Part shown: piece after piece, positions 1 through 64,000 of the stretch
Layout of the letters: each line of letters opens with the position of its first letter
Position numbering within the stretch: position 1 is the first letter of the stretch
Assembly (NCBI GenBank): GCA_016188605.1
Contig: JACPHP010000015.1
Span: 18,833 to 82,832 of the forward strand
From: Candidatus Spechtbacteria bacterium
Lineage (GTDB): Bacteria; Patescibacteriota; Minisyncoccia; Spechtbacterales; JACPHP01
Direction of reading: 5' to 3'
Length of the DNA stretch: 64,000 nucleotides
The notes under the pieces: generated by a model
Told to the model about the DNA's origin: nothing
Seen by the model: the letters and a program-made list of their open reading frames with translations, nothing else
The model's database searches: none
Program-made: the position numbers and the translations under genes

Positions 1-627
1 GGGCGTGTAAGGAAAACCGCCATCGTTATTTTGCGCGCTCTTAAGATAAGTTAAGGCGCTTTGTATACGAGAATCAGAGTTTGGCGTGCCTGCTGAAAGA
101 AGCGCGAGTATTGCCGCGCTTGTCATATTCGTATCCGAATCAGATACTGTCGCAAACCCCCACCCGCCATCTGTATTCTGACGCGAGATTATGAAGTCTT
201 TGGAATCTGCGATTGCGGAATCACTTACTGAAACGCCTGCGGAAATTAACGCGAGAATACCAAAATAGTCATCATTCAACATCGCGACGTCGCCGATCTG
301 GCCGTTAATGTGATAGCTTTTCAGCCCAGCGACATAATCCGAGGAACCGAACGTGCGAGGATCTTTGCCCATTGCGGTAATAGCAAGAATAGGCGCCTCA
401 TAGCTAACAGCGCTTCCGCCGCTTACAGTGGTAAGCGATGGCGCGGAAGATGATGATGGCATTGAATCAAGGGCGACAAGCCCCATCACGCTCCACGGGC
501 TATCGCCATGCGCGGCTAGATATGTTTGCGCGCCGCTAGTGCTGTAAGATGCGCTAACGTAATTAAAAGGAATTACTATAGAAATAACCAGTAAAACTGC
601 GATGAACTTTGAAAAATTATTTTTCAT
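1..627 (-). CDS. Secreted prenyltransferase/squalene-oxidase (terpenoid-cyclase-like) repeat protein; N-terminal part only, the gene runs off the window start
   Basis: ATG at 625-627 on the minus strand, reading frame open to position 1. N-terminal signal peptide MKNNFSKFIAVLLVISIV. Repeated QNTDGGWGF / QNNDGGFPY motifs typical of prenyltransferase alpha-alpha toroid repeats. Absent from the ORF track because there is no in-window stop. Confidence 0.5.
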   Translation of the reverse strand, partial: MKNNFSKFIAVLLVISIVIPFNYVSASYSTSGAQTYLAAHGDSPWSVMGLVALDSMPSSSSAPSLTTVSGGSAVSYEAPILAITAMGKDPRTFGSSDYVAGLKSYHINGQIGDVAMLNDDYFGILALISAGVSVSDSAIADSKDFIISRQNTDGGWGFATVSDSDTNMTSAAILALLSAGTPNSDSRIQSALTYLKSAQNNDGGFPYTP

Positions 628-1006
628 ATATTACGTTTAATTATCAAACGAAAACCACGCTCCGAGTGGAAGCGTGGTTTTATAAATAAAGTAAAAACGC
701 GGCTTCCCTTTGGCTCGAAGAGAATGCAAATATTCTTAAGATAGCTAGTTAGCATTCTGACTACTTTGTCCGAGCGCTCGGACAAAGATTACAGTTGCGG
801 CACAGCGCCGGAATTTTCCATTCGCGTAATTGCGAAGTGGAAGCACCGGACTTCCCTAACCGACTCTCGTGCATGGCACAAGAGAACTATCAAACATGTT
901 GGTAAAGTAATTATAAGTTTATAACCTCATAATTTTTCTGTCAAATAGATGTATGCGTCCACAATAGAAAAGCCCCACGTTTGTGGGGCGATTAACAAAG
1001 AATACG

Positions 1007-1306
1007 CTATGCCTGTTTCTGTAGAGTAGCTTCATAGGCCGCTTTTCGGTCGGCGTGGATCTCGGCGCGCTGCTTCTTAATAGTCTCAACGATATCGGCG
1101 GTTTGGGCTGCATCTTTTCCGGCGCTAGCATACGCTTGCCTAATTGTCTTAGCCGCACCACCAAAAGTGGCATGGCTAGATATCATAATCTCCGGATCGT
1201 CTTCATACTTAACGACGACCCAAAAGAACAAATGCTTAGAAACTATATAAATCCCGTATCTATCGGATATATAGCGCAAAAAACGATCGTGACCCATTCC
1301 TCCCAC
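1007..1306 (-). CDS. Hypothetical small protein
   Basis: 99-aa ORF followed (minus sense) by the hairpin gccccacaaacgtggggc at 970-995. No recognisable domain. Confidence 0.25.
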   Translation of the reverse strand: MGGMGHDRFLRYISDRYGIYIVSKHLFFWVVVKYEDDPEIMISSHATFGGAAKTIRQAYASAGKDAAQTADIVETIKKQRAEIHADRKAAYEATLQKQA

Positions 1307-1467
1307 CTTTTCTTTACAATCGTCCTACGCGGCAAAAGCACTATTAAATTGATTCCTGAATTCTACGCCTACCCATACTTTTGTCAAGGGCAATGCCAGT
1401 AACCGCTATGATAGATGTCACTCGCCCGTCTAACTATGCTACAATGAAATTAATTAACAAATGAAAA

Positions 1468-2100
1468 ATGAAAAATACTATTGCTTTTATAGTTGTTGGC
1501 TTAGCTCTAATTGGCGCGCTGTTTGTTTTCTATTCCAAAGATGCAAGCGCGCCTACTGAAACTCCAAATAGCACTCCGCCACCAGCTCAAGAAGGTCTGC
1601 CTGGTATGCAAACGTCAGATGCACCATGGAAGGTAGAACTGGAACACTTGAGAGAACGTCTTGACGCAATTGGCCTGCCTGCTCTAGCCCAAGAAGGCAT
1701 GGCGCTTCACACTCATCAGCACCTTGATATATATATTAACGGTAATACTTCGATGATAATCCCCGCCGGAATTGGCATGCATCAACTGGAGAACTTCATA
1801 TCTCCTATTCACGCGCATGCACCAGACAATATTATTCATATTGAATCTCCCGAAATAAAAGATTTCACCTTGGGCCAATTCTTTGATATTTGGGGAGTGC
1901 GCTTTACTACTGATTGTATTGGCGGATATTGCGCGAGTGATGACAAGATTTTGCGAGTATTTGTAAATGGTTCTCAAATACAAGGAGATCCGAGGCAAAT
2001 AAAGCTCGAGGAGCTACAAGAAATCGTTATAACTTACGGCACCGAACAAGAAATGCCAAACCCGATACCGCAAAACTATCCATCTATTCCTGGCGAATAA
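1468..2100 (+). CDS. Hypothetical secreted/membrane-anchored protein with His-rich motifs
   Basis: N-terminal hydrophobic segment IAFIVVGLALIGALFVF. Motifs HTHQHLD and HAHAPDN. No family recognised. Confidence 0.5.
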   Translation: MKNTIAFIVVGLALIGALFVFYSKDASAPTETPNSTPPPAQEGLPGMQTSDAPWKVELEHLRERLDAIGLPALAQEGMALHTHQHLDIYINGNTSMIIPAGIGMHQLENFISPIHAHAPDNIIHIESPEIKDFTLGQFFDIWGVRFTTDCIGGYCASDDKILRVFVNGSQIQGDPRQIKLEELQEIVITYGTEQEMPNPIPQNYPSIPGE

Positions 2101-2357
2101 TTCTAACTAAAAAAGCCCCGTGTGAACTGTACCCTCTACAGTAGACACTGAAAAAAAAGCTACTAGGCAGTTTCTAAAAGATGATTCCTGTATTCTACGG
2201 GGGTCATCTTTTTTCTTTGAAGCTTTGTTGAAGCCAGGCTTCAACGCGCGCGTGGAAGCCTGGCTTCAACAAACTGGTATAGAACAGAAAAAAGTGGACA
2301 CTTTTAGTGTCCACTTTTGGGGGTACAGTTCATCGCGGGGCGTTTTTAGTTAGAATC

Positions 2358-3620
2358 TTACAAAAATGCAAAGAAACCAACGGCTACCGCTGTCATTAAT
2401 GTAATAATAAAAATACCTAATACATTTGAAGTAGCGGAATTGGTAAACCGCCCCATTATATTTTTATTATTGGAAATAAGTAAAATGAGGACTAATATAG
2501 GGGGAGCAATAATAGCATTTAACGCCGCGGAATAAATAAGCATGCGAAAGGGGCTAATTGGCAAGAAGTTTACAAGCAACCCTATAAGCATAGCGGCTAT
2601 TATAACTCCGTAGAATCCATGCGCCTGTTTAAAATTTCTATAAAGCCCTTCCTTCCAGCCCAAGCTTTCAGACAGCGCGTATGAAGCAGAGCCTGCAAGT
2701 ACAGGCACGGCAAGCAGGCCAGAACCAATAATGCCTATTGCAAATAGCAAGGATGCAAAATTTCCCGCAATCGGCTTAAGCGCCAAAGCTGCCTGCGCGG
2801 GTGTTTCAATGCTCGCGATACTAGATTGCCCCAAGGTGGAAGCTGCCGCTATCATAATAAAGAATACAATAATATTGGAAAAAATCATGCCGATCTTAGT
2901 ATCAGTATTCATAGCGTTAACATCTCCCATATTGATTTTAGGCGTTCCCCTGCCCATCATGCGCAATTTATTACTCGCGACCTCTTCTTCAACTTCCTCA
3001 TTTGCCTGCCAAAAAAATAAATAGGGCGACATATTTGTTCCCAAAATAGCAAGTAGTCCCAGTAGAAAAGATTTATTTAATTCGATGTTAGGAATAATCG
3101 TTGCGAAAAAAATTTGCGTCCAGTCTTGTTTAACAGCAAATGCCACGCCCGCGTAAGACAATAACAAGATCGCTGAATATTTTAAGAATTGCGCATAAAT
3201 TCGATAAGAAATAACAACTTCAAGAAATAGTATAAATGATGCTATGCCAAAGAGCAGAAAGGCAAAAGGGATTGGCACGAGCAACTGCATGGATGCCGCC
3301 ATCACTCCTAAATCAGCTCCGATATTAATGGTATTGGAAACTAAAAGTAGCACTACGATAACGTACAATAAACTCTTAGAGTAGGTTTGCTTGATAACAC
3401 CAGCTAGCCCCTTGCCAGTGACCAAACCGATACGGCCGCACATCTCCTGAATCGCCACCATAAATGGTAAGGTAAACAGCGCCGTCCACAACATACCATA
3501 GCCAAACTGCGCGCCGGACTGCATGTGCGCGGCTACGCCTGTAGGGTCGTCATCCGCGGCGCCGCTAATAAAGCCAGGACCCAATATATTAAATATGTTT
3601 TTCTTTTGTTTTTCCGGCAT
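2358..3620 (-). CDS. mntH: NRAMP-family divalent metal (Mn2+/Fe2+) transporter
   Basis: GPGFISGAADDDPTGVA... MVAIQEMCGRIG motif region and multi-TM architecture typical of Nramp/MntH. Confidence 0.75.
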   Translation of the reverse strand: MPEKQKKNIFNILGPGFISGAADDDPTGVAAHMQSGAQFGYGMLWTALFTLPFMVAIQEMCGRIGLVTGKGLAGVIKQTYSKSLLYVIVVLLLVSNTINIGADLGVMAASMQLLVPIPFAFLLFGIASFILFLEVVISYRIYAQFLKYSAILLLSYAGVAFAVKQDWTQIFFATIIPNIELNKSFLLGLLAILGTNMSPYLFFWQANEEVEEEVASNKLRMMGRGTPKINMGDVNAMNTDTKIGMIFSNIIVFFIMIAAASTLGQSSIASIETPAQAALALKPIAGNFASLLFAIGIIGSGLLAVPVLAGSASYALSESLGWKEGLYRNFKQAHGFYGVIIAAMLIGLLVNFLPISPFRMLIYSAALNAIIAPPILVLILLISNNKNIMGRFTNSATSNVLGIFIITLMTAVAVGFFAFL

Positions 3621-3628
3621 ATGGCATT

Positions 3629-4465
3629 TTATGAAGTCTTTTTAACCACAATCATAACTTTTTCTACTGAAAAAATGATTTCGTGGTTGCCGGTGGGATA
3701 ATCTTGAAGCGCGTTATATAACACATCTTCTGCGTAACGATATTTTTCGCCGCGTCTTGTTCCCGAGTCATTAGTGATAAATTCTTTAGTTGCCGAGTCG
3801 TACCCGCGAATAAGAATATTGTGCTGTATCGGACCGGGAGGCACATAAAAAGGATTGCGCAATTTCCTACCATTAACAGGCACAATTACCATGTTTCCCC
3901 TTTCAAGCTCCGCCTTAATATCCGTAGTAGTAATATTCTCCTTAAGTTCCACATTACTATAACCAAAATATCCTTTGAATATTCTATCAATAGTATCTTG
4001 CGCCTTCGTGTCGCGGTACTCACCGTACATTTTTTGCTCCCAATCAGAAATGGTGATAATCTGGCTCTCCGCGTCTAAAGGAGCAATTGATTTCTTGCCC
4101 CGTACCCACAACATCGCCATAAGGACAGAAGCTTCTTCGCATCCCGCTTCTTGCCGCTGGTCTGCCCAATTGCCTAACGGAGCTTGCGATATAAATGGCA
4201 CGCTAAGAGAGGTTGCGCTACTTGATATGGCCGTTGGCGTAGATGCTGTTGGTGTTGGAGTTACTGGCGCAGCTACGGGAAGTTTGACCGGAGTATTAAT
4301 TGGACGCAACGATTGTTTTATGGATGTTGTAGTAGTTGTTATCTGTTTATCAGTGTACATCCCAATAACTACGCCACCTAAAACCAAGGCAAGACAAATC
4401 AAAAATCCCCAAAGTATTATTGGGGCGTAACTGGATGATGATTGCGTTTTTTGCACTCCTTTCAT
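3629..4465 (-). CDS. Membrane-anchored protein with Thr/Pro-rich linker and C39-like cysteine-peptidase-like domain
   Basis: N-terminal TM, TTTTS...PVTPTPTASTPTA linker, and GNWADQRQEAGCEEASVLMAML resembling Peptidase_C39_2. Recognised by memory only. Confidence 0.4.
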   Translation of the reverse strand: MKGVQKTQSSSSYAPIILWGFLICLALVLGGVVIGMYTDKQITTTTTSIKQSLRPINTPVKLPVAAPVTPTPTASTPTAISSSATSLSVPFISQAPLGNWADQRQEAGCEEASVLMAMLWVRGKKSIAPLDAESQIITISDWEQKMYGEYRDTKAQDTIDRIFKGYFGYSNVELKENITTTDIKAELERGNMVIVPVNGRKLRNPFYVPPGPIQHNILIRGYDSATKEFITNDSGTRRGEKYRYAEDVLYNALQDYPTGNHEIIFSVEKVMIVVKKTS

Positions 4466-4553
4466 TATAAAATTATATTACAACAAAATAACCCTTAGGT
4501 CTAAAAATGGCGGGGCAGCAAGCCAGTATTCTGTATTCCGTATTCTTGATTCT

Positions 4554-4937
4554 ATGTTCGTTCTATGCTACTCTGAAAGGAGTTCTATGGGTCTTATACT
4601 CAAAATCATTATCACAATTGCAGCCAACAGTCTTGCGGTTTACATCGCCTCGCTTTACATTCCCGGCTTTACATTCACCGGAAATTGGCTTATGCTGGCC
4701 ACAACAGGATTCTTTCTTGCTGTGGGGCATTCTATCGTCCGGCCGATACTGAAAATTCTCACTTTCCCACTCATAATTATTACATTTGGCCTCTTTAACT
4801 TCGTAATCAATATCATTATTATCTGGGGTGTGCATATGCTCGTCCCGGAGCTTGGCATTCAAGGCATATTGCCTCTTATCGAAGCTACGCTACTATTTAG
4901 CGTTACTAATGCCATGCTACATTTATTTAGACTATGA
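4554..4937 (+). CDS. Small 4-TM membrane protein (phage-holin-4_2 / YvlD-like family)
   Basis: 127 aa, four hydrophobic helices. Sequence pattern of the PF04020-like family. Confidence 0.5.
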   Translation: MFVLCYSERSSMGLILKIIITIAANSLAVYIASLYIPGFTFTGNWLMLATTGFFLAVGHSIVRPILKILTFPLIIITFGLFNFVINIIIIWGVHMLVPELGIQGILPLIEATLLFSVTNAMLHLFRL

Positions 4938-5209
4938 CTCTTCCCAACATACCAGTTCCATCATTTACTCATTTGCCGTCGTTGCTTCCCTCTAGCGCGG
5001 GGTGGATCTCTATTGCGCAGATTGCCATTGCGATTCTTTTGGTTATCGCGATCCTTCTCCAACAGCGCGGCTCAGGCCTTTCAAGCGCTTTCGGCGGACA
5101 GGGTGGCGTATATTATCAAAAACGCGGTTTTGAAAAAGTTCTCTATTGGAGCACTATTGTTCTTGGCGCCCTATTTGCCGGAGCGGCGTTCCTGATGCTG
5201 CTAGTGTAA
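4934..5209 (+). CDS. secG: Preprotein translocase subunit SecG
   Basis: LLQQRGSGLSSAFGGQGG motif and two TM helices. True start may be internal. Confidence 0.5.
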   Translation: MTLPNIPVPSFTHLPSLLPSSAGWISIAQIAIAILLVIAILLQQRGSGLSSAFGGQGGVYYQKRGFEKVLYWSTIVLGALFAGAAFLMLLV

Positions 5210-5214
5210 TCAAC

Positions 5215-5310
5215 GAATAACGAATCCGACACGAATATACGAATACTCTTGGGCAGTAATTCGTTTATTCGTAAAAATTCGTTATTCATTGATTAACTTA
5301 CCGTTATTCG
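5215..5310. repeat. Word-palindrome (cgaataacgaat words), sister copy of 34495-34600
   Basis: See 34495-34600. Confidence 0.6.
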
Positions 5311-7035
5311 TTGATAATTTCCATGTTTCGCTTACGACAATTACTGACAAAATTTTCTATTTTATTAAATAACCTTTCATCAACCGAACGATACATAGTC
5401 GGCTTTTTATCTGTAGTAGTTCTAGCATCTCTTATTGCATTTGCGGTACAATACTATCTTAGCAATACAAAACTCGCGCCCTCCACGGGAGGAAATTATC
5501 GCGAAGCAATGATTGGCCTGCCGCGTTTTATCAATCCGGTGCTTGCGCCCGGCAGTGATATTGATCGTGACATCGCGCGGCTTATTTATCCTTCACTTCT
5601 TAAATATGATGCGGAGGGAACCCTTGTGCCCGACCTTGCGGAATCTTATCAAGTCCTCAATAATGGCAAACAATACCGCTTTATAATTAAGGATCGCGCG
5701 CAATGGGAAGATAATACGCCAATTACTGCTGCCGATGTTGTTTTTACCATTAGCCTAATTCAAGATCAAAAATACAGCAGCCCCCTACGACAAAATTGGA
5801 TAGGTGTCGCCGCGAGCCAAGAGGGAGATCGCGTAGTAATTTTCAACCTTGATTCTCCTTACCCGCCTTTTACGGAAAATACAACGGTCGGCATTCTCCC
5901 TAAGCATATCTGGGAGAACGTGGCGCCGAATAGTTTTTTGCTTGCAGACGCCAATCTAAAACCAATTGGCGGTGGCCCGTTTAAATTTAATAAATTTCAA
6001 AAAGATTCTACGGGATATATTTTTTCATATGATCTTGCGCGCAATGATAAATACTATGCGCAGAAGCCATACTTAGATGGTATTTCGTTTAGATTCTTTG
6101 ATAGTGAAGATGAAGCGATTAGAGCGTATAATAGAAGGGCAGTGGACGCCGTAAGCACAATTTCCGCTACAGCTCTCGACCAACTCCACTTAACTTCACA
6201 AACTACCGTATATTCATTTACCCTACCGCGCTATTTTGCTATTTTCTTTAATCAAAACCAAAACCCAGCCCTGCAAGACAGCTCGGTGCGCCAGGCGTTG
6301 CAATTTGCAACTGACAAGGACTCGCTCGTCTCCTCCGCGTTAAACGGAAGGGGAGAAAAAGTTTCCACTCCCATCCTGCCGTTCATGCCGGAATTTAACC
6401 AAGCGGCGGGAGCAATATATTCGTTTGATGCTGATAGGGCCCGCGCATTGTTGGATAAAGCCGGCTGGCAAATTAGTGAAAACGATGGCACGCGCGCTAA
6501 AAAAAGCGGCGCTATATCTATGGCGCTGGACATTACGCTTGCCACGGTAGCATGGCCAGAGCTTCAAGATATCGCCACGGAATTACAAAAGCAGTGGGCA
6601 GCGGTTGGAGTTCGCCTTAAAGTAGAAACATATCAACTGGGAGAACTTCAGCAAAATATAATGGCGCCACGGAATTACAGCATGCTTCTATTTGGGCAGG
6701 TGCTTAGCCTTGAGCCCGATCCATTTTCTTTTTGGCATTCATCGCAAAAGAAGGATCCGGGATTAAACTTATCGTTATACGGCAATAATAACGTGGACAA
6801 ACTTCTTGAAAATGCGCGGCAAGAACAAAATCCAGCAACGCGAAATTCCGACCTTCAGCAATTCCAACAAATCCTGATGAACGACAATCCCGCAATTTTT
6901 CTTTACAACCCTTCATATCTTTACCCCGCCAATAACACGATAAAAGGTATTGAAAACGGCACGGTCGCGGATCCGTCATGGCGATTTGCGAATATTACGA
7001 ATTGGTACGTTAATACGAGGAGAGAAAATAAATAA
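5311..7035 (+). CDS. ABC transporter substrate-binding protein, family 5 (peptide/nickel type)
   Basis: 574 aa, N-terminal anchor. LVPDLAESYQV...YRFIIKDRAQWEDNTPITAADVVFT pattern of SBP_bac_5. Confidence 0.6.
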   Translation: MIISMFRLRQLLTKFSILLNNLSSTERYIVGFLSVVVLASLIAFAVQYYLSNTKLAPSTGGNYREAMIGLPRFINPVLAPGSDIDRDIARLIYPSLLKYDAEGTLVPDLAESYQVLNNGKQYRFIIKDRAQWEDNTPITAADVVFTISLIQDQKYSSPLRQNWIGVAASQEGDRVVIFNLDSPYPPFTENTTVGILPKHIWENVAPNSFLLADANLKPIGGGPFKFNKFQKDSTGYIFSYDLARNDKYYAQKPYLDGISFRFFDSEDEAIRAYNRRAVDAVSTISATALDQLHLTSQTTVYSFTLPRYFAIFFNQNQNPALQDSSVRQALQFATDKDSLVSSALNGRGEKVSTPILPFMPEFNQAAGAIYSFDADRARALLDKAGWQISENDGTRAKKSGAISMALDITLATVAWPELQDIATELQKQWAAVGVRLKVETYQLGELQQNIMAPRNYSMLLFGQVLSLEPDPFSFWHSSQKKDPGLNLSLYGNNNVDKLLENARQEQNPATRNSDLQQFQQILMNDNPAIFLYNPSYLYPANNTIKGIENGTVADPSWRFANITNWYVNTRRENK

Positions 7036-7039
7036 CAAA

Positions 7040-7170
7040 CTAATTTTCAATTTTCAAATCCCAGTTTTCAATGAATTTACAATGAAACAATTTTCAATAC
7101 GCCGTGTTTTTGACATTGAAAATTAAGATATTCATTGTAAATTGAAAATTGATCATTGAAAATTTACTCT
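7040..7170. repeat. AT-rich word-palindrome (ttttcaat / attgaaaa words) at an operon boundary
   Basis: Inverted arrays of short words between the SBP gene and pgi-like gene. Confidence 0.5.
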
Positions 7171-7171
7171 T

Positions 7172-8182
7172 ATGGTCTCACAAGTAGACAAATCAAACAT
7201 GCGCCAAGTAATATTGGATTTTCCTACCCAGCTTGAGACGGGATTAAAATGCGCGCAGCGCGCTATTCCCATAATTAAAAACCCTGTAACTAAAATTGTC
7301 ATTGCTGGCATGGGCGGCTCGGCATTGCCGGGTGAGCTGTTGAAGCTTGTTGCGGGCAATGGCTCTATTCTTTCGCGTCCTGCTGAAATACACATCCATC
7401 GTAATTACGGACTGCCCTACTACGCGGATGATCAAACGCTTGTCATCTGTATTTCATATTCCGGAGGCACTGAAGAAGCAATCAGCGCATATGATGAAGC
7501 TCGCGTAAGAAAATTGCCCGTAGCTGTTATCGCCATGGGTGGAGCCCTGCTTGAAAAAGCTCTTCGCGACGGCGTGGCGGTGGCGCAAATTCCAACAACA
7601 CATATTCAGCCAAGATCGGCGATTGGATACCAATTTGCTGCTTTGATAAAAATTTTAAGCAACGCCGGAATTATTTCTTTACAAGACGATGCGCTTATCG
7701 CCGCCGCCAAATCACTATCGCCCGCTTCGTCAGAAAGACATGGGAAAACTATTGCTGTAAAGCTAGCAAGGCGCACACCGCTTTTCTACGCCTCACAGGC
7801 TAACAAGGCGCTTGCGTATATATTGAAAATAAAAATAAATGAAAACGCCAAAACAATGGCTTTCTACAATTATTTTCCTGAGCTTAACCATAATGAAATG
7901 GTCGGGTTTACCCAGCCGCAAAACAAATTTTCTATCCTTATGTTGACTGATAGGAGTGATAATCCTCATATTCAGCGCCGCATGGACCTCACCGCTGACA
8001 TCGCCAAAAAATACCACATTCCCGTACTTCCTATTGACATTACAAATGAGAGGATATATAATAAAGTATTCAATGCCCTATTGCTGGGCGACTGGATCTC
8101 TTATTATCTTGCAATTCTCTACAAAACCGACCCAACGCCGGTAAAAATTGTGGAGGAGTTAAAAAAACGATTGGCGAAATAG
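7172..8182 (+). CDS. Bifunctional phosphoglucose/phosphomannose isomerase (SIS-domain, archaeal-type PGI/PMI)
   Basis: IVIAGMGGSALPGELLK and ICISYSGGTEE SIS motifs. ~336 aa as for the bifunctional PGI/PMI family. Confidence 0.55.
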   Translation: MVSQVDKSNMRQVILDFPTQLETGLKCAQRAIPIIKNPVTKIVIAGMGGSALPGELLKLVAGNGSILSRPAEIHIHRNYGLPYYADDQTLVICISYSGGTEEAISAYDEARVRKLPVAVIAMGGALLEKALRDGVAVAQIPTTHIQPRSAIGYQFAALIKILSNAGIISLQDDALIAAAKSLSPASSERHGKTIAVKLARRTPLFYASQANKALAYILKIKINENAKTMAFYNYFPELNHNEMVGFTQPQNKFSILMLTDRSDNPHIQRRMDLTADIAKKYHIPVLPIDITNERIYNKVFNALLLGDWISYYLAILYKTDPTPVKIVEELKKRLAK

Positions 8183-8324
8183 ATTTACGATTTAAGAGAT
8201 AAGATTTAAGAATTATTGTTTTTAGTTTTGTAATTCTTGTTTTAATTTTCAATCAATTGACAATAACTAAATTTTCTCCGCCTGAGACGCCTGCCCGCCT
8301 CTGGCGGGGATCAGCCTTAGCGTA

Positions 8325-8415
8325 AAATTACATTTTGTTGTAATTTTTGTTAAACGTAGAAATACATTTTGTTGTATTTTTTGTTAAACGTAGAAATACA
8401 TTTTGTTGTATTTCT
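8325..8415. repeat. Tandem repeat, ~34 bp x ~2.9 (aacgtagaaatacattttgttgtattttttgtta)
   Basis: Direct reading of 8325-8415. No spacer/repeat alternation, so not CRISPR. Confidence 0.6.
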
Positions 8416-8532
8416 TGCTCTGGCTGAAAACATAGTCATTGAGAATTGTGACATTGTAAATTCATTGCGTAGAGCAACGTGGTTGCCACGCAACTCTACG
8501 TTGTAAATTGTAAATTGAAAATTCTTTAATCG

Positions 8533-8585
8533 CGGACGTGGTATCCTGCGCTAAAGCTTCGGAATACCCGATCCCTGTAAGAAAA
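8533..8585 (+). pseudogene. Degenerate partial copy of the tRNA-Leu 5' half
   Basis: gcggacgtgg matches the first 10 nt of the tRNA-Leu at 8634. The following tgcgctaaagcttcgg resembles its anticodon-arm region, with the D-arm deleted. Confidence 0.35.
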
Positions 8586-8633
8586 TTATTTTTAGATAAA
8601 CTGCTTGCAGTTCCGAAGTTTTAACGAAGGACT

Positions 8634-8719
8634 GCGGACGTGGCGAAACTGGCATACGCGCTAGCTTCAGGTGCTAGTAGCCGCAAGGCTGTGGAGGTTC
8701 AACTCCTCTCGTCCGCACC
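8634..8719 (+). tRNA. tRNA-Leu (anticodon CAG)
   Basis: GCGGACGTGGCGAAACTGGCATACGCGCTAGCTTCAGGTGCTAGTAGCCGCAAGGCTGTGGAGGTTCAACTCCTCTCGTCCGCACC. 7-bp acceptor stem, anticodon loop TTCAGGT, long variable arm, T-loop TTCAACT. Close match to E. coli tRNA-Leu(CAG). Confidence 0.8.
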
Positions 8720-8723
8720 TAGT

Positions 8724-8838
8724 AATCTCAAAACTCAAAACTAAAATCGCAAATCTGAATTTCAAATTTAAAATCTTCGCTCGTAGTTTTTAGATTTGAG
8801 CTGTAGTTTTGAGATTTGCCATTTGAGATTTGAGATAT
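8724..8838. repeat. 'atctcaaa' AT-rich word-palindrome element
   Basis: Left arm made of aatctcaaa/actcaaaac words, right arm of tttgagatt words. Family recurs at 10845, 14385, 18955, 27990, 44965 and 63560. Confidence 0.6.
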
Positions 8839-8905
8839 TATGCCTATTTTTACAAATCCAATAACATTTAACATTCTTATCAAATAACTAAAATTAAAAT
8901 AATTT

Positions 8906-10840
8906 ATGTCCCCAGTAGAACCAAAACAACCAACATCACCGCGGGTTCCTCATAGACCGCGACATCGAGGCCTTGATATATCGAGGCACAATCCTTCAGG
9001 GCGTGGCACATCGGGCCAAAAAAGGTCTAGATTCGGCAGCCATGACCGCCAGCGACGCATTCGTGTCGCCCAATCACCGCTCACCGGCGCGCAGCCGGCG
9101 GGTTTTAACGTAGCTCCACAGCTTTCAGCAACCCCAGATGACCATGTAAAGATTATTCCAATGGGCGGGCTTGAGGAAGTAGGCCGAAATATGACAATTA
9201 TTGAGTATCGCGATAAGGTGCTCATAATAGACATGGGCTTACAGTTTCCAGAAGAAGATATGCCGGGCATCGATTACATCATCCCGAATATCTCATATCT
9301 TACCGAACCAACGCCTAATGGCCCTGGCCTGAATAAGATTGAAGGCAAAAAGAAAGAAGTGGTGGGCGTGGTAATCACCCACGGCCACATGGATCATGTC
9401 GGAGCAATTCCTCTTATTATTCCCAAAATAGATAATCCAACAATTTATGCTTCCGCTCTTTCGCGCGGCATCATCTTGAAGCGCCAGCAAGATTACCCAA
9501 ATGCGGCTCCGCTAGATATCCGAGAAGTAACCAAAGACACCGTGCTTGAGCTTGGCGCATTCCATATAGAATTTTTCCATGTAAACCACAACATTCCGGG
9601 AAGCTTGGGCGTGGTTGTAAAAACACCTATGGGCACAATAATGCACACGGGCGATTTTAAATTTGACCATTCGCCCGTTGGCGACGAGCCAGCTGACTTT
9701 GCGCGCATCGTAGCGCTCGGTTCACAAGGGATTGATGTGCTAATGTCCGATTCAACAAATTCAGAAACTCCAGGCTATACAATTTCTGAAACACAAGTAC
9801 AAAAAAATCTTGAAGATATTGTAAAATCCGCGCCTGGCCGCATTGTGGCGGCAACATTCGGCTCGCTTGTAAGCCGCATCCAACAGCTCGTTATTATCGC
9901 GGAAAAATATAACCGCAAAGTAGCGCTTGATGGATATAGCATGAAGGCCGCGTTTGAAATTTCGCGCGAGCTTGGCTTTATCAAAGTTCAACGCGACACT
10001 ATGATTGATGTAAAAAATATCAACGACTACCCCGCTAACCGCGTTATGCTAATTTGCACGGGCGCGCAAGGCGAGGGCGAGGCGGTGCTGATGCGCATCG
10101 CAAACAAAGAGCACCGCTATTTTACTATTCAAAAAAATGACACGGTTATCTTTTCTTCGTCAGTCGTTCCCGGCAACGAGCGCACTGTTCAATCGTTGAA
10201 AGATATCTTAATGTATCAAGGCGCGCGAATGTACCATTCGCGATTGATGGATATTCACGCCTCCGGCCACGCCCAAGTGGAAGACCTGAAGCTGATGATT
10301 AACTTAGTTAAACCGCGCTATATTATCCCTATTCATGGAAACCACTATATGTTGCGCTTGCACGGTGATATTGCCGAAAGCATTGGCATGATCCCAAACC
10401 ATGTTCTTGTAGTAGGCAACGGCCATGTTGTTACGATGCGCAACCACGAGCTAACCGTCACCAAAGATCGAGTACAGACAAGCTATGTGATGGTTGACGG
10501 ACTTGGCATAGGAGACGTCGGCAATGTTGTGTTGCGCGACCGCCAGGCAATGGCGCAAGATGGCATGCTTGTGGTAATCGCAACAGTAGATAGCCAAACC
10601 GGTAAAGTTAAGGGTAATCCTGATATTATTTCCCGCGGGTTTATTTACCTGCGCGAATCAAAACCATTGCTCGCTGAAGTGCGCAAACGCACCAAAGAGA
10701 TCGTGGAGCACGCTTCAGCCCCCGACCGCGACAGCAACTGGGCGTATATAAAAACAGTTCTGCGCGACAAGCTTGGCGATTTCCTATTCCAGCAAACCAA
10801 ACGCCGCCCGATGGTGCTGCCAGTGGTGATTGAAGTATAA
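8906..10840 (+). CDS. rnj: Ribonuclease J
   Basis: HGHMDHVGAIP metallo-beta-lactamase motif and beta-CASP/RNase J architecture. Has an Arg-rich 85-aa N-terminal extension in a G+C-rich stretch. The true start could be the internal MGGLEEVGRNM. Confidence 0.85.
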   Translation: MSPVEPKQPTSPRVPHRPRHRGLDISRHNPSGRGTSGQKRSRFGSHDRQRRIRVAQSPLTGAQPAGFNVAPQLSATPDDHVKIIPMGGLEEVGRNMTIIEYRDKVLIIDMGLQFPEEDMPGIDYIIPNISYLTEPTPNGPGLNKIEGKKKEVVGVVITHGHMDHVGAIPLIIPKIDNPTIYASALSRGIILKRQQDYPNAAPLDIREVTKDTVLELGAFHIEFFHVNHNIPGSLGVVVKTPMGTIMHTGDFKFDHSPVGDEPADFARIVALGSQGIDVLMSDSTNSETPGYTISETQVQKNLEDIVKSAPGRIVAATFGSLVSRIQQLVIIAEKYNRKVALDGYSMKAAFEISRELGFIKVQRDTMIDVKNINDYPANRVMLICTGAQGEGEAVLMRIANKEHRYFTIQKNDTVIFSSSVVPGNERTVQSLKDILMYQGARMYHSRLMDIHASGHAQVEDLKLMINLVKPRYIIPIHGNHYMLRLHGDIAESIGMIPNHVLVVGNGHVVTMRNHELTVTKDRVQTSYVMVDGLGIGDVGNVVLRDRQAMAQDGMLVVIATVDSQTGKVKGNPDIISRGFIYLRESKPLLAEVRKRTKEIVEHASAPDRDSNWAYIKTVLRDKLGDFLFQQTKRRPMVLPVVIEV

Positions 10841-10844
10841 TAAT

Positions 10845-10970
10845 AAAATTATCTCAAATCTCAAATGGCAAATCTTAAATCTAAATCGCAAATCTAAAAT
10901 CTTATCCGTAGTTTTAAGATTTGAGTTATAGTTTTGCGATTTAAGATTTGAGTTTTGAGATATAATATTA
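10845..10970. repeat. 'atctcaaa' word-palindrome element
   Basis: tctcaaatctcaaatggcaaatct ... agatttgagttttgagat. Confidence 0.6.
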
Positions 10971-11032
10971 TTAGCACTTAAAAATTACAACATATTTTCT
11001 TAAATCGTAAATTTTATCTCTTAAATCTACTT

Positions 11033-12001
11033 ATGCGTATCTTAAGCGGCATCCAACCTACCGGCCAGCTCCATTTGGGAAACTATCTTGGAGCTTTGCA
11101 AAACTTTGTGGCATTGCAGGAAACTAACGACTGCTATTTCATGATAGCGGACTTGCACGCGCTAACAGTGGCGCACGAGCCAAAACAGCTCGCGCAAAAC
11201 ACGCGCGAGCTTATGCGCGCTTTTCTTGCCATTGGTCTTGATCCGAAACGTTCCGTGCTTTTTGTGCAATCGCATATTCCCGCGCACACCGAGCTTGCGT
11301 GGATCTTTAACACCATCACTCCGCTTGGCGAGCTTGAGCGCATGACACAATTTAAAGAAAAAACGGAACAGTCGTCATCTATAAATCTAGGGCTTCTTAG
11401 CTATCCCGTACTGATGGCGGCGGATATTTTACTGTATAAACCCCACGCAATACCCGTTGGCGAAGATCAGGTGCAACATCTTGAGATGACGCGCAGCATC
11501 GCTCGCAAATTCACCAATTTTTACGGAAAACTTTTTGTTGAGCCGGAAGCGATTTTAACAAAAAGCACCTCTCGTGTGATGTCGCTGCAAGACCCGACAA
11601 AAAAAATGTCCAAATCTCTTGGGCCGCAAAATTATGTTGGAATTTTTGAAGACGAAGAAATAATAAAGGATAAAATAAAAAAAGCCGTAACTGATTCAGG
11701 AAGCGAAGTAAAATATAATCCGAAAGCAAAGCCCGCCATTTCAAATCTTCTTGCAATTTACAGCATGATAAGCGGCATGACTATCCCGCAACTTGAAAAA
11801 AGATATGAGGGCCGAGGATACGCTGATTTTAAAAACGAACTTGCAGACGCCGTTATTAAACACCTTAAACCAATCAGAGAAAAATTCCAAAATATTTCAG
11901 ATGACGAAGCGGCTGAAATATTTGAAAAAGGCGGCCGCAAAGCAAGAACGGAAGCAGATGCGGTAATGAAGGTGGTGCGAAAACGAGTTGGACTGGTTTA
12001 G
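11033..12001 (+). CDS. trpS: Tryptophan--tRNA ligase
   Basis: GIQPTGQLHLGNYLG (HIGH-class motif) and KMSKS present. Length 322 aa. Confidence 0.9.
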   Translation: MRILSGIQPTGQLHLGNYLGALQNFVALQETNDCYFMIADLHALTVAHEPKQLAQNTRELMRAFLAIGLDPKRSVLFVQSHIPAHTELAWIFNTITPLGELERMTQFKEKTEQSSSINLGLLSYPVLMAADILLYKPHAIPVGEDQVQHLEMTRSIARKFTNFYGKLFVEPEAILTKSTSRVMSLQDPTKKMSKSLGPQNYVGIFEDEEIIKDKIKKAVTDSGSEVKYNPKAKPAISNLLAIYSMISGMTIPQLEKRYEGRGYADFKNELADAVIKHLKPIREKFQNISDDEAAEIFEKGGRKARTEADAVMKVVRKRVGLV

Positions 12002-12039
12002 TGAGTCGACTAAGATGTTGAATAGGAAAACGAAATAAC

Positions 12040-12165
12040 GAATCATCCTCATAATCCTCGGCAGACAGGTGAATACAGAATCATGAATAGTGAATAGTGA
12101 ATACTAGAATACCGTATATCTAAATACAGTATTCATGATTCGTGATTCACTATTCACGATTCTAA
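12040..12165. repeat. Word-palindrome (gaatcatgaatagtgaat words)
   Basis: Inverted arrays gaatcatgaatagtgaatagtgaata ... tattcatgattcgtgattcactattcacgattc. Related element at 35760-35850. Confidence 0.55.
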
Positions 12166-12167
12166 GG

Positions 12168-13694
12168 TCACACGTACCCCAACTTTCCTGTCAATGACGC
12201 CACATGCTCGCGATCAAGCTTGTCTTGAATTTCCGGAAATGTCTCTAAAATATCCGCGAAGATATTTTTCATCTCCAGCACCCTCTCATCCGTCAACGCT
12301 TCAAAGCGCGCGGTGAGATACGGCGAGGTGTTGGATGCGCGGATCAACCCCCATGACTGCGCGTCAAACATCACGCGCGCGCCGTCAATTGTAATGACGT
12401 TGTATTTTTGCGACAACTCCGCGGACACGCGGCTTACTACATCGTGCTTTACGCTATCCTCGCACGGCAATTTAATTTCCGGCGTGCGCACGCGATGCGG
12501 AATAATAGAGAACATAGATGAAAATGGCCCGTCGTGCTCCGATAGTAAGCGCAGCATTAACGCCGCGGCATAAAAAGCATCATCAATCTTGTAGTAATCC
12601 TCGCAAATATAGATATGGCCGGATTTTTCTCCACCGAGAATAATATCCGGATCATGGCGCAGTGTGTCCTTAATATTAGCGTGCCCCGTGCGGTGCATCA
12701 AAGGAATGCCACCCAACTGCGGAATCATTTCTACCAGCACCTGGCTGCACTTAACGTCAAAAAGAATCTTTTTGCCAGGATTTCGCGACAGCGCGTCTTT
12801 GGCAAGAAACAGAATAAAATCATCGGCGTTTACGAATGTGCCGTTTTCATCCACAAAACCCACACGATCGCCGTCCGCGTCAAAGCCAATGCCGATATCG
12901 GCGCCAAGCTCCTTTACTCTTTTTGAAAGCATCTGCATATTTTGCGGAGCTTCAGGGTCGGGAATATGATTTGGAAAATACGCGTTCGGCTCAAGATACA
13001 AACCTTCCATTACATTACAGCCAAGCTTTGTAAAATAATCCATCACATACAATCCGGGCGTACCGTTGCCGCAATCAATTACAATGTTTAATTTCTTTTT
13101 TAATTTAATTCGCTCCAGGGCGTAGTCGCGATATTGCTCGTATGCGTTATTAAGCATTTCAATATTGCCCCTACTTTCCGCAACGTCGTAATCGTCATCA
13201 AGAACCATCTGGCGCATTCTTTGAAGTTCCTCGCCGTATATCGGAGCAGTGCCTTTTTTCGTCGGCTTAAAACCATTAAAAAAATACACATTGTGGCTAC
13301 CGGTAATGTTCACCCCCCCGTCCAAACCCAAATAAGACACCAGAAAATAAATCATCGGCGTCATGGTTTTGCCCGCGTCAACAACGTCAATGCCAACGCT
13401 AAGAATGCCGCCTACAAAAGCTCCTTTCAATTCCTCGGCATACGGGCGAATCTCGTAGCCGATAATTACTTTCTTTCCGCCGCCACGCTTTATTATGGCG
13501 CCATAAGCCATGCCGATTGCTTTTGCGGTTTCTAAATTAATAGTGACGCCCGGAAACTTTCCGTACCATTTTTCATACTCAGCAATTGCTTCGGATGTAA
13601 ATTCCACCCCAGCGACACCACGTATGTCATACTCACGGAATATATAGGGATCGATGTTCATAAAAATATGAATTTTTAATTTTGAATTTATCAC
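12168..13694 (-). CDS. Phosphoglucomutase/phosphomannomutase family protein
   Basis: GITGSHNV active-site serine loop and GFDADGDRVGFVD metal-binding loop. Confidence 0.75.
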   Translation of the reverse strand: MINSKLKIHIFMNIDPYIFREYDIRGVAGVEFTSEAIAEYEKWYGKFPGVTINLETAKAIGMAYGAIIKRGGGKKVIIGYEIRPYAEELKGAFVGGILSVGIDVVDAGKTMTPMIYFLVSYLGLDGGVNITGSHNVYFFNGFKPTKKGTAPIYGEELQRMRQMVLDDDYDVAESRGNIEMLNNAYEQYRDYALERIKLKKKLNIVIDCGNGTPGLYVMDYFTKLGCNVMEGLYLEPNAYFPNHIPDPEAPQNMQMLSKRVKELGADIGIGFDADGDRVGFVDENGTFVNADDFILFLAKDALSRNPGKKILFDVKCSQVLVEMIPQLGGIPLMHRTGHANIKDTLRHDPDIILGGEKSGHIYICEDYYKIDDAFYAAALMLRLLSEHDGPFSSMFSIIPHRVRTPEIKLPCEDSVKHDVVSRVSAELSQKYNVITIDGARVMFDAQSWGLIRASNTSPYLTARFEALTDERVLEMKNIFADILETFPEIQDKLDREHVASLTGKLGYV

Positions 13695-13767
13695 TATTTA
13701 CTCAATCCCAGTATACTCGCCTACGGGCATCTTCACAAGCTCTAAATACTATGCTAGACTGCCAGAC

Positions 13768-14379
13768 ATGGAAACTAAAACTACACCACAATCAAAAGAG
13801 GTGCGGACGTACCAGCTGACTTACATTCTTCCTCCCACAATCACCGAGGAAGCTGTGGCGCAGCGAAGAAATGAAATAACACAACAACTCACTGAAAAAG
13901 GAGCAAACGTCACTGAGGGTCGCGATGCATCGAAAAAGAAGCTCGCTTATCCTATTGCCGGGCAAACATACGGCTTTATGGGGGAAATACAATTCTGGGC
14001 ATCTTCGGAGGCTCTCCCCGCAATACAACAAGCCATCAAGCATATTGACGATTTGACGCGTTTTATGATTACTTACGAAAAACCGCGCAAGACGCAACAG
14101 CGCGTACGCCCAAGCATCAATAAAACAGCGGGGGCAATAGCAGAAAACCAGGCGAAAACAACTTCGCATGAAATAAAAGAAGCGCCTGCCTTCGCTAAAA
14201 GCTACGACGAGGCTAGGGAAGCGCCAAAGCAACCAACCGAAATTACGGCGGAAAAAACGGAAGGATTTGCGCGGGTATTTGACCAGCAAGAACAGCCGAA
14301 GAAAGAAACACACTTCAAAGAAAAAATCAGCATTGAAGATATTGATAAGCGATTGGATGAGATAATGAAGAACATATAA
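13768..14379 (+). CDS. rpsF: 30S ribosomal protein S6 with long C-terminal extension
   Basis: N-terminal YQLTYILPP...EITQQLTEKGANV pattern. Sits in the conserved rpsF-ssb-rpsR arrangement. Confidence 0.6.
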   Translation: METKTTPQSKEVRTYQLTYILPPTITEEAVAQRRNEITQQLTEKGANVTEGRDASKKKLAYPIAGQTYGFMGEIQFWASSEALPAIQQAIKHIDDLTRFMITYEKPRKTQQRVRPSINKTAGAIAENQAKTTSHEIKEAPAFAKSYDEAREAPKQPTEITAEKTEGFARVFDQQEQPKKETHFKEKISIEDIDKRLDEIMKNI

Positions 14380-14384
14380 TTTAA

Positions 14385-14510
14385 TCTCAAAATTCAAATG
14401 TCAAATGTCAAAACTACGGTGTGAGTTTTCTTAAAGAAAACTCACTTATATAATCGCCATAGGCGATACCATAGTTTTGCGATTTGCGTTTTGAGATTTA
14501 AGATTAATTA
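14385..14510. repeat. 'atctcaaa' word-palindrome element
   Basis: tctcaaaattcaaatgtcaaatgtcaaaact ... gttttgcgatttgcgttttgagatt. Confidence 0.55.
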
Positions 14511-14516
14511 AATACT

Positions 14517-15014
14517 ATGAATCTCAACAAAGCATTTGTCCTGGGACGACTAACTCGCGATCCTGAATCGCGCTCTACTCCATCAGGCCAGCAAGTGTGC
14601 AACTTCAGTATCGCTACCTCACGCATCTGGTACGATCAAGCGCGTCAAAAACAGGAAAAAACAGAATTTCACAATATAGTCGCCTGGGGACGGCTGGCGG
14701 AAATAGCGGGGCAATACCTCACGAAAGGCGCGTTGGTACTTGTTGAGGGACGTATTGAAACGCGGAGCTGGGAAGATCAGACGGGAGTAAAAAAATATCG
14801 CACGGAAATAATTGCCGAGAACATGCAAATGGGTCCACGAGCGCAAAACGCGGGTGGTGGAGCGCTGACGCAGAGCCAAGGCGCGTCGTCTTCACCAATG
14901 AATAATACCGCGCCAGTTCAATCAGCTCCATCACAAGACATTCCAACAATTGAGTCTGATACTCCCTATTCAAACGCAGATGATGAGATTGACGTAAAAG
15001 ATATACCTTTTTAG
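14517..15014 (+). CDS. ssb: Single-stranded DNA-binding protein
   Basis: OB-fold N-terminus (FHNIVAWGRLAE, LVEGRIETRSWED). Gly/Gln-rich tail ending in the acidic DDEIDVKDIPF. Confidence 0.85.
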   Translation: MNLNKAFVLGRLTRDPESRSTPSGQQVCNFSIATSRIWYDQARQKQEKTEFHNIVAWGRLAEIAGQYLTKGALVLVEGRIETRSWEDQTGVKKYRTEIIAENMQMGPRAQNAGGGALTQSQGASSSPMNNTAPVQSAPSQDIPTIESDTPYSNADDEIDVKDIPF

Positions 15015-15129
15015 TCTCATTAGCGGCGTCACCGCTAATGAGACTCGCAGAATAACGCAGACTAAACGCAGAAAGACGCAGAAGACCTAAAAATAATTTT
15101 TCACTTTCAATTTTTATTTTAGTAAAAAT

Positions 15130-15339
15130 ATGATAAAACAATGCTATTATTGCACGCACGCGCAAAAGCCAGTTGACTGGAAAGATATCCAGACACTGCG
15201 CAAGTTCACCTCCACGCAAGGTAGAATCCTTGCTCCACGAGTTACAGGCGCGTGCAGCAAGCATCAAAGGAAAATCGCCCGCGCAATAAAGCGCGCTCGC
15301 GTCATGAGCTTGATGCCATTCACAATCCAGGCAGTATAA
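15130..15339 (+). CDS. rpsR: 30S ribosomal protein S18
   Basis: YCTHAQKPVDWKDIQTLRKFTSTQGRILAPRVTGACSKHQRKIARAIKRAR. Confidence 0.8.
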   Translation: MIKQCYYCTHAQKPVDWKDIQTLRKFTSTQGRILAPRVTGACSKHQRKIARAIKRARVMSLMPFTIQAV

Positions 15340-15467
15340 TCAAAAACACCACTGCAATTGCAGTGGTGTTTTTGATTTAGACAAAATAGAAGGCTACTTG
15401 GTGAAATGGAAAAGGACGGCATACGCTGTCCTTTTCCATTTTTTGTACTACCCATCTTACATATGTC

Positions 15468-16256
15468 TTACTTACTGTTAGAAATATTGTTCATTTTTTT
15501 ATCTATTTCCTCGTAAAGCTCTAACCCTGCTTGCTCAAAAACCTTCAATAAATCTTCATAGGTATCACTACCGCCAAGAAAATCCCAGAACTCAACACCT
15601 ACTAATACCTCATTTTGTAGATCAAAAAGCCCTTGCAGCGTCCAGCGTTCATATGGCCTTGGTTCGTAGGGATTATATGGAATAGCAACAATTGTTTTTA
15701 CTTTCGCTTTCGGATTTTCGCTTCCACGCATTGCGATCCAATCGAGCATTTGTTTCTTGATTCCGGTAAATTCATTAATATTTGGTTTTGCGCTTTTTAC
15801 TTCAAAATAATATTCTGTTTCATCTTCCATCTCCACGAAAAGATCGACGCGCTTTTTTAGTTTCTTTCCCATTTCACCTTTACCGGAGACAGACAGCACC
15901 TCTTTTGTTTCATTTTCTTTATCCGGTGATCGCGAAGTAGAGCGCAACTCGCGCATTATGCTATCAATTTTCAAAACTGCTTCACTGCTTATATATCCCT
16001 CAAACTCTTTATATTGTCCGATTGCGCGTTTGGCTCGTGGTTCGGCAATTATTTTTCCAACCTGTTCAAAAATCGATGTCCCAAGTATTGTATTTACCGA
16101 TTGAATAAAGGAAAACAGCGCCATTCTATCTTTGCCAAGCAAACGAAAATGAAATGGCATTGAATTTGTCTCGGGATTATACGTTACTAATTTTTGACGA
16201 ATTCTTCCAACCAAATACTCCTTAATTTGTTTCCTTTGTTGTATTGTAAGTGCCAT
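15468..16256 (-). CDS. Putative type II restriction endonuclease (PD-(D/E)xK-like), cognate of the adjacent methyltransferase
   Basis: Sits immediately downstream of and co-oriented with the MTase. EMEDETEYYFEVKSAK resembles a D...E-x-K nuclease core. Family assignment is from memory only and uncertain. Confidence 0.4.
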   Translation of the reverse strand: MALTIQQRKQIKEYLVGRIRQKLVTYNPETNSMPFHFRLLGKDRMALFSFIQSVNTILGTSIFEQVGKIIAEPRAKRAIGQYKEFEGYISSEAVLKIDSIMRELRSTSRSPDKENETKEVLSVSGKGEMGKKLKKRVDLFVEMEDETEYYFEVKSAKPNINEFTGIKKQMLDWIAMRGSENPKAKVKTIVAIPYNPYEPRPYERWTLQGLFDLQNEVLVGVEFWDFLGGSDTYEDLLKVFEQAGLELYEEIDKKMNNISNSK

Positions 16257-16262
16257 ATTAAA

Positions 16263-17864
16263 TTAATTTCCGTTTTTAAAATGAAAAATTATTTCTGAAT
16301 ATGGATTTCTATCTCGTTCTGTACGATTCAATACGGGGCGCTTAAACTGATTCACGATCTTCATTCCTGATTTTTCAGCAATTGCAGGATAGAGATTATA
16401 TTTATCATTCGCAACAAGAAATGCATCAAAATCGTCAGTTAAAAATTTTCTACAATTAAGCAAAACTTTTGAGATTCCATCGACATACGATGCGCGTGCT
16501 TCTGCGCCCTGTCCTTTATAAAGAGGTCCTATTTCTAAACCATCATTACGCTCAAAGCCAAATAGATCGTATGCATAGGCATGCTGTTCGTGATAATCTA
16601 TCTGACCTACATACGGTGGTGAAGTAAAGATACCTTGTATTTTTTGTTTTTGTAAAACTTCATAACACTGCTTATTTCGTTTCCTAACCTCTTTAAAAAT
16701 ATCAACTGTCCGCGAATCGGCAGGAATAACCGAGTAATGAGCGCCAGTTTTCAATCCGGAAAATATTTTTAGTCGATAAACTGTATCAGTCGCATAATAA
16801 TCAAACCATGACTTGATAGAAAAAAGAGGCTTACATATTTTCTTATGCTTCCAGCAATAATAAGTAGTCAGTTGTGGTTCTTTGAGTGTCGCTAGGTCTG
16901 AATGAGTAGTGGCGCGACACGATCTAATAGTACGGCTTAAAATTACTGCTAAAGCTTTTTTGTTTTTGATATCCTTAATCTTTTTTACTTGCTCAAAGGC
17001 GAAGTCGATTTCTTTTCTAACATTTTTTATATACCACTTATCCAAGAAAGTCTTATCTTCCAATTGTTTTAATTCAATTCCATATTTTTTTACAAGATTC
17101 TTATAAATGCTTAAAAACTCCATTTCTTTTTCTGTGGCATATTTCTTTTCGTCATTGATTTGCCCACGCTGAACTTTATATTTAAAGTCTGGGCTTGGAA
17201 AATAAGAGTTATTAAACTCCGCCATAGATTCTAACAGCTCATTTTCAAATGCAATCATCTTACCATCTACCTCGTAACCCGTCATGGCTTGCTTAATTTT
17301 TTTTACCTCATTTTCAAGAGAGGTAATATCATAATCAAGTAACTTTACATCCGTCATCATGCAGTTGAAATGAGAAATATCGATGCCAATTGAATGCATG
17401 CCCATTTCAGTTGCTTGTACAAGTGTTGTGCCAGAGCCGGAAAACGGGTCCAAAATAATATCACCTGACTTGAAATACGCGCTTGTTTTAAAATCGTCGG
17501 TGTGGCTATCAATAAAATACTCTACTAATTGCGGAATAAACTTGCCCTTGTAGGGATGAAGCCTGTGGATATGTTTGGTCGTATCTTTCTCACGTAAATT
17601 GTCAAAAGATAATGCCCAATTTAAATCATTGCCAAGCTGCTTTTTCCAATTTATCTCTCTCTGCCCTTGATACGAGCCATAGTAATTTTTAAGATCACTA
17701 ACATCAACAAAAATAGAGTTACCGCCATTGTGCTTTTTCACTTTCCCGTACTGCACCAAATACGAGATATTCGATTCACTAACATCACGCTTGAGAAAAT
17801 CACTGGCCCACTGGCTAGCTTCTTTAATGGTTAGTAAATTTTTAGTTTGTTGTAAGATATTCAT
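16263..17864 (-). CDS. DNA amino-methyltransferase (N4-cytosine or N6-adenine), alpha-like motif order
   Basis: HPYKGKF...DPFSGSGTT (motifs X and I) near aa 100-150, and TSPPY (motif IV) near aa 415. SPPY favours m4C. Confidence 0.75.
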   Translation of the reverse strand: MNILQQTKNLLTIKEASQWASDFLKRDVSESNISYLVQYGKVKKHNGGNSIFVDVSDLKNYYGSYQGQREINWKKQLGNDLNWALSFDNLREKDTTKHIHRLHPYKGKFIPQLVEYFIDSHTDDFKTSAYFKSGDIILDPFSGSGTTLVQATEMGMHSIGIDISHFNCMMTDVKLLDYDITSLENEVKKIKQAMTGYEVDGKMIAFENELLESMAEFNNSYFPSPDFKYKVQRGQINDEKKYATEKEMEFLSIYKNLVKKYGIELKQLEDKTFLDKWYIKNVRKEIDFAFEQVKKIKDIKNKKALAVILSRTIRSCRATTHSDLATLKEPQLTTYYCWKHKKICKPLFSIKSWFDYYATDTVYRLKIFSGLKTGAHYSVIPADSRTVDIFKEVRKRNKQCYEVLQKQKIQGIFTSPPYVGQIDYHEQHAYAYDLFGFERNDGLEIGPLYKGQGAEARASYVDGISKVLLNCRKFLTDDFDAFLVANDKYNLYPAIAEKSGMKIVNQFKRPVLNRTERDRNPYSEIIFHFKNGN

Positions 17865-17865
17865 C

Positions 17866-18936
17866 TTACGCTTCGTGAATGCTCACTTTAATCTTCTTCT
17901 CAATTTCCTTGAGCACTGCTGAATTCTCTATCAAAAACTTTCGCGCGCCTTCCATGCCCTGGCCTAATTTGGTATCACCGTAGGCAAACCACGAACCCGC
18001 GCGCTCAACCACGTTATACTTTAATCCCACGTTAATTACATCAGCTATATAGGAAATACCTTCGTTGTACAAAATATCAAACTCCGCCGTACGGAAAGGC
18101 GCTGCCACTTTATTCTTTACTACTTTGGCATGTACTCTATTACCGATAATTTCTTCGCCTTGCTTAATTTGCGCGGCGCGGCGTACTTCTAGGCGCACTG
18201 ACGAGTAAAATTTCAGCGCGTTTCCGCCAGTGGTTGTTTCAGGATTCCCATATACAACGCCGATCTTCATGCGGATTTGATTGATGAAAATTACTGTAGT
18301 GTTTGTTTTGCTGGTAATTGCCGTGAGCTTGCGCAAAGCCTGCGACATTAGTCGCGCCTGAAGACCCATGTGCGAATCGCCCATCTCGCCCTCAATTTCC
18401 GCGCGTGGCGTCAGCGCCGCCACAGAGTCAACGATGATTACATCAACACTACCGGAACGCACGAGCGCTTCCACAATCTCAAGCGCCTGCTCGCCCGTAT
18501 CTGGCTGCGAAATAAGAAGAGTTTTAATATCTACCCCGATGCGCTTTGCGTATTCCGGATCAAGCGCGTGCTCCGCGTCAACAAATGCCGCGACTCCGCC
18601 GAGCTTCTGCGCCTGTGCCGCTATATGTAGCGTGAGTGTGGTTTTGCCTGAACTTTCCGGGCCGTAAATTTCAATGACACGGCCTCGTGGGATCCCTCCC
18701 ACGCCAAGCGCGATATCCAACGACAAAGAACCGGTAGGAATAATCTCTATGTTTTTGGCCGGCGCATCACCCATTTGCATAATCGCGCCCTCTCCAAAAC
18801 GCTTGCGAATATCGTTGATTGCCGCGTTCAGCTCTAGGGACTTGCCCTCCTTGCCCTGAGCATTGCCGAAGGGTTTGGCCTGGGATTTTGCTGAAGCCAA
18901 TTCATCTTTTTCTTCTTTCTGTGGTTTCTTGGACAT
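17866..18936 (-). CDS. recA: Recombinase RecA
   Basis: [10 protein letters not shown] Walker A. Full-length RecA pattern. Confidence 0.95.
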
Positions 18937-18954
18937 AAAATTTTTATTAATTAT

Positions 18955-19070
18955 ACTTATCTCAAATCTTAAATCGCAAAACTCAAAACTGAATCTAAAA
19001 TCTCAAAACTTTTTCTGTAGATTTAAGGTTTGAATTGTAATTTTGCGATTTGCAATTTGAGTTTTGAGAT
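18955..19070. repeat. 'atctcaaa' word-palindrome element
   Basis: ttatctcaaatcttaaatcgcaaaactcaaaact ... ttgcgatttgcaatttgagttttgagatt. Confidence 0.55.
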
Positions 19071-19792
19071 TACTCACTCACTCTAATTATTTTTCTCATA
19101 ACCTCCACCGATTGTCCATTATAACCAGATCCTTTAATGTATATTGTGTTTACGCCGTCGTTCAAAGATATGTCTATGCTGAAATTTCCGTCGCGACCGA
19201 TATTTGCATTTTTACCTGCGATCGTTAAACGCGCGGCGTACTGCGCGTGACCCGTAATTGTAATCTGCTGATCATGGACTATAATTTCCATCGCCTGCGG
19301 AGAAAAGATGTCAATACGAGGCTGTTTAGCCAATATAAAATACTGATAACCAAAAAAAGCTGTAATAATCAATGCGGCGACACCTCCCAAAAAATAAAAG
19401 ATGGGGCGAGATGTGATAACAAATGAACTTGCGGGCATACCAAGCCTTTTTTCACCTTGCCGCGCGCGCAAAAAGAATTCGTTTATGCGATCAAATTGAT
19501 CTAGCAACTCCGGTTTGTCCGCATTGCAAGCTTCCGCCCAATGCTTAACAAACCCCCGCACGTACACGGGCGGGGGAAGCGCGTCAAATTCTTCTGCTTC
19601 AAGACGCTCCAAATATTTTCTTTGAATTTTTGTTCTTACTGCAAGTTGTTCTACGGAAAAACCAGCGTCCTCGCGTGCTTTCTTCAGCCGCTCACCAAAA
19701 GACAATATATTTTGTGTTTTATTCGCTTGGATCATAACTTTGAAAACTCTGGAATACCTCTCTAGGCTTAGCGCCCTCACCCGGCCCAACAA
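19070..19792 (-). CDS. RodZ-like protein (XRE-type HTH, single TM, C-terminal domain)
   Basis: ILSFGERLKKAREDAGFSVEQLAVRTKIQRKYLERLE HTH, then TM PIFYFLGGVAALIITAFFGY. Start is probably the internal M (~19735) because of overlap with the ftsK 3' end. Confidence 0.45.
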   Translation of the reverse strand: MLGRVRALSLERYSRVFKVMIQANKTQNILSFGERLKKAREDAGFSVEQLAVRTKIQRKYLERLEAEEFDALPPPVYVRGFVKHWAEACNADKPELLDQFDRINEFFLRARQGEKRLGMPASSFVITSRPIFYFLGGVAALIITAFFGYQYFILAKQPRIDIFSPQAMEIIVHDQQITITGHAQYAARLTIAGKNANIGRDGNFSIDISLNDGVNTIYIKGSGYNGQSVEVMRKIIRVSE

Positions 19793-21902
19793 CTCCTCTA
19801 TCCTCCATCATATCTATCAAGCGGGCGGCACGCGCATAGCCGACGCGCAGGCGGCGTTGAAGTAGTGACGCTGAAGCGCGCTGGGCCTCAATCACCACAC
19901 GCCGCGCTTCTTCATACATTGGGTCATCACCATCTTCCCCCATTTCATCAACTGCGTCAAAGTTTACTTCCTTTTTATGACTATCTACTATATCATCGAT
20001 ACTTTCCTGAGCCACATCCTGGCCAAGGCGCAGACTTTCTTCACGCAAAAAGTCTGCGACACGCTTTACTTCTTTGTCAGAAACAAACGCGCCTTGCACG
20101 CGACGAGGCTTGGAATTTTCCGGCGCAAGATACAGCATGTCTCCTGCACCGAGCAATTTTTCCGCGCCAGCCATATCAAGCACTGTACGCGAATCGATCT
20201 GCGATGCTACCTGAAACGCCATGCGCGCGGTAATGTTAGCTTTAATAAGTCCAGTGATAACCTCAACCGAAGGCCGCTGTGTTGCAAGCACTAAATGTAT
20301 ACCCACCGCTCGAGACATCTGCGCTAAACGCACAATAAGCGCTTCCGCTTCTTTGCCGCGCGATGTCATAATATCGGCGAGCTCATCGATGACAAGTACG
20401 ATGTACGGCAATGGCCCGTTTTCCTCCACTACTTTTTTGTTGCTGTTATAGCTTTGAATATCGCGCGCGTGTGCTTTAGACAAAACCTCAAAACGATGTT
20501 CCATTTCACCCACTGCCCAGCGCATCGCATTCACCGCTTTTTGATTGTCAACCACAACTGGCGCGAGCAGATGAGGAATGTCGGAATATACCGGAAACTC
20601 CACGCGCTTCGGATCAATTAAAATAAGACGCAAAAGTTCAGGCGGATTTTGATAAAGCAAGCTTACAATAAGAGTATTGAGGGCAATGGTTTTACCCGAC
20701 CCGGTACTGCCTGCGATAAGCAAGTGTGGCATTTTGGCAAGATTAGCATACACCGGCGCGCCTGTAACATCTCGTCCAAGTGCAAGAGTGAGATGGCCGA
20801 TATGATTACGGAAATCTTCTTGCTCTACAATATTACGCAAACGTACCGTCGTAATACCCTTATTGGGAACCTCAATGCCTATAAGGGCGCGCCCCGGAAT
20901 AGGAGCTTCAATACGCAGAGGGTGCGCGGCGAGAGCAAGAGAAAGATCGTTGTGCAGTGCCGTAATTCGCGCCAGTTTTATACCCTCTGCCGGTTTTAAT
21001 GTAAATTGTGTTACGGTTGGGCCAATGTTTACCTCACCCATTTCTACATCAATACCAAAATTCTGCAACGTGCGCTTAATGATATTCGCGCTTGAAACTA
21101 TATCGCCGCTATGCGGCTTGCCTGTATCCACTTCTAGCAACTCTGGCGGCGGCAAGCGAAAATCAGATGCCAATGCCTTTGGCGGAATTAATTCAAAATC
21201 ATCTTTTTGCTTCTTTTCCGTTTTCTTTTCTTCTTTTAGTTTTTCTACGGAAGCTAATGTTGCTTTCGCTAACGCGGGATTAAGCTGCTCTATTTTGCTT
21301 TGTTCTCCAAACGTTTTTACCTCCACAGATTCTTCTTTCTTAACCACCTCACCATCTTCGCCCAGCAACTCTTCTTTTTTACGTTTAAACCACTTGCCTA
21401 CCGGCACATTGAAACTAATAAGAATTGATGAAATAAAAGCCGTAACGAGAATAAGCGCCGCTCCCCATACACTAAAAAGCCGCGCGAGTGGCCAATCAAT
21501 AATGAAACCCCACATACCACCGCGCGCGCCGTCATCGGTTGTAAGCGACAGAGCGCCTAGAATACTAGATAAAAAAAGCACGACGCCAAGAAAAGTTGCG
21601 CCATATACAGTCCGCCTCCATGAAGTAAAAAATATGACCGCCATTGCCACGAGCACCAAAGGCAAAATGTACCTTCCTATTCCCAGTAGCCAGTCAGAGA
21701 ACTCCACAAGCATGCTTCCAGCGATACCGCCCATACCAAAAAAACTCATGGAGAGAAAAATAGAAGAGGCAATAAAAAATATACCCCAAACTCCTTTAAG
21801 CACATCGGGGTCAAGGTCAAAAAGCGGCTTTTTTTCCTTCTCGCCGTCTCGTAGTCTTTTAAAATCCTTATCGTTATTCTTACCGTTCTTTTTCTTTGCC
21901 AT
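19719..21902 (-). CDS. ftsK: DNA translocase FtsK/SpoIIIE
   Basis: N-terminal TM region, GSTGSGKT Walker A, C-terminal winged-helix (gamma) region. Confidence 0.9.
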   Translation of the reverse strand: MAKKKNGKNNDKDFKRLRDGEKEKKPLFDLDPDVLKGVWGIFFIASSIFLSMSFFGMGGIAGSMLVEFSDWLLGIGRYILPLVLVAMAVIFFTSWRRTVYGATFLGVVLFLSSILGALSLTTDDGARGGMWGFIIDWPLARLFSVWGAALILVTAFISSILISFNVPVGKWFKRKKEELLGEDGEVVKKEESVEVKTFGEQSKIEQLNPALAKATLASVEKLKEEKKTEKKQKDDFELIPPKALASDFRLPPPELLEVDTGKPHSGDIVSSANIIKRTLQNFGIDVEMGEVNIGPTVTQFTLKPAEGIKLARITALHNDLSLALAAHPLRIEAPIPGRALIGIEVPNKGITTVRLRNIVEQEDFRNHIGHLTLALGRDVTGAPVYANLAKMPHLLIAGSTGSGKTIALNTLIVSLLYQNPPELLRLILIDPKRVEFPVYSDIPHLLAPVVVDNQKAVNAMRWAVGEMEHRFEVLSKAHARDIQSYNSNKKVVEENGPLPYIVLVIDELADIMTSRGKEAEALIVRLAQMSRAVGIHLVLATQRPSVEVITGLIKANITARMAFQVASQIDSRTVLDMAGAEKLLGAGDMLYLAPENSKPRRVQGAFVSDKEVKRVADFLREESLRLGQDVAQESIDDIVDSHKKEVNFDAVDEMGEDGDDPMYEEARRVVIEAQRASASLLQRRLRVGYARAARLIDMMEDRGVVGPGEGAKPREVFQSFQSYDPSE

Positions 21903-21974
21903 ACATAAACATTATATACTAATTCTTCCAAATTTCCAAAATATATCTGGCCTTATGCACAGTAAACCGCTGAC

Positions 21975-22100
21975 CCCGCTCAACGTCGCGCCCTTCGGCT
22001 TGTGCGGAGGGGTGTAGGAGAGGTTTTTGTCACCAAGGGTAATTTCTTTTTGCATTTCTGGGCAGATCTTATTTAGCTTCGTTCTGCGCCCGTTCTACCA
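21975..22100. repeat. ~115-bp direct repeat, copy a (includes the last codons and downstream region of the 22069-23154 gene)
   Basis: tcgcgcccttcggcttgtgcggagg...cttatttagcttcgttctgcgcccgttcta shared with 23215-23340 at ~80% identity. Confidence 0.6.
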
Positions 22101-23154
22101 TGAATTTCACGCCATCCTCCATATTCTCTACTTCAAGCTTAATTTGAGGATGACTATGATGAAATACTCGGAAAACTTCGTCAGCAAATGCTTGCCCAAC
22201 CGTGGGAACTTTATCAAAATCAAAAACGATTGTCTTAAATTTTTCCAGTCCAGCCAATACTCTGCGTGCCTGCGAACGAGAAATATGTACGCCACCAATC
22301 GTGTAAAGTTTTACACGTATCTCTGTTTTATCGAAACCATAGTCATTGCCACCGCCTGCCAAGTTAGTATACTTCTTGAAAACCTCATCCAAATGCCTTT
22401 CTGATGTTGCGGATATCTTGAAAGTCACTTGCGTCCCCCTCTTTATTTTATTCACGGTTTTGACAAAAATATCTGGCAAGTCGTTATTTACAATAAGCTG
22501 AAACCCGAAACTATCAAGAGTAAAATTATCTCCTACTTTTGAAGTAAAGAATATGCCTTCGCCCGAGTGCGACTTGGGCATAGTAGTTGTCTTGCCTTTC
22601 AATATATCTTGGATTGCTTCAAGCTCTGAATTAAGACCTCTCTGCTTCATTACGTTGCGAAAAACACCAATACCTGAATCTTTAACTACGAAAGAAAGCA
22701 TCTTTTTTTGTACAGATACTTCTATGCCGATACGAATAGACTTGGAATGCTCAATTGCGTTATTAAGCATCTCTGAAAAAGCATACGTAAAGATACTACG
22801 CACGTTTTCAGGAAGATTTTTTAGCGTCGGAAAAGTCTGCTCAATTTGGTCCAGTACTATATGCTCTTCAAGACCTTTGTTCTTAAATGATTTAGCATAG
22901 ATTAATGGAAATATTTCTTGGTGGGCTTTAGCGTATTCGTTGGTTACATAAAATGCCTTTTTTGTAGAACCAAGCTTAATAAGCTTGTTTTCCATAACAA
23001 GCTTGGATACTAAAAGGATTATATACTGCCGAGAAACTTTAAACTGCTCCACCAGATCCCTGGAATACAGCCTGCCTCGTTCCTCGGCCATTTGTAGTAT
23101 TTGTTCTTCTGTTATCATAGATTGTAAAGTAATTGTAAACCAATCTATATTCAA
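22069..23154 (-). CDS. Putative regulator: N-terminal winged-HTH plus histidine-kinase-like ATPase (HATPase) domain
   Basis: N-terminal wHTH-like segment. FSEMLNNAIEHSK N-box and DSGIGVF G1-like motif of the GHKL ATPase fold. Confidence 0.45.
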   Translation of the reverse strand: MNIDWFTITLQSMITEEQILQMAEERGRLYSRDLVEQFKVSRQYIILLVSKLVMENKLIKLGSTKKAFYVTNEYAKAHQEIFPLIYAKSFKNKGLEEHIVLDQIEQTFPTLKNLPENVRSIFTYAFSEMLNNAIEHSKSIRIGIEVSVQKKMLSFVVKDSGIGVFRNVMKQRGLNSELEAIQDILKGKTTTMPKSHSGEGIFFTSKVGDNFTLDSFGFQLIVNNDLPDIFVKTVNKIKRGTQVTFKISATSERHLDEVFKKYTNLAGGGNDYGFDKTEIRVKLYTIGGVHISRSQARRVLAGLEKFKTIVFDFDKVPTVGQAFADEVFRVFHHSHPQIKLEVENMEDGVKFMVERAQNEAK

Positions 23155-23214
23155 TTGTCAAGCAATTGACAAGTAACCCCAAAACACCGCCGCAGACCTG
23201 TCCAAATGAACCGA

Positions 23215-23340
23215 AATTCTCATCCGTCGCGCCCTTCGGCTTGTGCGGAGGGTGTAAGTAATAGTATTATCGCTAAGAGTGATTTCCTTTCGCATGTCCG
23301 AACAGATTCTTATTTAGCTTCGTTCTGCGCCCGTTCTATT
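23215..23340. repeat. ~115-bp direct repeat, copy b (carries a duplicated ...ERAQNEAK-stop gene tail)
   Basis: See copy a. Lies between hicA and the 22069-23154 gene. Confidence 0.6.
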
Positions 23341-23386
23341 TATTGAAGTTAAGCTTCAATGAGCTCGTTTAAGCTTAACTTCAATA
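23341..23386. terminator. Perfect 16-bp-arm palindrome (tattgaagttaagctt ... aagcttaacttcaata) downstream of hicA
   Basis: Direct reading. Likely a bidirectional terminator. Confidence 0.5.
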
Positions 23387-23419
23387 AATAAATTTATCCT
23401 CTTCTATAAAGTCTATCGG

Positions 23420-23686
23420 CTACAATTCTTTTTGAATATCCTCCCAGGTCACACCGCTAATATTTTCTATTTCTTTAAGCACATAATATAACGTGGACTT
23501 CTTTAGGTCGTACGGCAGGGTGACAGATTTTTGATTCTTTGGCCATGTAATTTTATAATGGCTGCCATTTCCACCCTTTTCGTCTAAAACAAAACCAAGG
23601 CGCGCTAAAGCCTTGGCTAGTTTGTTCCTCTTAATTTCTCCTGGAAGTTGGCTAAGCGAGGGCATAATCCTTTTGCTCTGCTCCAA
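23420..23686 (-). CDS. hicA: HicA-like mRNA-interferase toxin
   Basis: 88 aa. KLAKALARLGFVLDEKGGNGSHYKI pattern (YcfA/HicA dsRBD-like). Overlaps the upstream HicB-like gene by 35 nt. Confidence 0.5.
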   Translation of the reverse strand: MEQSKRIMPSLSQLPGEIKRNKLAKALARLGFVLDEKGGNGSHYKITWPKNQKSVTLPYDLKKSTLYYVLKEIENISGVTWEDIQKEL

Positions 23687-23987
23687 CTTTTACAATATTA
23701 GCTTCTTTAGCGTAAGAAGAAGGAATCTCAAATGCAGTCAGAATCGCATCTTTAATATTCTTATCCAGTTCTGCTAAATTTTTGCCGCTGGTAATAATGG
23801 AACCGAAACGAAAATTATTAGACACGGCGGTGATAGTTCCATCTTCATTATTATGAAAGTCGAAAGAGATTGGCCGGTAATGCATCATATACTGGCTCAA
23901 CTCAAAAAGCCCTTTTGGACGAAGATCGCTAGGGGTAAAAACTTTTTTTATAATATAATCATTTATAACTTTGAAAACTCTTGCCAT
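23652..23987 (-). CDS. hicB: HicB-like antitoxin (RNase H-like fold, UPF0150-like)
   Basis: 111 aa. FDFHNNEDGTITAVSNNF...GKNLAELDKNIKDAILTAFE pattern. Partnered with hicA. Confidence 0.5.
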   Translation of the reverse strand: MARVFKVINDYIIKKVFTPSDLRPKGLFELSQYMMHYRPISFDFHNNEDGTITAVSNNFRFGSIITSGKNLAELDKNIKDAILTAFEIPSSYAKEANIVKVGAEQKDYALA

Positions 23988-24035
23988 ATGCTGTACATTT
24001 ATTCCTATGATAAATAAATAGTAACTATTGCTAAT

Positions 24036-24092
24036 ATGAATGTCTACAGTTTATACCGAATAGTAGACATTGTCAAGAAAAATGTCTACTGT
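24036..24092 (-). promoter_or_regulatory. Candidate hicBA promoter with triple operator half-sites (aatgtctac / gtagacat)
   Basis: Minus-strand TTGACA, 17 nt, then TAAACT, with three copies of the (a)tgtctac palindromic word overlapping the -35 and -10. Confidence 0.35.
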
Positions 24093-24277
24093 TTTATTAT
24101 AGCCCAAAAGCAGTAATTTATCCTAACATGCAATATGCATTTTTTACACATTGCTTTTTGTAGATTTGTTGAAGCGATGGGACTGTTGTACTTTTTGCAA
24201 CAGTCCCATCCCGCCTAGATGGAGTGGTTATGAGGGAGTGTTATTCATGATTCACAATTCTGCATTCATGATTCAAC

Positions 24278-24320
24278 TCAACAACAAAACAGCCCTTTTT
24301 TTGGGCTGTTTTGTTGTTGA
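24278..24320. terminator. Long perfect hairpin (caacaacaaaacagccc-ttttttt-gggctgttttgttgttg) downstream of rpoC
   Basis: Stem of ~17 bp with a T/A run. Bidirectional rho-independent terminator geometry. Confidence 0.7.
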
Positions 24321-24326
24321 GTTCTC

Positions 24327-27300
24327 TTACTGCTTCCCGTATCCTGTCCCTGCTGGGATTAATTTGCCTATGATGACGTTCTCTTTTAGTCCTCTTAGGC
24401 GGTCTACTCGGCCTTCTATGGAGGCCTCTATTAGGACTCTGGCTGTTTCCTGGAAGGAGGCGGACGAGAGGAAGCTGGTGGTTGTGAGCGCTACTTTGGT
24501 AATACCTAGCAAGAGAAGCGAGACTTTGGCTTCTTTTTTGCCGGCTTGCTTTAGTATGCGGTTTGCTGATAGCGCCTCTGAACGCTCCACCACTTCGCCC
24601 GGGCTGAATGTGGAATCTCCTGAATCCTCAATCTGCACGCGAGAGAACATTTGGCGGATAATTACTTCGATGTGCTTGTCGTGAATGGAAGCGCCTTGTG
24701 AGGTGTAAATCTTCTGCACTTCATTTACGATGTAGCGCACGGTTGGCTCCATGCCGACGTGCTCAAACAATTCTTTCAAGTCCATATGACCTTCGGAAAG
24801 CTGAACGCCAGGGGCGATTAAATCGCCTTTTTCAACAAGAATACCAACGTTTGGCGGAAGCACGTATTCACGAGTATTTTCCTCAACCGTGGTTGCTGAT
24901 TTTTTCTTTCGCTTTGGCGCGGCTAAAGTTTTTGCGCTCTGCGTGCCGAGTGCAACGCGAATAATACGCTCATTCTCTTTGTAGATAACTTCTTCCACCA
25001 CACCATCAACATCAGCGACTGTCGCGCGGCCTTTCGGCGCGCGCGCTTCAAAGATTTCCTCAACACGAGGAAGACCTTGCGTGATGTCCGCGCCACCTGC
25101 TACCCCTCCCGTATGGAACGTACGCATTGTTAGCTGTGTGCCTGGCTCTCCAATTGCCTGTGCGGCAACCACACCGACTGTCGCGCCAATTTTCACTGGC
25201 TTGTTCTGGCCAAGATCCCAGCCATAGCATCTAATACAAACACCGCGCTCTGCTTTACATGTTAGCGGTGAATACACGGCGACTTCAAGAATTGATTCAT
25301 CACCATCGATGCGACGTGCGATTTGCGCGTCTATCATATCGCCTGCTTTGACAACTACATCTTTACCAATCTTGATGTCGTCTACCACATTGCGGCCGAC
25401 AATTTTTTCCTCAAGCGGAAGTCCGACTTCGGCTGCCTCACTACGGCGAATGATAAATCCTTCTTTATCTGAGCATTTAGCGTCACCTACAACTACGTCC
25501 TGCGAAACGTCTACCAAGCGGCGTGTGAGGTAACCTGCGGTTGCTGTACGAAGAGCCGTGTCCGCGGTTCCCTTTCGAGCGCCGTGCGTGGAAATAAAGT
25601 ACTCAAGTGCGGTAAAACCTTCCTTGAAACTTGATTCCACTGGCAATTCCATGGTTTGCCCAGCCGGGTTAATAACCAAGCCCTTCATGCCCATCATTTG
25701 ATTTGGCTGTGACCATGAACCACGGGCGCCGGAGCTAATAATCATCGCGACAGAGCCGTGTGGGTCCAAATATTTTGGCACAAGTGCCGTTACTTCGTTC
25801 TTTGCTCCGTGCCACACGTCAATAATCATGTTGCGGCGTTCCTGAACGCTCAACAGACCTTCGGCGAATTGCTCTTTTATTTTATCAACACTTGCGTGCG
25901 CGCGATTGATAATTTCTGCTTTTTCTTTTGGCACTTCCAAGTCGCCCATCGCCCAGCTCACGCCGGAAATAGTGGAATAATTAAATCCAATGTCTTTGAT
26001 GCGATCAAGCACCGCGGCGGCTTCGTCTCTGGTATAACGTTCAATAATGTCGGTCGTGATATTTTTTAGCATTTTGGCGCTGAACTCTTCGTTCACAAAA
26101 CCAAAATCATCTGGCAAAACGCGGTTGAATATCACGCGGCCGGCGCATGTTTCAATATATTTTTCATCGGCATTGGCGCGAGCACCAACTGGCGCTTCTT
26201 TATACCAAGTGCCTTTTGCAATTTTAATTTTTGCTTTAATACCCACAATATCGCAATCGTTTGCAAGCACTGCGTCATCCCCCGTTGCAAACACCATGCC
26301 CTCGCCTTTTGCACCTGGCAAAATCTTGCTCATCCAGAAAGCGCCGAGAACAATATCTTTTGTCGGAGTTACAATTGGGGAACCGGTCGCAGGCTTAATA
26401 AGGTTGTGCGAAGAAAGCATAAGCTCTCCTGCCTCTTCCTGTGCCTCCACTGCAAGTGGCAAGTGCACGGCCATTTGGTCACCATCAAAATCCGCGTTAA
26501 ACGCAGTACAAACGAGAGGATGTACTTTAATAGCTTCACCTTCAACAAGAATCGGCTGGAACGCCTGAATACCGAGTCGGTGAAGAGTTGGCGCGCGGTT
26601 AAGCAGAACATACTTGCCCTTAATCACCTCTTCCAAAATATCCCATACCTCTGGCGGCGCGGCCTCTATTATTTTACCCGCGGCGCGCACGTTATACGCA
26701 AGTTCGCGCTCAATAATTTTTTGTATAACAAATGGGCGAAACAGCTCAAGCGCCATTTTCTTTGGCAAACCGCACTGGTGGAGCTTTAAACTCGGACCAA
26801 CCACGATAACAGAGCGGCCTGAATAGTCCACGCGCTTACCAAGCAAGTTCTGGCGGAAACGCCCTTGCTTTCCTTTCAACATGTCAGCGAGGGATTTGAG
26901 CAAACGCTTGCCGCCGGTTGTGGCGGTAACGGTCTGGCCCTTGCGCGCGGAATTGTCGATAAGCGCGTCGACTGCTTCCTGCAGCATACGCTTTTCGTTG
27001 CGGCAGATAATTTCCGGCGCGTTAATTTCCTGTAATTTCTTTAAACGATTGTTCCTATTTATAACGCGGCGATAAAGATCGTTAAGATCTGATGTCGCGT
27101 AACGGCCGCCGTCCAACTGCACCATTGGGCGCAAGTCTGGCGGAAGAATCGGCAACATTGTCACAAACATCCACTCTGGACGGATTTTTGCTTCCGACAT
27201 GCGGCGAATCAGGCTCAGGCGGCGCTGCGCTTTCTTCTGCGCGAGTCCGATGGTGGTTGAGATTTCTTCTATCAATTCTTTGCGGATTTCTTCCAAGTCC

Positions 27301-27989
27301 ATTTTTTCCATTATTTTACGCACGGCTTCAGAACCGGTTGCCGCGGCAAATACCTCGCCATATTTCAAGCTTGTGGTGTGGTACTCGATTTCCGAAAGTA
27401 TGACTGACGGGCGCAATGCGCACAGACGATCTACTTCTTGATCGCGAGATGCTTTCAAGTTTGCCTGATCTTCTTTGTCTTTGAATTCTTTTATCTTCCG
27501 CTTATACTCATCATCAATTTGCTTTAATGCCGTGTCGCGCTTTACTTCATCAACCCAATGCACAATATATGAAGCGTAGTAAACAACCTTTTCAAGCTGC
27601 TGGACTGGCACGTCAAGCGCCATTCCCATTCGGGAAGGAATACCGCGCAAAAACCAAATGTGCGCTACAGGCACTGCCAGTTTTATATGCCCCATACGCT
27701 CACGGCGCACAGCGGCGCGGGTTACTTCAACTCCGCACTTATCGCAGATAATCCCTTTGTAACGAATGCGGCGATATTTACCGCAGTAACATTCGTAATC
27801 TTTTTCCGGACCGAAAATGCGCTCGCAAAACAGACCGTCTTTTTCCGGTTTTTGCGTGCGGTAGTTAATGGTCTCTGGCTTTGTAACCTCACCGTGAGAT
27901 TCCGCGAGGATTACTTCCGGGCTTGCGAGACGCAGGCGAATGGCGGAAAAATCAGATATTTTTGGCATAGGATGCAATGATAATGTCAA
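24327..27989 (-). CDS. rpoC: DNA-directed RNA polymerase subunit beta'
   Basis: 1220 aa. NADFDGDQMAVH catalytic motif. N-terminal zinc-binding cysteines. Confidence 0.97.
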   Translation of the reverse strand: MTLSLHPMPKISDFSAIRLRLASPEVILAESHGEVTKPETINYRTQKPEKDGLFCERIFGPEKDYECYCGKYRRIRYKGIICDKCGVEVTRAAVRRERMGHIKLAVPVAHIWFLRGIPSRMGMALDVPVQQLEKVVYYASYIVHWVDEVKRDTALKQIDDEYKRKIKEFKDKEDQANLKASRDQEVDRLCALRPSVILSEIEYHTTSLKYGEVFAAATGSEAVRKIMEKMDLEEIRKELIEEISTTIGLAQKKAQRRLSLIRRMSEAKIRPEWMFVTMLPILPPDLRPMVQLDGGRYATSDLNDLYRRVINRNNRLKKLQEINAPEIICRNEKRMLQEAVDALIDNSARKGQTVTATTGGKRLLKSLADMLKGKQGRFRQNLLGKRVDYSGRSVIVVGPSLKLHQCGLPKKMALELFRPFVIQKIIERELAYNVRAAGKIIEAAPPEVWDILEEVIKGKYVLLNRAPTLHRLGIQAFQPILVEGEAIKVHPLVCTAFNADFDGDQMAVHLPLAVEAQEEAGELMLSSHNLIKPATGSPIVTPTKDIVLGAFWMSKILPGAKGEGMVFATGDDAVLANDCDIVGIKAKIKIAKGTWYKEAPVGARANADEKYIETCAGRVIFNRVLPDDFGFVNEEFSAKMLKNITTDIIERYTRDEAAAVLDRIKDIGFNYSTISGVSWAMGDLEVPKEKAEIINRAHASVDKIKEQFAEGLLSVQERRNMIIDVWHGAKNEVTALVPKYLDPHGSVAMIISSGARGSWSQPNQMMGMKGLVINPAGQTMELPVESSFKEGFTALEYFISTHGARKGTADTALRTATAGYLTRRLVDVSQDVVVGDAKCSDKEGFIIRRSEAAEVGLPLEEKIVGRNVVDDIKIGKDVVVKAGDMIDAQIARRIDGDESILEVAVYSPLTCKAERGVCIRCYGWDLGQNKPVKIGATVGVVAAQAIGEPGTQLTMRTFHTGGVAGGADITQGLPRVEEIFEARAPKGRATVADVDGVVEEVIYKENERIIRVALGTQSAKTLAAPKRKKKSATTVEENTREYVLPPNVGILVEKGDLIAPGVQLSEGHMDLKELFEHVGMEPTVRYIVNEVQKIYTSQGASIHDKHIEVIIRQMFSRVQIEDSGDSTFSPGEVVERSEALSANRILKQAGKKEAKVSLLLLGITKVALTTTSFLSSASFQETARVLIEASIEGRVDRLRGLKENVIIGKLIPAGTGYGKQ

Positions 27990-28105
27990 AGCTCAAATTA
28001 CAAATGTCAAATCAAATCCAAATGACTAAATGTCAAAAGTTTTGGATTTTAGATTTTGACATTGATTTGTAATTTGACATTTGGATTTTGACATTAAGTA
28101 ATAAA
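27990..28105. repeat. Word-palindrome element (caaat/gtcaaa words) between rpoC and rpoB
   Basis: gtcaaagctcaaattacaaatgtcaaatcaaatccaaatg ... gattttgacattgatttgtaatttgacatttggattttgac. Confidence 0.55.
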
Positions 28106-28120
28106 TTAAATACTTTATAT

Positions 28121-31100
28121 TTATTTCTCCTCCAGTCCCTGATCTGATTTTTTCGTCTCGACTTCGACCTGCAAGCCAAGAGATTTAAGCTCTGACACAA
28201 GAACGTTGAATGATTCCAAAAAATTCGGTCTCTTTAATGCCTCATTTTTGATGATAGATTCGTATGCCGCGGCGCGTCCCATCACGTCATCAGATTTAAT
28301 AGTGAGCATTTCCTGAAGGGTGTATGCGGATCCATATCCTTCAAGAGCCCACACCTCCATTTCTCCGAAGCGCTGACCGCCAAATTGCGCCTTTCCACCA
28401 AGCGGCTGTTGCGTAATTAGCGAGTACGGGCCGATTGATCGCATGTGAATCTTGTCCTCCACCATATGGATAAGCTTCAATATATACATATAGCCGACAG
28501 TAACTTTTTGTTCAAAAGGAAGACCCGTGCGACCATCGTAAAGCGTGATGCGTCCATCTTTCGGCAAACCGGCTTTTTCAAGCTCGTTACTGATGTCCTC
28601 TTCAATTGCACCAGAAAATACCGGCGTTATTGCTCGGTAATCAAGTTCGTGTGCCGCCCAGCCAAGGTGTGTTTCCAAAATTTGCCCAATATTCATACGT
28701 GAAGGCACGCCAAGCGGGTTTAAGATAATATCAACCGGAGTACCGTCTGGAAGGAATGGCATATCCTCTACCGGCAAAACGCGGGAGATAACACCTTTGT
28801 TGCCGTGGCGTCCCGCAACTTTGTCGCCCGCGCCAATGTTGCGAAGTTCCGCAATTTCAATTTGAATTGATTTAATAACACCGGCTGAAAGACGATCGCC
28901 GTTATCACGCGAGAATATCTTTACGCCGACAACGCGACCGCGCTTGCCGTGCGGCATAGTGAGGGATGTATCTTTTACGTCGCGTGCCTTTTCTCCGAAG
29001 ATTGCGCGCAACAGCCGTTCCTCTGCCGTGAGATCTGCCTCACCTTTAGGAGAAATTTTTCCTACCAAAATATCGCCGGGCCCAACTTCCGCGCCGATAC
29101 GCACAATGCCCTCTTCGTCCAGGTCTTTGAGTTTATCTTCGCCGACATTAGGAATGTCGCATGTTGTAACCTCGGGACCAAGTTTTGTTTCACGCACATC
29201 AATCATAAAGTCTTCAATATGGATTGAAGAAAAAGTATCGTTACGAACTAGCCGTTCACTGATAAGCACCGCGTCTTCAAAGTTTCCGCCGCGCCAAGGA
29301 ATGAACGCGACCAGAATATTTTTGCCGAGCGAAAGAACGCCGTCTTTCACGGATGAGGCATCTGCCAAAACCTGACCACTTTTTACTTTATCACCTGGTT
29401 TTACAAGCGCTCTCTGATGGATAACCGTGTACTGATTAGAGCGCATGAAAGTATTTAATATATAGGTAAATGTTTTGCCTTTGGACAGGCTGGATGCTGA
29501 AGTTTTAAGAACAATCCTTCTGCCATCTGCTTCTTCAATTTCGCCATCGTCATCGGCAAGCACAACAAGACCAGAATCTTGCGCGACACGATCCTCCATA
29601 CCAGTACCGACTAGCGGCGCTTCTGGCCGAACACACGGCACCGCTTGGCGCTGCATATTCGAACCCATGAGCGCGCGGTTTGCATCATCGTGTTCCAAAA
29701 ATGGAATAAGTGACGTGGCAACGGAAATTGACTGTGTCGGCGAAACGTCGATGTACTGCACGCTCTTTTTATCAATAGCTACAGGCGTGCCTTTCACGCG
29801 CGCGGAAACTTGCGCATCAAAAATTTTGCCATCTTCGCCTACGCGGGTTGCGGAAGACGCGATTGCCGCGCGCTCCTCCTGCAAAGCATTAAGATATTCC
29901 ATTTCATTTGTAACTCGCCCGTTTTCTACTTTGTAGTACGGCGTTTCAATAAATCCATATTCGTTAAGCCGCGCGTATGAGGCAAGATGGCCTACCAAAC
30001 CGATATTCGGACCTTCCGGTGTTTGAATAGGACAAATGCGGCCGTAGTGTGACGGCTGAACGTCACGTACATCAAATCCCGCTCGTTCTCTCGTAAGTCC
30101 GCCGGGGCCTGTGGCTGACAAACGGCGCTTGTGCTCAAGCTCCGCAAGAGGATTTGGATTATCCATAAACTGCGACAGCTGACCGGTAGTGAAAAATTCT
30201 TTTACGATCGCCATGAACGGACGAGGGTTAATAAGCTGCGCTGGGGTCAATGTGTACACATCGAGTGTGGACATGCGGTCGCGGATAATACGCTCCATGC
30301 GTGTTAAACCAATGCGCAAACGATTTTGCAAAAGCTCACCTGCCGCGCGAACACGGCGGTTGCCCAGGTGGTCAATGTCGTCTGGATGCGCCTCTGGATC
30401 GTTGTTCATGCGAATAATTTCCGCGATAACGCCAATAACATCTTCCATTAACAAAACGCGCTGTTCTTTTGTATATTCTTGTGTTTTTGGCGGTGTAATG
30501 CCAAGCATTTCATACGCTCCGGCCAAACGCTGGTCTAGCTTCCAGCGGCCAACGCGTGAAAGGTCGTAGCGATCAAAGTTGAAGAACATGTTTTCAAACA
30601 AATTCTTGGCATTATCAATCGTTGCTAGATCCCCGGGGCGCACTCGCTTATAAATTTCAATGATTGCTTCGTCCGCAGTTTTGGCGGTGTCGTGCGCCAA
30701 CGTCTCTTCTATATATTTTGCAGATGGATTGATATCTACTTTGGCAAACGCGGCGCGAATTTGGTCATCCGTTTCCATTGGCAAAAACGCCTGCTTTTTA
30801 GCGCCGTTTTCCTTTCCTTTTTCCTTCTTGCCCGTTTCTCGCGATAAGACTCCGCTCATTGCGCGCAAAAGCATACTGACAGGAACTTTTCGACGCCGAT
30901 CAATTTTTACCGCCAAGAATCCCGCGGGATCAGTTTCAAACTCAAGCCACGCGCCACGATTTGGAATAATTTTAGAACCAAATAGTTGTATCCCGTGCCA
31001 ATTTTGCGACGTGAAAAAGGCGCCCGGCGAACGAATAAGCTGAGAAACTATAACACGCTCAACACCATTAACCATGAATGTTCCGCGTGTTGTCATTAGG

Positions 31101-31429
31101 GGAAATTCACCCAAATACACCTCCTGCTCTTTTATTTCACCTGTTCGCTTGTTGTGAAGTTTCAAACGAACTCGTAGTGGCGCCTCGTATGAAGCATTGT
31201 GCTCACGAGCAGTCAGCTCCGTATATTTAAAATCATCTAAATGGTACTCACCAAACCACAATTCCAAATCTTTTTCGCCATAATCACGGATAGGAGAAAT
31301 CTCATCAAATAGCTCCTGCAAACCCTCTTTCCAAAACCAATCGTATGACTGGCGCTGAATCTCCAGCAAGTTTGGCAGAGGCATTTCGCGATAAGTATGG
31401 TGAGAGAAACTTTTCACACGTGTTGCCAT
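28121..31429 (-). CDS. rpoB: DNA-directed RNA polymerase subunit beta
   Basis: 1102 aa. Conserved rif-cluster and catalytic regions (e.g. GDKVAGRHGNKGV). Confidence 0.97.
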   Translation of the reverse strand: MATRVKSFSHHTYREMPLPNLLEIQRQSYDWFWKEGLQELFDEISPIRDYGEKDLELWFGEYHLDDFKYTELTAREHNASYEAPLRVRLKLHNKRTGEIKEQEVYLGEFPLMTTRGTFMVNGVERVIVSQLIRSPGAFFTSQNWHGIQLFGSKIIPNRGAWLEFETDPAGFLAVKIDRRRKVPVSMLLRAMSGVLSRETGKKEKGKENGAKKQAFLPMETDDQIRAAFAKVDINPSAKYIEETLAHDTAKTADEAIIEIYKRVRPGDLATIDNAKNLFENMFFNFDRYDLSRVGRWKLDQRLAGAYEMLGITPPKTQEYTKEQRVLLMEDVIGVIAEIIRMNNDPEAHPDDIDHLGNRRVRAAGELLQNRLRIGLTRMERIIRDRMSTLDVYTLTPAQLINPRPFMAIVKEFFTTGQLSQFMDNPNPLAELEHKRRLSATGPGGLTRERAGFDVRDVQPSHYGRICPIQTPEGPNIGLVGHLASYARLNEYGFIETPYYKVENGRVTNEMEYLNALQEERAAIASSATRVGEDGKIFDAQVSARVKGTPVAIDKKSVQYIDVSPTQSISVATSLIPFLEHDDANRALMGSNMQRQAVPCVRPEAPLVGTGMEDRVAQDSGLVVLADDDGEIEEADGRRIVLKTSASSLSKGKTFTYILNTFMRSNQYTVIHQRALVKPGDKVKSGQVLADASSVKDGVLSLGKNILVAFIPWRGGNFEDAVLISERLVRNDTFSSIHIEDFMIDVRETKLGPEVTTCDIPNVGEDKLKDLDEEGIVRIGAEVGPGDILVGKISPKGEADLTAEERLLRAIFGEKARDVKDTSLTMPHGKRGRVVGVKIFSRDNGDRLSAGVIKSIQIEIAELRNIGAGDKVAGRHGNKGVISRVLPVEDMPFLPDGTPVDIILNPLGVPSRMNIGQILETHLGWAAHELDYRAITPVFSGAIEEDISNELEKAGLPKDGRITLYDGRTGLPFEQKVTVGYMYILKLIHMVEDKIHMRSIGPYSLITQQPLGGKAQFGGQRFGEMEVWALEGYGSAYTLQEMLTIKSDDVMGRAAAYESIIKNEALKRPNFLESFNVLVSELKSLGLQVEVETKKSDQGLEEK

Positions 31430-31996
31430 AGAAATAATTTAATAATTATTTACAGATATAGAACAATGAAATATCGTGGCTTCATTGTCTCATTGCTTCA
31501 TTGTTTCATTGTTGGCTTCATTGATAGAAAATAGAAATACAAAAAAGACACCAAAACCCGGCCCTCGTTGGTCGGGTTATTAAATATTCAATTTAAGACT
31601 GATACTGGTTCACGTGTAGATAAAAATGTGAACGTTTATTATTCTCGTATCTTACATGAGCTAGAAAAATATGTCAAGACTTCTGATTGTTACTGCGCAC
31701 ACCCTCTCATAACTGGCTTTACGTTGAGGTTAAACCTTACCAGATTACATTGTTCCATTGCTCTATCGTTACATTGTTACATTGTTGCATGGTTTCATGG
31801 TTACATAAACAATGAAACAATGGAGCAATGAAGGGGAAATGTAACGGTCGGCAATAACTGCTCATGCGTCTTCAAAAATGGTTTATGTAAGCCAAATCAT
31901 TATCCGGGGGTGTGAGCAGTTGCTTCGGGCTATGCTTACCGCCTATGTGCTATCGCCGCGCGGGCAGTTGTCGGTAGTCGGCTAGCAAGCAACACA

Positions 31997-34489
31997 TTAA
32001 AGCCCCGAAGGGGACTTGCTATCCTCCTGCGAAACAGGCTCTTCGATGCGCTGATCAAGTGGCGGTGTTATCCCGTCTAGGGCTCCTCTGCCCTGTTGCA
32101 AGTTATCTACAATTTTTTTGACCTCGCTATTATCCGGGTTAAGTTCTGCCACTTTTTGAAATTGTTCCAGCGCCTTTTGCCCCATGTCCTGTTTATCATA
32201 TATAACACCAAGAAAATAACGCGCGTTGGAATAGTTGGGTGATAATGTTATCGCCTTTTTAAACTGCTGTTGTGCTTTCGCGATCTGATCGTCAAAATAG
32301 TACAGCACGCCTAATTGATATATTACACCAATATCTTGAGGATTTATTTCCTGCGCCTTAATTGTCTTTTCAATAGCAAGCGAACGATTGCCCTGCCTGT
32401 CATATATTTGCGCGGCGAGAAAATGCGCGGGCGCGTAATCACTCTTCTTTTCAATGGCTTTATTCACGTAATCAATCGCATTGTTAAGATAGTCTGATTT
32501 TTGCTGACGCGCCTTAGCAACATCATCTTGCGAACCCTGTTGCGCTGAAAGCCGTTTTATCACCATTTCAATCTTATCCGCGCTGTTTACATAGGTTTGC
32601 GCGACCAATAAATCAGCGGCAGGATTTTTGGGATCAAGCTGTTCTGCCTTTATATAGTTATCAATTGCCAATGATTCCGCGCCTCCAACCGCAAAAAGAA
32701 CACTGTCGTAGATGGCGCCAAGCTGTTGTAAATTAAGCGAATCGATCGGATTTGCCTGAATAGCAAGCTGCGCGAATTGCGTTGCGGGAGTAAACTTCTG
32801 CTCAAAACTCTTCTGAAGATTATTAGAATCGCCGCCAGAATTTTTCTTGAGAACATCAATTGCCTGCAGAGCATATAGCTGAGCCAATGTTCGTAAAAAA
32901 TTATCGTTAGACGAGTCCAAATTAACTGCCAGTTGAACGCGAGATGTGGCTTTGTTCAAATCCTGATTGCTGTTATATATCTTTACACCAGAAGTATGAA
33001 TGGCGGCGGCCACATATTTTTGAACATGCCAATATGCAGTCATGATAATGAAAGTTAGGAGCACGATGGTAACAAGCGAAACTCCAAAAATACGCTGCGG
33101 CAAGCGCGCAAAATAGAAACTGTACTCGGTAATCGCGTTACCCGCCCGAAGGCTTGCGATAACAAGTCCGGCAAACAAAAAAGTAAATAATAGTGTTGTA
33201 AGGTCTGCCGTATAAAAGAATAGTGAGAATGTCAGGAAAACAAATCCCGCGAACGCAACAATAGCCGACTTTTCAAAGGGAGAAGCTTCCTTGTTAAGTG
33301 TCGTAATTCCACGCATGCTGACTGCAAGAATATAAGCCAATGTGCCGATAAATAACACTGTTCCGACCACACCTAACGAAACCAAAATTGTTGTAATGTA
33401 AGAAAACCCTTGCATAAATCGCAAGCCGAAAAATGCGGTCTGGTTAATTGTGAGTGGACGATATGCCAGATATTGGTACGTGAATGTAGCTGGTCCTGAA
33501 CCAAGTATTGCTTTTTTCCAACTTGAAGCGAAAGATTCTTTGGCAATTTGTATAGAGGAATTTAAGCTTGGGCTCACCCTTGCCGGCAAGGGTTGTATAA
33601 GATTTGCCATCGGAGGCCTCACGAAAAAAAGAACCGCGGAAATAATCATCAAGACAAGAAATACGCTATAACTCGGAAGCGCGTGCTCTTTTTGCTGCGC
33701 GGAAACAGGTTGCTTTAAGCTCTGCATAATCTGCCATGAGGCAACTATGGCAAACGCAACCATAAGACCCAGCCAAACAAATGGCGTGTTTATAAGCAGA
33801 AGCGTAGCCATTAAAACAAGCGCGAAACATCCAAATAAAATACGCAAATTCAACGAAAGGCGCAAGCTTGCCAAGATTCCAGAGACAACGACTAATCCTA
33901 ATCCAAGAAAAACTCCAAGATTTGGTATGGAGCCGATAAGATTGAAGGCGTTGCTTCGTGCAAAATCAAGAGGAATAATATATATGCCAAAAAATTGCAA
34001 CAAAGAATAAACCGCCACAACAACCGCGGACCCGCTGAACGCAAACAGCAAAGTTATTATATTTGCCAAATCCCTCACCCAAATAGGCACAAAGAATAAA
34101 GCGCCTAATATAAGGAGTGTGCCTAATAACGTGTCGGGCTGGCTATTATTACCCCAGATACTTACCACGGACGAAGTCGAAAAAATAGTTGAAATGCCAA
34201 CGAACGCGAAAAATCCCAACGCCGCAAACCAAAGCGATGTCTTGGGAACATCAATACGGCCGACAGCCAGTACCTTAGCCAGCCAAGCCCCTGCCATACA
34301 TAATATTGCCAAACCCACAAACAATTCTTTTGCGTCTTCAATTGGCTGAGCGGTGAATGGCAGAAACCAAATAGGTATCAGCCCGAAAAGAATATAGGCG
34401 CACGCAAGGCCCACCCTATCCCAAATCATACCTTTTATAACTGTGTTCTCAACGACATCCACTTTTGGTTCTATTGTAGTGTTTTTCAT
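31997..34489 (-). CDS. Large polytopic membrane protein with O-antigen-ligase-like core and C-terminal TPR repeats
   Basis: Many TM helices over aa 20-470, then TPR-like repeats (AxxYxxLG... patterns) over aa 520-800. Confidence 0.5.
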   Translation of the reverse strand: MKNTTIEPKVDVVENTVIKGMIWDRVGLACAYILFGLIPIWFLPFTAQPIEDAKELFVGLAILCMAGAWLAKVLAVGRIDVPKTSLWFAALGFFAFVGISTIFSTSSVVSIWGNNSQPDTLLGTLLILGALFFVPIWVRDLANIITLLFAFSGSAVVVAVYSLLQFFGIYIIPLDFARSNAFNLIGSIPNLGVFLGLGLVVVSGILASLRLSLNLRILFGCFALVLMATLLLINTPFVWLGLMVAFAIVASWQIMQSLKQPVSAQQKEHALPSYSVFLVLMIISAVLFFVRPPMANLIQPLPARVSPSLNSSIQIAKESFASSWKKAILGSGPATFTYQYLAYRPLTINQTAFFGLRFMQGFSYITTILVSLGVVGTVLFIGTLAYILAVSMRGITTLNKEASPFEKSAIVAFAGFVFLTFSLFFYTADLTTLLFTFLFAGLVIASLRAGNAITEYSFYFARLPQRIFGVSLVTIVLLTFIIMTAYWHVQKYVAAAIHTSGVKIYNSNQDLNKATSRVQLAVNLDSSNDNFLRTLAQLYALQAIDVLKKNSGGDSNNLQKSFEQKFTPATQFAQLAIQANPIDSLNLQQLGAIYDSVLFAVGGAESLAIDNYIKAEQLDPKNPAADLLVAQTYVNSADKIEMVIKRLSAQQGSQDDVAKARQQKSDYLNNAIDYVNKAIEKKSDYAPAHFLAAQIYDRQGNRSLAIEKTIKAQEINPQDIGVIYQLGVLYYFDDQIAKAQQQFKKAITLSPNYSNARYFLGVIYDKQDMGQKALEQFQKVAELNPDNSEVKKIVDNLQQGRGALDGITPPLDQRIEEPVSQEDSKSPSGL

Positions 34490-34494
34490 ATAAA

Positions 34495-34600
34495 TATAAT
34501 CAACGAATAACGAATCCTACACGAATATACGAATACTGCTTAGCCGATTCGTTTATTCGTAACAAATTCGTTATTCGTTGATGATCTGCTTGATGATATT
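34495..34600. repeat. Word-palindrome (cgaataacgaat words), near-identical to 5215-5310
   Basis: caacgaataacgaatcctacacgaatatacgaatact ... cgtttattcgtaacaaattcgttattcgttg, vs 5215: caacgaataacgaatccgacacgaatatacgaatact... Confidence 0.6.
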
Positions 34601-34656
34601 AATAATAATCATAAAATCTTTAAGTCACTATTCTACAGTATAGCACAAACCCTCCC

Positions 34657-35772
34657 CTACTCTGCAATAGTCGCGTAAGAGAAAAAACTGTGCGATCTCA
34701 TAAAAATGCTTTGTAAGAAACCTAACGCTATAAAAGAGCTGACGATACTGCTTCCCCCGTAGCTTACAAATGGCAAGGGAATTCCAGTTATTGGCATAAC
34801 GCCTACATTCATTCCAATATTTACAAAAGATTGAGAAAACAGCATCATGGCAAAACCCATAGAGGTGAGGCGCGCAAAATTATTCGGAGAATTTTTGGCA
34901 AGCTGTATAATCCGCCATATTAGCAAGGCGAAAAGGAAAAGCACAAGGCCGGCACCGATTACGCCAAACTCCTCCGAGATGGCAGCGAAAATAAAATCCG
35001 TGTGCATTTCTGGCAAGAATCCGAATTGAGTTTGCGTACCGTGGCCTGCGCCCTGGCCTAGCCACCCGCCGGAGCCAACAGCCGTGATTGACTGGATTGC
35101 GTTGTAACCATTACCATGCGGATCTTTAGTTGGGTCGAGGAATGTCAATACGCGCGCCCTCTGATAGTCGTGCAAGCCAAAGCTCCACGCTAAAGAAATA
35201 AGCACTATCGCGCTAATAATAAGAATTACGATCTGCTTATAATTTATGCCAGCCACAAGCATGACGCCAATCCAAATGCTAACAATAATAATAAATGAGC
35301 CGAGCTCTGGCTGTAATATCACAAGGAAAGATGGGACTGCCGCATACAATCCGGAAACAATAATATGGCGAAAGCGATATATCTCTATATGGCGCATGGC
35401 AAAATATTTCGCCAGCAAAAGAACCAATGTAAGCTTTACAAACTCTATCGGAGTAATAACAAGGGGACCAATAACAAGCCAACTTTGCGCGCCTCTGATT
35501 GCAGACCCCACAATTAAAACAGTAGTAAGAAGAATGGCTCCAAGGATGTAAATGACTAAAACAGGCAATGAGTAATGACGAAAAATACGATAATCAATCG
35601 CGCTTATCGCGACAAATAGCACGATACCAAGCATTATCCATAAAAATTGATGTTCAAAAAAATTATAATCCCCGCGCGCGATATTAAACTGCGAAATTAA
35701 ACCGAGCGCCGCGAGTGAGATTGCGGCACCGACCATATACCAGTCGTAGCGCTTGAGTAATGATAGAATCAT
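34657..35772 (-). CDS. ftsW: SEDS-family peptidoglycan glycosyltransferase (FtsW/RodA)
   Basis: 10-TM architecture and conserved C-terminal loop (GGSSIVSSFIALG) typical of FtsW/RodA/SpoVE. Confidence 0.8.
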   Translation of the reverse strand: MILSLLKRYDWYMVGAAISLAALGLISQFNIARGDYNFFEHQFLWIMLGIVLFVAISAIDYRIFRHYSLPVLVIYILGAILLTTVLIVGSAIRGAQSWLVIGPLVITPIEFVKLTLVLLLAKYFAMRHIEIYRFRHIIVSGLYAAVPSFLVILQPELGSFIIIVSIWIGVMLVAGINYKQIVILIISAIVLISLAWSFGLHDYQRARVLTFLDPTKDPHGNGYNAIQSITAVGSGGWLGQGAGHGTQTQFGFLPEMHTDFIFAAISEEFGVIGAGLVLFLFALLIWRIIQLAKNSPNNFARLTSMGFAMMLFSQSFVNIGMNVGVMPITGIPLPFVSYGGSSIVSSFIALGFLQSIFMRSHSFFSYATIAE

Positions 35773-35854
35773 GAATGGTGAATCATGAATTGTGAATCAT
35801 GAATGGTGGGCCTAGTATTCATTATTCACTATTCATGATTCGCTATTCTAATTG

Positions 35855-36673
35855 TCAGCCTTTAATTAAATTATCCGCCAAAAAAAGATTAGAATTGACA
35901 TATATATCATATCGCTGAGCTTGCGCGGAAAATGGCGCCGACCAAAAAACCGTAAACGCTCTTTTCTGGCCGCTTGGAAGTGTCTGCATGTCAGAATGGT
36001 TTACGGCTATAGGATTATTTAAAGCATCAAAAACAACCATATCAACATCGATAAAGCGCAGACCATATGGTGAATTATTTGATACCACGCCAGATATTTT
36101 TGCAAATATATTAGAATCGCCTAGGGGCATTTCCAGCTTCTTTTGTTCAACAGAAAAACCGGGGTCAGTATATCCATCAATTTTCTTCCAGTCTACGTTA
36201 GTAATTTCGAAAGAAACACTGGCTGGATCTTGTGGAATCGCAATAGCCTGCCGCACGACGTATCTTGCGCCGTGAGGGAGTATATATGTTGTTCCTGTTA
36301 TGGCGCTAATCTCTTTGCCAGAATTATCAAGAATATGAAAAGCATAATCTATCTCCTGCCCGCCGTAAGTGTAGTTGAGATTTTCAATTGAGCTTGCAAG
36401 ATCATAAATTCCTTGCTTTTGACGAAAGATTTTTGCCCATTTAACATCAATTTTCTGCAAAAGCGTTTCTTCGGGTGTAAGGCAAGCAGAGCAAGCGCCG
36501 CCGCAATCCACGCCCGTTTCGTTTTGGTTTTGGATTTTGTCAAAACATGTACCTACATAAACTTGTTTTGGCCAAAAGACAAAAGCTAGCGCGCCCACGG
36601 CGAGGAAAAAAATTATATACGTGGCGCCTATAACAATTCTTTTTTCTATGCGGTTTAACATTTGTAATTTCAA
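35855..36673 (-). CDS. Hypothetical membrane-anchored Cys-rich protein
   Basis: N-terminal TM, GVDCGGACSAC cluster. No family recognised. Confidence 0.35.
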   Translation of the reverse strand: MKLQMLNRIEKRIVIGATYIIFFLAVGALAFVFWPKQVYVGTCFDKIQNQNETGVDCGGACSACLTPEETLLQKIDVKWAKIFRQKQGIYDLASSIENLNYTYGGQEIDYAFHILDNSGKEISAITGTTYILPHGARYVVRQAIAIPQDPASVSFEITNVDWKKIDGYTDPGFSVEQKKLEMPLGDSNIFAKISGVVSNNSPYGLRFIDVDMVVFDALNNPIAVNHSDMQTLPSGQKRAFTVFWSAPFSAQAQRYDIYVNSNLFLADNLIKG

Positions 36674-36848
36674 AATTATTGAAGTTCAAAATTATTGAAG
36701 TTAAACTTCAACTAGCTAGTTGAAGTAGTTGAAGTTTAACTTCAATAATTCTTCCTTGCGCATTGTAATTGTATTTTACATTTACTATAGGAATTTGGAT
36801 AGATTGACCGTGTTAGAAATTAATGACAAATTTCTAAAATTAAAAATA

Positions 36849-36923
36849 GGGGGCTCGCTTTGTGCGAGCCCCCTATAAAGTATTGCGATTAAAAAACAAA
36901 AGGCGAGAGTAGAAACTCTCGCC
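36849..36923 (-). terminator. Two tandem hairpin terminators (gggggctcgc...gcgagccccc and ggcgagag...ctctcgcc, each followed by a T-run on the minus strand)
   Basis: Direct reading, downstream (minus sense) of the G+C-rich ORF. Confidence 0.55.
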
Positions 36924-36979
36924 TTTTAGTCTCCCGATCGGGAGACCTTGATCACCTCCTTTCTCTAGGCAGAGACGGA

Positions 36980-37810
36980 CTACCACGTCCCTGCCAAATC
37001 CCTATCCTCCCACGTCGCCGCCTCAACCCCAGAGGCGTCGGTGGCGACGTGATAGTAGTGGGACTTTGGCCCACCGTACAGCCGCCCGCTGTACGTGGTG
37101 CGGAACACCGCGCCGGCGGACATGAGCACGGCGAACTGTTCGCCGCTACCCATATTGCCGGCATCGCCCTGGGCGATCCGGCCGCGGGCCAATATCTGGC
37201 CCGGGAACGGCAGGAACGTGGGATTCGCCGGGGTGCTGGGCAACACTCCGGCGTCGGGGTGGGCATACGTCGAGGGCCCACCCCATATAGCCCCCTTAGT
37301 GGAGGTCACCAAAGTGACATCCACACCGCAGGCCGCGCAGTCCGCGGCCTCGTCCTCCGTGTAATACCCGTCGGCATCCTTGTGCCGCCGGGTGCCGTAG
37401 TTATTGGCAACCTGCCCTCGGCTAGGGCAGGAAACCTCACCGCGATCGCCTGTGTGGCTATTGCCGCCCCGGTACCCAATCGGGGTCGGCAGAACCACGA
37501 TGACCGCGTCCTCGCTCAGCGAGGCGCGGTCATCGACCGCGATCAGCTTCGGCGCGCCATTGCGCGTCGTGCCGATCCTCGCGGCCATGAGCCGCGAGGC
37601 CAGCACAGTCCCGCGATCGGCGGAGTGCGCCACGCGCGTGCCACCATCCGCCCGAGCGGAGGTGACAAACGCTTCCCCACACCGCGGGCACGTGCCCAAC
37701 GGCGTGGGGATTGCGGTGATACTGCCCCGGTCTGGGCAGGGCCGCATCGGGACGTTCTCCACGGCCAGAAGGCCGAGAGTGCGCCCCCGACCCGCTTCGC
37801 CAACGGCCAC
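36980..37810 (-). CDS. Foreign-looking high-G+C ORF (hypothetical; CPRCG zinc-ribbon-like motif), possibly frameshifted
   Basis: 276-aa ORF in a ~1-kb block of ~65-70% G+C. A second overlapping frame (37968-37543) reads like an N-terminus (MYRIFTAAGGKVVAGG...), suggesting a frameshift or pseudogene. The opposite-strand ORF is Arg-rich antisense noise. Confidence 0.35.
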   Translation of the reverse strand: MAVGEAGRGRTLGLLAVENVPMRPCPDRGSITAIPTPLGTCPRCGEAFVTSARADGGTRVAHSADRGTVLASRLMAARIGTTRNGAPKLIAVDDRASLSEDAVIVVLPTPIGYRGGNSHTGDRGEVSCPSRGQVANNYGTRRHKDADGYYTEDEAADCAACGVDVTLVTSTKGAIWGGPSTYAHPDAGVLPSTPANPTFLPFPGQILARGRIAQGDAGNMGSGEQFAVLMSAGAVFRTTYSGRLYGGPKSHYYHVATDASGVEAATWEDRDLAGTW

Positions 37811-38348
37811 GACTGGGGGATAGTCGTGCCATTGGCAAGCCGGTGCGCCGTGATGGCGCCGCCGGCCACGACCTTACCGCCCGCGGCGGTAAAAATACGA
37901 TACATGACTTGCCCCTTTCCTGCGAAGCCCAGCGCTTCTGCCGGCTCCGCCTCCCCCTCGCGTCCCATGACGCTAGTGAAATTTAAATTTAAAAATATAT
38001 GAATCTAAAAGCCCGACACACCAAGTGTCGGGCTTTGTCTGCATTATCCCGCAAGACAGGGGCTAGGCGTTTATTCAACCCACCGATGACTAAGCCCGTC
38101 TGTGGAAAAATACAGTTCTTTACAATCTCGTGAAGCCCACGAGCTATTGTAGCTACTCTGGTAATAGCCAATTTATGCCACAGTCCAGAATGAACCGTTG
38201 TCGAGGGGAAATCTATGATCATCCTAGTGGCCATAGAGTTTAACCACTACCACCCTATGGGCATAGTGAGAGAACCCGACTGTTCGTTCTAGATCACACC
38301 AACTGTCTGCCTGCGCTGTATGGGTGAGGCCTTAATCCGACTGAAAAA

Positions 38349-38398
38349 GTCAATAGCAAAAATCCTGCCAGTTAACTGGCAGGATTTTTGCTATTGAC
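38349..38398. terminator. 22-bp-stem perfect hairpin (tcaatagcaaaaatcctgccag-ttaa-ctggcaggatttttgctattga) downstream of the 5S rRNA
   Basis: Direct reading. rRNA-locus terminator geometry. Confidence 0.65.
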
Positions 38399-38417
38399 CC
38401 TATTCTAATCATTCAAC

Positions 38418-38522
38418 GGCGGCTACCTACTTTCCCGGGACGAACCAAGTATCATCGGCCTTGGAGCATTTCACTTCTGTGTTCGGAATGGGAACAGGTG
38501 GGACAACTCCAGTATCGCCGCC
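38418..38522 (-). rRNA. rrf: 5S ribosomal RNA
   Basis: Reverse complement reads GGCGGCGATACTGGAGTTGTCCCACCTGTTCCCATTCCGAACACAGAAGTGAAATGCTCCAAGGCCGATGATACTTGGTTCGTCCCGGGAAAGTAGGTAGCCGCC. Helix I ends pair. Confidence 0.8.
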
Positions 38523-38844
38523 ATTGAATGACTACAATAAAATATTCTTTGACGAAATAAACAATTAAGATTCTTTTATTGAAAAGAGCCTTGTAATTCT
38601 GCGGTTGCGCATCATACAAATAAAGTCGGATATACTTAGTACTGCTCGGCTTAATCCCTCTCGGGGCTTACACCTGCAGCCTATCAACCTGATAATCTTT
38701 CAGGAATCCTGAGTTCTAATCTTGGGGCGAGTTTCACGCTTATATGCTTTCAGCGTTTATCTCTTACGAACGTAGCTACCCAGCAATGCTCTTGGCAGAA
38801 CAACTGGTAGACCAGAGGTTCGCTCTCTCCGGTCCTCTCGTCAC

Positions 38845-39720
38845 TTTTCCCCCTATTTCTAGGAGCGCAGACTATATCTTCATCCTCTCTAATTTTAATT
38901 AGAGTAGGAGTTGGCGTATTACCCATATGTCAGCGTATTCTTCCTTGTCAGCCTCTGCATGAATTACAAATAAATGTAATTCAACGCTTAGGCTGAGTGG
39001 AATACTTGCAGAACATATAAGTCGTTATGTTCGATTAATCTCAAACATAATCAGTCGTTACGGGGTTAAATCTAGAATTTTATACAATTCGCTTTTTGTT
39101 TTCTTCCTCTTAGTAACGTAATTTTCTCTTTGGATTACTAAGATAAAGTCAACAAGTTCTGCTAATTGCTTTTTTGTTAGCTGATTAAATTTTGTAGAGG
39201 CTAGAATTTCGCATGCTTTAAGTAATGCGGAAGCTTGAAGTTCCTTGAAACGAATATAAGGCAATAAATTTTTAAGAATATCTCTTATTTGCTTATAACC
39301 ATTTATCCGAAGCTCGGTCATCCCATCATTTCTTTTGGAAATATAACCGATTCTTAGAATTTCTTGTATCCAATACAAAGTTTTTTCATGTCTGGTGTCT
39401 TGATAAAAACAAATGACTGGCATAAATCGAATTCCGATTGCGCCATCCTTACGCTTTTTTATTTGAAGCATAAGACTTCCGTCTCCATCAAGGAAACCAG
39501 ATATGTACGCTAACTCAATTTTAGATCGACTTCCCACGGTATTATCTTATCACATTCTGGTCCTCAAGCAAATTCCGACATATCTAAGGACCGTGTGATA
39601 TGTTTTCTCATTCGAACCAAAATAATAATTAAGATTTCACCGTTATTAGCCAAATTGTCATCGCAAATTACTTCGCGAAGTAGCAGGGCCTTAAAGGCCT
39701 ACTAGGAGAGACCCCCCTCA
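38845..39720 (-). mobile_element. Group I intron (I1) in the 23S sarcin-ricin-loop region, carrying a LAGLIDADG ORF
   Basis: Exon breaks after ...CTCCTAGTA and resumes ...TGACGAGAGGACC. Conserved group I S-element GATGAAGATATAGTC at 38880-38866. Boundaries approximate. Confidence 0.6.
39058..39537 (-). CDS. LAGLIDADG homing endonuclease (single-motif)
   Basis: YISGFLDGDGSL motif. 159 aa, inside intron I1. Confidence 0.8.
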   Translation of the reverse strand: MGSRSKIELAYISGFLDGDGSLMLQIKKRKDGAIGIRFMPVICFYQDTRHEKTLYWIQEILRIGYISKRNDGMTELRINGYKQIRDILKNLLPYIRFKELQASALLKACEILASTKFNQLTKKQLAELVDFILVIQRENYVTKRKKTKSELYKILDLTP

Positions 39721-39861
39721 AAACTCGACGCCTGCAACAGATAGAGACCAACCTGTCTCACGACGGTTTGAACCCAGCTCGCGTACCGCTTTAATTGGCG
39801 AACAGCCAAACCCTTGGGAGCTTCTCCACCCCCAGGATGCGACGAGCCGACATCGCTGTCG

Positions 39862-40285
39862 AATTTTTTTGTGATCCATACTTTCATATGGCTTAGACTA
39901 TATCTTCATCTCGTCTCGGATACCAGTGTTAAATAACACATCATATCTCAATTTTTTTGACGAGAGTCGGCGTGTTGCCTTGCACTAAATGGCAAAGCCT
40001 CCCCTTTCGGGTCAGTCGTTACGGGGTTACAACCGGTGCCAATGCACCGGAAATCCCAAATCCCAATTTTCAATTTCCAATCAAATCCCAATTACTTAAA
40101 TCCCAAAACGTTTTGGTCATTAAATCATTTAGTCATTGATTGGTCATTGGAGTTTGGTCATTGGTCATTCCAGCACTTTGTGCTGGTCGAACTTCCCACG
40201 GTGTTGCCGGGCGACATGTCTCTATCATGTCACTGACGGGTTCTCCGTTATAAGCCGAATTTGTTGGTAGAGCATTGCTGCTCTA
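39862..40285 (-). mobile_element. ORF-less group I intron (I2) at the ~L2500 site of 23S
   Basis: Exon GTTTGGCACCT | intron | CGATGTCGGCTC. S-element GATGAAGATATAGTC at 39907-39893. Interior contains tcccaaa/ggtcattg simple repeats. Confidence 0.55.
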
Positions 40286-40419
40286 GCACCCCGATGTTTC
40301 AAGGTGCCAAACCGGGCCGTCGATATGGACTCGCGGGCCCGATTAGCCTGTTATCCCCAGGGTAACTTTTGTCTGATGATCTTCTCCTTTTCTATGAAAA
40401 AGAGTCGGTTCACTAAGTT

Positions 40420-40545
40420 CTGCTTTCGCAACTTGCCAATGCTCCGCATTGGCACACTGATATACACAGATACGAACACGGATATACACCGATTTTATCT
40501 GTGTTAATCCGTTTTCTTATCCACGTTAATCCGTGTGTCAGTGCG
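40420..40545 (-). repeat. IVS-like insertion, family A copy 1 (in 23S, near E. coli ~2375)
   Basis: ccaatgctccgcattggcacactgatatacacagatacgaacacggatatacaccgattttatctgtgttaatccgttttcttatccacgttaatccgtgtgtcagtgcgaagcactgacatc. Identical to 44207-44332. Confidence 0.7.
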
Positions 40546-40693
40546 AAGCACTGACATCTTATACTCCCGCTTGATTTTACTCTCGAGGTTTCTAAGAGCG
40601 CGGCTTACTTGCCTTGCAGTAAAGCCAGTTTGTGCCTTTACGCGACCACTCCGATTTCCATCCGGAGTTAACTGACCTTAATAAACGCCTCCG

Positions 40694-41344
40694 CTACAAT
40701 TTAGGCAATGTGTTCCCTAGCATTCCTAGCTTATACCGCATTGATGGCAAAATATATGGATCTATCAATTCTACAAATTTTTCAACCGTAGAACTGTTTA
40801 TATACAATTGCCAAAGGTTTCTCTGCGGCCGCAAATGTGTTTGAACACCAAATTTATTTTCCAATATCTTAATTAGTATAAGATTTTCTGCTTTGGAAAA
40901 ACTTTGCGTATTCAATATCAGCGCGCGATGATGCTTTGATTTTATTGAGCCATCATCCATAAACCAAACTGCTAATACTAATGGCGTGAGCCAACGTTCG
41001 ATCTGTCTCGGTAAAACTTTATGCTTATCTTTATAAAATTGTTGGGCATAAAATCTAAACGCTCCATGACTGATCGTTGAAAACCAATGTTCACGATATA
41101 TCCTATCAAATACAACATGTTGTTTTTCTTGAGGCGGGGTTAATACCCATTCTTTGAATTTTTCATATAACCAAAGAGTGTATTTTTCCTGCCAATATGC
41201 ATGTTCAATCTTCAAACGATAGGTACGTTCGTGATTTTGGGTTTCAAGATGTCCATCACCAAGTAGTACACCAATGAGAATCTCTTTCTGCCCCTCCGAT
41301 AACCGAAGCGTTTGTTTATACGCCTCAATCTTCTTTGATCTCAT
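40694..41344 (-). CDS. LAGLIDADG homing endonuclease (two-motif)
   Basis: LIGVLLGDGHL and LAVWFMDDGS motifs. 216 aa. Confidence 0.8.
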   Translation of the reverse strand: MRSKKIEAYKQTLRLSEGQKEILIGVLLGDGHLETQNHERTYRLKIEHAYWQEKYTLWLYEKFKEWVLTPPQEKQHVVFDRIYREHWFSTISHGAFRFYAQQFYKDKHKVLPRQIERWLTPLVLAVWFMDDGSIKSKHHRALILNTQSFSKAENLILIKILENKFGVQTHLRPQRNLWQLYINSSTVEKFVELIDPYILPSMRYKLGMLGNTLPKL

Positions 41345-41626
41345 AAATGTAGGTGATCCTTACGGATCCTTATGGTCGCCCATAAGTTCAGACTATATCA
41401 CCCTCATTACTCCATAAAGTAATGAGTTTCAGCGTGTAGTCGTTGAGGGGAATGCAATCTTCAAAAATTATGCATTCTTCCCTGCTGATAAGCCGCATTA
41501 CGTGATTTTCACCCTTTCGACTAGGTACACGTACATACTGCATCCATTTAAGGAACGGTTTTCCCAGCATATAGCTGATTTTGCAATGCAATCTTACGAC
41601 TGCATGGCCCCTGTGGCTGTAGCAAG
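40706..41626 (-). mobile_element. Group I intron (I3) near 23S ~L2240, carrying a double-motif LAGLIDADG ORF in its 3' part
   Basis: Exon ...GGGGCGCTAGCCTCAAGAGT | intron | AGCGGAGG.... S-element GTGATATAGTCTGAAC at 41410-41396. The ORF stop TAG overlaps the 3' junction. Confidence 0.55.
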
Positions 41627-41949
41627 CCACTCTTGAGGCTAGCGCCCCACTAAAACTGCCTACCATCCACTGTTCCCTGTGTTTCGCGCAAGGTTAGTTT
41701 TTACATTTTAAAAGATGGGTGTTGCATTGACGGCTCCATCTCGCCCGAAAGCGAAACTTCAAAGCCTACCCACTACGCTACGCAGTCAAAATATAAAAAC
41801 AATGGAAAGCTGCAGTAAAGCTCCTGGGGTCTTTTCGTCTTGTTGCAGGACAACGGCATCTTTACCGTTACTGCATTTTCACCTAGCTCTTCGTTGAGAC
41901 AGTTGCCCAGTCATTACACCTTTCGTGCGGGACAGAAGTTACCTGCCAC

Positions 41950-42994
41950 AATTATGTTACTACCCCAAATACAAATTGAGGACGGAAAGAGCGCTTCGGC
42001 TCCTTCTCTCTATGTCGCCATAGAGTTCAGACTATATCACATTCTCTGGACGAAATCGTACAGAGAGCTTTGGCATGTAGTCGTTGAGGGTTCGTTGCAA
42101 TTTATCTAATTTTTTTCTTTGCGTTATATGTCGTAAAGGATACTGATGAAGAAATATATTTGCAAAAGCTATAATCGTACTTTTTGCATTTGTTTCCCAA
42201 TGACGCAATCCATCCTTTCGCTTTCTCGTATTCCCAAAACCCGTAAAAGCTTTGAGAAGAGAGATAATCTTTTCATCTTTCATTGCGACTGCTATATAAG
42301 GCTCAAGACGATCGTTGCTTCTTTTCCAGCCGAATGATCCTTCGCCATCAATCACTCCAGCTAAAAAATATCCTACCGCATCACGAGAACTTTCCAATAA
42401 AGAAAAACTCTTTTTAATGCGTCCTTCTTCCTTTACTCTCCTTAACGCTTTTCTATATACGCCCATCACTATTGTCTTGCGGCGATGCTCTGCATGACCT
42501 TTATGTTGGTCAAGATATGAAACCGCAGCGCGCATAATTCTAATTCGTTCATTTCCCAAATCGCCACAAATTAGTGGGTACGTGGCAAGAAATGATAAAA
42601 TTATCTTTACTTTTCTTTTACCTCGAAAAGAAAGATTTAGAGCTCCTTTTACTTTAGAAATAACTCCATCATCCTCTCCAACAATTCTATTTATATCTTC
42701 AAGTAATACTCTATCAGAATTAGTTACGGTAATATCTGGCATATAGTAATGCCCAACAGGATGCTTGTTCCGAAACTTAATTACAGAACAAGACATTTCT
42801 GCAGCAAAAAATCCAGAATAATAGTGATGCGAAACTTGCAACGTTTCCTGCTGATTGTCTGACGGCCAAAAATTGACCACACCCGCAGCATTTTTACTCA
42901 TTATATATATTATACACTGAGTAGCTTAGGTTCTCCAGATGTTCCAGCATATAGCCAAATTTTCCAATAAGAGTCACCTCTTATGGTCCCCTGA
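41950..42994 (-). mobile_element. Group I intron (I4) at 23S ~L1931 (after GCGAAATTCC), carrying a LAGLIDADG ORF
   Basis: Exon ...GGTCCTAAGGTAGCGAAATTCC | intron | TTGTGGCAGGTAACTTCTGTCCCGCACGAA. S-element GTGATATAGTCTGAAC at 42044-42031. Confidence 0.6.
42032..42901 (-). CDS. LAGLIDADG homing endonuclease (289 aa, degenerate first motif)
   Basis: YFLAGVIDGEGSF motif, and an upstream YYSGFFAAEMSCS degenerate copy. Confidence 0.75.
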   Translation of the reverse strand: MSKNAAGVVNFWPSDNQQETLQVSHHYYSGFFAAEMSCSVIKFRNKHPVGHYYMPDITVTNSDRVLLEDINRIVGEDDGVISKVKGALNLSFRGKRKVKIILSFLATYPLICGDLGNERIRIMRAAVSYLDQHKGHAEHRRKTIVMGVYRKALRRVKEEGRIKKSFSLLESSRDAVGYFLAGVIDGEGSFGWKRSNDRLEPYIAVAMKDEKIISLLKAFTGFGNTRKRKDGLRHWETNAKSTIIAFANIFLHQYPLRHITQRKKLDKLQRTLNDYMPKLSVRFRPENVI

Positions 42995-43037
42995 CAGAGG
43001 AATTTCGCTACCTTAGGACCGTTCTTTAGTGTTAACT

Positions 43038-43397
43038 CATAGTCGCCTATGAGATCGGACTATATCATACCCATTGCAAGCTCTTCGGCATTCATTGAGC
43101 TTACGGGTTCTTGCGTATAGTCTCTGAGGATTCCCCACCAGAGTGGGGTCTTTCCTGCTGATTGTCCGCGTCACCGAATGGATTATTACTCAAAGAGTAC
43201 CATCGGATTCATGCGGAGTTTCCAGTCCCGCAAGCCTTCCACCATTCATAATTTACGAACGACGTGACTTACGGTTTCCCGATATTGTTTTTGATCGCCA
43301 CAGCAATACTGCGGGATCTAGATTTGTAGCTACTAGCTATTATCACAGACAAATCGGGAACATATAGCAAGATTTTTTAGCGTAACTACAACGGTCA
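43038..43397 (-). mobile_element. Compact ORF-less group I intron (I5) at 23S ~L1900-1917
   Basis: Exon ...GGCCGTAACTATAA | intron | (C)GGTCCTAAGG. S-element GATATAGTCCGATC at 43063-43045. Confidence 0.5.
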
Positions 43398-43439
43398 ATT
43401 TATAGTTACGGCCGACATTCACCGGCGCTTACAGCACGA

Positions 43440-43545
43440 GCCATCCTTCGCTCCTCACTTCGTGCGGAGCTACGGAGTGGCAAGCTGCTTTTACTGAAAG
43501 CATGCATCGCTCCGAAGCTCTTTGCGGAGCAAAGAGCGAAGGACG
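43440..43545 (-). repeat. Structured insertion, family B copy 1 (23S helix ~1850-1880 expansion)
   Basis: ccttcgctc...cttcg...ggagctacggagtggcaagc...gctctttgcggagcaaagagcgaaggacg with a perfect internal hairpin gctctttgc-gga-gcaaagagc. Related copies at 45405-45530 and 59285-59400. Confidence 0.6.
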
Positions 43546-44206
43546 ACAAGCGCTGTTTGACGTTCCGGCATTGGTCAGGTGTCACCCCCTATACATCCTC
43601 TTACGAGTTAGCAGGGAGCTGTGTTTTTGTTAAACAGTTGCCAGGCAAAATTTAACTGCGCCCATCTTGCGATGGGAAGGCATATTCCGAAGTTACGCCT
43701 AGCTTTTTTGCCGAGTTCCTTAACGAAGACTCGCTAGTTCACCTTGGGCTACTCGCCCTGCCTACCTGTTTCGGTTTGTGGTACGGGCCCAACTCATCTG
43801 ATCGTAGAGAATTTTCTTGGAAGACTGCTCTCTTAAATCGGTCTTGACGTGTCAAAACCTGTTTCCTACTTCATCGGTTTATACCATGCGGATTTACCTA
43901 CATGGCGACCTCAAAATAGAAACGTAAATCCAATAATACGCTTAAGATACAAATCTCCGTCATCCCATAGAAATGAGTTGAGGGGCTGGAATATTAACCA
44001 GCTGTCCATCCCCCAGAGCCTTTCGGCTGAGAGGTTAGGGCCGCCTAACCCTTGGATGATTGCCATTGCCAAGGAAACCTTAGGCTTTCGGTGGGCCGAT
44101 CTCGCATCGGCCATGCGGTTACTCATGCCAACATTCTCACTTCTCTACGCTCCACCGCCCCTCACGAGACGACTTCACAGCATAGAGAATGCTCTCCTAC
44201 CACGCC

Positions 44207-44332
44207 AATGCTCCGCATTGGCACACTGATATACACAGATACGAACACGGATATACACCGATTTTATCTGTGTTAATCCGTTTTCTTATCCACGTTAATC
44301 CGTGTGTCAGTGCGAAGCACTGACATCCACGT
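44207..44332 (-). repeat. IVS-like insertion, family A copy 2, at the classical 23S helix-45 (~1170) IVS site
   Basis: Identical to 40420-40545. Flanking exon TACCGAAGACGTG | A | GCGTGGTAGGAGAGCATTCTC aligns with E. coli 23S ~1160-1180. Confidence 0.7.
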
Positions 44333-44964
44333 CTTCGGTAATATATTTGAGCCCCGGTACATTTTCGGCGCAAGAACTCTCGACTAGTAAGCTGTTACGC
44401 ACTTTTTAAAGGATGGCTGCTTCTAAGCCAACCTCCTAGCTGTCTGAGAATTCTCACCTCCTTTTCCACTTAATATATATTTAGGGACCTTAGACTGTGA
44501 TCTGGACTGTTTTCCTCACGAGCGCGGAGCTTAGCCCCCGCGTTCTAACTCCCTTCTTATCAATTCAGGAATTTGGAGTTTGATTGATTCGCCTAGGCGA
44601 AAGCCACGACAAATCATCCAGTGCTCTACCTCCTAAATGAAACAGAAGAGGCCAGCCCTAGAGCTGTTTCGGAGAGAACCAGCTATTACCAGGCTCGATT
44701 AGTTTTTCGCTACTCCCCACAGTTCATCACATAGTTTTGCAAGGCTAACGTGTACGGGCCTCCCTCCAGTTTTATCCGGAGTTCACCCTGACCATGGGTA
44801 GCTCGCCTGGCTTCGGGTCTTATGTGTGCCGCCAAGTACGCCCTATTAAGACTTGGTTTCCCTACGCCTTCGTTCCCATCGGAACTTAGACAAGCGACAC
44901 AGATAAACTCGTTGGCTCATTCTTCAATAGGCACAGCGTCACTCCTCGCTACCGCTCGGAGCTC

Positions 44965-45095
44965 CGAAATCAAATCTCAAAAATCAAATCTCAAAATTGT
45001 GGTATCGCCTTGCGGCGATTATATAGTCTCGCAAAGCGAGACACCTTAGTTTTGAGATTTGAGATTTTAATTTTGAGATTAGAAGCTCGGAGCGA
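44965..45095. repeat. 'atctcaaa' word-palindrome element inserted inside the 23S gene
   Basis: ...gctcggagc|tccgaaatcaaatctcaaaaatcaaatctcaaaattg...ttttgagatttgagattttaattttgagattagaa|gctcggagc.... 9-bp direct repeat gctcggagc at both borders. Confidence 0.55.
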
Positions 45096-45162
45096 TAGCG
45101 ATAAAGCTCCGCTTCTCTGTAGGCATATGGTTTCAGGTACTATTTCACTGCCCTCACCGGGC

Positions 45163-45201
<39 letters not shown>

Positions 45202-45404
45202 ATCATCAAAAGTATTTAGCCTTAGCTAATAGTATAGCTAGATTCGCTCGAGGCTTTCGTTCCTCGAGTTACTCAAGAATAGCAACAGGAGATGTGAATT
45301 TTTCGTCTACGGGACCATTACCCTCTTTGGTCGCCCTTTCCAGGGACATTCGACTAAATTGCACATTTTGTGACTCCTTTGGATTGCTCCAATGCTGCCA
45401 TCTT

Positions 45405-45530
45405 ACAACCCCCATCCTTCGCTCTTTACTTCGTAAAGAGCTTCGGAATGGCAAGCCACTATATAAATTTCTGGCATGCTGTTCCGTAGCTCCTTGCGGA
45501 GCAAAGAGCGAAGGACGGGTTTGGGCTTTT
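45405..45530 (-). repeat. Structured insertion, family B copy 2 (23S 5' domain)
   Basis: ccttcgctctttacttcgtaaagagcttcggaatggcaagcc...ctccttgcggagcaaagagcgaaggacg. Confidence 0.55.
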
Positions 45531-45829
45531 CCCTGTTCGCTCGCCGCTACTGAGGGAATCATAGTTATTTTCTTTTCCTCCGCTTACTGAGATGTTTCAC
45601 TTCAGCGGGTGTGGGTTCCAGCTTGCGCTGGAAGAATGCGGTTTTGCCGCACTGAGTTTCCTCATTCGGAAATCCCCGGATCATAGGTTGCTAGGCACCT
45701 CCCCGAAGCTTATCGCAGCCATGCTACGTCCTTCATCCCCTTTTGATGTCAAGGCATCCACCATACGCCCTTAAAAATGTTTGCATGATGCAGTTAAATG
45801 CTCCTCGCTATGCTCGCTCGTCGCAGACG

Positions 45830-45930
45830 CGGATTAATGCTGATACTACCGATAAATGCTGATATATAAATATCTGCATAAATCAGCTAAATCCGTATAG
45901 ATCAGCGTTGTTCCGAGCGCAGTGAGGAAC
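45830..45930 (-). repeat. Family-A-related insertion in the 23S 5' leader
   Basis: ggattaatgctgatactaccgataaatgctgatatataaatatctgcataaatcagctaaatccgtatagatcagcgttgttccgagcgcagtgaggaac. Shares the ccga(a/g)cgcagtgaggaac end with 58797-58940. Confidence 0.45.
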
Positions 45931-46427
45931 TATAAGAACCGCAGAATTACAAGACTCTATTCAAATCGCCAATGCGAAGCACTGACGATAAAAGACCTTA
46001 TTGTTTATTTTATGAAATTGACAATGTTCAGTCGTTTCTGAAAAATGTCATCGCTATCGGAGAAAAAATGCCTAACTCGTATTGCGCATCTTTTCTCTAA
46101 CAACGATGGATGAATGGTGTCCCGCCTTCGTCCGCCCTGGGTGGACTTCGGCGTGGCGAAGCAAAATAAAAACCGCTCTAGGCGGCTACGCAAACCAGCA
46201 AGAAAATTCGGTTTAAGCGCCGCTCTTTTTTTGGTTAACAATTGCTTCTTTTTGCATATAAAACAATGGGTGCTTAAAAGGTATAAACCTACTTTTTTTA
46301 ATTAAAGGTATGATAGCAGAATGCAATAATTACTGTCAAGCGGCATCTTGTACAATACAAGATGAGCTCCAAACTACAACGAAAAACGCTCCGCAAGCCG
46401 GAGCGTTTTTTAAATTACAGTAAGAAT

Positions 46428-47111
46428 CTATCCGTTAATATCTTTTTTAATCCCTTCCAAAATTTCGCGGGCTACTCCCTGGCCACCGAGGCCGAAGGCT
46501 AATCCGCTCGCCAAGGCAAGCATGGCAACAATGCCCATAAACAACGTGTTGACCATGGCTGTTGCAACGCCAAGCTGGTTTAATGCGGCTAGAATACCAA
46601 ATGCCCACACAGCCCAACGCGTCACCAAGCCCACAAAACGAGATGAGCCACCAAGTTCAGTTGCCTGTAATGCTGTGCGTGTAGCTTTCTCTAAGAAATC
46701 ACCGAGAATTGCCGCCACCACAATTACGAGAGCCGCGACTACTATATTAGGAATATAGAGCACTATTTGCTGCAAAAATGTTGCGACAGCAGTTAACCCC
46801 ATAATCTCTACCGCGGCCATAAAGAACGCGATGACGAAAAACCATTTCACCAGCATGCCGAGTAAAGAACTTATTTCAATCGTCATGCCTGCGCGATGAA
46901 GCATTTGCGTTACAGAAAGCTGGCTCATAAATTTATCCAGCTGCGCCATTTGCAAAAGGCGCGTTACAACCATACCAAAAGCGACCGCAATAATCCAACC
47001 TACAATAAATACAATGATTGCCCCGAGAAAACTCGGAACGAATTGCATAAAACCTTGCCAAATTTGCTGCAAGGATACAACTACTACTTCACTCCATTGT
47101 TGTACTAACAT
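46428..47111 (-). CDS. Membrane protein with repeated conserved TM helices (MscS-N-terminal-like 'TM helix' repeats)
   Basis: 227 aa, four-plus TM segments with repeated AxxLG-rich pattern. Family assignment tentative. Confidence 0.4.
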   Translation of the reverse strand: MLVQQWSEVVVVSLQQIWQGFMQFVPSFLGAIIVFIVGWIIAVAFGMVVTRLLQMAQLDKFMSQLSVTQMLHRAGMTIEISSLLGMLVKWFFVIAFFMAAVEIMGLTAVATFLQQIVLYIPNIVVAALVIVVAAILGDFLEKATRTALQATELGGSSRFVGLVTRWAVWAFGILAALNQLGVATAMVNTLFMGIVAMLALASGLAFGLGGQGVAREILEGIKKDING

Positions 47112-47251
47112 AATGTATATTTTAAAGAGAATAAATCTCAGTTAATTTTATTAATTATTTGAATATCGACGTTAGGTAAAAAGTACAAGACCTTTCTAAT
47201 AACATTATAGCAGTAATTCAGCAGAATTTAATATAGCTCTGTGGATAACTA

Positions 47252-47292
47252 TGGCAGAGGAGTTGCCGCGCTAGCGCGGCAACTCCTCTGCC
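47252..47292. terminator. Perfect 17-bp-stem hairpin ggcagaggagttgccgcg-cta-gcgcggcaactcctctgcc
   Basis: Direct reading, between the two minus-strand membrane-protein genes. Confidence 0.55.
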
Positions 47293-47301
47293 ATCAATTA
47301 T

Positions 47302-47808
47302 TTACGATAATCGTTTAACTGATGTATACTCGAGAACTGATTGCACTAACCACGCAAACGTAATCGCAATTACAATGCTACCGATAATATCAACCCCGTG
47401 GTGCACGCCAACGTAAATTCGTGAAAAACCTACTATAATTGTCAACGCCCATAGCGCAATGCTAACTTTTTTATTAAACGGCCAAAGGGCAGCTGCAATC
47501 GCAGCGCTAATCAGTGTGTGATCGGAGGGAAAACCATTATCCGCCACATGCGCAATAAGCGGAGTGAAGCCATCAGTTACGAACGGCCGCGGGTAATAAA
47601 AGAAAAATCCCAAGATTTTTGCCGCGAGATAGGTCAACGGCAAAGCCAGCACAGCAAAAACAATCATCCGCTTTTGCACGTCACGCTTTTGCAACATAAG
47701 ATATGCTAACGCGATACCAATAATGGCAATAAAAAGATACTTAGCAGATAAAATAAAGAATAGAGAAGCTATGTCCATAATATTGAAGTTCACGACCCAT
47801 ATTAGCAC
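47302..47808 (-). CDS. PAP2-family phosphatase (undecaprenyl-diphosphatase-like)
   Basis: YPRPF ... FPSDH ... SRIYVGVHHGVD signature triad of PAP2 acid phosphatases. Confidence 0.7.
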   Translation of the reverse strand: MLIWVVNFNIMDIASLFFILSAKYLFIAIIGIALAYLMLQKRDVQKRMIVFAVLALPLTYLAAKILGFFFYYPRPFVTDGFTPLIAHVADNGFPSDHTLISAAIAAALWPFNKKVSIALWALTIIVGFSRIYVGVHHGVDIIGSIVIAITFAWLVQSVLEYTSVKRLS

Positions 47809-48008
47809 GCGTTGAAGAAAGAAAAAAGGCCACCTACAAATAGAAAAACTCGCCTATGGCGAGTTTTTCTATTTGTCTGGTCAAGTCTAATACTCAAAAA
47901 ATTAACTACGCGAGGGAGTATGAAAAATGGTCGTTAAAATAGACAATATTTCGAATACTGCAAGAATCGGACTCCTCTCGCGATAATAAGCGTTAGCATT
48001 TATAGCTT

Positions 48009-48048
48009 TGGTGGACCATGGGAGAATCGAACTCCCATCTCCCGGATG
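48009..48048 (-). pseudogene. Partial duplicate of tRNA-Ala (3' 40 nt, anticodon loop through CCA) plus 12 nt of 3' flank
   Basis: tggtggaccatgggagaatcgaactcccatctcccggatg identical to 48127-48166. Shared flank atttatagcttt. Confidence 0.7.
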
Positions 48049-48126
48049 TCCCAGAAAAACAAGGAGCTTTGCGACTATGTTTTTCGCGATACCGGCAAAA
48101 TAATGAGCGTTAAGTATTTATAGCTT

Positions 48127-48200
48127 TGGTGGACCATGGGAGAATCGAACTCCCATCTCCCGGATGCAAACCGGGTGCTCTGCCACTAAGCTAATGGCCC
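48127..48200 (-). tRNA. tRNA-Ala (anticodon TGC), CCA encoded
   Basis: GGGCCATTAGCTTAGTGGCAGAGCACCCGGTTTGCATCCGGGAGATGGGAGTTCGATTCTCCCATGGTCCACCA. G3:U70 Ala identity pair present. Confidence 0.85.
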
Positions 48201-48278
48201 AAATTTTGAATATTTTGTTAAATATCCTCACTCCGCTGCGCTGCGCTCGGTGTAATCAAAAGAGGTGCACTGGAAAGT

Positions 48279-48313
48279 TTTCAGCCTGAGGCTGATCCGC
48301 CTCTGGCGGAAAA
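48279..48313. repeat. Twin-hairpin G+C-rich repeat (cagcc-tgag-gctg / ccgcc-tct-ggcgg), copy at the tRNA side of the foreign cassette
   Basis: ttcagcctgaggctgatccgcctctggcggaaaa. Inverted near-identical copy at 56162-56196. Related copies at 8281-8315, 56010-56030 and 56390-56415. Confidence 0.65.
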
Positions 48314-48377
48314 CCGCCTCGCTAAAGCGAGAGGCCAAACCTAAACTTTCCGACGAAAGCCAAGCAGTTGGCTTTCG

Positions 48378-48403
48378 TCCTCTGCCACTAAGCTAATGGC
48401 CCA
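48378..48403 (-). pseudogene. Partial duplicate of tRNA-Ala (5' 23 nt)
   Basis: ctctgccactaagctaatggcccaa identical to 48178-48203. Confidence 0.65.
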
Positions 48404-48519
48404 ATGCGCGCAAATTACAAAGCACAGAACACAAAAGCCAAACAAACCACAAAAGCACAAAATTACAAACACGAAACGTTTGGGATTTGTAATTTGTGTT
48501 TTGGAATTTACAAACCTAG

Positions 48520-48591
48520 TGGGCGCGGAAGGAGTCGAACCTTCCGCCTCTTTCTTATCAGGAAAGCGTTCTACCGCTGAACTACGCGCCC
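48520..48591 (-). tRNA. tRNA-Ile (anticodon GAT)
   Basis: GGGCGCGTAGTTCAGCGGTAGAACGCTTTCCTGATAAGAAAGAGGCGGAAGGTTCGACTCCTTCCGCGCCCA. Anticodon loop CTGATAA. Confidence 0.85.
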
Positions 48592-48711
48592 GCAATAAAG
48601 AATACAGAATCTAGAATACCGAATACAGGGACGGAATAAACTGCGATACTATCTTTTTTACAACAATAACCAATATGGCACAAGTACCACATATTTGTCA
48701 GGGTTCTGATA

Positions 48712-48739
48712 TTGACTTATAGTTTAATCGTTTTATAAT
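48712..48739 (+). promoter_or_regulatory. Near-consensus sigma70 promoter (TTGACT, 16 nt, TATAAT) for the 48822 gene
   Basis: Direct reading, followed by a leader with AAAGGAGGT SD 5 nt before GTG. Confidence 0.6.
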
Positions 48740-48821
48740 CACGACACTCTCTTGAACTGCACAGAAATGCAAACGAGAAGCTGTATTTTCACAAATTATA
48801 ACAATCGAAAGGAGGTATCTG

Positions 48822-50645
48822 GTGCTAACATCATTAGTTCCAGTCGAGTCATTACTCGACCCCGTTCTTGCTGCCGCAGTATGGCCTGAAAGTATTACAA
48901 GCAATGAAGTTTTCAAACAACAGCTTGAACGGCGCAGGGAGCTGATAAAACGCCTCGAAGACGTCATTTGCTCTCTGCCCCGGCCAGATATGCCTATCGG
49001 GACAGCTATTGATCTGGGGTATATCACCGAGGAACAAGTTGCGGCACTCTATGAATCTCTAAGCGATTTGCTGCAAGACCCGTACTACAAGCGCATTGTC
49101 TTCTATCTTCCATTTGAATTCTTGCCCAACAGAACGTGGGACCATTTCGGGGAAAAACTCCGACAGGTCGCTAGACTATTTAGGCAGGTATACATGGATG
49201 CTTGGTGGCATCTGCTTCTAGTGCAAGACGTACGCGCCAATTTCGTAGATGGCGACGTGCTTGAAGTAGGGCAGAGAGTCGGCGACTTGCCGCGAGTAGT
49301 GAAGGCGGCTCATCTCATACCCAAGCTCGTTGAAAACGGCTTGCTAGAGATTGAGGACGTCATATCTCTCATGGAAAAAGCCAACGATCAGGTGCTGAAA
49401 GATAGCATTGCCGATGCGCTCCCCGTTCTAGCAGATATGGGATTTATTCCAGATACAGAAGCTGACACAGAATCAGCTGAAGCAACACCAAAGCCGATTA
49501 CGCTTACATATGTTCGCAAAAAATTGGATAAAGCGTTCTCTAGAATAGATACTGAAGATTTCGGCAGTATCACGAAGGGTCGAAAAAATTGGCTTGTACA
49601 AAAAAAGAGGCAAGAAGCCATCGATGCCGCTGGAGAAGATATATGCACAGCAATCGTTCGAGGAGAGCTCTCTAATGAAATAACGGCGAGCTTTCTCGCT
49701 TACGGAGATTCTGCTATGCAGCGAGTGCTTGTCGAAGGAATTAGAGCGGCCATTGAGTCCGTCGCGCTAACTAACGTTAGCAGGGCGCACGCACTGTACG
49801 CTCAGTATAAAGAAACTTTGCTAGCACTTTGGGAGAGCGACGATCCTGATATCGGGGAAGCGCTATCCAAAACTTTCCGCCGGCTCCATTACCTCGGTAT
49901 TGTTGATGACCAACGGCTGTCGGAGTTAGGAATAGTCATTCCACGTCTCGCAGGACCTTTCTCTAAAAATCTTAGGTCAATGGGAAAGGACTTGCGCGAT
50001 ATAGAAACGATGGCCGCGTCTATCAAATGCAACAGCGAGCTGTCGCGGCTCATATACCCGGGGGTTCTCATGTACGGCTCGCGCATCAAGGGATACGGCG
50101 CGCAAAATTCTGATATTGACCTTGCCGTATTTGTGAGGCCGGGAACGCCTTTTGCTGGCAGGTCGGAGCTACAAAAACTACTTGGACAAACTTTCGCGCA
50201 TAATGCGATTCGCGGCCAAGTTGTTGAATTCTGGCTGGAAGAAAAGGGCGAGATACTTCGAATTCGTGACTTCAATAGTTCTGATGTATATCTGGGAGAA
50301 AGCTATTGGACACATGTCCTGTTTGGCGCCGTATGGATGGGCGGCGATGATACAATACGTGAGTTGTATGAAAAACTGCTGACTCCATATATGCGCGATG
50401 ACGGTAATATAATTTTTGGCCGCGGCGCAATAAGCATCTACTTGGAGGAAACAGAACGAGACACTCTACAGTACAGGTTGATGCATAAAGGATATGAACG
50501 ATTCTTCCCGCCATGCGGCGGCATACACACACCCCATTCAGATAGAATTAATGATAGTAGCATGTTCTGGGATTCGGGATACAGGCAACTTGCAACAATG
50601 CTGTTTGTAAGCAGAGTTTTTCTGCCGAATATCCCAGTTGTATAA
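48822..50645 (+). CDS. Large protein with C-terminal pol-beta-type nucleotidyltransferase domain (GS...DID minimal NTase core)
   Basis: 607 aa. LMYGSRIKGYGAQNSDIDLAVFV fits hG[GS]x9-13Dh[DE]h. ~400-aa helical N-terminal region of unknown type. Strong SD, GTG start. Confidence 0.5.
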   Translation: MLTSLVPVESLLDPVLAAAVWPESITSNEVFKQQLERRRELIKRLEDVICSLPRPDMPIGTAIDLGYITEEQVAALYESLSDLLQDPYYKRIVFYLPFEFLPNRTWDHFGEKLRQVARLFRQVYMDAWWHLLLVQDVRANFVDGDVLEVGQRVGDLPRVVKAAHLIPKLVENGLLEIEDVISLMEKANDQVLKDSIADALPVLADMGFIPDTEADTESAEATPKPITLTYVRKKLDKAFSRIDTEDFGSITKGRKNWLVQKKRQEAIDAAGEDICTAIVRGELSNEITASFLAYGDSAMQRVLVEGIRAAIESVALTNVSRAHALYAQYKETLLALWESDDPDIGEALSKTFRRLHYLGIVDDQRLSELGIVIPRLAGPFSKNLRSMGKDLRDIETMAASIKCNSELSRLIYPGVLMYGSRIKGYGAQNSDIDLAVFVRPGTPFAGRSELQKLLGQTFAHNAIRGQVVEFWLEEKGEILRIRDFNSSDVYLGESYWTHVLFGAVWMGGDDTIRELYEKLLTPYMRDDGNIIFGRGAISIYLEETERDTLQYRLMHKGYERFFPPCGGIHTPHSDRINDSSMFWDSGYRQLATMLFVSRVFLPNIPVV

Positions 50646-50648
50646 AAT

Positions 50649-50677
50649 AAAGCCGTTGGTTTCACCAACGGCTTTTG
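50649..50677 (+). terminator. Hairpin aaagccgttggt-ttca-ccaacggcttt followed by tg/taatt
   Basis: Immediately after the 48822-50645 stop, between convergent genes. Confidence 0.55.
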
Positions 50678-50746
50678 TAATTGAAGAAGACCACCCCGCA
50701 ACTGCAAGGTGGCCTCAATTTTATAGATTAAAGAACAAAAAACGAA

Positions 50747-51892
50747 TTAGTTACCGCTACGGCGGTGTTCAGTGCCAATACCGGTAAGCCGTTTACTTGC
50801 AGACGCGCTGGCGCTGAGCTGGTCCCAGGGAATCTGGGAGCCAAGCATGTACAGCGCGCCAAAGTACTGCAATTCTTCATTGCCGGCTGGCTGATCCTTG
50901 ACCCGCATGACCGCCAACACGAATCGAGTCAGGTTGGTCTCCAGCCGCGGATACGTGGCAGAAACCGCTACACCGAGCTGTCGAATCATCTGGTCACGGT
51001 TAGCGGCACCGATCAACGCTGGCAGACGGGTATTTTCCAGGGTTTCTTTGATCTTGGATGCGTCATAAGCGAGCGCAGCCGCGATCTGAACTCCCGTTCC
51101 CGCAAAAACCTTGTTTACAGAATCGGCCATTGCATCTGCTGCGTCACGCAGCCCGCCTGTATCCGGCGGCTGCATCATGCCCGAAGGCATAGCGCCACCA
51201 CCGCCGACCATCGCCATCATGGCATTCATCATAAGAGCAGGATTTGCTGCGCCCTGCACCCACGCATCCTGCCAGGATTTAAGCTGTCCATAGAAAGTCG
51301 TAATCGCTGGCCAAAGATGCTCATCAATGCGCTGAAAAAGCTGCTTCTTTCGCGCTTCAGTCACATACGAACCATCCAAACCGTCGATCGCCGCAAAGAT
51401 CTCAGCATAGCTGCGTCGCGTCATTTCCTTTCGAAGCTTAAAAAACTCCGGATCAACCTGCTCTTCGTTCGTATCCGCAAATCTCTCCATCAAGCCAGCG
51501 AGCACATCCGGGATACTGAAGAGGCCTGCCCGGTATGCCAGTGCCGCCCGAACTGCCGAAATAACAGTGGATTGATCAACCTTGAGGATTCCACCAGTTC
51601 GAAGCGCTTCCAGCCAAGAAGCATCGGTGGGCACTGCGGGAAGCACAGCATCAAAAGAAATGGCTCCCATTGTACTTACTGCGGGCGGCTCAGCCACTGG
51701 CTTAGCCGGTGCAAGCGCTTTGAGCAAATTCCTTGCCGGCAATACTTTCATGCCGACTCCGACGAGGTCTTGCTCTGTCAAACCAGCCAGATCTTCCACG
51801 GTCGTAGCACCAAGATCAGAAATAATCTTCTCAATCACTTCAGATGCAACGCCCATAGACTCAAGTTTGGCAGTTACTTCAGTGACTTCCAT
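50747..51892 (-). CDS. Hypothetical protein with N-terminal tandem helix-hairpin-helix-like segment
   Basis: GVASEVIEKIISDLGATTVEDLAGLTEQDLVGVGMKVLPARNLLKAL. SD AAAGGGG 8 nt upstream of ATG. Confidence 0.4.
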   Translation of the reverse strand: MEVTEVTAKLESMGVASEVIEKIISDLGATTVEDLAGLTEQDLVGVGMKVLPARNLLKALAPAKPVAEPPAVSTMGAISFDAVLPAVPTDASWLEALRTGGILKVDQSTVISAVRAALAYRAGLFSIPDVLAGLMERFADTNEEQVDPEFFKLRKEMTRRSYAEIFAAIDGLDGSYVTEARKKQLFQRIDEHLWPAITTFYGQLKSWQDAWVQGAANPALMMNAMMAMVGGGGAMPSGMMQPPDTGGLRDAADAMADSVNKVFAGTGVQIAAALAYDASKIKETLENTRLPALIGAANRDQMIRQLGVAVSATYPRLETNLTRFVLAVMRVKDQPAGNEELQYFGALYMLGSQIPWDQLSASASASKRLTGIGTEHRRSGN

Positions 51893-51914
51893 TTTCTTTA
51901 CCCCTTTCGCGGTT

Positions 51915-53300
51915 CTACCTGCACATCTTATCCCGCTCGGTACTTCCCAGCGAGATCATTCTAACTTGCACTCCCAGCTTTTCTCCAATTATACTGGCAC
52001 AAAACGAGTAAAGCTCGCTTGGTGTGGCGGGCGATGGAACTTTCAGGGTCGTAATTTCCGGCTTGCAGCGCGAAAGCTGTTTGCCGAGCGATTCCTGATA
52101 TTCCAACTGATTGTTATCCGTTCCCACACGGACTTTGATTGCGCCCGTGGGCGTAAAATATGTAGGATCGTCCGCGCCGAGATAACGGTCGCATATACGC
52201 CACTCTCCGTTAGCCACAATTTGATCGAACCATGTGACGGCCAGGCCATTGAATGCATTTGGGCCGCCGCAAACTTCTATAGCGTAACGAAGTAAAACGA
52301 GATCCAGCGCCCCTACGCGCACTTCTCCCTGATAGCGGTTGCTTTCTTTGTGACTGCCTGGAAGCAATCTTTCTGCCATCTCGGGATTGGCAGTAGGCAT
52401 CGGACCCGCACCGTGGCGAATTGCGTATGCTCGGAACACTCCGAAATTCACAATCTCTCCGTCGTAGCCAGCATCTATAAGCATCGCTTGCGTAAAGCAC
52501 GGCAATGTTCGAATGGCGCTTACGTGCGGATAGAAACCGTGAAAGTGATCGGTGATAACTCCGTGCGAGCTTTCAACTACAACCACACCGTCCCGAGCAA
52601 GGACTTCTCGCTCAAGATATTCATGGCCGACAATCTTAGCTCGCCGCGATACTTCTTCAAACCGTTCGGCAATATAGTCGAGGAAGCCGTCATCATAAAG
52701 AAGAGCAACTTCCTTTTGCATCGCCTCACGGTCGCTAGGCAAGAACTCGCCGCCAATAGTCTCGTTGAGATCGCTGCGTATTTGCTCTCGCACGCAAACA
52801 AGCAAATCTTTCAGATCGGGCCGCGACAAATCGCAGGCTCGAATCGTAAGATCCGGATACTGTTGCAAATAGCGATACGCTTCACCAACGCCTGTGCCAA
52901 TCGTGCCGCGAGGATTATTACCACGTGACATTTCTTTCAGGCGCGACGCAATTCCGTGATAAGGCGTGGCGCACAATGCCATTTCATCTACCGTCAGCAG
53001 ACCAAACGGATTGTGTATGCCGTGCTGATATCGAAGTGCGTCAGACTCATTAAGTAAACCTTCTGGAGAAACGATAAACCGAGCGGAGATATGCGTGTTA
53101 ATGCCTTCGAATGTGCCGCATCCCCACTGGCTGAAAGCAAAGCTCTCGCCACGCGAAGTGCGGACACCGTGGCTTCCCTGCGCGCCTCCGACTTTCACGA
53201 CGGTGTGGGCACGCATCATTGTTGCGATTTTGTGCACCACACCGCCCTTGCCGCCGTCACCAGGACCGAGGTCGGTGACGGTGTAGACTTTCTTGGTCAT
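51915..53300 (-). CDS. Divergent adenylosuccinate-synthetase (PurA)-like enzyme
   Basis: P-loop GPGDGGKGGVVHK (PurA GDEGKGK); VKVGGAQGSHGV (PurA GGHNAGHT); NPRGTIGTGVGEAY (PurA TTGRGIGPAY); ESSHGVITDHFHGFYPHVSA (PurA [21 protein letters not shown]); HGAGPMPT (PurA RVGAGPFPT). The aspartate-binding TTGRRRRTGW loop is replaced by SNRYQGEVRVG. ATG at 53300 with GAGGAAGGTGG SD. Confidence 0.6.
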   Translation of the reverse strand: MTKKVYTVTDLGPGDGGKGGVVHKIATMMRAHTVVKVGGAQGSHGVRTSRGESFAFSQWGCGTFEGINTHISARFIVSPEGLLNESDALRYQHGIHNPFGLLTVDEMALCATPYHGIASRLKEMSRGNNPRGTIGTGVGEAYRYLQQYPDLTIRACDLSRPDLKDLLVCVREQIRSDLNETIGGEFLPSDREAMQKEVALLYDDGFLDYIAERFEEVSRRAKIVGHEYLEREVLARDGVVVVESSHGVITDHFHGFYPHVSAIRTLPCFTQAMLIDAGYDGEIVNFGVFRAYAIRHGAGPMPTANPEMAERLLPGSHKESNRYQGEVRVGALDLVLLRYAIEVCGGPNAFNGLAVTWFDQIVANGEWRICDRYLGADDPTYFTPTGAIKVRVGTDNNQLEYQESLGKQLSRCKPEITTLKVPSPATPSELYSFCASIIGEKLGVQVRMISLGSTERDKMCR

Positions 53301-53310
53301 CGTCGCCACC

Positions 53311-53350
53311 TTCCTCGGTACGCCGAAGTCTCGCTTGGCGAGACTTCGGC
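53311..53350. promoter_or_regulatory. Perfect 17-bp-stem palindrome ggtacgccgaagtctcgc-ttgg-cgagacttcggcgtacc inside the cassette operon, abutting the PurA-like SD
   Basis: Direct reading. No T-run, so more likely a processing/stability or attenuator element than a terminator. Confidence 0.4.
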
Positions 53351-53379
53351 GTACCTTTCAATCTTGATTTGGTAACTGG

Positions 53380-54537
53380 CTAGAGCCAGTTGGGTCCGTC
53401 GTCGGAGTCCTCGTCTTCGGAATCTCCAGAAGTAGCCGAATCAATTTCACTAGGATCGACCGGCCAGAGGTCGGTCTTTTCCCTGAAAAGATCGCCGGCC
53501 TTCGGAAGCTTATCGAAGTTCGGAGAAAGCATCTGAGCTCCGAGAGGAATATGCGCAACTGCGTGAATAATCTGACGCGCACTGAATTCTGAAACATTAT
53601 GCTCCGTAAGAAATTCCAAAGCAGACCCCAGGCTCAGCACGCCCTCCATGAGACCGATGATTATTGCCTTTACACAGTGCAGGTTGTTCGTACCTTCAGG
53701 AAGCATAACGAAATGACCAGCTCCATACAAATCGCTCCACTGATCTGCAACATCCCGACGATTTCCAACCTGCAAAAAGAAGGCATGCGCCTTGGTCTGT
53801 AGATCCCTGACTACTTGCGCGGTGTTAGGCAGTTTTCCATTACTGAAGTCATAACCATTTTCTTTGGCATGCTCCAGTACGTCATCTCCGTAAATCTTCT
53901 TCAGCCAACGCGGATCGATAGTTTCAACGATCGGCTCGTCAGAGATCGTGAAGTGATAGTACTTCAAGCCCCATCGGTTAATCGCTGCATTAGTCAAGTA
54001 CACAGCGCCGAAAAGACCGAACTGTGGATCTTCCTTGCCGTTACCTTGACCCCTACGGCCAGGCACTAAATGAGTCATCTGGGAAGCAATTTTCTCGTCC
54101 ATCTCAAATTGAGTACGACATAGCACAGGCACGTCTTCTCCATCTTCAACGTCGTTGAATATGGCAGTTGCAATCTGAACGTCATATCGACCTAAAATAG
54201 GACGACTGCCGCTGGTCAGCATCTCGTAAGAACTAGGCAAGACATCAAATGCTGTATCTACGTTGCCCCCCATAGAACCGGTTGTATCTAGCAAATCTTC
54301 TTCAGCCATAGGAATACCGCAAGTCAGGACCCATAAGTTACCGCGCTTCTCAAAACGCGGCAGAGATCGACGAATGGGCCCGAGATGAGCAGGTCCTTTC
54401 GGATCCACCAGCGGATCTAGACCTTGTCCTTGGTGCATTCGCTCTTCAGCACCGCTGGTAGCTTTCTTGGTTCCATTAGACGTAGCGCTATAACGAACTC
54501 CGGTATAACCAGACCTTGAAAATGTATTCTTCCCCAT
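53380..54537 (-). CDS. Hypothetical protein with vWA-like (MIDAS DxTxS) segment and acidic C-terminal tail
   Basis: LLDTTGSMGG MIDAS-like motif. C-terminal SGDSEDEDSDDGPNWL. SD AAAGGGG upstream. Confidence 0.4.
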   Translation of the reverse strand: MGKNTFSRSGYTGVRYSATSNGTKKATSGAEERMHQGQGLDPLVDPKGPAHLGPIRRSLPRFEKRGNLWVLTCGIPMAEEDLLDTTGSMGGNVDTAFDVLPSSYEMLTSGSRPILGRYDVQIATAIFNDVEDGEDVPVLCRTQFEMDEKIASQMTHLVPGRRGQGNGKEDPQFGLFGAVYLTNAAINRWGLKYYHFTISDEPIVETIDPRWLKKIYGDDVLEHAKENGYDFSNGKLPNTAQVVRDLQTKAHAFFLQVGNRRDVADQWSDLYGAGHFVMLPEGTNNLHCVKAIIIGLMEGVLSLGSALEFLTEHNVSEFSARQIIHAVAHIPLGAQMLSPNFDKLPKAGDLFREKTDLWPVDPSEIDSATSGDSEDEDSDDGPNWL

Positions 54538-54567
54538 ATTATTCGCCCCTTTCTTTGCTATACACGC

Positions 54568-55380
54568 CTACAATGATTCCGTAGTGAAAGGATGATACTT
54601 GCGCTCCCAGAGCAAATCGATTAGTTCATAGAACGCCAAGTGCGCTCTTTCCGCGTTGCTCTCGCTACCGCGGGCTAGACGCCAAAGATAGTCTGTGTAC
54701 CTACGAAAAGCCTCGTCGCCGTCATTTGGGATTGTACCCGTTTTTAGGTCGCCTCCCAGCGCAACAACAACCGATTGCGCCGCTTGAGAAATCTCTTGGC
54801 GCCTAACCTCTACGGGAACTGTGTCGGTATGTATCTGCGCGAATGACCATTCAAAAATCACCACATAGTGTTCCTTCGGCTCAATCACTATATTCTTCCC
54901 GCTCAACAAGTTAACCGAGATTCCTTCGTTGTGCAAGAACGCAAGCAACTTGAGAAGTTTGCCCATAATCCATGCGCTAGTGCGCAAATCAACCCGCAGG
55001 CGGTCTTTTGCCGTGATGTTAATCAGCGGCACCATATCGCCTACATTCTCTACATTCCTAAACGCAAAAACATTAACTTGACGCCCGCCCTGCTCAGTAC
55101 AGATGAAGCTATCCATAAGCTCGGGGAAACCAAGCTGGTAGTTAAGAGGTTCATCGGGACGAGCGTACTCCACTTCGAGCTCTTCAGCACGGCGCTGCAG
55201 TTCTTTAAGAATATAGGCGGCACGCTGAAGCGCGCCGTTGTCCTTAGTTTCGTTAGCAATCTGCAAAATATATTCGCGCTTTACTCCTTCCTGCGTACAT
55301 AGGTAAAGCCGATATTTGCCGGCTTCTGCTACCTTTTTGCCGACTTGATAAACGTGATGACCATTGCGTATAGTGATCAC
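54568..55380 (-). CDS. Protein-kinase-like fold protein with degenerate catalytic motifs (atypical kinase or pseudokinase)
   Basis: LHNEGISVNLLSGKNIVIEP resembles the HRDLKPENI catalytic loop with D->N. DFG replaced by IFEWSF. Likely GTG start at 55380, preceded by SD GAAAGGAGGG. The track ORF extends to 55536 through the leader. Confidence 0.4.
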   Translation of the reverse strand: MITIRNGHHVYQVGKKVAEAGKYRLYLCTQEGVKREYILQIANETKDNGALQRAAYILKELQRRAEELEVEYARPDEPLNYQLGFPELMDSFICTEQGGRQVNVFAFRNVENVGDMVPLINITAKDRLRVDLRTSAWIMGKLLKLLAFLHNEGISVNLLSGKNIVIEPKEHYVVIFEWSFAQIHTDTVPVEVRRQEISQAAQSVVVALGGDLKTGTIPNDGDEAFRRYTDYLWRLARGSESNAERAHLAFYELIDLLWERKYHPFTTESL

Positions 55381-55391
55381 CGAATTTCCCT

Positions 55392-55668
55392 CCTTTCGTA
55401 CTTGTATTGTAAAGGGACACAATAAACTAGTGCTGATAGTATTGTGTATAACCTGTCTTGTCAAGAGCGGCGTAAGTAACCCCTCACACCCCTCGTGAGT
55501 CATTGCGAGCCCCAAGGGGGCGTGGCCCGCCAGCAACGCCTTAAGCGTAGCTTTGGCGGGCTGGCAATCCCGCTCGTATGTGGTAACGAGATTGCTTCAC
55601 GCTACGCTCGCAATGACGTATAATAAGATTTTGATATAGGGGGTGTGGGGGGTTACCATAGCGACGCA
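55392..55668 (-). promoter_or_regulatory. Structured ~280-nt 5' leader of the cassette operon (candidate cis-regulatory RNA)
   Basis: 12-nt perfect inverted repeat GTCATTGCGAGC ... GCTCGCAATGAC enclosing ~100 nt of nested G+C-rich stems (agcgtagc/gctacgct, cccgcc/ggcggg). No match to a riboswitch class I can name. Confidence 0.35.
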
Positions 55669-55678
55669 TTATATGGCA

Positions 55679-55706
55679 TGATTCCTAATGCTCAATATAT
55701 TTTAAA
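55679..55706 (-). promoter_or_regulatory. sigma70-like promoter (TTGAGC, 16 nt, TATAAT) reading into the cassette operon
   Basis: Direct reading on the minus strand. Confidence 0.5.
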
Positions 55707-55796
55707 AGAACTTTATTTAAGATTAGCAAATGGTGATAATAGTGTCAATAGTACACTATTAACAGGTTAAAATTTTATGAATTATTTATGCGGTTT

Positions 55797-55838
55797 TGAA
55801 TTTCACTTATCATACACGGCCGTGTATGATAAGTGAAA
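55797..55838. terminator. Perfect 20-bp-arm palindrome atttcacttatcatacacgg-ccgtgtatgataagtgaaat
   Basis: One of a run of hairpins (also 55920-55945 and 55960-56000) downstream of the 16S 3' end. Confidence 0.5.
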
Positions 55839-56161
55839 TTCAAAATGTTAACAAAATAATCCACCTATGATAAAGCAGAGGCAATAAGTATCACAAACAA
55901 AACAAACTAGTTCTTCGGGGACGGCAGAAATGCCGTCCCTTTTTCATACAATGCAAAACCCTCTGCCTTAGGCAGAGGGTTTTGCATAACTGACAGAATC
56001 ATTGCGTAAAGAAAATTTCTTATCCGCCTCAGGCGGAACATTGAACATCTAAGAGTTGCTCCAAATTGGTAACTCTTTTCTTGCGAAAAGAGATTTTAGT
56101 CTCAGACATTTGAAGGCTTTGAGACTAACGCCTTGCCTACCTTTAGCTAATCATACAGAAG

Positions 56162-56196
56162 CTTTTCCGCCAAAGGCGGATCAGCCTCCGGCTGAA
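56162..56196. repeat. Twin-hairpin G+C-rich repeat, inverted copy at the 16S side of the foreign cassette
   Basis: Reverse complement reads ttcagccggaggctgatccgcctttggcggaaaagc. 33/35 match to 48279-48313. Confidence 0.65.
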
Positions 56197-56344
56197 GCGA
56201 AGGCGGGCAGATATTAAAGCACGAATTCGATGCTTCAATATCGTCGACTCCCGATATTGTATCAAGCAAAAGCTTAATAAAAAATCAAGAAAAAATGATC
56301 CATCCACAGCTTCCGCTACGGATGCCTTGTTCATGTTTACCTGT

Positions 56345-56790
56345 ACTTTTCAATACAGCACGGACTATATCTTCATCCTTTTGTTTTGTAACAATCCGCC
56401 TGAGGCGGACAAAAAGGAGCCAACGTGTAGTCTCTACGGGGTTAATGTGTGCTAAATGATGGGGGCGAGAGAACGCGCTCTCTCGCCTTGATGAAAGAAA
56501 TAAAATGCATTCGTGCTCTTTGTGCGGGCGATTTTTCGGCTTGGGTATGCATCCCCGCGCCGATATAACGTGCGCGGCCACGCTCACTAGCACTTTGCGC
56601 ACAAGTTACACAGAACTACTTCATTCTCCCATCATTCAGCACACATAACTTCCCTCGGTATTGCCTTCATTCCTTTATTATACAACGAATGTCACATAAT
56701 AAAGAGGAGGGTTTCACCGATACAGTTAGATTTTGCAATTGCCTTGCGGCAAAAGGTCGCAACGACCAGAATGGTCTGACGACTTCGTCC
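56345..56790 (-). mobile_element. ORF-less group I intron at the 16S ~S1506 site (between GAAGTCGT and AACAAGG)
   Basis: Exon comparison with E. coli 16S. S-element GATGAAGATATAGTCCGTG at 56384-56365. Confidence 0.55.
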
Positions 56791-56869
56791 TTGTCACTGA
56801 TCTTACCGTGGGCCCACTTACGTGAGACTTCGGGTACTACCAGCTTCACTGACGTGACGGGCGGTATCG

Positions 56870-57893
56870 GGATCAATGAGCATATCATCGTCCCACGCCA
56901 CCGGACGAACGGTTTTACCGTATCCTGGCGGCTTCCATCGAATGCTTCTTGCCAAGAAAACGCATCTGTTCACGCAATCGCACCATTTCGCTGAAACCCT
57001 TATCTGTAAGGTGTTCTTTATTGCGATACATAGTGACAATTCTCTTAAACAGTATGTATGTTTTTGCTTTCTTTGCTTGAAGATGATTTGCATCTAAAAA
57101 TGGAAAAAGATACGCTACCAAATCTTTTGAACTGGTAATTTTATACTTCGCGTGGGGGTACCATCCGTACCTCTCATACGAGCAATCATATATTTTCCCA
57201 CAACCAATTGTCACAAGAATTCGTTCGAGGATTTCACGATCATCTGCGCGGAGTTCGATTTCAAACTCGGCACGTATTTCGACAGAGCGAGGATGTTTAT
57301 AATCTCGTTCTTTTCGTTTTCCAACGCTTACCGCAAACGATCCTTCACCATCAATGAATCCTGCGACATATTGAGGAGGCAATTTTTTTCGATGAATTCG
57401 CTCCTTTCCAATCGGACCCTTCAAAGATAAATTTCTTTGGAAAGGTTTACGACTGGTACTACGAGCTCTGCTGACTTCTTGCATGGAATAAATAAAAATT
57501 ACTTTCTATCCTTCTATAATCCCAAGGTTATTTTACCGTGGAAATTAATACCAAACAAGATCTCCCCCGGTCATCTATAAAACAATTTGAAAACATCTCG
57601 ATCACCCTATACGTAGCAATAAATATACACAAAGTGACTTCCCCATGTACTCGAAGGGTGGTCTTATTACTACGCCTCAACAGTGATTCAAGCTATCTTC
57701 TGCTACCCTCGATTGTAGTTGTAACTATAATCGAGACCAAGTTTAACTTGATTTCGCCCTTCATCCTGGGGGTCACCCCTCGCAGGACTGCGATTTTGCT
57801 TCAAAGCGCTTTGTTCGCTTCGGTTGGACTTCTCACCAACAATAAAGTGGAAAGTCACCAACTCGTTCCATAAACTGCAGGGCACCCGAGTAC
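56870..57893 (-). mobile_element. Intron in 16S at ~S1391-1396 (after CTTGTAC) carrying a LAGLIDADG ORF
   Basis: Exon discontinuity CTTGTAC | ~1 kb | ACCGCCCGTCAC. No canonical S-element seen, so intron subclass is uncertain. Confidence 0.5.
56915..57484 (-). CDS. LAGLIDADG homing endonuclease (single-motif)
   Basis: YVAGFIDGEGSF motif. 189 aa. Confidence 0.8.
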   Translation of the reverse strand: MQEVSRARSTSRKPFQRNLSLKGPIGKERIHRKKLPPQYVAGFIDGEGSFAVSVGKRKERDYKHPRSVEIRAEFEIELRADDREILERILVTIGCGKIYDCSYERYGWYPHAKYKITSSKDLVAYLFPFLDANHLQAKKAKTYILFKRIVTMYRNKEHLTDKGFSEMVRLREQMRFLGKKHSMEAARIR

Positions 57894-58357
57894 AAGACTC
57901 GGGAACGTATTCACCGCGCCATAGCTGATGCGCGATTACTAGCGATTCCGGCTTCATGAGGTCGAGTTGCAGACCTCAATCCGAACTGGGGCTAATTTTG
58001 ATGGGATTTGCTCCGCCTTACGGCTTGGCGTCCCTCTGTAATTAGCCATTGTATCATGCGTGTTGCCCAGGGCATCAAAGGGTCATGCTGATTTGGCGTC
58101 ATCCCCACCTTCCTCCCCGTTATGCGGGGCAGTATCGTGTGACACATATAACACACAATAGGGGTTGCGTTTGTTACCGGACTTAACCGAGCGCCTCACG
58201 GCACAAACTGACGACAACCATGCAACACCTGCCCAATTGTCCTTGTGAGACATTCTCCCTTTCGGGAGAACTTCAACTGGGTGTCAAGCCCTGGTGAGGT
58301 TCCTCGTTTGTCATCGAATTGAACCGCATGATCCACCGCTTGTGCGAGTCCCCGTCT

Positions 58358-58389
<32 letters not shown>

Positions 58390-58796
58390 ACCCAGGCGGA
58401 ATACTTAACGCGTTAGCTTCGCCACGTGTAGGGTCGACACTACACACAGCTAGTATTCATCGTTTACAGCGTGGAATACTGGGGTATCTAATCCCATTCT
58501 CTCCCCACGCTTTCGTCCCTCAGCGTCAGAGTCATGCCAGCTGATTGCCTTCGCCTTTGGTGTTCCCCATGATATCAACGGATTTCACTCCTACACCATG
58601 AGTTCCATCAGCCTCTCATGCTCTCTAGTTTTGACGTTTCCTGCGCAGATTCAAGGTTAAGCCCTGAAATTTAACACTGGACTATCAAAACCGCCTACGG
58701 ACGCTTTACGCCCAATAATTCCGGATAACGCTCGGGGCCCTCGTATTACCGCCGCTGCTGGCACGAGGTTAGCGGCCCCTTATTCCTGAAGTACAA

Positions 58797-58940
58797 TCAA
58801 ACCGCTCCTCGCTACGCTCGGAGCACACCGATAAACGCAGATACGAACACGGATATACGCGGATATAATAATCCGTGTAAATCCATTTTCTTATCCGTGT
58901 GAATCCGTGTACGTTCCGAACGCAGTGAGGAACGGTCTTT
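58797..58940 (-). repeat. IVS-like insertion (family-A-related) in the 16S ~450-480 variable loop
   Basis: ~140 nt absent from E. coli 16S between ...CTGAAGTAC and GAAAAGCAGTTTACAACCCGAAGG. Shares cgaacacggatatac / ccgtgt words and a ccgaacgcagtgaggaac end with the 23S copies. Confidence 0.6.
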
Positions 58941-59284
58941 TTCCTTCAGAAAAGCAGTTTACAACCCGAAGGCCTTCATCCTGCACGCGGCGTCGCTCGG
59001 TCAGGCTTTCGCCCATTGCCGAAGATTCTCGACTGCAGCCTCCCGTAGGAGTAGGGCCCGTGTCTCAGTGCCCTTGTTGGGGGTCGTGCTCTCACACCCC
59101 CTACCCGTCATAGCCTTGGTGGGCCATTACCTCACCAACTAGCTGATAGGCCACAGGCCATTCCAGTACCACCTGAGTTTTACTTGCTCTTGCGAGCAAG
59201 ACCATCAAGTATTAGCTCCGATTTCTCGGAGTTATTCTTGAGTACTGGGTATGTTCCTATGTATTACTAACCCGTTCGCCACTA

Positions 59285-59400
59285 TCCTACGCTCCGCGCT
59301 ACGCGCGGAGCTACGGAATAGCAAGCTCTCCCATATTTTGAGCGCCTGCGATTCCGAAGCTCCTCACGCAGTGAGGAGCGAAGGATCGTTCGACTTGCAT
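59285..59400 (-). repeat. Structured insertion, family-B-related, in the 16S 5' domain (V1 region)
   Basis: cgctccgcgctacgcgcggagctacggaatagcaagctc...gcgattccgaagctcctcacgcagtgaggagcgaaggatcg. Confidence 0.5.
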
Positions 59401-59408
59401 GCCTTATC

Positions 59409-59440
<32 letters not shown>

Positions 59441-59940
59441 GAACTCTTAAAATAAACGAAGTTTATTTTAAGCCCATCCGAAGTTCCGACGAAGTCGGAA
59501 CGCAGGAGGGCCATACAAAACTTCGTTAAATACCAATTTGAAACAACTCTTGAATGTTCAACGTAAAGTTGCAGAGCAACCACGTTGCAAGCAACATAAA
59601 GGGCTCTACGCCCCACGTTGCAAGCAATAATTGTTTTTGTTTCTCGCACATTTGTATATTTGAGGGTGTTGCTCCTCGCCTATACGTTGCCCCCTTCGGG
59701 GGACTTGGCTCTAAAATGTTACGTAGAAATATAAATAAATATACTTCTACGTTTAATAATAATTACAACGTAAAGTTGCGTGGCAACTCCGTAAAGAGGG
59801 CGTGGCCCTCCACGGAGGGTTTTACGCCCCACGTTGCTTTACGCAAGAAAATGTAATTATTATTAAAGCTGATTCTGTTCAGTTGTTAATGTTCATCCGA
59901 AATATTTTCTATTAAATACAATACTTTCGGATACGTAGAC

Positions 59941-59969
59941 ATATTACACATTCGCTAATATCTTGTCAA
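59941..59969 (-). promoter_or_regulatory. Near-consensus sigma70 promoter (TTGACA, 17 nt, TAATAT) reading toward the 16S
   Basis: Direct reading on the minus strand. Followed by a ~480-nt leader with caacgtaaagttgc / cgccccacgttgc repeat words. Confidence 0.55.
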
Positions 59970-60132
59970 CAAAAGAATAAAAAAGGCGCGTGCCGAGTGG
60001 CAAGCGCCTTTGGTAATGCTTTGGAATTATTGAAGTTCGAGCGGGCTATCTGCCCAAAGATGCTTTATATCCTCTCGAAGCCCAAGATACTTTATTTGTC
60101 CAAGCGTAAGGGATGTAGCGTATATATAGTTG

Positions 60133-60360
60133 CTAGAAAAAAACACATTCGCTATAATGTCCGCTTCGGCAACGATCGCTTTCCTCGACTCGTAATTTCC
60201 TACGAGATCCCCCGACACCTCTATCATGCATGGTTAGGCCTAGTATAATCGTATTATCATTGACTTCTGGAAACTCTTCCCGCAAACAAGATTCGCATCT
60301 TCTTAACAGCCTATATGGCGTTGATCCTGACAAGCACACTTTGCATTGATAATTAGACAT
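60133..60360 (-). CDS. Hypothetical small Cys-rich (zinc-ribbon-like) protein
   Basis: CKVCLSG...RRCESC. Overlaps the upstream small ORF by 8 nt. Confidence 0.3.
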   Translation of the reverse strand: MSNYQCKVCLSGSTPYRLLRRCESCLREEFPEVNDNTIILGLTMHDRGVGGSRRKLRVEESDRCRSGHYSECVFF

Positions 60361-60613
60361 TCAGTACCTCCTTTAGAAAACAGTCCTCCGACAATCCAAT
60401 CTCTCTTGCTAGAATACGGCCAACTTCTTGGCGACGCTGTTCAGGCCATTTTGGCGTTGCGTCAAAGGAAAGTTGCGCGGCCATTTTTGCCAATGCCACG
60501 TGCTCCGGATTAGCGCAGACAGTAAAATTGCTTTCGACCGTAGAATCTTCACCGCAATAACGACATGCCAGATACATGCTCATTGCACATCCTCCTTTTT
60601 CTTCCTTCTTCAA
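60353..60613 (-). CDS. Hypothetical small protein (CRYCGED motif)
   Basis: 86-aa ORF, translationally coupled to 60133-60360. Confidence 0.3.
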   Translation of the reverse strand: MKKEEKGGCAMSMYLACRYCGEDSTVESNFTVCANPEHVALAKMAAQLSFDATPKWPEQRRQEVGRILAREIGLSEDCFLKEVLNV

Positions 60614-60627
60614 CCTGTCCCTACATT

Positions 60628-61647
60628 TTAGAATAGAAGATATGGCCGCACAATATCCATATTATTCTGTGCCCACCACACTCCTCCACCGACACACAGC
60701 GCGACAAGAAGACCAATGAATGCATACCCGATTGCGCTATCAACCGGGATTTCAAATGGCTTCTCGATAAGATATAGCACGAAGAATGTACCACCAATCC
60801 CGAGCAGCTGCGGCACTCCGAATACAGAACCAACCGCTATCGCCGCAAAGCCCAATAAAATAGTCGTCACCTGCATAATGGGATACGTCCTTGCGTTACC
60901 ATACCACCTGCTTGAAGCAATCAGAAGCCCCAAGTATCCAACAAAGCTACCCATCCAAAGTGCTCCCTGTTCAAAAACTTGCATGTAAGGAATAGTCGTC
61001 CTTAGCACATGGAGCCCCACGAATACGCCTAGCACCATGAATGCGGCAGTAGTCGCCTTTGCAACAGCATCCTCATCTTCAAAGCCAAGTGCATACATGC
61101 CCGGCGCTATTAAAACAGAGAAGCCGAGCATTCCCATAAAAGCCGCGACGGCAATAAAGCCTACCACCTCGTTCTGATAATACAGCGCAACTGCGCTCCA
61201 TACAAGAAAAAGGATTCCGAAAAACCGATCTGGCTTGTTGAATTGCACCGGATGAAGAGCCGCCGTTATGGTAAGCGCCACTCCGAAAAGAAGAGAACCG
61301 CCCAAGACCGGCCAGAGCTGATTTATTGCAGAGACCCAGTGTCCAGAGACAACGAGTCCAATGCTTGCGATGTAGAGCAGAACCTCGTATACCTCTTCGG
61401 GCACGTGCAAAAATATCTCAATAAGCCATCTGAACCATCGCGAGATCAAGTATCCAAAACAAATAACGGCGAGGGCAATTGCGAAAACCTGAAGGATATT
61501 CATCCATGTAACAAATCCCGCTGCTATCTGAAGCCCCGTGAGCTCTACGCAATCAGTACTTGGACCGCCTGCCAATACAGCCGTTGCGGGATAGAATGCT
61601 GATAGCCCCACCGCGCTAAGCAAAGTAAGAAGCAAAGAACGAAGCAC
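60628..61647 (-). CDS. Hypothetical polytopic membrane protein (~10 TM)
   Basis: Hydrophobic helices throughout. No motif recognised. Confidence 0.5.
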   Translation of the reverse strand: MLRSLLLTLLSAVGLSAFYPATAVLAGGPSTDCVELTGLQIAAGFVTWMNILQVFAIALAVICFGYLISRWFRWLIEIFLHVPEEVYEVLLYIASIGLVVSGHWVSAINQLWPVLGGSLLFGVALTITAALHPVQFNKPDRFFGILFLVWSAVALYYQNEVVGFIAVAAFMGMLGFSVLIAPGMYALGFEDEDAVAKATTAAFMVLGVFVGLHVLRTTIPYMQVFEQGALWMGSFVGYLGLLIASSRWYGNARTYPIMQVTTILLGFAAIAVGSVFGVPQLLGIGGTFFVLYLIEKPFEIPVDSAIGYAFIGLLVALCVGGGVWWAQNNMDIVRPYLLF

Positions 61648-61786
61648 GACTGCCCTCCTTATTGTTAAATACCAACGCCTACCTTAAGGCGTCTAGTGAA
61701 CAAAATATACCGTTTACACTAGCTAGTCAAATCAACTGAAATACCTAATAATAATGCGGACGAATTATCGTCCGCATTTTGTGACT

Positions 61787-62104
61787 TTACGCAAACATCA
61801 CTCCGCCCATTCCCCAGAAAACTCCTTTTGAGATTTCTTCTTCTCGGACAAGAACCCAGTCTGCTAAAAGCATTTCGTCTGAAATATCTGGCACATCTCT
61901 ATAAGCCTCAAGGATGATTTTACGTTCATCTTCAGACATGCCCATCAAAGTGAGAGCTTCCTCTGAAAGATGACCCATAGCATTATAGGCATCGCGCTCG
62001 TCTTCAAGAAGAAAACCTCTGGCCTCTTCTTCAGAATCAGCAAAAATTATTTTGCAATCTCCTTGCCGATATTGGCCACGTGTTTCGAACAGATATATTT
62101 TCAC
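61787..62104 (-). CDS. Hypothetical small acidic protein
   Basis: 105 aa, Glu/Asp-rich. Confidence 0.35.
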   Translation of the reverse strand: MKIYLFETRGQYRQGDCKIIFADSEEEARGFLLEDERDAYNAMGHLSEEALTLMGMSEDERKIILEAYRDVPDISDEMLLADWVLVREEEISKGVFWGMGGVMFA

Positions 62105-62180
62105 AGCCCACCTCCTGAATAAACATATATCACCTTTTACAGACAGTGTAAATAAAAAGCGCTCGCCGAAACGAGCGCTT

Positions 62181-62576
62181 TTATATTCTTTCTTCCGCGA
62201 AGAATGGAGTTTTGGAAATTGTGTACACCACGCGCTTTATGCCAACGATCTTCAACAACTCCATACAATCTTCGCAGGGCTTGGCTAGGGCAGGCGTGCC
62301 GTTTTTGAATTCGCGCCACACCCAAACCGTAGCTCCCTTCATTACGCTCAAATCAGCCTGCTTTATCGCATGCACCTCCGCGTGACGATACCAAACCGAC
62401 TTACGCCTTCCAGGAACTGAAATCGTTGAGGTCCCCATGCGATTGCAAGCAATACTCAATACGCTATTACCTTTTGTAATGACAGCTCCGACGCGAATAC
62501 GCCGCGGAAATGAATCCGCATTTCGAGCTTCTGCCCGAGCTAGCTGAAGCGGATAAGCCTGAAGCGAAATCTGCAA
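62181..62576 (-). CDS. dCMP/cytidine-type zinc-dependent deaminase (ComEB-like)
   Basis: RVGAVITKGNSVLSIACN ... HAEVHAI ... PCEDCMELLKIVGIKRVVY (H-A-E and PCxxC zinc ligands). Confidence 0.6.
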   Translation of the reverse strand: MQISLQAYPLQLARAEARNADSFPRRIRVGAVITKGNSVLSIACNRMGTSTISVPGRRKSVWYRHAEVHAIKQADLSVMKGATVWVWREFKNGTPALAKPCEDCMELLKIVGIKRVVYTISKTPFFAEERI

Positions 62577-62588
62577 AGAGCACCTCCT

Positions 62589-62813
62589 TCAGCATAGCGA
62601 GCTGGCATGTTCACGAAAACTCTTCCACTCATCTTCCAGCGTGCCTACGCGATACTCCAACCCGCCAATTCGGCCGTCCACACCATCAAGACGATTATCC
62701 ACACCATCAAAGCGCTCGTTCACTTTTTCAAAATCTTTCTGTATTGAACGCGCAAGAGGTTCCATTGCCTCCAACACGGCATCTTTTATATCTTGTTTAT
62801 TTAGCTCAGCCAT
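62589..62813 (-). CDS. Hypothetical small coiled-coil protein
   Basis: 74 aa with DGVDNRLDGVDGRIGGLEYRVGTLE repeats. Confidence 0.3.
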   Translation of the reverse strand: MAELNKQDIKDAVLEAMEPLARSIQKDFEKVNERFDGVDNRLDGVDGRIGGLEYRVGTLEDEWKSFREHASSLC

Positions 62814-62853
62814 AGATGCACTATATCACATTACTGGTAAAAAACATACAAGA

Positions 62854-63561
62854 TTACGAGCTTCGCCGGCGCGCTTCGCGCCAGGCGGCAATTTTTTTAT
62901 GGTCGCCGGACAAAAGCACTTTCGGTACGCGGTATTTTTTACCTTTGTATTCTAAAATTTCCGGACGAGTATAGTGAGGATATTCAAGCAATTCTTCCTG
63001 CTTCGCGTCTTTTTCTTTTTTTAATAAATTATTCCAGTGCGATTCTTCTTCCAGCGATTCCAAACGAATAACTCCAGGGACCAAGCGTGCAACTGCCGAA
63101 ACGATTGTCATAATAGCCACGTCGCCATCAGTAAGCACATACGGACCAATTGAAACCTCCTCGGCGCGCAATACTTTTTTCACGCGCTCGTCAATCCCCT
63201 CGTAGCGGCCGCTGACAAAAACTATGCGGTCGTATTTTTTAGCCCAGCTATATGCCGTTTTCTGGTTGAATGGTTTGCCTTTGGCAGACAGCACCACTAC
63301 TTTTGTTTTTTTACTCCGCGCGTCACCTACAATACTATCAAATGCCTTTAGTATCGGGTCTGCCAACATCACCATACCAGCGCCTCCGCCGTACGGCTTG
63401 TCGTCGGCAGTGCGATGTTTATCCACCGCAAAATCGCGTACGTTATACGTCGCTATTTCTATAATTCCTTTTTCCTGAGCGCGCTTCAAAATAGAAGCGT
63501 TGAAATAGCCTCCGAAGATTTCGGGAAATAGGGTTAGGATGTCGAAATGAAGGTGGGGCAT
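62854..63561 (-). CDS. trmD: tRNA (guanine37-N1)-methyltransferase
   Basis: DILTLFPEIF...ATYNVRDFAVDKHRTADDKPYGGGAGMVM pattern of TrmD (SPOUT). Confidence 0.85.
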   Translation of the reverse strand: MPHLHFDILTLFPEIFGGYFNASILKRAQEKGIIEIATYNVRDFAVDKHRTADDKPYGGGAGMVMLADPILKAFDSIVGDARSKKTKVVVLSAKGKPFNQKTAYSWAKKYDRIVFVSGRYEGIDERVKKVLRAEEVSIGPYVLTDGDVAIMTIVSAVARLVPGVIRLESLEEESHWNNLLKKEKDAKQEELLEYPHYTRPEILEYKGKKYRVPKVLLSGDHKKIAAWREARRRSS

Positions 63562-63685
63562 GATTACAAAATCTCAAAACTCAAATCGCAAAACTAAAAT
63601 CTAAATCGTAAATCTCAAATCTTCGCCGTAGTTTTAAGATTTGAGATTCAGTTTTGCGTTTTGCGATTTGATTTTTGAGATAATA
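63560..63685. repeat. 'atctcaaa' word-palindrome element
   Basis: caaaatctcaaaactcaaatcgcaaaactaaaatct ... gttttgcgttttgcgatttgatttttgagat. Confidence 0.55.
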
Positions 63686-63773
63686 ATCTTTATAACACAA
63701 ACGGCACTACAATTGTAGCACCGTTTGTGTTGATTCCGAAAGCCTTCAATTCGATTCAGGCCGAAGAATCTGA

Positions 63774-63992
63774 TTATATATTGAGATCTCCCATCGCATC
63801 ATCAACATTCGGTGCTGATTCGCGACGGCGAGCCGCTACGTGGGTTGAGCCTTCTGGCTCTTCAATCTTCAAGTTCACACGTGCATTGTTCTTGATGCCG
63901 ACAATTCGCAAAAGATTGCGGATTGAGCGGGCCGTCGAACCCTGCTGGCCAATCACTTGACCCATATCTTGAGGATGTACGTGGAGTGTCAA
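63774..63992 (-). CDS. KH-domain RNA-binding protein (KhpA/YlqC-like)
   Basis: MGQVIGQQGSTARSIRNLLRIVGI KH GxxG-like core. 72 aa. Confidence 0.5.
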   Translation of the reverse strand: MTLHVHPQDMGQVIGQQGSTARSIRNLLRIVGIKNNARVNLKIEEPEGSTHVAARRRESAPNVDDAMGDLNI

Positions 63993-64000
63993 AAGAACAC

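Follow-up and report, generated by a model that had tools for sequence, protein, structure and literature searches.

A regulator gene flanked by mosaic direct repeats in Candidatus Spechtbacteria, and recurring gene-end duplications around its homologues

The island between ftsK and rpoC

The window, by which we mean the whole 64,000-nt stretch analysed from contig JACPHP010000015.1 of a Candidatus Spechtbacteria bacterium, contains between ftsK and rpoC a 2.4-kb accessory island (21903–24326). The GC fraction is 0.38 in the island, against 0.47–0.50 in the flanking genes. In the closest Spechtbacterales relatives, which are themselves distant (FtsK ≤56%), the gap between rpoC and ftsK measures 43–100 bp and is free of any regulator unit, and other relatives carry unrelated genes at this spot; no close sister genome was found in the species-representative collection, where the best FtsK match reaches 56%. 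A comparison with relatives had been proposed earlier as a check for insertion and it speaks for one: since rpoC directly adjoins ftsK there, the island appears to be an insertion.

One component of the island, on the minus strand, is hicA together with an overlapping upstream ORF, the putative hicB (23420–23987). The former (23420–23686; alternative start, ATG at 23665) is recognised by the HicA_toxin profile (Pfam, 31 bits vs a cut-off of 27, E = 2.8e-7), and the latter (23652–23987), a 111-aa ORF that overlaps hicA, has no family match in domain searches. As stated in the original prediction, the pair lies just past the second of the two repeat copies described below (copy b), behind a hairpin with 27-nt arms (23337–23390) that is located between hicA and this copy and adjoins the point where the body of an earlier regulator gene is missing.

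The other component is a regulator gene, also on the minus strand (22069–23118), which encodes 349 aa from the ATG at 23118 and whose reading frame extends upstream to a TTG at 23154. The product comprises a winged HTH, a GHKL/HATPase domain and a STAS-like DUF4325, of which the last (PF14213) scores 53.3 bits in Pfam vs a cut-off of 23 (E = 2e-14), and HATPase_c falls just under its own (26.1 vs 26.4 bits, E = 1e-5). This domain content places the protein in the DUF4325 (STAS-like)/GHKL ATPase regulator family. Domain searches detected no nuclease, recombinase or transposase domain in it, and searches of defence-system libraries gave no meaningful match. The gene is preceded by a promoter/operator region (23119–23190, minus strand) made of two tandem units of ~33 nt with TTGACAATTG / TTTACAAT motifs, in which the putative promoter reads TTGACA-18-TACAAT (11/12).

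Mosaic repeats and the start of a lost gene

The regulator and its promoter are flanked by direct 114-nt copies, the arrangement expected of an insertion scar, with copy a at 21984–22097, copy b at 23225–23338 and a start-to-start spacing of 1241 nt. The direct repeats of ~115 bp that had been described around the gene are thus real, although each outer end is about 10 nt shorter than claimed. The copies are 83% identical overall, with 20 differences in 115 aligned columns, two of them single-base indels. All 20 fall within the central 57 columns (65% identical, i.e. 35% diverged) and none within the 58 flanking columns; were the differences placed randomly, both end blocks would stay clean with P = 1e-7. 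The repeat is a mosaic of an identical block of 30/31 nt, a diverged centre and an identical block of 28 nt. The first block, X31, lies within the regulator gene tail in copy a (22067–22097) and immediately past the hicA hairpin in copy b (23308–23338), and the second, Y28, occupies 21984–22011 and 23225–23252, respectively (all minus strand). Each block occurs exactly twice in the window, even with three mismatches allowed, where shuffles expect 0. No second regulator copy was found elsewhere in the window, and no third relic upstream of hicB, which would put hicBA in the same array, rises above shuffled controls. The folding energy of both copies on both strands is within shuffled controls (z 0.90 to –0.43), which rules out an attC-like or RNA structure in the repeat. 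The motif GAASGGGCGC was considered as an uptake or hotspot signal and rejected, being restricted to the two X31 copies.

Alignment and translation show that both copies, after a regulator tail, carry the start of one small reading frame, here called lost gene G. Copy a runs from the tail of the live regulator gene through a 13-nt spacer into the first 24 G codons; copy b has, in place of the live tail, 8 codons and the stop left over from an earlier regulator, then a 14-nt spacer and again the first 24 G codons, both copies lying on the minus strand. The duplicated gene tail claimed for the upstream copy is real: X31 contains the last 8 codons (ERAQNEAK) and the stop of the minus-strand gene at 22069–23154, and tblastn detects the tail relic in copy b as 9 residues at 23339–23313. 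Translation of copy a gives MQKEITLGDKNLSYT and is then out of frame, with a 1-nt frameshift at the border of Y28, which covers G codons 16–24 (TLRTSRRARR); directly past Y28 G is truncated and the ftsK promoter region follows. In copy b the G frame remains open for at least 8–9 codons further, giving the fragment MRKEITLSDNTITYTLRTSRRARRMRISVHLD (23200–23295, minus strand), and this ORF continues to a stop at 23158, within the regulator promoter. In the shared G frame the differences between the copies are distributed 9:3:2 over codon positions 3:1:2, with conservative replacements, in our own reading of the alignment of copies a and b (n = 14 only). Since the differences are confined to the centre, third-position-biased and conservative, the copies appear to have accumulated their differences in separate lineages, while still coding. 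The start of a second, lost gene inside the repeat, the mosaic make-up and the family-wide pattern reported below had all been overlooked earlier.

From its N-terminal sequence, G was tentatively taken for a DUF45/YgjP-like metallopeptidase, a family of which neither profile nor member matched G significantly, and searches of Pfam, NCBIfam, PDB and plasmids (tblastn) gave no match either, both being weak tests for a fragment of 32 residues. A word-indexed protein search of 5.8 billion proteins returned no candidates, a phmmer scan of 1.84 billion representatives returned a single, spurious match to a repeat protein, and two DNA patterns run against viral contigs were negative or spurious. The junction of regulator tail, 13/14-nt spacer and G ATG follows 0 of ~80 homologues; because the junction shared by the two copies is unique to this genome, both would descend from one ancestral junction. 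A donor, a full-length G, and a genome with two intact units or with one regulator–G unit were not found.

The whole structure is reproduced independently, at 100% identity to the window, by Logan contigs from nine sequencing runs. One contig (L181) extends from hicBA across copy b to 23176 and another, from a different run (L001), from 23324 across the regulator gene and copy a into ftsK; their overlap is 149 nt and both copies are bridged with unique sequence on either side. An assembly artefact, in which a loop or strain bubble at the shared 31-mer was mis-resolved, might be suspected from the k-mer size of the perfect blocks, from a contig spanning exactly X31 to X31 (L002) and from seven contigs that break within the repeated 31-mer, at 23309, where stops are expected of k = 31 assemblies. 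It is nevertheless scarcely credible, given the two overlapping contigs that bridge both copies and given that a collapsed repeat could not yield diverged centres.

Flanking repeats across the regulator family

The regulator has 7861 homologues and keeps 70–82% identity in many candidate phyla as well as in Deltaproteobacteria and Margulisbacteria, whereas FtsK and RpoC reach only 53–64% in the best relatives; the genomic neighbourhoods of the homologues are mutually unrelated. The promoter/operator retains 75–90% nucleotide identity across the family, and the same two units are found at the homologous locus L012, from which it seems to form the left part of a unit travelling with the gene. 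The regulator, with its own conserved promoter/operator, thus appears to behave as a horizontally transferred single-gene cassette. Carriage by phages was considered and rejected, as viral contigs hold only 35–39% relatives.

Tight flanking direct repeats are present at 11 of 58 unique homologous loci, compared with 1 of 236 control ORFs, which are mostly housekeeping genes rather than other accessory genes (Fisher p = 8e-8). At those 11 loci the repeats are 31–141 nt long and 76–100% identical, and in 7 of them the source of the repeat was identified as the terminus of a neighbouring gene, mostly a different gene each (truB and genes for a Pif1-like helicase, a PD-(D/E)XK nuclease, MgsA/RarA, a DEAD-box helicase and an ExoIII-family nuclease). 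Arrays of three or four relics are found at L063, L012 and L076, and with the arrays included the duplications vary from 17 to 141 nt. The differences between repeat copies at homologous loci are also third-position biased (16:10:33; small counts), and the relic at L012 and the intact start of its gene are unequal in length by 18 nt with the reading frame kept, as would be the case for homeologous copies. In several loci one repeat boundary is a gene terminus. By locus coordinates the inserts between repeat copies measure 1127–1460 nt, the upstream copy ending 37–244 nt ahead of the regulator ATG and the downstream copy beginning anywhere from 60 nt before to 204 nt past the end of the stop codon; such variable junctions fit recombination rather than an end-specific enzyme.

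Unrelated genes also occur in these arrays; examples are gene X (L063) and a PBECR3-like ORF (L012), and at L159 another gene is bracketed in the same manner.

Origin of the repeats

The explanation we favour, at a probability of roughly 0.6, is that the repeats are the recombination scar of homeologous tandem units and not a functional element. Copy b holds the 3' end of another regulator and, behind it, the spacer and frame known from copy a, which suggests that a second unit once stood in tandem and has since lost its body, and the 35% diverged, third-position-biased centre between identical ends points to recombination between diverged (homeologous) units rather than to a fresh duplication. 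The original prediction had offered either a recombinational insertion into a paralogous 3' end or the loss of a tandem paralogue; both are supported, and the evidence fits the two combined.

In this lineage the regulator cassette would have sat directly upstream of G, and a second, diverged unit (promoter, regulator, spacer and G start) would have entered beside the resident one by homology-driven recombination, either through a single crossover of the Campbell type, with a circularised fragment, or through one-sided, anchor-type recombination, with two homeologous units in tandem as the outcome. A later deletion, which may coincide with the arrival of hicBA, would have left only the last 27 nt of the first regulator, and a deletion in the second unit would have removed G past codon 24, so that the remainder would be the intersection of both units, regulator tail, spacer and G start, on either side of the surviving regulator. 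As to host recombination functions, RecA is encoded in the window (17866–18936, E = 9e-139) and no integrase, integron integrases included, was found within 10 kb of the locus. Two independently diverged regulator–G units are postulated here, the adjacency of regulator and G being known from this genome alone. A single crossover does not by itself predict identical ends around a diverged centre, and the scheme assumes a conserved regulator tail and a crossover or conversion at Y28; the 28- and 31-nt blocks may be exchange points or conserved stretches. With such a history, the rpoC–ftsK island would have been built through several rounds of recombination, and recombination between the identical blocks of 28–31 nt could remove the regulator again.

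An in-situ tandem duplication of the 1241-bp unit, after which the first copy was mostly deleted and mutation or short-patch gene conversion altered the centre, would be a common process that needs no donor, and it is in keeping with the one unique junction common to both copies and with end blocks as perfectly identical as after a recent event. We regard it as rather unlikely, because the uniform low divergence to be expected is not seen (35% in the centre vs 0% in the 58 flanking columns, P = 1e-7) and because third-position-biased, conservative differences are unexpected between two decaying relics; moreover, a foreign patch of ~57 nt would still require a homeologous donor, which brings this explanation close to the main one.

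The remaining alternatives invoke dedicated machinery. The regulator and its promoter might be a mobile cassette that lacks a recombinase of its own and is moved by its wHTH-GHKL protein or by a helper, inserting at gene ends. The ~50-fold enrichment of flanking repeats around the family, the compact inserts (1127–1460 nt) with a strongly conserved left part, the arrays at one gene end and the wide distribution of the family are what such a system would leave, yet the inserts have no fixed ends (junctions shift by tens to hundreds of nt, some lying inside the gene tail or the promoter), the protein has no nuclease or recombinase domain, the repeat copies look homeologous and not identical at birth, unrelated genes share the arrays in L063 and L012, and another gene in L159 is likewise bracketed. 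This makes the mobile cassette very unlikely, and with it the quite improbable corollary of a previously unrecognised cassette system without an integrase, which makes long, variable target duplications and builds arrays. Direct repeats of gene ends with tandem accretion are classic for integrase-mediated islands, in which one side regains an intact gene and the other keeps a relic, and gene-terminus repeats, intact and relic sides and tandem arrays are all shared with the present case. In several loci, besides, one repeat boundary is at a gene terminus. That an integrase element inserted at an att site overlapping a gene end and decayed to a regulator between attL and attR is, however, highly improbable: an integrase is absent within 10 kb and from the arrays inspected, the ends are not constant, at least six different target genes would need as many integrase specificities, the repeat structure is no better than in shuffled controls (z 0.9 to –0.4), and the repeat in the window includes the coding tail of the cassette itself.

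Campbell-type integration is one of the closest known systems; there, too, the homologous segment is directly duplicated on either side of the insert, and host recombination functions suffice. Single crossovers of circular DNA with a lacZ gene-end fragment produced duplications of 109–950 bp in 56 of 60 events (PMC3240628), but some of the repeats at related loci, of only 17–41 nt, are shorter than in such experiments, the circular intermediate is hypothetical here, and the copies appear homeologous, in a structure that later deletions would have trimmed. Classical homology-facilitated illegitimate recombination usually gives insertion with deletion rather than duplication (PMC3240628). To it have been attributed the sequential displacement arrays of Vibrio cholerae T6SS immunity genes and of Rhs orphan 3' ends, where a conserved neighbour serves as the anchor and incoming modules displace older pieces, leaving strings of orphaned gene ends (PMC5361080). 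Counterparts here are the arrays of truB, PD-(D/E)XK and ExoIII ends (L063, L012, L076) and, in the window, the regulator tail left without its gene, but the published arrays are toxin-immunity loci, whereas the cargo here is of the regulator type and the relics are ends of housekeeping genes or of an earlier cassette.

Direct repeats flank 10–18% of the small segments that vary between strains of bacterial species (PMC2884548), a frequency comparable to the 19% found here, but that survey tied them neither to a single gene family nor to relics of gene ends or arrays. The scar itself is of a known, ordinary kind, and of greater interest is its recurrence in the family: one widely transferred regulator, mainly in candidate-phyla bacteria, is repeatedly bracketed by partial ends of neighbouring genes, sometimes in arrays. 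If a larger survey confirms the pattern, it would provide a concrete, testable picture of how single genes reach these small genomes, with homology guiding the insertion in place of classical mobile elements.

Integron cassettes also form promoter-proximal arrays of small, recombinase-less single-gene units, but the regulator has its own promoter, and neither an attC-like hairpin nor, within 10 kb, an integron integrase accompanies it. A transposon with target-site duplication is at odds with the variable duplications of 17–141 nt, the varying junctions and a regulator without a transposase domain. A perfect 124-nt repeat at 40435/44204 was considered as a second case in the window and rejected; it lies among LAGLIDADG ORFs by the tRNA-Ala and tRNA-Ile genes, in a seemingly intron-rich rRNA region, and seems to have no connection with the regulator repeats.

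Anatomy of the rpoC-ftsK interval

All genes of the interval lie on the minus strand and are described here in that direction. rpoC (27989-24327) and its terminator hairpin are followed by hicB and hicA (23987-23420; HicA_toxin E=2.8e-7), a hairpin with 27-nt arms (23390-23337), repeat copy b, about 36 nt over which its reading frame continues, a region with promoter and operator (~23190-23119; best sigma-70-like match TTGACA-18-TACAAT, 11/12), the regulator gene (23118/23154-22069; Pfam DUF4325 E=2e-14, HATPase_c E=1e-5, HTH_11 weak), copy a, the ftsK promoter and ftsK itself (21902-19719). The antitoxin-like ORF upstream of hicA, which it overlaps, is called hicB here and had no family match in the Pfam search. 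Upstream of hicB (24007-24094), two 36-nt direct repeats (24017-24052 and 24059-24094; 75% identical) overlap promoter-like sites and may be an operator of the hicBA pair.

In plus-strand coordinates, copy a occupies 21984-22097 and copy b 23225-23338, at a spacing of 1241 nt; the repeat pair of the original prediction thus exists, with outer ends that had been drawn about 10 nt too wide. The copies share two perfectly identical blocks, X31 (31 nt; 22067-22097 and 23308-23338) and Y28 (28 nt; 21984-22011 and 23225-23252), each of which occurs twice in the 64-kb window with up to 3 mismatches allowed, where none is expected by chance. In the full alignment there are 20 differences in 115 columns, including two single-base indels, all confined to the 57 central columns, where identity is 65%; the 30 and 28 columns at the two ends do not differ (P = 1e-7 under random placement of the differences). 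The window sequence is matched at 100% by Logan contigs from nine sequencing runs. Contig L181 extends from hicB across hicA and copy b as far as 23176, and contig L001 begins at 23324 and takes in the regulator and copy a before entering ftsK. Seven more end at 23309, within the repeated 31-mer, as is usual for assemblies with k=31 at a repeat. An assembly artefact is very unlikely as the source of the repeat structure.

The 2.4-kb island between ftsK and rpoC has a GC content of 0.38, compared with 0.47-0.50 in ftsK, rpoC, rpoB and recA. Among 80 loci fetched by FtsK from species-representative genomes, the closest relatives (a Candidatus Spechtbacterales locus, L090, together with L089 and many Parcubacteria) have rpoC followed by ftsK with a gap of 43-100 bp, other relatives carry unrelated accessory genes at this spot, and neither the regulator nor hicBA is found there, these relatives being distant (FtsK ≤56%). 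Judged from these sequences, the island appears to be an insertion; the relatives are too distant to show its history within the species. No integrase was found within 10 kb of it, the genes around it being rpoB, rpoC, ftsK, a gene for an HTH_25 protein, recA and a TdeIII-type restriction-modification pair. The latter, of type II and directly downstream of recA (15468-17864; GC 0.36), pairs a TdeIII-type endonuclease (E=6e-76) with an N6/N4 DNA methylase, and looks like another accessory insertion in the conserved gene row.

The reading frame shared by the two copies

The first 27 nt of copy a are the last 8 codons and the stop of the regulator, a tail that recurs in copy b, as noticed earlier. 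In both copies the regulator stop is followed by a spacer of 13 or 14 nt and an ATG, from which one and the same short frame is read, MRKEITLSDNTITYTLRTSRRARRMRISVHLD in copy b and MQKEITLGDKNLSYT in copy a, where one extra C then shifts the frame before the same 28 nt and the end. Differences in the shared frame are distributed 9:3:2 on codon positions 3:1:2 (counted on the copy a/b alignment), and the replacements are conservative (Q/R, G/S, K/N, N/T, L/I, S/T). Since the ATG-opened frame is common to both copies, the repeat can be read as the regulator tail, a spacer and the putative first 24 codons of a second gene, G, which beyond these start fragments is absent from the window. The start of G may resemble the N-terminus of DUF45/YgjP-type metallopeptidases, a likeness that received support from no tool used.

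Regulator family and its flanking repeats

The regulator has 7861 homologues, the best non-self matches being 80-82% identical, and matches at 69-82% carry the names of Colwell-, Vogel-, Azam-, Kerfeld-, Gracili- and Peregrinibacteria, Deltaproteobacteria and Margulisbacteria. For the FtsK and RpoC encoded by the same genome, the best relatives show only 53-64%. The regulator is a widely transferred single gene. Its neighbourhoods vary by locus: in some (L003, L169, L171, L172) it stands alone among housekeeping genes, and in L005-L008 a type I restriction system has an 82% identical homologue between its hsdS and hsdR genes (e.g. L005 999-9813), a place resembling that of the anticodon nuclease PrrC. 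The same type I system also includes an AAA_15/AAA_21 ATPase and a PD-(D/E)XK gene. About 70 nt 5' of the ATG travel with the gene, as two tandem units of ~33 nt with the motifs TTGACAATTG and TTTACAAT (window 23119-23190; L012 2711-2773; L063 3948-4000). This stretch is 75-90% identical across the family, distant phyla included, the coding sequence being lower (mean 58%), and it is probably an autoregulatory operator. Homology between loci stops just 5' of the operator region and at the variable last codons of the gene.

When the 1.2 kb upstream and the 1.2 kb downstream of the gene were compared in 58 unique homologous loci, direct repeats were found in 12, and in 11 of these they lie tightly around the gene (31-141 nt, 76-100% identical). 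Of 236 control ORFs of 250-500 aa from the FtsK loci, compared in the same way, one had a tight repeat, an 18-nt match (Fisher p=8e-8). In 7 of the 11 loci the repeat was traced to the terminal part of an adjoining gene, mostly a different one each time: the 5' end of truB (L063), of a Pif1-like helicase (L068) or of a PD-(D/E)XK nuclease (L012), and the 3' end of MgsA/RarA (L015; same gene in L017), of a DEAD-box helicase (L011) or of an ExoIII-family nuclease (L076, L083). L020 and L031, outside these seven, have short repeats, and in L062 the regulator ORF extends beyond its usual stop and has its end overlapped by the downstream copy. Of a different kind is L059, where the repeat is the terminator and operator region of the cassette itself, that is, of the regulator gene with its own promoter region (3402-3499 and 4656-4753); the downstream duplicate lies ~400 nt upstream of the gene for a D12-class DNA methyltransferase, a layout which hints that the regulator may control adjoining restriction-modification genes.

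In the neighbour-gene repeats, the intact gene stands on one side of the cassette and a truncated relic on the far side, with one boundary 0 to ~30 nt from the start or stop codon of the source gene. The junctions shift from locus to locus: between the end of the upstream copy and the ATG there are 37-244 nt, and the start of the downstream copy ranges from 60 nt ahead of the stop codon's end to 204 nt past it. Three loci hold arrays: L063 (a 17-nt truB start, an unrelated 343-aa gene, a 76-nt truB start, the regulator, intact truB), L012 (four copies of the nuclease start) and L076 (three copies of the ExoIII-family end). The 343-aa ORF of L063 (2798-3829) has a faint DIT1_PvcA match, and the array of L012 also holds a 259-aa ORF and a 153-aa PBECR3-like nuclease ORF (855-2123). 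Differences between copies across loci are distributed 16:10:33 on codon positions 1:2:3, and in L012 relic and intact start differ by 18 nt in length with the frame kept; by their sequences, the copies look homeologous. In the relative L159, the rpoC-ftsK gap holds a 183-aa ORF between the two copies of a 37-nt direct repeat (7299-7335 and 7893-7929; 36/37 identical) that looks like the ftsK promoter region. Since a gene of another kind is bracketed likewise, the process is not specific to the regulator family.

Origin of the repeats

Variable junctions, the lack of a recombinase, the many targets, homeologous copies and arrays point to host recombination on short homologies rather than to a transposase or integrase. 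Two known processes yield products like these scars, Campbell-like single crossover and sequential displacement. In E. coli, single crossover between the chromosome and a circular molecule with a gene-end fragment duplicated 109-950 bp of the lacZ end in 56/60 events, while true homology-facilitated illegitimate recombination gave insertion plus deletion (PMC3240628); sequential displacement with a conserved anchor has been put forward to explain T6SS immunity arrays and Rhs orphan ends (PMC5361080), and 10-18% of small variable segments in well-studied species are flanked by direct repeats (PMC2884548). The feature is most likely a recombination scar of this known kind, marking a lost earlier copy of the regulator-G junction beside a horizontally acquired regulator cassette. 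The proposed starting point is a resident unit, regulator B and then G, in the rpoC-ftsK interval, beside which a diverged unit (promoter, regulator A, spacer and the start of G) would have recombined in. The resulting order would be regulator B, G' (a G fragment of ~34 codons), promoter, regulator A, G. Deletions would later have taken the body of regulator B, leaving its last 27 nt, and the part of G after codon 24; the first of these losses may be due to the arrival of hicBA, because its breakpoint adjoins the hicA hairpin. Recombination into a paralogous 3' end or loss of a tandem paralogue, as originally proposed, is supported, copy b being a probable relic of the earlier regulator 3' end.

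The least explained feature is the combination of identical ends with a diverged centre, which the scheme itself does not predict. X31 could be no more than a conserved part of a conserved gene (24 of its nt recur unchanged in L005-L008, where overall identity is 78%), and Y28 may be an exchange point or conversion tract. A tandem duplication in situ with later patchy conversion would be simpler, but it leaves the non-uniform, coding-like divergence unexplained and is rather unlikely. A dedicated mobile cassette generating long target duplications is improbable, given the variable ends, the homeologous copies and the unrelated genes within the same arrays. Still less credible is a decayed integrase island, which would need many specificities and is without any recombinase, and an assembly artefact, contradicted by the bridging contigs, is the least probable. 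The window locus itself is of modest interest; the larger matter is the recurrence across the family, and the gene-end duplications and arrays around it in candidate-phyla genomes are worth systematic follow-up.

Elsewhere in the window, the minus strand at 38000-48600 looks like an rRNA operon with a 23S gene interrupted by several introns, with LAGLIDADG-type ORFs in the putative introns (39058-39537, 40694-41344, 42032-42901) and tRNA-Ala and tRNA-Ile at 48127-48591. A 124-nt direct repeat is 100% identical at 40435-40558 and 44204-44327, with a third copy at 82% (58823-58910). There are also palindromic intergenic repeats of ~110-128 nt that form one family and match in either orientation (8724-8840, 10849-10977, 18957-19070, 63570-63698), and many perfect palindromes of 40-52 nt (e.g. 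55794-55845, 38349-38398, 47251-47294).

Follow-up and report, generated by a model that had tools for sequence, protein, structure and literature searches.

REP/REPIN, ERIC, Correia/NEMIS and Rickettsia palindromic elements (RPE) are multicopy, imperfect palindromes of ~100–150 bp that occupy intergenic spacers and are co-transcribed. Correia elements are substrates of RNase III, and RPE insert into structural-RNA or protein genes. Helix 25 (H25) of 23S rRNA faces the solvent in the large ribosomal subunit, tolerates insertions and is the canonical site of intervening sequences (IVS) and of the eukaryotic expansion segment ES7. In 2008, Elhai et al. reportedly described the insertion of small dispersed repeats (SDR) into heptamer hairpins of the Nostoc type. 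In the IVS found at H25 and H45 of 23S rRNA in Salmonella, Campylobacter and Coxiella, the apical loop of H25 is replaced by a long stem-loop (PMC2801512, PMC4990558), and H25 IVS accompany fragmentation of 23S rRNA in Campylobacter (PMC2801512). Insertions at the H25 tip are tolerated in E. coli, and Tn5 insertions at this tip gave 9-bp duplications (PMC2441807). For Patescibacteria / CPR, the sections of Tsurumaki et al. 2024 that deal with rRNA insertions describe such insertions as frequent; short, non-intron, ORF-less insertions are common at the IVS sites of 23S rRNA and are interpreted there as IVS (PMC11270868).

Repeats built from 7-nt units have been described in two other settings. 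The P6b stem of the Nostoc tRNA-Leu(UAA) intron is formed by heptanucleotide repeats, with the Class I word TDNGATT and the loop AATCTTC (PMC4476775), and intergenic direct repeats of heptamers such as TAACTGA occur in Beggiatoaceae, Cyanobacteria and Bacteroidetes (PMC4679880). Here we describe a dispersed palindromic repeat of a Spechtbacteria genome that is built from heptamers, is probably co-transcribed with its neighbours as an RNA hairpin and has probably also become an IVS-like insertion at H25 of 23S rRNA.

The stretch of DNA analysed here (64,000 nt, hereafter the window) carries an rRNA operon on the minus strand, in which Rfam models identify 16S rRNA (57844–59454), tRNA-Ile, tRNA-Ala, 23S rRNA and 5S rRNA. 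The 23S rRNA gene (39731–45784, minus strand) is spread out by introns and includes the sole match to Intron_gpI in the window (39875–40311). Further lineage-specific hairpin expansions are present in the same rRNA. Since rpoC is one undivided gene of 1220 aa, the source cannot be a cyanobacterium or a plastid; a chloroplast or cyanobacterial origin, as suggested by rRNA introns together with heptamers, was ruled out on this basis.

A first-pass annotation, made from the sequence alone, had proposed a family of AT-rich word palindromes with imperfect inverted repeats, one copy of which lies inside the 23S gene. This observation holds in the 64-kb window. The word AATCTCAAA occurs 20 times on the two strands, compared to 1.13 occurrences expected from shuffled sequences, and none of 100 shuffles reaches 20; ATCTCAAA occurs 26 times, compared to 3.3 expected. 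An inverted-repeat search locates imperfect repeats at 8725–8836, 10847–10972, 14381–14507, 18959–19070, 44970–45076 and 63571–63681, with arms of 37–58 nt that are 72–84% complementary, and each copy folds far better than its own shuffles (z between −5.7 and −9.5). These six elements of ~112–131 bp constitute one alignable family, and the copy at 44970–45076 is located within the Rfam LSU match. Single ATCTCAAA words at 16468, 23724, 39037, 54101 and 61827 stand alone and were not counted as elements.

Four of the six copies are of a simple type and align in register with pairwise identities of 77–86%. They are located (i) in the tRNA-Leu / RNase J spacer (8725–8836), (ii) in the RNase J / trpS spacer (10847–10972), (iii) in the spacer between recA and the gene of an HTH protein (18959–19070) and (iv) adjoining the start of trmD (63571–63681); none of the four is assigned to a strand. 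The alignment, which had been proposed as a route to a consensus with terminal inverted repeats, yields invariant termini ATCTCAAA...TTTGAGAT in all four, and the entire element is an imperfect palindrome. A further copy in the rpoB / rpoC spacer (27981–28096, unstranded), listed by the annotation at 27990, represents a related flavour: its word is AAATGTC, but its termini align with the family.

The arms of these elements are strings of degenerate complementary heptamers, of AAATCTC type on the left and GAGATTT type on the right. A period of 7 nt is evident from the lag-7 autocorrelation, which amounts to 0.45–0.59 in spacers that contain such hairpins and to ~0.3 elsewhere. For the simple family, the complementarity between left and right arm is 0.82 within a copy and 0.85 when the left arm of one copy is paired with the right arm of another. 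As within-copy complementarity does not exceed between-copy complementarity, the copies go back to one consensus and did not evolve separately as hairpins; the same comparison, as a covariation test of the simple family, revealed no copy-specific co-evolution of the arms. Heptamer-periodic hairpins with other words (GAATNNT, ACGAATA and TTTTCAA) are also found in spacers of the window. A BLAST search of the simple element against PLSDB plasmids gave no match, possibly as a result of low-complexity masking.

The two remaining copies carry a three-way junction, designated Y-core, at the apex of the hairpin. One of them fills the rpsF–ssb spacer (14380–14510, plus strand; core at 14418–14470), the other is the 23S copy, with its core at 45001–45045 on the minus strand as derived from folding and alignment. 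In RNA sense, the core of the 23S copy reads GGU, hairpin P2 (GUCUCGC-UUU-GCGAGAC), linker UAUAUA, hairpin P3 (AUCGCC-GCAA-GGCGAU) and ACC. Common to both copies is the order GGUG, hairpin P2, (C)UUAUAUA, hairpin P3 with AUCGCC-loop-GGCGAU, and ACC. The two elements align in register over ~120 nt with a mean column identity of 80%; their heptamer words follow each other in the same order, and an identical stretch of 24 nt, TATAATCGCC...GGCGATACCA, is common to both. P2 is wholly different in sequence between them and forms a hairpin in both. Each copy is oriented in sense relative to transcription. At the level of sequence, the alignment shows that the 23S copy is homologous to the intergenic rpsF–ssb copy of the same genome, and this homology argues strongly against independent growth of the H25 insert in place. 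The 64-kb window holds only these two copies of the Y-core.

We identified the orthologous rpsF–ssb element in a sister species, represented by two Logan contigs (L017 and L018) whose SSB protein is 77% identical to that of the window. The spacer element measures 137 nt in both species, aligns without indels and is 90.5% identical. For comparison, the coding sequences on either side are 72–73% identical, the third codon positions of rpsF 58% and the neighbouring PGM–rpsF spacer 61%. Within P2, the sister differs from the window by two double changes from G-C to A-U, by which pairing remains at 100%. The contrast with synonymous sites provides strong sequence-based evidence that the rpsF–ssb copy is under purifying selection, and together with the two compensatory pairs it indicates a selected element rather than junk. 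While the rpsF–ssb site is filled in the sister, more distant relatives carry other hairpins: L019 has a GCTGAAA-heptamer hairpin between rpsF and ssb, an AGCTTTT-heptamer hairpin occurs in L009, and in L028 tRNA-Leu and trpS are followed by terminator-like hairpins of the ordinary GC-rich kind. Hairpins with a heptamer period are thus a more general habit of the order, and their words vary with lineage and locus.

The complete H25 as encoded spans 179 nt (44935–45113, minus strand). In the alignment to the Rfam LSU covariance model, the insert falls between model positions 583 and 584, corresponding to the terminal loop of H25, and the insert continues the native helix base (AGCGGAGCUU / GAGUGACGCU), which is left intact. 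Minimum-free-energy and centroid folds of the 179-nt region both yield one continuous hairpin (−88.3 kcal/mol, z = −8.3), in which four layers follow each other from the base outward: the native base, a GC-rich stem (12 bp and 7 bp separated by a C-C mismatch), the heptamer arms, which are AU-rich, and the three-way junction. The GC-rich stem consists of a 5′ strand, UCGCUAUCGCUC-C-GAGCUUC in RNA sense (45082–45101, minus strand), and a 3′ strand, GGAGCUC-C-GAGCGGUAGCGA (44946–44965, minus strand). Nested in this stem is the heptamer-arm element homologous to the rpsF–ssb copy, which measures 122 nt (44963–45084, minus strand) if the 9-mers that flank it are a target duplication. We also considered an intron and rejected it: no intron model matches the region, the insert extends the helix apex, and the conserved rRNA sequence is uninterrupted.

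We obtained H25 from 12 related 23S loci by searching genome and metagenome contigs with a lineage-specific 23S pattern and by following the gene next to 23S. This neighbouring gene encodes an MS-channel protein; synteny is lost in L009 and L015, L012 ends at 23S position 455, and the contigs of the sister species break off before H25. The relatives are distant, with MS-channel proteins at most 59% identical. In nine of the 12 loci, H25 is short and closed by a GCAA, UUCG or GUAA tetraloop; in L027, for instance, the insert site reads GGCGGAGC-CUUCGG-GUGACGCC. The other three loci contain unrelated H25 inserts, one of ~200 nt (L005) and two of ~290 nt that encode a GIY-YIG domain (L023 and L025; Pfam E = 1e-15). 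Given the short H25 of the relatives, ~163 nt (44943–45105, minus strand) are a derived addition of this lineage, to which the GC-rich extension with both 9-mers belongs. The H25 insert is thus a derived feature that continues the helix and leaves the native base of H25 undisturbed.

The comparison of sequences and folds suggests the following reading. The repeats of ~112–131 bp in spacers are most likely transcribed as part of polycistronic RNA and would form long AU-rich hairpins; in one sub-type, the small three-way junction of the Y-core takes the place of the hairpin apex. The 23S copy may be a family member that entered the loop of an already extended H25, whether through duplicative insertion, transposition or recombination. 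In the RNA, the insert could be kept as an expansion segment, or it could be cut by RNase III in the manner of an IVS, resulting in fragmented 23S rRNA. The intergenic copies, finally, may act at the RNA level, as a processing site for double-strand-specific RNases, by protection of 3′ ends or through weak or partial attenuation. The most economical reading, for which REP, ERIC and Correia elements serve as a model, is that the repeats are co-transcribed RNA hairpins.

A first alternative is the proposal of the first-pass annotation itself, namely that a MITE transposed into the 23S gene, generating a 9-bp target duplication, and that the remaining copies act as bidirectional terminators or insulators. 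Taken as a whole, we regard this proposal as doubtful. The direct repeat exists as described: GCTCGGAGC is present as an exact pair on either side of the 23S copy, at 44954–44962 in the 3′ strand of the GC-rich stem and at 45085–45093 in its 5′ strand, and a flanking direct repeat of at least 9 nt is found in only 0.8% of random flank pairs. If the element is taken out together with one 9-mer, what remains is a plausible hairpin, UCGCUAUCGCU-CCG-AGCGGUAGCGA, and 9 bp is a common duplication length, the same as that generated by Tn5 at the H25 tip (PMC2441807). The family further has the properties of a MITE in that its dispersed copies are alike in length and sequence (six in 64 kb) and have inverted termini. 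The annotation had also considered that the 9-mer might belong to native 23S helix pairing in relatives that lack an insert; it is absent from H25 of all 12 loci, nine of which are insert-less.

The 9-mer itself, on the other hand, is a near-palindrome (GCUC-C-GAGC in RNA), and in the fold its two copies pair with each other within the GC-rich stem of 12 + 7 bp, GCUC with GAGC in both directions around the C-C mismatch. A central C-C mismatch is expected from a duplicated hairpin tip GCUC-C-GAGC, but a palindromic stem segment explains the repeat as well. Two histories are therefore equally consistent with the locus: (i) insertion into the hairpin tip given above with duplication of 9 bp, and (ii) uptake of the element by a hairpin GAGCU-UCGG-AGCUC that was already present, into its loop; this second history requires no duplication and makes the repeat a by-product of the palindromic stem. 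The other copies argue against the first. When the boundaries are mapped from the 23S copy onto the homologous rpsF–ssb copy, the flanks match at 3 of 9 positions in the window and at 5 of 9 in the sister, and a consistent flanking repeat is absent from the six other copies, at which only AT-rich matches of 4–7 nt at inconsistent distances occur. The rare and exact repeat thus stands, whereas its interpretation as a target-site duplication is unproven and, in our estimate, tentative. No transposase gene was found in the 64-kb window. A weak Y1_Tnp ORF is present in the relative L015. The proposed mobile origin is supported in outline, insofar as the 23S insertion is derived and belongs to a dispersed family in which it has an intergenic paralogue.

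The gene context is at odds with the terminator part of this proposal. The window contains ten intergenic heptamer hairpins, of which eight are located between co-directional genes, one lies between convergent genes and one adjoins a gene start. The co-directional sites include rpoB–rpoC and rpsF–ssb, pairs that are normally co-transcribed, and the 23S copy is followed by more than 2 kb of essential rRNA, so that transcription has to continue past it. The elements had been placed exactly at operon boundaries; their location in spacers is correct, but several of them reside within likely operons (rpoB/rpoC, rpsF/ssb). The hairpins of the family are long and AU-rich and have no U-tract, unlike the short GC-rich stem with U-tract of an intrinsic terminator, and a scan of positions 7000–20000 for consensus terminators flagged none of the five copies in this interval. 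Co-directional siting, the location inside 23S, the lack of terminator features and the negative scan together render strong bidirectional termination unlikely, and the role as bidirectional terminator or insulator is not upheld. As the repeats are mostly found between co-directional genes, they are most likely transcribed within polycistronic RNA, in line with the co-transcribed hairpin that we favour.

A second alternative places function in the Y-core, which would be a structured RNA module, perhaps a three-way junction to which a protein binds; it would be selected in its own right both in the rpsF–ssb mRNA and on the ribosome surface, and merely presented by the heptamer arms. The core sequence is identical in the three copies, those of the window and that of the sister, while P2 of the 23S copy is wholly different and P2 pairing between the orthologues is kept through the two compensatory pairs; spacer conservation far above synonymous sites and the sense orientation of both Y copies point in the same direction. 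These arguments are offset by several observations. With two or three sequences, the covariation statistics carry no weight, a value as high as the observed one being attained in 121 of 500 shuffles. The Y element matches no Rfam family (best score of 21 bits in a permissive search, compared to a gathering score of 41), 278 kb of related sequence contained no further copies, and an exact-match search with the Y-core pattern returned none from IMG/VR or JGI metagenome contigs. The conservation could also stem from constraint on the hairpin as a whole. We therefore consider an independently selected module unlikely as the overall explanation, although the Y-core is conserved. A more far-reaching version, to which we assign a low probability, would regard the Y-core as a selected RNA module instead of passive repeat DNA, perhaps a site of protein or ligand binding, that is presented both in the rpsF–ssb–rpsR mRNA and on the ribosome at H25, and would allow that the TDNGATT hairpins of Nostoc and Patescibacteria might share a mechanism of generation or recognition.

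According to a third alternative, the H25 insert is an expansion segment specific to this lineage that was never mobile and arose where it now lies, through slippage of heptamers and lengthening of the hairpin, its likeness to the intergenic elements being superficial. A general local process of this kind is suggested by the other-word heptamer hairpins in the window and in L019 and L009, and the additional hairpin expansions of the same rRNA are in agreement with it. Independent growth would not, however, reproduce a register of ~120 nt with the rpsF–ssb element, the same word order and an identical 24-nt core, and growth in place is accordingly disfavoured and very unlikely. The least probable alternative, a repeat misjoined into the 23S gene during assembly, draws on the fact that the source is a metagenome-assembled genome and that none of the independent Logan contigs of this strain extends as far as H25, all of them breaking off within another rRNA repeat, but since the insert is located exactly at the H25 apex, is bordered by two unique GC-rich flanks that are mutually complementary and extend the native helix, and differs by ~20% from the other Y copy and hence is no collapsed repeat, assembly error is unlikely, with a chance that we put at a few in a hundred.

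Our preferred reading, a dispersed and co-transcribed palindromic repeat that also became an insertion at H25, assigns the feature to known classes, an H25 IVS or expansion segment on the one hand and a palindromic intergenic repeat on the other. As in the IVS introduced above, the apical loop of H25 is replaced by a long stem-loop, located at the apex and continuous with the host helix, and the insert is sporadic among relatives, ORF-less and on the order of 100–200 nt. It differs from these IVS in being a copy of an intergenic repeat family of the same genome and in being nested in a second, GC-rich extension. The CPR insertions 23IS2 and 23IS4 belong to the same phylum-level group and the same site class as the H25 insert, whereas the sections of the survey on short 23S insertions draw no link to dispersed intergenic repeats (PMC11270868).

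REP/REPIN (PMC3116915), ERIC, Correia and RPE resemble the Spechtbacteria family in length, palindromy, copy number and spacer siting. Unlike these elements, the Spechtbacteria repeats have arms of degenerate 7-nt words, are accompanied by neither a RAYT nor another transposase in the window, show no consistent target duplication, and include one orthologous copy under clear purifying selection. The closest structural analogue is the Nostoc P6b stem, which likewise consists of complementary 7-nt repeats inside a structured RNA and has non-repeat modules nested at its apex. Among the in-phase heptamers of the right arms, 14 of 40 (35%) match TDNGATT, compared to 1.3 expected and a maximum of six in 2000 shuffles, and AATCTTC is found at the loop of two family copies, as in the Nephroma-type loop. 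Nostoc belongs to another phylum, the host RNA is 23S H25 and mRNA spacers instead of an intron, and the word match is partial; we thus treat the similarity as a resemblance of words, by which homology is not demonstrated. With the TAACTGA-type repeats (PMC4679880), the family shares arrays of 7-nt units that are confined to intergenic regions and have a patchy phylogenetic distribution. Those repeats, in contrast, consist of a single exact word repeated directly in tandem and precede start codons, whereas the Spechtbacteria words are degenerate and form inverted hairpin arms.

These findings do not overturn current views; they extend known classes of element to a new lineage and link two of them. 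Heptamer-built hairpin repeats, previously known mainly from heterocystous cyanobacteria, are now documented in Patescibacteria. As at least one copy is under purifying selection with compensatory changes, the elements cannot be dismissed as neutral selfish DNA. Short insertions at IVS sites of CPR 23S rRNA have already been catalogued, and the Spechtbacteria case traces one of them to a repeat family. It thereby offers a concrete source for an rRNA IVS or expansion segment, in the form of a palindromic repeat that was captured at the tip of a helix and whose family also populates the spacers of the same genome.

The rRNA operon of the window, which runs on the minus strand, is split by protein-coding genes between positions 46428 and 57844: about 9 kb of ORFs, one of them adenylosuccinate-synthetase-like, separate the 16S gene from tRNA-Ile, and the stretch from tRNA-Ala to the 23S gene contains a PAP2 gene and a gene for a mechanosensitive channel. 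Three of the four LAGLIDADG endonuclease ORFs found in the window are located within 23S introns (39058-39537, 40694-41344 and 42032-42901), and the fourth directly 3' of the 16S gene (56915-57484). Rfam further identifies a group I intron at 39875-40311 in the 23S region.

Insertions in helix 25 (H25) of 23S rRNA also occur in related Parcubacteria. In two of the related loci (L023 and L025), the H25 insertion is ~290 nt long and encodes a GIY-YIG domain (Pfam E = 1e-15); in a third (L005, 7630-7900), the H25 region contains an unrelated insertion of ~200 nt. The H25 tip is thus a site of recurrent insertion in that group.

We observed a second, GC-richer hairpin repeat with the pattern CCUUCGCUC...GAGCU[U/A]CGGA...GAGCGAAGG, two copies of which lie in the 23S gene (45411-45519 and 43431-43556) and one close to the 16S 5' end (about 59330-59400). 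The first 23S copy has a counterpart in the relative L008 (4975-5078) and is therefore an expansion of older date. Of the independent Logan contigs of the source strain, the longest (L031) terminates within this copy, and the five shorter ones end slightly upstream of it. The words GAGCUUC/GGAGCUC in the outer GC-rich stem of the window's own H25 insert resemble this repeat.

Elsewhere in the window, a 1-kb island at 36960-37970 has a G+C content of 67%, compared to 45% for the window. It carries long overlapping ORFs on both strands, for which no Pfam match was found, and one cyanobacterial-type HIP1 site (GCGATCGC); the island may be foreign DNA. A type II restriction-modification pair, consisting of a TdeIII-family endonuclease and a DNA methylase (15468-17864), is flanked by the rpsF-ssb(-rpsR) genes and recA.

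In all three copies of the three-way-junction Y-core, the single-stranded linker contains a perfect TATAAT hexamer in RNA sense (window 14445-14452 and 45018-45025; sister species, L017, about 2221-2228); we saw no matching -35 box. The simple intergenic heptamer hairpins have an asymmetric centre, (C/T)GTAG, which is on the plus strand in 4/4 copies (8782-8786, 10906-10910, 19016-19020 and 63627-63631), the flanking genes being on the plus strand for two copies and on the minus strand for two. GC skew is negative across the whole window. The copies may be oriented with respect to replication and not to transcription, a distinction for which four of them are too few.

Three near-perfect palindromes (2224-2273, 23337-23390 and 36690-36750) have TTGAAG...CTTCAA in common and may constitute another small repeat family. 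Further intergenic hairpins have arms of 7-nt periodicity built from words other than those of the AAATCTC-type family, both in the window (7042-7164, 12071-12162, 34496-34585 and 35773-35848; words TTTTCAA, GAATNNT and ACGAATA) and in relatives (L019, 2838-2940; L009, 17866-17956; words GCTGAAA and AGCTTTT). In this order, hairpins made of heptamers are thus a general habit and are not confined to one repeat family.

Follow-up and report, generated by a model that had tools for sequence, protein, structure and literature searches.

How did an intact tRNA-Ala gene come to lie between two exact partial copies of itself? The question is raised by a short segment of the 64,000-nucleotide stretch of Candidatus Spechtbacteria DNA analyzed here, which will be referred to as the window. 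The inner, intact gene is a tRNA-Ala(UGC) located on the minus strand at positions 48127-48200; it was called by ARAGORN (anticodon tgc), matched by Rfam with 69 bits, features a G3:U70 pair and an encoded CCA, and is presumably functional. Repeat search, self-BLAST, and nhmmer with a tRNA-Ala profile identified two relics on the same strand: an outer 5' relic at 48380-48402, which corresponds exactly to nucleotides (nt) 1-23 of the tRNA-Ala (the 5' strand of the acceptor stem and the D arm), and an outer 3' relic at 48009-48048, which corresponds exactly to its last 40 nt from C36, the third anticodon base, to CCA. The repeat search delimited a 54-nt direct repeat (47995-48048 and 48113-48166, 98%) and a 28-nt repeat (48377-48404 and 48175-48202, 96%), with the latter block including two bases upstream of the tRNA copy. 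In self-BLAST, 51 of 51 positions were identical on the 3' side (47998-48048 versus 48116-48166, E = 1e-23; 40 nt of tRNA plus 11 nt of flank) and 25 of 25 on the 5' side (48380-48404 versus 48178-48202, E = 4e-8; tRNA nt 1-23 plus two upstream bases). A first-pass annotation of the segment had described an intact tRNA-Ala between a 5'-half and a 3'-half copy, and ARAGORN, Rfam, the repeat search, and self-BLAST agree on this arrangement; its coordinates proved correct to within 1 to 2 nt, except that the upstream spacer, between the 5' relic and the inner tRNA, measures 179 nt rather than 177 nt. The downstream spacer, between the inner tRNA and the 3' relic, comprises 78 nt. Given that the 3' fragment opens with C36, the fragments can be read as the halves of one split tRNA-Ala. 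The explanation that we consider probable is that they represent a second tRNA-Ala(UGC), which was split between anticodon nt 35 and 36 by an insertion of about 330 bp carrying the intact tRNA-Ala, and that this insertion belongs to a family of tRNA-carrying cassettes in Patescibacteria.

The nest is part of a small tRNA unit, the first gene of which, an intact tRNA-Ile(GAU) on the minus strand at 48519-48591 (ARAGORN; Rfam, 70.1 bits), lies outside the nest. Upstream of the tRNA-Ile, a promoter-like site, CTGACA-18-TGnCATATT (48672-48701, minus strand), was recognized by consensus match only. Between the tRNA unit and the PAP2 gene, the repeat search revealed a perfect 19-bp hairpin with a 3-nt loop (47836-47876, no strand assigned), which is likely the terminator of the tRNA unit. 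The closest PAP2 homologue with genomic context (L007, 58% identity) shows no synteny with the window. Look-ups with MscS matched only Logan contigs of about 1.5 kb, which break at a palindrome, and the rRNA genes of the window are dispersed and rich in LAGLIDADG inserts. An 84-aa open reading frame (ORF) across the 5' junction of the nest is spurious and had no match in independent contigs.

The 78-nt downstream spacer, or trailer (48049-48126, minus strand; ..GCTCATTAT..ATCGCGAAAAACATAGTCGC..GCTCCTTGTTTTTCTGGGA), was identified by an nhmmer profile and by alignment as the right arm of a type A cassette, as defined below. Specifically, a profile built only from the loci L044, L047, L077, and L079, with the window excluded, matched positions 48126-48042 with 50.3 bits (E=9.6e-15); because this window-free profile matches so well, the spacer can be assigned as a cassette right arm. 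The earlier suggestion that the spacers may be remnants of small integrated elements is thereby borne out for the trailer. The 3' junction, ...TTTTTCTGGGA|CATCCGGG at 48049/48048, is located directly before C36, at the same base as in eight other loci. Beyond the outer 3' relic, alignment to the trailer revealed a second copy of its first 26 nt at 47983-48008 (minus strand); when the final two bases of the tRNA are included, the alignment has 29 columns, of which 26 match. As the outer 3' half is thus followed by a trailer-like flank, the outer tRNA carried the same kind of 3' flank, which suggests that the disrupted outer tRNA may itself have been cassette-borne (serial nesting) or that part of the arrangement may have arisen by duplication. 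Two successive trailers with 3' halves were also seen in L052. Next to the second trailer start, at 47963-47982 (minus strand), an alignment of CGCGAGAGGAGTCCGATTCT with CGGGAGATGGGAGTTCGATTCT had pointed to a T-arm relic of a possible third layer; 90 of 1,000 shuffles reached the same score, and the candidate was rejected as not significant.

A perfect GC-rich hairpin of 12 bp, GACGAAAGCCAA-CTGC-TTGGCTTTCGTC (48352-48379, minus strand; repeat search), opens the upstream spacer and takes the place of the 5' strand of the anticodon stem in the outer copy; the outer halves of other loci have GC hairpins in similar positions. It is followed by a hairpin cluster (48272-48351, minus strand; repeat and motif searches), in which a closing stem, GGAAAGTTT/AAACTTTCC, surrounds three small hairpins at 48316-48335, 48297-48309, and 48282-48294. 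The second and third of these, CCGCC-AGA-GGCGG and CAGCC-TCA-GGCTG, are the twin-hairpin repeat that had already been noticed in this spacer. An inverted copy of the twin hairpin is present at 56163-56196 (no strand assigned; self-BLAST, 94% over 34 nt, with only the loops differing), and therefore the spacer hairpins belong to a dispersed repeat family. The motif CCGCCNNNGGCGG occurs six times in the window versus 0.02 times expected. The cluster stands where the left arm of a cassette should be, and the sequence GGTTTG inside it (48336-48341) is possibly a leftover of outer anticodon nt 30-35. The rest of the spacer, the leader (48201-48271, minus strand), was compared with related left arms. 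A left arm with TCCCG directly after outer G35 was not detected, as the left-arm profile had no match on the minus strand within 48201-48380; a likeness of the leader to the type A left arm perceived by eye was discarded, since the profile search gave it no support. For a leader-trailer stem around the inner tRNA, the window offers only weak GU-rich matches, versus helices of 9-15 bp in other loci. Judged by these features, the window copy would be an old, ORF-less, immobile, and decayed member of the cassette family with a well-preserved right arm.

The family was delineated with a search pattern composed of the D arm and the anticodon loop, which yielded 69 tRNA-Ala(UGC) loci, one per species and all from Patescibacteria. 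Relics in these loci were detected by BLAST and nhmmer, using either the tRNA of the respective locus or the tRNA-Ala profile, and other annotated tRNAs were discounted. Both halves were present around an intact gene in 9 of the 69 loci (L024, L026, L044, L047, L051, L052, L067, L075, and L076), a 3' relic alone in L015, L037, and L043, and a 5' relic alone in L017, L027, and L068; at least one relic was thus found in 15 of 69. The first-pass annotation had held that a conserved structured spacer shared by all relatives would speak against its reading; the structure does recur, in approximately 13 to 22% of the related tRNA-Ala loci, but not in all of them, and an empty site exists. A metagenome scan with the spacer pattern added L077 and L079, and a further locus, L078, is nearly identical to L047. 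The inner tRNA-Ala of the window and that of L047 (Niyogibacteria), which has a cassette of the same type, are identical at 72 of 74 positions. The same nesting was observed for a tRNA-Ala(CGC) in L009. A tRNA-Ser in L029 is surrounded by a similar TCCCG...CGGA insert, with an outer context not recognized as tRNA. An exact 40-mer of the 3' half of the window tRNA-Ala had no match in the genome and metagenome contig collections. In viral contigs, the trailer pattern had 0 matches; two arm motifs had at least 120 and 7 matches, respectively, none in a tRNA context, and these were dismissed as chance matches to short patterns.

Two types of cassettes were defined, type A (L044, L047, L077, and L079) and type B (L024, L026, L051, L052, L067, and L075), with type B having shorter arms than type A. 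The 3' half starts at C36 in L044, L047, L051, L067, L075, L076, L077, L079, and the window. The sequence preceding outer C36 reads ...CGGGA or ...GRA, which L024 also fits, and in the more decayed L026 and L052 the junction reads C|AA. The 5' half ends at G35 (GGTTTG|YCCCG) in L044, L047, L051, L052, L024, L077, and L079. From the 5' end at G35 and the 3' start at C36 it follows that one tRNA-Ala(UGC) was split at 35/36 without loss or duplication; a target-site duplication is absent in the family. In seven loci (L024, L047, L051, L075, L076, L077, and L079), the two acceptor strands of the outer gene are complementary, with G3:U70 retained, while the inner tRNA is different; L077 and L079 come from metagenomes. 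The outer halves of the window are likewise mutually compatible, forming a GGGCCAT / ATGGTCC acceptor stem with G3:U70, which is uninformative because both are identical to the inner gene. After removal of the insert in silico, ARAGORN called the outer halves as tRNA-Ala(tgc) in L077, L051, L076, and L081 and made no tRNA call for L052, L044, and the window, where the outer copy is devoid of nt 24-28 and of the left arm. The insert arms are imperfect inverted repeats of 55-65 nt with approximately 70-75% identity (5'-TCCCG...CGGGA-3') and form a single long helix, which extends the outer anticodon stem and is capped by the intact tRNA. Three crossing leader-trailer helices had also been considered, and these are better read as imperfect inverted-repeat arms with two swapped 9-nt slots. 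In an RNAalifold analysis of the type A arms, pairs were almost all invariant, and covariation consequently has no power. The outer halves often bear mismatches and extra GC hairpins in the D loop, the T loop, or the anticodon stem, as expected for decaying DNA.

The insertion event itself was seen in a pair of occupied and empty sites, a comparison that had been proposed in the first-pass annotation and was run on the related loci L051 and L018. L018 possesses a single uninterrupted tRNA-Ala at the locus orthologous to the nested L051. The upstream and downstream flanks of the two loci are approximately 80% identical; in L051 they adjoin the outer halves, in L018 the intact tRNA, and approximately 250 extra nt are located inside the L051 gene. 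For this member of the family, the pair L051/L018 demonstrates that DNA was inserted into a resident tRNA gene. L051 and L075 share the inner tRNA and trailer at 98% over 104 nt, whereas their neighboring gene is identical at approximately 80% and their outer halves differ, with compensatory changes in the acceptor stem, with the outer acceptor stem of L075 being that of the empty-site gene in L018. A comparison of L037 with L019 and L070 was not clean enough and was left out.

Several loci of this kind contain a small nuclease gene. Specifically, an ORF of 81-82 aa with a GIY-YIG domain (PF01541) is located in the left arm of L076, inside the first hairpin. In L017, a GIY-YIG ORF is likewise found in the left arm, between the 5' relic and the intact tRNA-Ala, and in L013 and L035 one lies directly upstream of the tRNA-Ala, with L010 being orthologous to L013 but free of the ORF. 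Proteins homologous to that of L076 are encoded in L081 upstream of an intact tRNA-Ile, preceded by a 5' tRNA-Ile relic and followed by a nested tRNA-Ala, and in L082-84 upstream of an intact tRNA-Glu, preceded by a 5' tRNA-Glu relic and accompanied by a 3' relic. The junctions associated with GIY-YIG ORFs are positioned from nt 11 to 38, a spread that fits imprecise repair better than classical site-specific homing. In the window, tblastn with the L017 and L076 ORFs found no GIY-YIG ORF, and none was present among the scanned ORFs of the 64 kb. These observations link a very abundant, uncharacterized class of GIY-YIG proteins of approximately 80 aa to tRNA genes.

The nests probably arose as follows. 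A resident tRNA-Ala was split at 35/36 by a cassette, of about 330 bp in the case of the window, that brought its own tRNA-Ala as cargo; the cassette tRNA would take over the function of the disrupted gene, which is why the insertion could be tolerated, and the outer halves then decayed. The cassettes may spread in a homing-like manner by double-strand-break repair, with the conserved tRNA halves serving as homology arms, and the break may be triggered by the small GIY-YIG nuclease, acting in cis or in trans; alternatively, repair might follow DNA uptake. Invading ends could pair either with the relics or with the inner gene, giving rise to a full nest or to a 5' relic followed by ORF and gene, and both of these arrangements are observed. 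If the inner gene were cut again, serial nesting would result. The GC hairpin repeats of the window would have taken the place of its left arm and of outer nt 24-28. We infer that the window copy arose in the same way as the cassette insertions in other lineages.

Several points speak against a cassette insertion. The left arm of the window copy is not recognizable and its 5' relic ends at nt 23 instead of nt 35, so that a separate event is conceivable; its fragments are 100% identical to the inner gene and are accompanied by the repeated trailer start, which local duplication would produce as well; it contains no nuclease ORF; and the inner tRNA, whose anticodon region is the same, ought to be targeted too. 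A purely local origin would do without a mobile cassette and instead rest on two partial tandem duplications of the resident tRNA-Ala region that occurred independently, through slippage or unequal crossing-over. It accounts for the complete identity of the fragments, and a 118-nt tandem duplication would predict the repeated spacer start that follows the 3' fragment, yet the remaining duplicated flank has diverged while 51 nt have stayed identical. Moreover, the breakpoint falls on exactly the same base as the 35/36 junction of the cassettes in other lineages, whose right arm is homologous to the downstream spacer. The outer halves of other loci do not duplicate the inner gene, and the empty orthologous site in L018 shows an insertion. 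The local duplications that the first-pass annotation had offered as one explanation are contradicted in the seven loci where outer halves and inner gene differ, and for the window we regard such an origin as unlikely.

A different reading accepts the split gene and regards it as functional: the outer halves would be the exons of a second tRNA-Ala(UGC), the insert a new, non-group-I tRNA intron at 35/36, and one precursor would give rise to two tRNAs. In favor of this reading, 35/36 is the position of the self-splicing group I introns of Patescibacteria (PMC13011429), the arms form one long helix that prolongs the outer anticodon stem and carries the tRNA at its tip, and the ORF occupies a hairpin loop, as the ORFs of intron-encoded endonucleases do. 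A valid tRNA results when the outer halves of L077, L051, L076, or L081 are joined, and the acceptor changes between the outer tRNAs of L051 and L075 are compensatory. On the other hand, no group I or ribozyme model matches the inserts. The group I model RF00028 had no hit at E values up to 5 in 47850-48650 and none at E values up to 0.1 in eight related loci, while it does find a 23S intron at 39875-40311 in the window; Rfam at permissive E values returned neither a group I intron nor a ribozyme nor any other family for the inserts. [quoted passage not shown] No bulge-helix-bulge motif was found at the junctions by inspection; the ends of the element pair up to the junctions, with a 4x3 internal loop and without 3-nt bulges around a 4-bp helix. 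Furthermore, many outer halves are damaged by GC hairpins in stems, mismatches, or missing segments (among them those of L052, L044, and the window, for which ARAGORN failed), the nearly invariant RNAalifold pairs provide no support from covariation, and the outer gene is dispensable beside the inner gene. This reading is quite improbable overall, and splicing of the outer tRNA of the window, which lacks nt 24-28 and the left arm, is very unlikely. For the well-preserved loci L077, L051, L076, and L081, a working gene-within-gene, in which the insert is removed from the outer pre-tRNA and its tip matured into a second tRNA-Ala, likewise has little probability. If true, splicing of the outer genes would amount to a new bacterial RNA-processing pathway and to an unknown activity of Patescibacteria that cuts and rejoins tRNAs, possibly identical to the one by which these bacteria remove their many non-intron rRNA insertions.

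Islands that target tRNA genes are classically recognized by a partial 3' copy located downstream of the intact gene. According to the corresponding explanation, which the first-pass annotation had put forward as footprints of site-specific integration and excision, islands recombined separately with the 3' and the 5' part of the tRNA-Ala, left att duplications, and were deleted almost entirely; an archaeal case combining a 5' fragment with a recombinase element is known (PMC3293823). Searches with Pfam, PHROGs, and NCBIfam revealed no integrase or recombinase in the 64 kb among the ORFs scanned, i.e., most ORFs of at least 180 aa and a few shorter ones near the rRNA genes; the integrase genes that the first-pass annotation had advised looking for were thus not encountered in this set. 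The supposed islands would measure only 78 and 179 nt and be gene-free, and the 78-nt spacer is a conserved element arm rather than the random remains of an island. In the relatives, the fragments are the halves of one gene with a common 35/36 breakpoint and are jointly unlike the inner gene. The part of the proposal that stands is that mobile DNA hit a tRNA gene, but the fragments are not att-type duplications from two integrations, and integrase-type footprints appear highly improbable.

A repeat-induced mis-join is hardly credible: although the window stems from a metagenome-assembled genome and repeats interrupt the short-read contigs of this strain, the flanks of the fragments are unique and differ from one another, and the same architecture recurs, with different sequences, in more than 10 independent assemblies of other species from different studies, which makes an assembly artifact unlikely.

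With cassette insertion as the preferred explanation, the window instance is a fossil of an element family that is widespread and apparently active. The family points to a hitherto undescribed strategy by which selfish DNA could take over an essential single-copy gene of a very small genome, namely by bringing a spare copy and inserting into the old one. It would account for the stray tRNA halves of Patescibacteria, a potential source of error in tRNA annotation and in the prediction of islands from tRNA genes, and it adds a non-intron occupant to position 35/36, a known intron hot spot in this phylum. The relics would moreover record the horizontal replacement of tRNA alleles between lineages.

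A full-text literature search yielded no account of bacterial tRNA genes nested in split copies of themselves or of tRNA-associated cassettes with miniature GIY-YIG nucleases; several known systems share individual features with them. As in the islands and prophages integrated by tyrosine integrases (attL/attR), mobile DNA targets a tRNA gene, the function of the gene is kept, and a partial tRNA copy remains as a scar. Unlike these, the cassettes are without an integrase, carry a whole tRNA gene rather than an attP fragment, are only 0.2-0.6 kb long with inverted-repeat arms, and interrupt the anticodon at 35/36, keeping both halves around the new gene. In atp6 of Allomyces, a mitochondrial GIY-YIG element reportedly replaces the end of the gene, and the old end remains downstream as a pseudogene. 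There as here, a nuclease ORF travels with a substitute gene segment and the displaced segment becomes a relic, but the target is protein coding and only its 3' end is replaced, whereas the cassettes supply a complete tRNA and both old ends stay in place.

SegB of phage T4, a GIY-YIG protein of approximately 220 aa with a DNA-binding domain, is encoded between phage genes (PMC2330249). The resemblance lies in a GIY-YIG gene among tRNA genes and in a spread by break repair with co-conversion of the tRNA flanks, which for the cassettes we infer; the cassette ORF of 81-82 aa, which encodes a predicted nuclease, differs in comprising the catalytic domain only and in residing, alongside a replacement tRNA, within a bacterial tRNA gene that has been disrupted. 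[quoted passage not shown] They share with the cassettes the phylum, the unusual anticodon position, and the predominance of ORF-less copies, whereas the cassette, located after G35 and ending in A, is devoid of a group I core and holds a tRNA gene. Finally, for disrupted tRNAs of archaea, which include split and multi-intron tRNAs as well as a Caldiarchaeum tRNA-Thr fragment with a recombinase element, a mobile-element origin has been proposed (PMC3293823). In these as well, tRNA halves are parted by foreign DNA and hairpin-like inserts occur in the D, anticodon, and T loops; the archaeal genes, however, are functional and processed by the bulge-helix-bulge splicing endonuclease, whereas the nests described here show no such motif, reside in bacteria, and enclose an intact copy of the tRNA gene.

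In the nested tRNA-Ala loci, an intact inner tRNA lies between the 5' and 3' halves of a split outer tRNA. At orthologous loci (the nested L051 and L075, and the empty site L018, which carries an uninterrupted tRNA-Ala), the outer tRNAs differ by compensatory acceptor-stem changes (GGGCCCG/CGGGTCC vs GGGCCGT/ACGGTCC), while the inner tRNA with its trailer is 98% identical between L051 and L075. This pattern would fit horizontal transfer of the cassette; it is also the sole observation that might indicate selection acting on the outer tRNA.

Similar arrangements were observed at tRNAs other than tRNA-Ala(UGC). In L082 (1460-1950), and likewise in L083 and L084, tRNA-Glu(UUC) lies downstream of a GIY-YIG ORF and of a fragment of its own nucleotides ~20-38, and 18 nt of its 3' end are repeated ~110 nt further downstream; the nesting follows the logic seen at tRNA-Ala. 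In L009 (oriented 7273-7463), halves of another Ala-like tRNA surround tRNA-Ala(CGC), and in L029 (oriented 7280-7430) a 12-bp stem after TTTG|TCCCGCA encloses tRNA-Ser(CGA), the surroundings being a degenerate tRNA-like context.

Some tRNA relics at other loci contain small inserts of their own. In L081, a tRNA-Ile 5' fragment and the 5' half of the outer tRNA-Ala each carry, within the D loop (GTG|GTAGAA), an identical ~110-nt hairpin module (TCCCGATAATCTC...AAAATCGGGA; 1357-1465 and 2016-2126), which suggests a small element targeting the tRNA D-loop sequence. The ~20-nt palindrome CTGCCTGCNGGCNGGCAGGC represents a second family of such inserts, tiny and palindromic. In L051 it interrupts the two strands of the outer anticodon stem at TCC|GG (oriented 5985-6004 and 6178-6197), and it is inserted at similar sites in L024, L027, L044, L015, and L067.

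Within the window, a dispersed intergenic repeat family consists of short GC hairpins with the pattern CCGCCNNNGGCGG, of which there are six (8295, 37877, 48297, 56024, 56167, and 56396) vs 0.02 expected. In the twin-hairpin pair, the stems are compensated and the loops variable. A perfect palindrome of 21+21 nt (47260-47301) lies immediately past PAP2, and every same-strain short-read Logan contig (SRR121134xx) ends at its center.

The rRNA genes are dispersed over 38414-59454 rather than forming a compact operon, in the order 16S, an ~8-kb stretch of protein-coding genes (one of them in the opposite orientation), tRNA-Ile/Ala, PAP2, an MscS-like gene, 23S, and 5S; the tRNA pair has a promoter-like site of its own. 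In the region 56780-57844, the 16S 3'-terminal sequence (GCCCGTCAC...GAAGTCGT) was located near 56780-56890, ~1 kb past the point where the Rfam match to 16S ends, and the intervening insertion carries a LAGLIDADG ORF (56915-57484). Over 39058-42901, the 23S rRNA is interrupted by three or more LAGLIDADG-ORF-bearing inserts (42032-42901, 40694-41344, and 39058-39537) and by a group I intron match (39875-40311).

A restriction-modification pair (15468-17864), in which an N6/N4 DNA methylase adjoins a TdeIII-type restriction endonuclease, lies in a low-GC stretch. Between 16S and tRNA-Ile, GC is raised to 0.51 (48822-55536), and this block may be a foreign island. No integrase was found in it among the ORFs scanned, mostly those of at least 180 residues; it encodes a kinase-like protein (54568-55536), a 607-residue protein with a Pol-beta/MntA-like nucleotidyltransferase domain, two ORFs without family, and a PurA/PurZ-like adenylosuccinate synthetase homologue (51915-53309), the PHROG match of which is a phage aminooxy-adenylosuccinate synthetase.

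Follow-up and report, generated by a model that had tools for sequence, protein, structure and literature searches.

Short GC-rich palindromes of the REP and REPIN type occur together with RAYT (IS200/IS605-like Y1) transposases, while the Rickettsia palindromic elements (RPE), of about 100-150 bp, are restricted to Rickettsia and its relatives. Small repeats are the subject of a review (PMC3184786) and RPE are mentioned in two further papers (PMC1779305, PMC10969869); mitochondrial GC clusters, double-hairpin elements and repetitive hairpin-forming elements are dealt with in PMC4478555 and PMC2800124. Among GIY-YIG enzymes, phage T4 SegB is a free-standing homing endonuclease of a tRNA gene cluster (PMC13096335), and the prokaryotic Slx1-like proteins are described as the minimal GIY-YIG variant (PMC1564403). 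Here we analyse a pair of inverted twin hairpins in a 64-kb stretch of DNA, referred to throughout as the window, together with the element to which they belong, of which no description was found in the searchable literature.

Twin hairpins among the RNA genes of the window

The two arms of the pair (Table 1) are 34 nt long, complementary at 32 of 34 positions (94%) and 7849 nt apart. The inverted repeat had been reported in the sequence-only reading as a 33/35 match at 48279-48313 and 56162-56196; the repeat itself stands, and the figure becomes 32/34 because the additional flanking base is a mismatch. Searching for the arm with up to three mismatches returns exactly two copies in the 64 kb versus none in 100 dinucleotide-preserving shuffles. 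In each arm two perfect hairpins, TCAGCC-NNN-GGCTGA and TCCGCC-NNN-GGCGGA, lie side by side, both with a stem of 6 bp and a loop of 3 nt, in agreement with the earlier description of each unit as two short neighbouring hairpins; the left twin has a predicted folding energy of -21 to -23 kcal/mol. CCGCC-NNN-GGCGG is the most frequent 5-bp-stem hairpin of the window, and the further related units previously placed at 8281-8315, 56010-56030 and 56390-56415 exist at slightly shifted coordinates. The inventory thus comprises two twins, two singles and one degenerate triple, all of them non-coding. The perfect units all lie within about 250 nt of one of the two arms, a clustering that could be of local significance rather than reflect the mere availability of non-coding DNA.

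Table 1. Hairpin units and neighbouring features in the 64-kb window
Feature	Position	Strand	Remarks
Degenerate three-hairpin copy	8277-8322	-	spacer ~310 nt upstream of tRNA-Leu(CAG); includes perfect CCCGCC-TCT-GGCGGG at 8294-8308
Possible 5' pseudo-fragment of tRNA-Leu	8532-8541	+	GCGGACGTGG, identical to the tRNA at 8634 over its first 10 nt
tRNA-Ala 3' part duplicate	47995-48048	-	family D1, 98% identity
tRNA-Ala(TGC), intact	48127-48200	-	
Left twin hairpin	48280-48313	-	30-nt core 48281-48310; minus strand TCCGCC-AGA-GGCGGA / TCAGCC-TCA-GGCTGA, flanks TTT and AA
tRNA-Ala 5' fragment duplicate (nt 1-23)	48377-48404	-	family D4, 96% identity
tRNA-Ile(GAT)	48519-48591	-	inside the repeat pair
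Five-gene block	48822-55536		607-aa nucleotidyltransferase-domain protein (+), then four minus-strand genes (381 aa; 464-aa PurA-like; 385 aa; about 275-322 aa)
Single 15-nt unit	56023-56037		TCCGCC-TCA-GGCGGA, perfect; abuts 3' arm of 16S processing stem
Putative 16S processing stem, 3' arm	56038-56071	-	pairs with 59531-59564 (pair I2, 34 nt, 85%)
Right twin hairpin	56163-56196	+	30-nt core 56166-56195: TCCGCC-AAA-GGCGGA / TCAGCC-TCC-GGCTGA
16S rRNA gene	56290-59454	-	true 3' end near 56290; two insertions
16S group I intron, ORF-less	56341-56771		
Single 15-nt unit	56395-56409		TCCGCC-TGA-GGCGGA, perfect; P8 tip of the 16S group I intron
16S insertion	about 56870-57895		LAGLIDADG ORF inside
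Putative 16S processing stem, 5' arm	59531-59564	-	

The left arm lies between tRNA-Ala and tRNA-Ile and not between the 16S gene and tRNA-Ile, so that the repeat pair also encloses tRNA-Ile. Around it are two partial duplicates of tRNA-Ala: a 5' fragment 179 nt upstream of the intact gene, with the left twin between fragment and gene, and a 3' part that runs from the anticodon loop (nt 36) through 14 nt of trailer and follows the intact gene at a distance of 78 nt. This order of tRNA-Ala 5' fragment, twin hairpin and intact tRNA-Ala, in which the hairpin follows nt 23 and not nt 12, resembles that of the tRNA-nested GIY-YIG loci discussed below, but is ORF-less and set among tRNA-Ala fragments; no GIY-YIG gene or remnant was detected in the ~72 kb of the source genome examined. 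The right twin sits in the 16S 3' trailer, ~100 nt beyond the mature 3' end and within the putative 16S processing stem, whose predicted duplex amounts to -45.7 kcal/mol.

A dispersed 30-nt element and its association with small GIY-YIG genes

A scan of one genome per species with the query TCMGCCNNNGGCKGATCMGCCNNNGGCKGA matched at least 120 stretches, versus an estimated chance expectation of ~0.03. Hosts among the matches listed include many lineages of the candidate phyla radiation (CPR), Omnitrophota, Ignavibacteria, Kiritimatiellae, Verrucomicrobiota, Elusimicrobia, Binatia, Lentisphaerae and others, and among these same matches the flanks are unrelated from copy to copy and the consensus and loop rule are conserved. 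The core of the element is exactly 30 nt long, an inverted dimer of a 15-nt unit (6-bp stem, 3-nt loop) with the consensus TCCGCC-RRA-GGCGGA followed by TCCGCC-TYY-GGCGGA and with the stem variants CAGCC and CGGCC; the centre of the twin is a 12-14-nt perfect palindrome containing GATC. Comparison of a tRNA pseudo-copy with the intact copy within one locus revealed clean 30-nt insertions at L146, L155, L065, L018, L088 and L080; the element enters DNA with no target duplication and usually at a T-rich/A-rich step. A widespread motif with a coincidental bracketing, the circumstance that the sequence-only reading had set against its own proposal of a mobile cassette, is what is found at the level of the family.

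Among the matches listed, 54 of 125 sites (~40%) fall inside ORFs of at least 150 aa, and a separate stop-to-stop count finds 62 sites in open frames no shorter than 150 aa, with the frames distributed 46:6:10 in favour of SAxGGSAxGG. Genes with in-frame copies include those for ValRS, AspRS, RpoC, UvrB and Mfd. The length of the element is a multiple of three and the consensus RRA and TYY loops are stop-free in every frame, and the element therefore survives inside essential genes. Homologues of the interrupted genes that lack the insert were identified by sequence comparison: two AspRS genes carry the element at different positions, each being empty at the site occupied in the other, and the position of the element corresponds to a gap in a solved AspRS structure; the RpoC encoded in the window is without the insert present in L110; and the ValRS of L053 reads GYF-SAEGGSASGG-NPD, the insert being absent from all 59 homologues with a PPN motif, the first 25 of which read GYF directly joined to NPD or a close variant of this. 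We note that some coding matches are ordinary Gly/Ser-rich linkers, as in the DnaJ of L118.

Five of the nine small GIY-YIG ORFs at loci selected by the hairpin lie no more than 50 nt from a twin. A second sample of 80 metagenomic loci was selected solely by homology to the ~80-aa GIY-YIG nuclease, and here a unit occurs within 150 nt of the gene at 27 loci, including 26 of the 27 closest homologues; 44 of the 52 units are found within this distance versus eight in the remaining ~170 kb, and 36 of the 44 sit 13-56 nt upstream of the ATG. The gene is followed within 150 nt by a tRNA in 42 of the 80 loci, the first 10 nt of the tRNA are repeated upstream of the ATG in 23 of 40, and the hairpin interrupts this 5' pseudo-copy of the downstream tRNA at the D-loop or anticodon loop. 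Two loci (L149 and L150) are near-identical apart from a 50-nt indel containing the twin. In more distant GIY-YIG relatives the corresponding position is taken by different GC-rich hairpins (42 of 77 loci vs 11 of 116 control windows), and the housekeeping GIY-YIG clade adjoining ruvA has no such hairpins. The partner is one clade of ~80-aa stand-alone GIY-YIG proteins (Slx1-like, UPF0213) whose closest solved relatives are the UPF0213 proteins BH0048 and EF2693; clustering of the ORFs within 2.5 kb of 125 sites yielded no recurrent family of the RAYT kind.

In our view the arms probably represent two solo copies, independent of one another, of a very short double-hairpin element that is rich in GC and belongs to this nuclease-linked family. 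The hairpins most likely play no part in the movement or delimitation of the five-gene block, and their bracketing of it would therefore be coincidental. The copies of the window are all nuclease-less solos in tolerant non-coding surroundings of RNA genes (16S trailer, intron P8 tip, scrambled tRNA-Ala duplication, tRNA-Leu leader). A GIY-YIG nuclease, as a relative of structure-selective junction and hairpin cutters, may make or move the hairpin, in which case solo copies would be non-autonomous relatives or footprints of the nuclease, as REP sequences are to RAYT transposases. We know of no integration activity of a bare GIY-YIG domain. The link between nuclease and hairpin is a statistical association from which we infer mobilisation by the nuclease; alternatively, the hairpin could have arrived by another route, with simple build-up in neutral tRNA pseudo-copies. 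More tentatively, and with somewhat less than even confidence, we propose that tRNA-nested minimal Slx1-like GIY-YIG nucleases drive a so far unrecognised class of mobile DNA, with the 30-nt twin as its cis element or footprint, and that this class spreads across phyla and seeds clean, duplication-free, frame-preserving insertions in essential genes (RpoC, aminoacyl-tRNA synthetases, UvrB, Mfd).

The repeat thus belongs to a minimal palindromic element that is common to distant phyla, tolerated in core genes and statistically tied to ~80-aa GIY-YIG proteins, a very large family that is abundant in CPR bacteria and whose function is unknown. A causal link would assign a function to these proteins, extend the few enzyme classes known to mobilise REP- or MITE-like DNA by a new one, and explain some of the short Gly/Ser/Ala-rich insertions in CPR proteins as well as the tRNA-gene fragments around CPR tRNA genes. 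It would also supply a recognisable 30-nt marker for annotation pipelines, which currently translate it or call spurious features.

Alternative roles for the two arms

That the hairpins serve the host as RNA elements (terminators, processing or stabilising signals) and are convergent rather than mobile appears unlikely. Stable GC-rich stems in AT-rich spacers beside RNA genes would suit such a role, and at the GIY-YIG loci their position shortly before the start codon could affect expression. However, T's precede and A's follow the hairpin on both strands, so that there is never a downstream U-tract, contrary to the terminator entertained earlier; many copies lie within ORFs, where termination would be lethal; and identical stems across phyla with free loops favour common descent or sequence-specific recognition.

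We regard as very unlikely a pairing of the arms in a long pre-rRNA, by which the 7.8-kb insert would be looped out and the 16S trailer placed beside tRNA-Ala and the 23S for processing, in the manner of an RNase III stem. The predicted arm-arm duplex (-70 kcal/mol) and the location of both arms in the rRNA operon, on the strand of the 16S, tRNA-Ile, tRNA-Ala and 23S genes, are suggestive of it, but each arm alone folds stably and would do so during transcription, several strong hairpins and one gene on the opposite strand intervene, and the 16S has a leader/trailer stem of its own. Moreover, the pair flanks protein genes and tRNA-Ile and not an rRNA, solo copies in ORFs and spacers elsewhere have no partner, and a 16S gene is nearby in just one of ~133 twin-bearing loci.

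It is scarcely credible that the arms are the terminal inverted repeats of a ~7.9-kb non-autonomous cassette inserted in the rRNA operon, as first suggested, and this view is already largely refuted. The arms are unique in the window, the G+C content is higher within the enclosed block (49-53% vs about 45%), Shine-Dalgarno-like leaders set the genes of the block apart from most others in the window, and the block forms a separate 7-kb contig in Logan assemblies of public sequencing runs. That contig, however, breaks at about 48547 and 55551, away from the arms, and the pair does not enclose just a foreign cassette, since tRNA-Ile and the 3' arm of the 16S processing stem also fall within it. 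No target-site duplication is present (the outer flanks, ...ctggaaagtt and gcgaaggcgg..., share no sequence) and none of the five block proteins has a transposase or integrase domain (Pfam, NCBIfam, PADLOC). The block is not bounded by hairpins: it is a conserved syntenic module that recurs in different neighbourhoods in three other Parcubacteria genomes (L139/L140, L141, L142/L143), where the 10 kb around it contain neither a C[ACG]GCC hairpin nor rRNA, and these three genomes offer neither an identical cargo with identical ends nor an empty site. The 30-mer also stands solo in at least 120 unrelated places. The arms do have the form of transposon termini, but this carries low weight because the element is itself a near-palindrome, the inverted orientation of two copies therefore being a coin toss. 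For the window, the outcome is the removal of a tempting but wrong reading of a gene block in an rRNA operon as a transposon with inverted ends.

Finally, we consider very unlikely a homologous or site-specific recombination between the arms that inverts the 7.9-kb segment. Two near-identical inverted copies and the GATC-containing palindrome at the centre of each twin could provide substrates, but such an inversion would turn tRNA-Ile and four genes against the strand of the operon, there is no recombinase gene in the vicinity, and no alternative junction is seen among the retrieved Logan contigs, none of which extends to the arms.

Comparison with known systems

Mitochondrial GC clusters, double-hairpin elements and their like are likewise small GC-rich (double-)hairpin units of AT-rich genomes that lie in spacers, introns and variable rRNA regions and show evidence of mobility with no enzyme of their own. 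Unlike the twin hairpin, organellar hairpin elements are lineage-specific, and their sequences are unrelated to it; we are not aware of any reported link between them and tRNA-associated GIY-YIG genes. The family shares with RPE the in-frame insertion in protein-coding genes (the window's own copies being non-coding), but at 30 nt, with CPR bacteria and other phyla as hosts, it has neither the size nor the sequence of RPE nor a Rickettsiales host, and it differs from them further by its candidate nuclease partner and its connection with tRNA genes. With SegB, the nuclease loci have in common a small GIY-YIG gene among or beside tRNA genes, which are plausible targets, and duplicated tRNA segments around it; enzymes of the SegB type have a DNA-binding domain and are not known to have an associated dispersed hairpin, whereas the proteins of the nuclease loci consist of a bare Slx1-like domain of ~80 aa.

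A REP-like dispersed hairpin family was the closest of the options initially put forward, although the family is neither species-specific nor purely intergenic, the sequence being common to many phyla, with many copies in coding regions and no RAYT gene among the neighbouring ORFs. The unit is also shorter than a REP (15 and 30 nt) and its density is low. As in REP/REPIN systems, short GC-rich palindromes are dispersed as non-autonomous copies, the inverted doublet is the functional unit, and solo copies far outnumber those beside the candidate enzyme gene, the partner here being a minimal GIY-YIG nuclease nested at tRNA genes in place of an HUH transposase.

A dispersed family of inverted hairpin dimers

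The two arms, which the sequence-only reading had described as inverted repeats bracketing a foreign cassette, form a genuine repeat pair (no chance match in 100 shuffles), matching at 32 of 34 positions rather than at 33 of 35. Each arm does consist of two adjacent hairpins, both perfect, with 6-bp stems and 3-nt loops. Species-representative genomes scanned with a pattern demanding both hairpins yielded at least 120 matching stretches, against a chance expectation that we estimate at about 0.03 matches. The hosts among the matches listed include members of the CPR (Kaiser-, Portnoy-, Lipton-, Uhr-, Doudna-, Moran-, Campbell- and Saccharibacteria, and others) as well as Omnitrophota, Ignavibacteria, Kiritimatiellae, Verrucomicrobiota, Elusimicrobia, Binatia, Lentisphaerae, one Prosthecochloris and several proteobacterial MAGs; single-cell and long-read assemblies are represented among them, and the pattern also occurs in 13 viral contigs. 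The flanks are unrelated between copies. The consensus of 123 copies among the matches listed is tTT-TCCGCC-RRA-GGCGGA-TCCGCC-TYY-GGCGGA-AAa, with unit stems reading CCGCC in 81% and CAGCC in 18%. Whichever strand is read, purines dominate the first loop, whose last base is A, and pyrimidines the second, whose first base is T; this 30-nt twin hairpin thus joins two inverted copies of a single 15-nt unit, always with the same handedness. A terminator reading was rejected on the flanks, which carry T upstream and A downstream.

Many copies have survived in frame within protein genes. Among the matches listed, 54 of 125 twins fall within ORFs of 150 aa or more, and a separate stop-to-stop count placed 62 in an open frame of that minimum length. 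Of the latter, 46 are read as SAxGGSAxGG, compared with 6 and 10 for the alternative frames; as those frames are stop-free, ORF calling does not account for the skew. Among the products of the hosting genes are ValRS, CysRS, AspRS, PheT, UvrB, Mfd, RpoC, an ArsA-like ATPase and a type I restriction subunit. Homologues devoid of the insert are available for several of these: two AspRS genes hold the twin at different positions, and neither has it where the other does; the alignment with a solved AspRS structure is gapped at the insert; the RpoC of the window lacks the insert present in the RpoC of another locus (L110); and several further pairs display gaps of 5-10 aa. Comparison of UvrB with solved structures revealed no clean gap at the twin, the region being variable. 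The clearest case is a ValRS (L053) reading GYF-SAEGGSASGG-NPD. The insert is absent from all 59 ValRS homologues with the PPN motif, and in the best 25 of these 59 the corresponding residues are GYF|NPD or nearly so. The inserted DNA thus equals the 30-nt core precisely; it lies between TTC and AAT and is duplication-free. A few coding matches are ordinary Gly-rich linkers, e.g. in a DnaJ (L118). That these are host hairpins which arose by convergence is very unlikely, given stems identical across phyla, the absence of a U-tract and the copies inside ORFs.

We note that other GC-rich palindromes lie in or near genes of the genomes with matches (L113, in CysRS; L121; L122), e.g. of CCCTC...GAGGG types, translated as PPYQGG or PLWGRG, a hint of further families of in-frame hairpin elements.

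A minimal GIY-YIG nuclease and split tRNA copies

Clustering of the ORFs beside 125 twin sites identified one recurrent small family, GIY-YIG proteins of about 80 aa that match PF01541 and are most closely related, among proteins of solved structure, to BH0048 and EF2693 (both UPF0213). They belong to the prokaryotic Slx1-like cluster, characterised by Dunin-Horkawicz et al. (PMC1564403) as the stand-alone GIY-YIG domain in its minimal form. Nine GIY-YIG genes are present in about 1 Mb of twin-selected loci, five within 50 nt of a twin and a sixth at 177 nt. As a guard against selection bias, 80 metagenomic loci were picked by homology to one of these proteins alone. A hairpin unit lies within 150 nt of the nuclease gene in 27 of the 80, and in 26 of the 27 closest homologues. 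Of the 52 units in these loci, 44 fall within this distance (36 lie 13-56 nt before the ATG), and the remaining ~170 kb hold eight. A same-strand tRNA gene follows within 150 nt downstream in 42 of the 80 loci (tRNA-Ser in 26), and the first 10 nt of the tRNA are repeated upstream of the ATG in 23 of 40 protein-selected loci. In more distant relatives of the nuclease this position is taken by GC-rich hairpins of other sequences (42 of 77 loci versus 11 of 116 control windows).

The resulting module has the same order whether the tRNA is Ser (four anticodons), Cys or Tyr: a short leader and tRNA nt 1-12, the twin, tRNA nt 13 to about 22, the GIY-YIG ORF and an intact tRNA of the same kind. Among the twin-selected loci, a tRNA-Ser copy is split by the twin at the D-loop (L065) or in the anticodon loop after nt 35 (L080, L046), and tRNA-like fragments are split in two further loci (L018, L088); each time, comparison with the intact copy shows a clean insertion of 30 nt. 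Direct alignment of two near-identical loci (L149 and L150) revealed one filled/empty polymorphism, their difference being a 50-nt indel containing the twin. A scripted all-against-all comparison of the fetched loci returned no further such pair.

We infer that the GIY-YIG nuclease, whose eukaryotic relatives are structure-selective, may recognise or create the hairpin or a cruciform. Solo twins could be its non-autonomous relatives or its repair footprints. Alternatively, the link between nuclease and hairpin may be indirect, the hairpins merely accumulating in neutral tRNA pseudo-copies.

A second GIY-YIG clade (~88 aa; L242-L246, Patescibacteria) maps between rpsT and ruvA or beside an RNase T-like gene, with no hairpin and no nearby tRNA, which suggests a housekeeping role in junction processing distinct from that of the tRNA-nested clade.

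The repeat pair in an interrupted rRNA operon

The arms of the window lie in a minus-strand rRNA operon that is heavily interrupted (see table). The window belongs to an 83.6-kb contig of a Candidatus Spechtbacteria MAG (CPR, Parcubacteria): the proteins around the pair and the RpoB of the window correspond to NCBI entries MBI2463221-MBI2463240, and further large genes of the window are bacterial (FtsK, RNase J, and RpoB and RpoC, both unsplit). A chloroplast origin, which the intron-rich rRNA might suggest, was rejected on these grounds. Read by sequence on the minus strand, the 16S gene continues past its Rfam call: it restarts after the ~1 kb insertion as ACCGCCCGTCAC...GAAGTCGT, is interrupted again by a group I intron scoring 35 bits (E = 3e-7, under the Rfam gathering score), and has its true 3' end near 56290. 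The leader and trailer of this gene share a 34-nt complementarity (duplex of -45.7 kcal/mol) that looks like the 16S processing stem; a search for a longer direct repeat around the gene (55.5 kb versus 59.8 kb) returned short similarity only.

Features of the rRNA operon and hairpin copies in the window
Feature	Position	Strand	Remark
16S rRNA gene	56290-59454	minus	first gene in transcription order; longer than the Rfam call
Rfam "full-length" 16S call	57844-59454	minus
16S leader/trailer complementarity	59564-59531 with 56071-56038
16S insertion (~1 kb)	about 56870-57895		near E. coli position 1390; holds LAGLIDADG ORF 57484-56915
Second 16S intron, group I	56771-56341	minus	ORF-less; just before the last helix
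Single hairpin unit, perfect	56395-56409		P8 tip of the 16S group I intron
Right arm	56163-56196		within the 16S trailer, inside the processing stem
Single hairpin unit, perfect	56023-56037		abuts 3' arm of the processing stem
tRNA-Ile(GAT)	48591-48519	minus	after 16S
tRNA-Ala fragments and intact gene	47995-48404	minus
tRNA-Ala 5' fragment (nt 1-23)		minus	first in order; 179 nt upstream of intact tRNA-Ala
68-nt stretch		minus	after the 5' fragment; holds two unrelated hairpins
Left arm (twin)	48280-48313	minus	after the 68-nt stretch; 79-nt spacer before intact tRNA-Ala
tRNA-Ala(TGC), intact	48200-48127	minus	after tRNA-Ile
tRNA-Ala 3' copy (from nt 36, anticodon loop)		minus	78-nt spacer after intact tRNA-Ala
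PAP2 and MscS-like protein genes			between tRNA-Ala and 23S
23S rRNA gene	from 45770 (span 38600-45770)	minus	split by large insertions
Three LAGLIDADG ORFs	42032-42901, 40694-41344, 39058-39537		in 23S insertions
Group I intron	39875-40311		in 23S
5S rRNA gene	38525-38414	minus	last in operon
Degenerate hairpin triple	about 8277-8322		upstream of tRNA-Leu

The left arm sits between tRNA-Ala and tRNA-Ile, so that the pair encloses tRNA-Ile besides five protein genes. Both twins are of the CCGCC(RRA)-CAGCC(TYN) subtype, which accounts for 21 of 125 copies among the matches listed, and their inverted orientation is uninformative because the twin is almost its own reverse complement. Related units do occur elsewhere in the window, as the sequence-only reading had noticed, at positions that we revise to those of the table; the hairpin was not found in ~7 kb of the source genome outside the window, and Rfam contains no family for the hairpins or for the tRNA-Ala spacer. 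Pairing of the two arms with each other in the pre-rRNA would give a duplex of -70 kcal/mol. Each arm folds by itself, however, the 16S already has a stem of its own and the family consists mostly of solo copies, which makes such a function very unlikely.

The left arm lies within a tRNA scramble like those of the GIY-YIG modules. The tRNA-Ala fragments look like what insertions into a tRNA gene would leave behind, and the 3' copy has the same break point as the two tRNA-Ser copies split in the anticodon loop. The scramble holds no ORF, and no GIY-YIG gene or remnant was detected within the window, even in an unfiltered search that accepted E-values up to 50; we infer that the site is a nuclease-less relic or a non-autonomous relative of the module. 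At the degenerate triple, a 10-nt copy of the tRNA-Leu 5' end intervenes before the tRNA gene. Among about 133 twin-bearing loci, only one adjoins a 16S gene (L078, likewise in the 16S to tRNA-Ile spacer), and rRNA spacers are therefore an occasional rather than a defining site of the twin.

Several other features of the window were noted. Tandem ~33-nt copies (aaattacattttgttgtaatttttgttaaacgtag) occupy 8320-8400, between the degenerate triple and tRNA-Leu. The spacers around the five genes contain long perfect palindromes of 52, 37 and 44 nt (55794-55845, 55951-55987 and 47251-47294), whose sequences bear no relation to that of the twin. The 16S 3' tail (about 56290-56312, minus strand) reads GGATCATTTTTTCTT, without the CCUCC anti-Shine-Dalgarno sequence, and GGAG, GAGG and AGGA are all missing upstream of 24 of 27 long ORFs, a rough count since starts were taken from ORF calling. 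A motif of this set does precede the ORFs at 48822 and 51915, both in the five-gene block, and at 60628; the block ORFs at 50747 and 53380 have AAAGGGG only. Adjoining the 5S gene is a 1-kb island (36930-37975) of 66.7% G+C in a 45% genome, with long ORFs in both directions and without a Pfam match. Directly before it on the plus strand, opposite to the rRNA operon, are a hairpin and GATCACCTCCTTTCT, the canonical 16S 3' tail.

The five-gene block and the nature of the family

The block between the arms (48822-55536) comprises a 607-aa nucleotidyltransferase-domain protein gene convergent with four minus-strand genes, whose products measure 381 aa, 464 aa (PurA-like, PF00709), 385 aa and about 275-322 aa. 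Three of the five proteins have no Pfam domain; the PurA-like protein has hundreds of homologues in Patescibacteria at 63-79% identity. The block may have been acquired horizontally, judging by its higher G+C content and Shine-Dalgarno-like leaders. That the hairpins are the ends of a mobile cassette, one of the options in the sequence-only reading, is extremely unlikely. All five genes, in the same order and orientation and at 46-77% identity, are found in three other genomes (L139/L140, L141 and L142/L143), where rRNA is absent from the surrounding 10 kb and C[ACG]GCC-NNN hairpins are absent altogether; in one (L142), tRNA-Lys, tRNA-Ile and tRNA-Ala lie ~2 kb from the block with no rRNA gene. 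The window pair has no target-site duplication and no transposase among the genes between the arms. Logan assemblies break within tRNA-Ile (about 48547) and near 55551, away from the arms, and Logan contigs with the neighbouring genes end before reaching either arm. The arms are not its ends, and the bracketing of the block by a dispersed repeat is most likely a coincidence. The block is conserved in several Parcubacteria (L139, L141, L142), in a different neighbourhood each time. An inversion switch deserves hardly any credence, as no recombinase is encoded nearby and inversion would leave tRNA-Ile misoriented.

A search of the open-access literature, including for the motif as text, retrieved no description of the twin element. 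The family seems to be a hitherto undescribed variant of REP/MITE/RPE-type repeats, with an unusual candidate partner in the small GIY-YIG nuclease.
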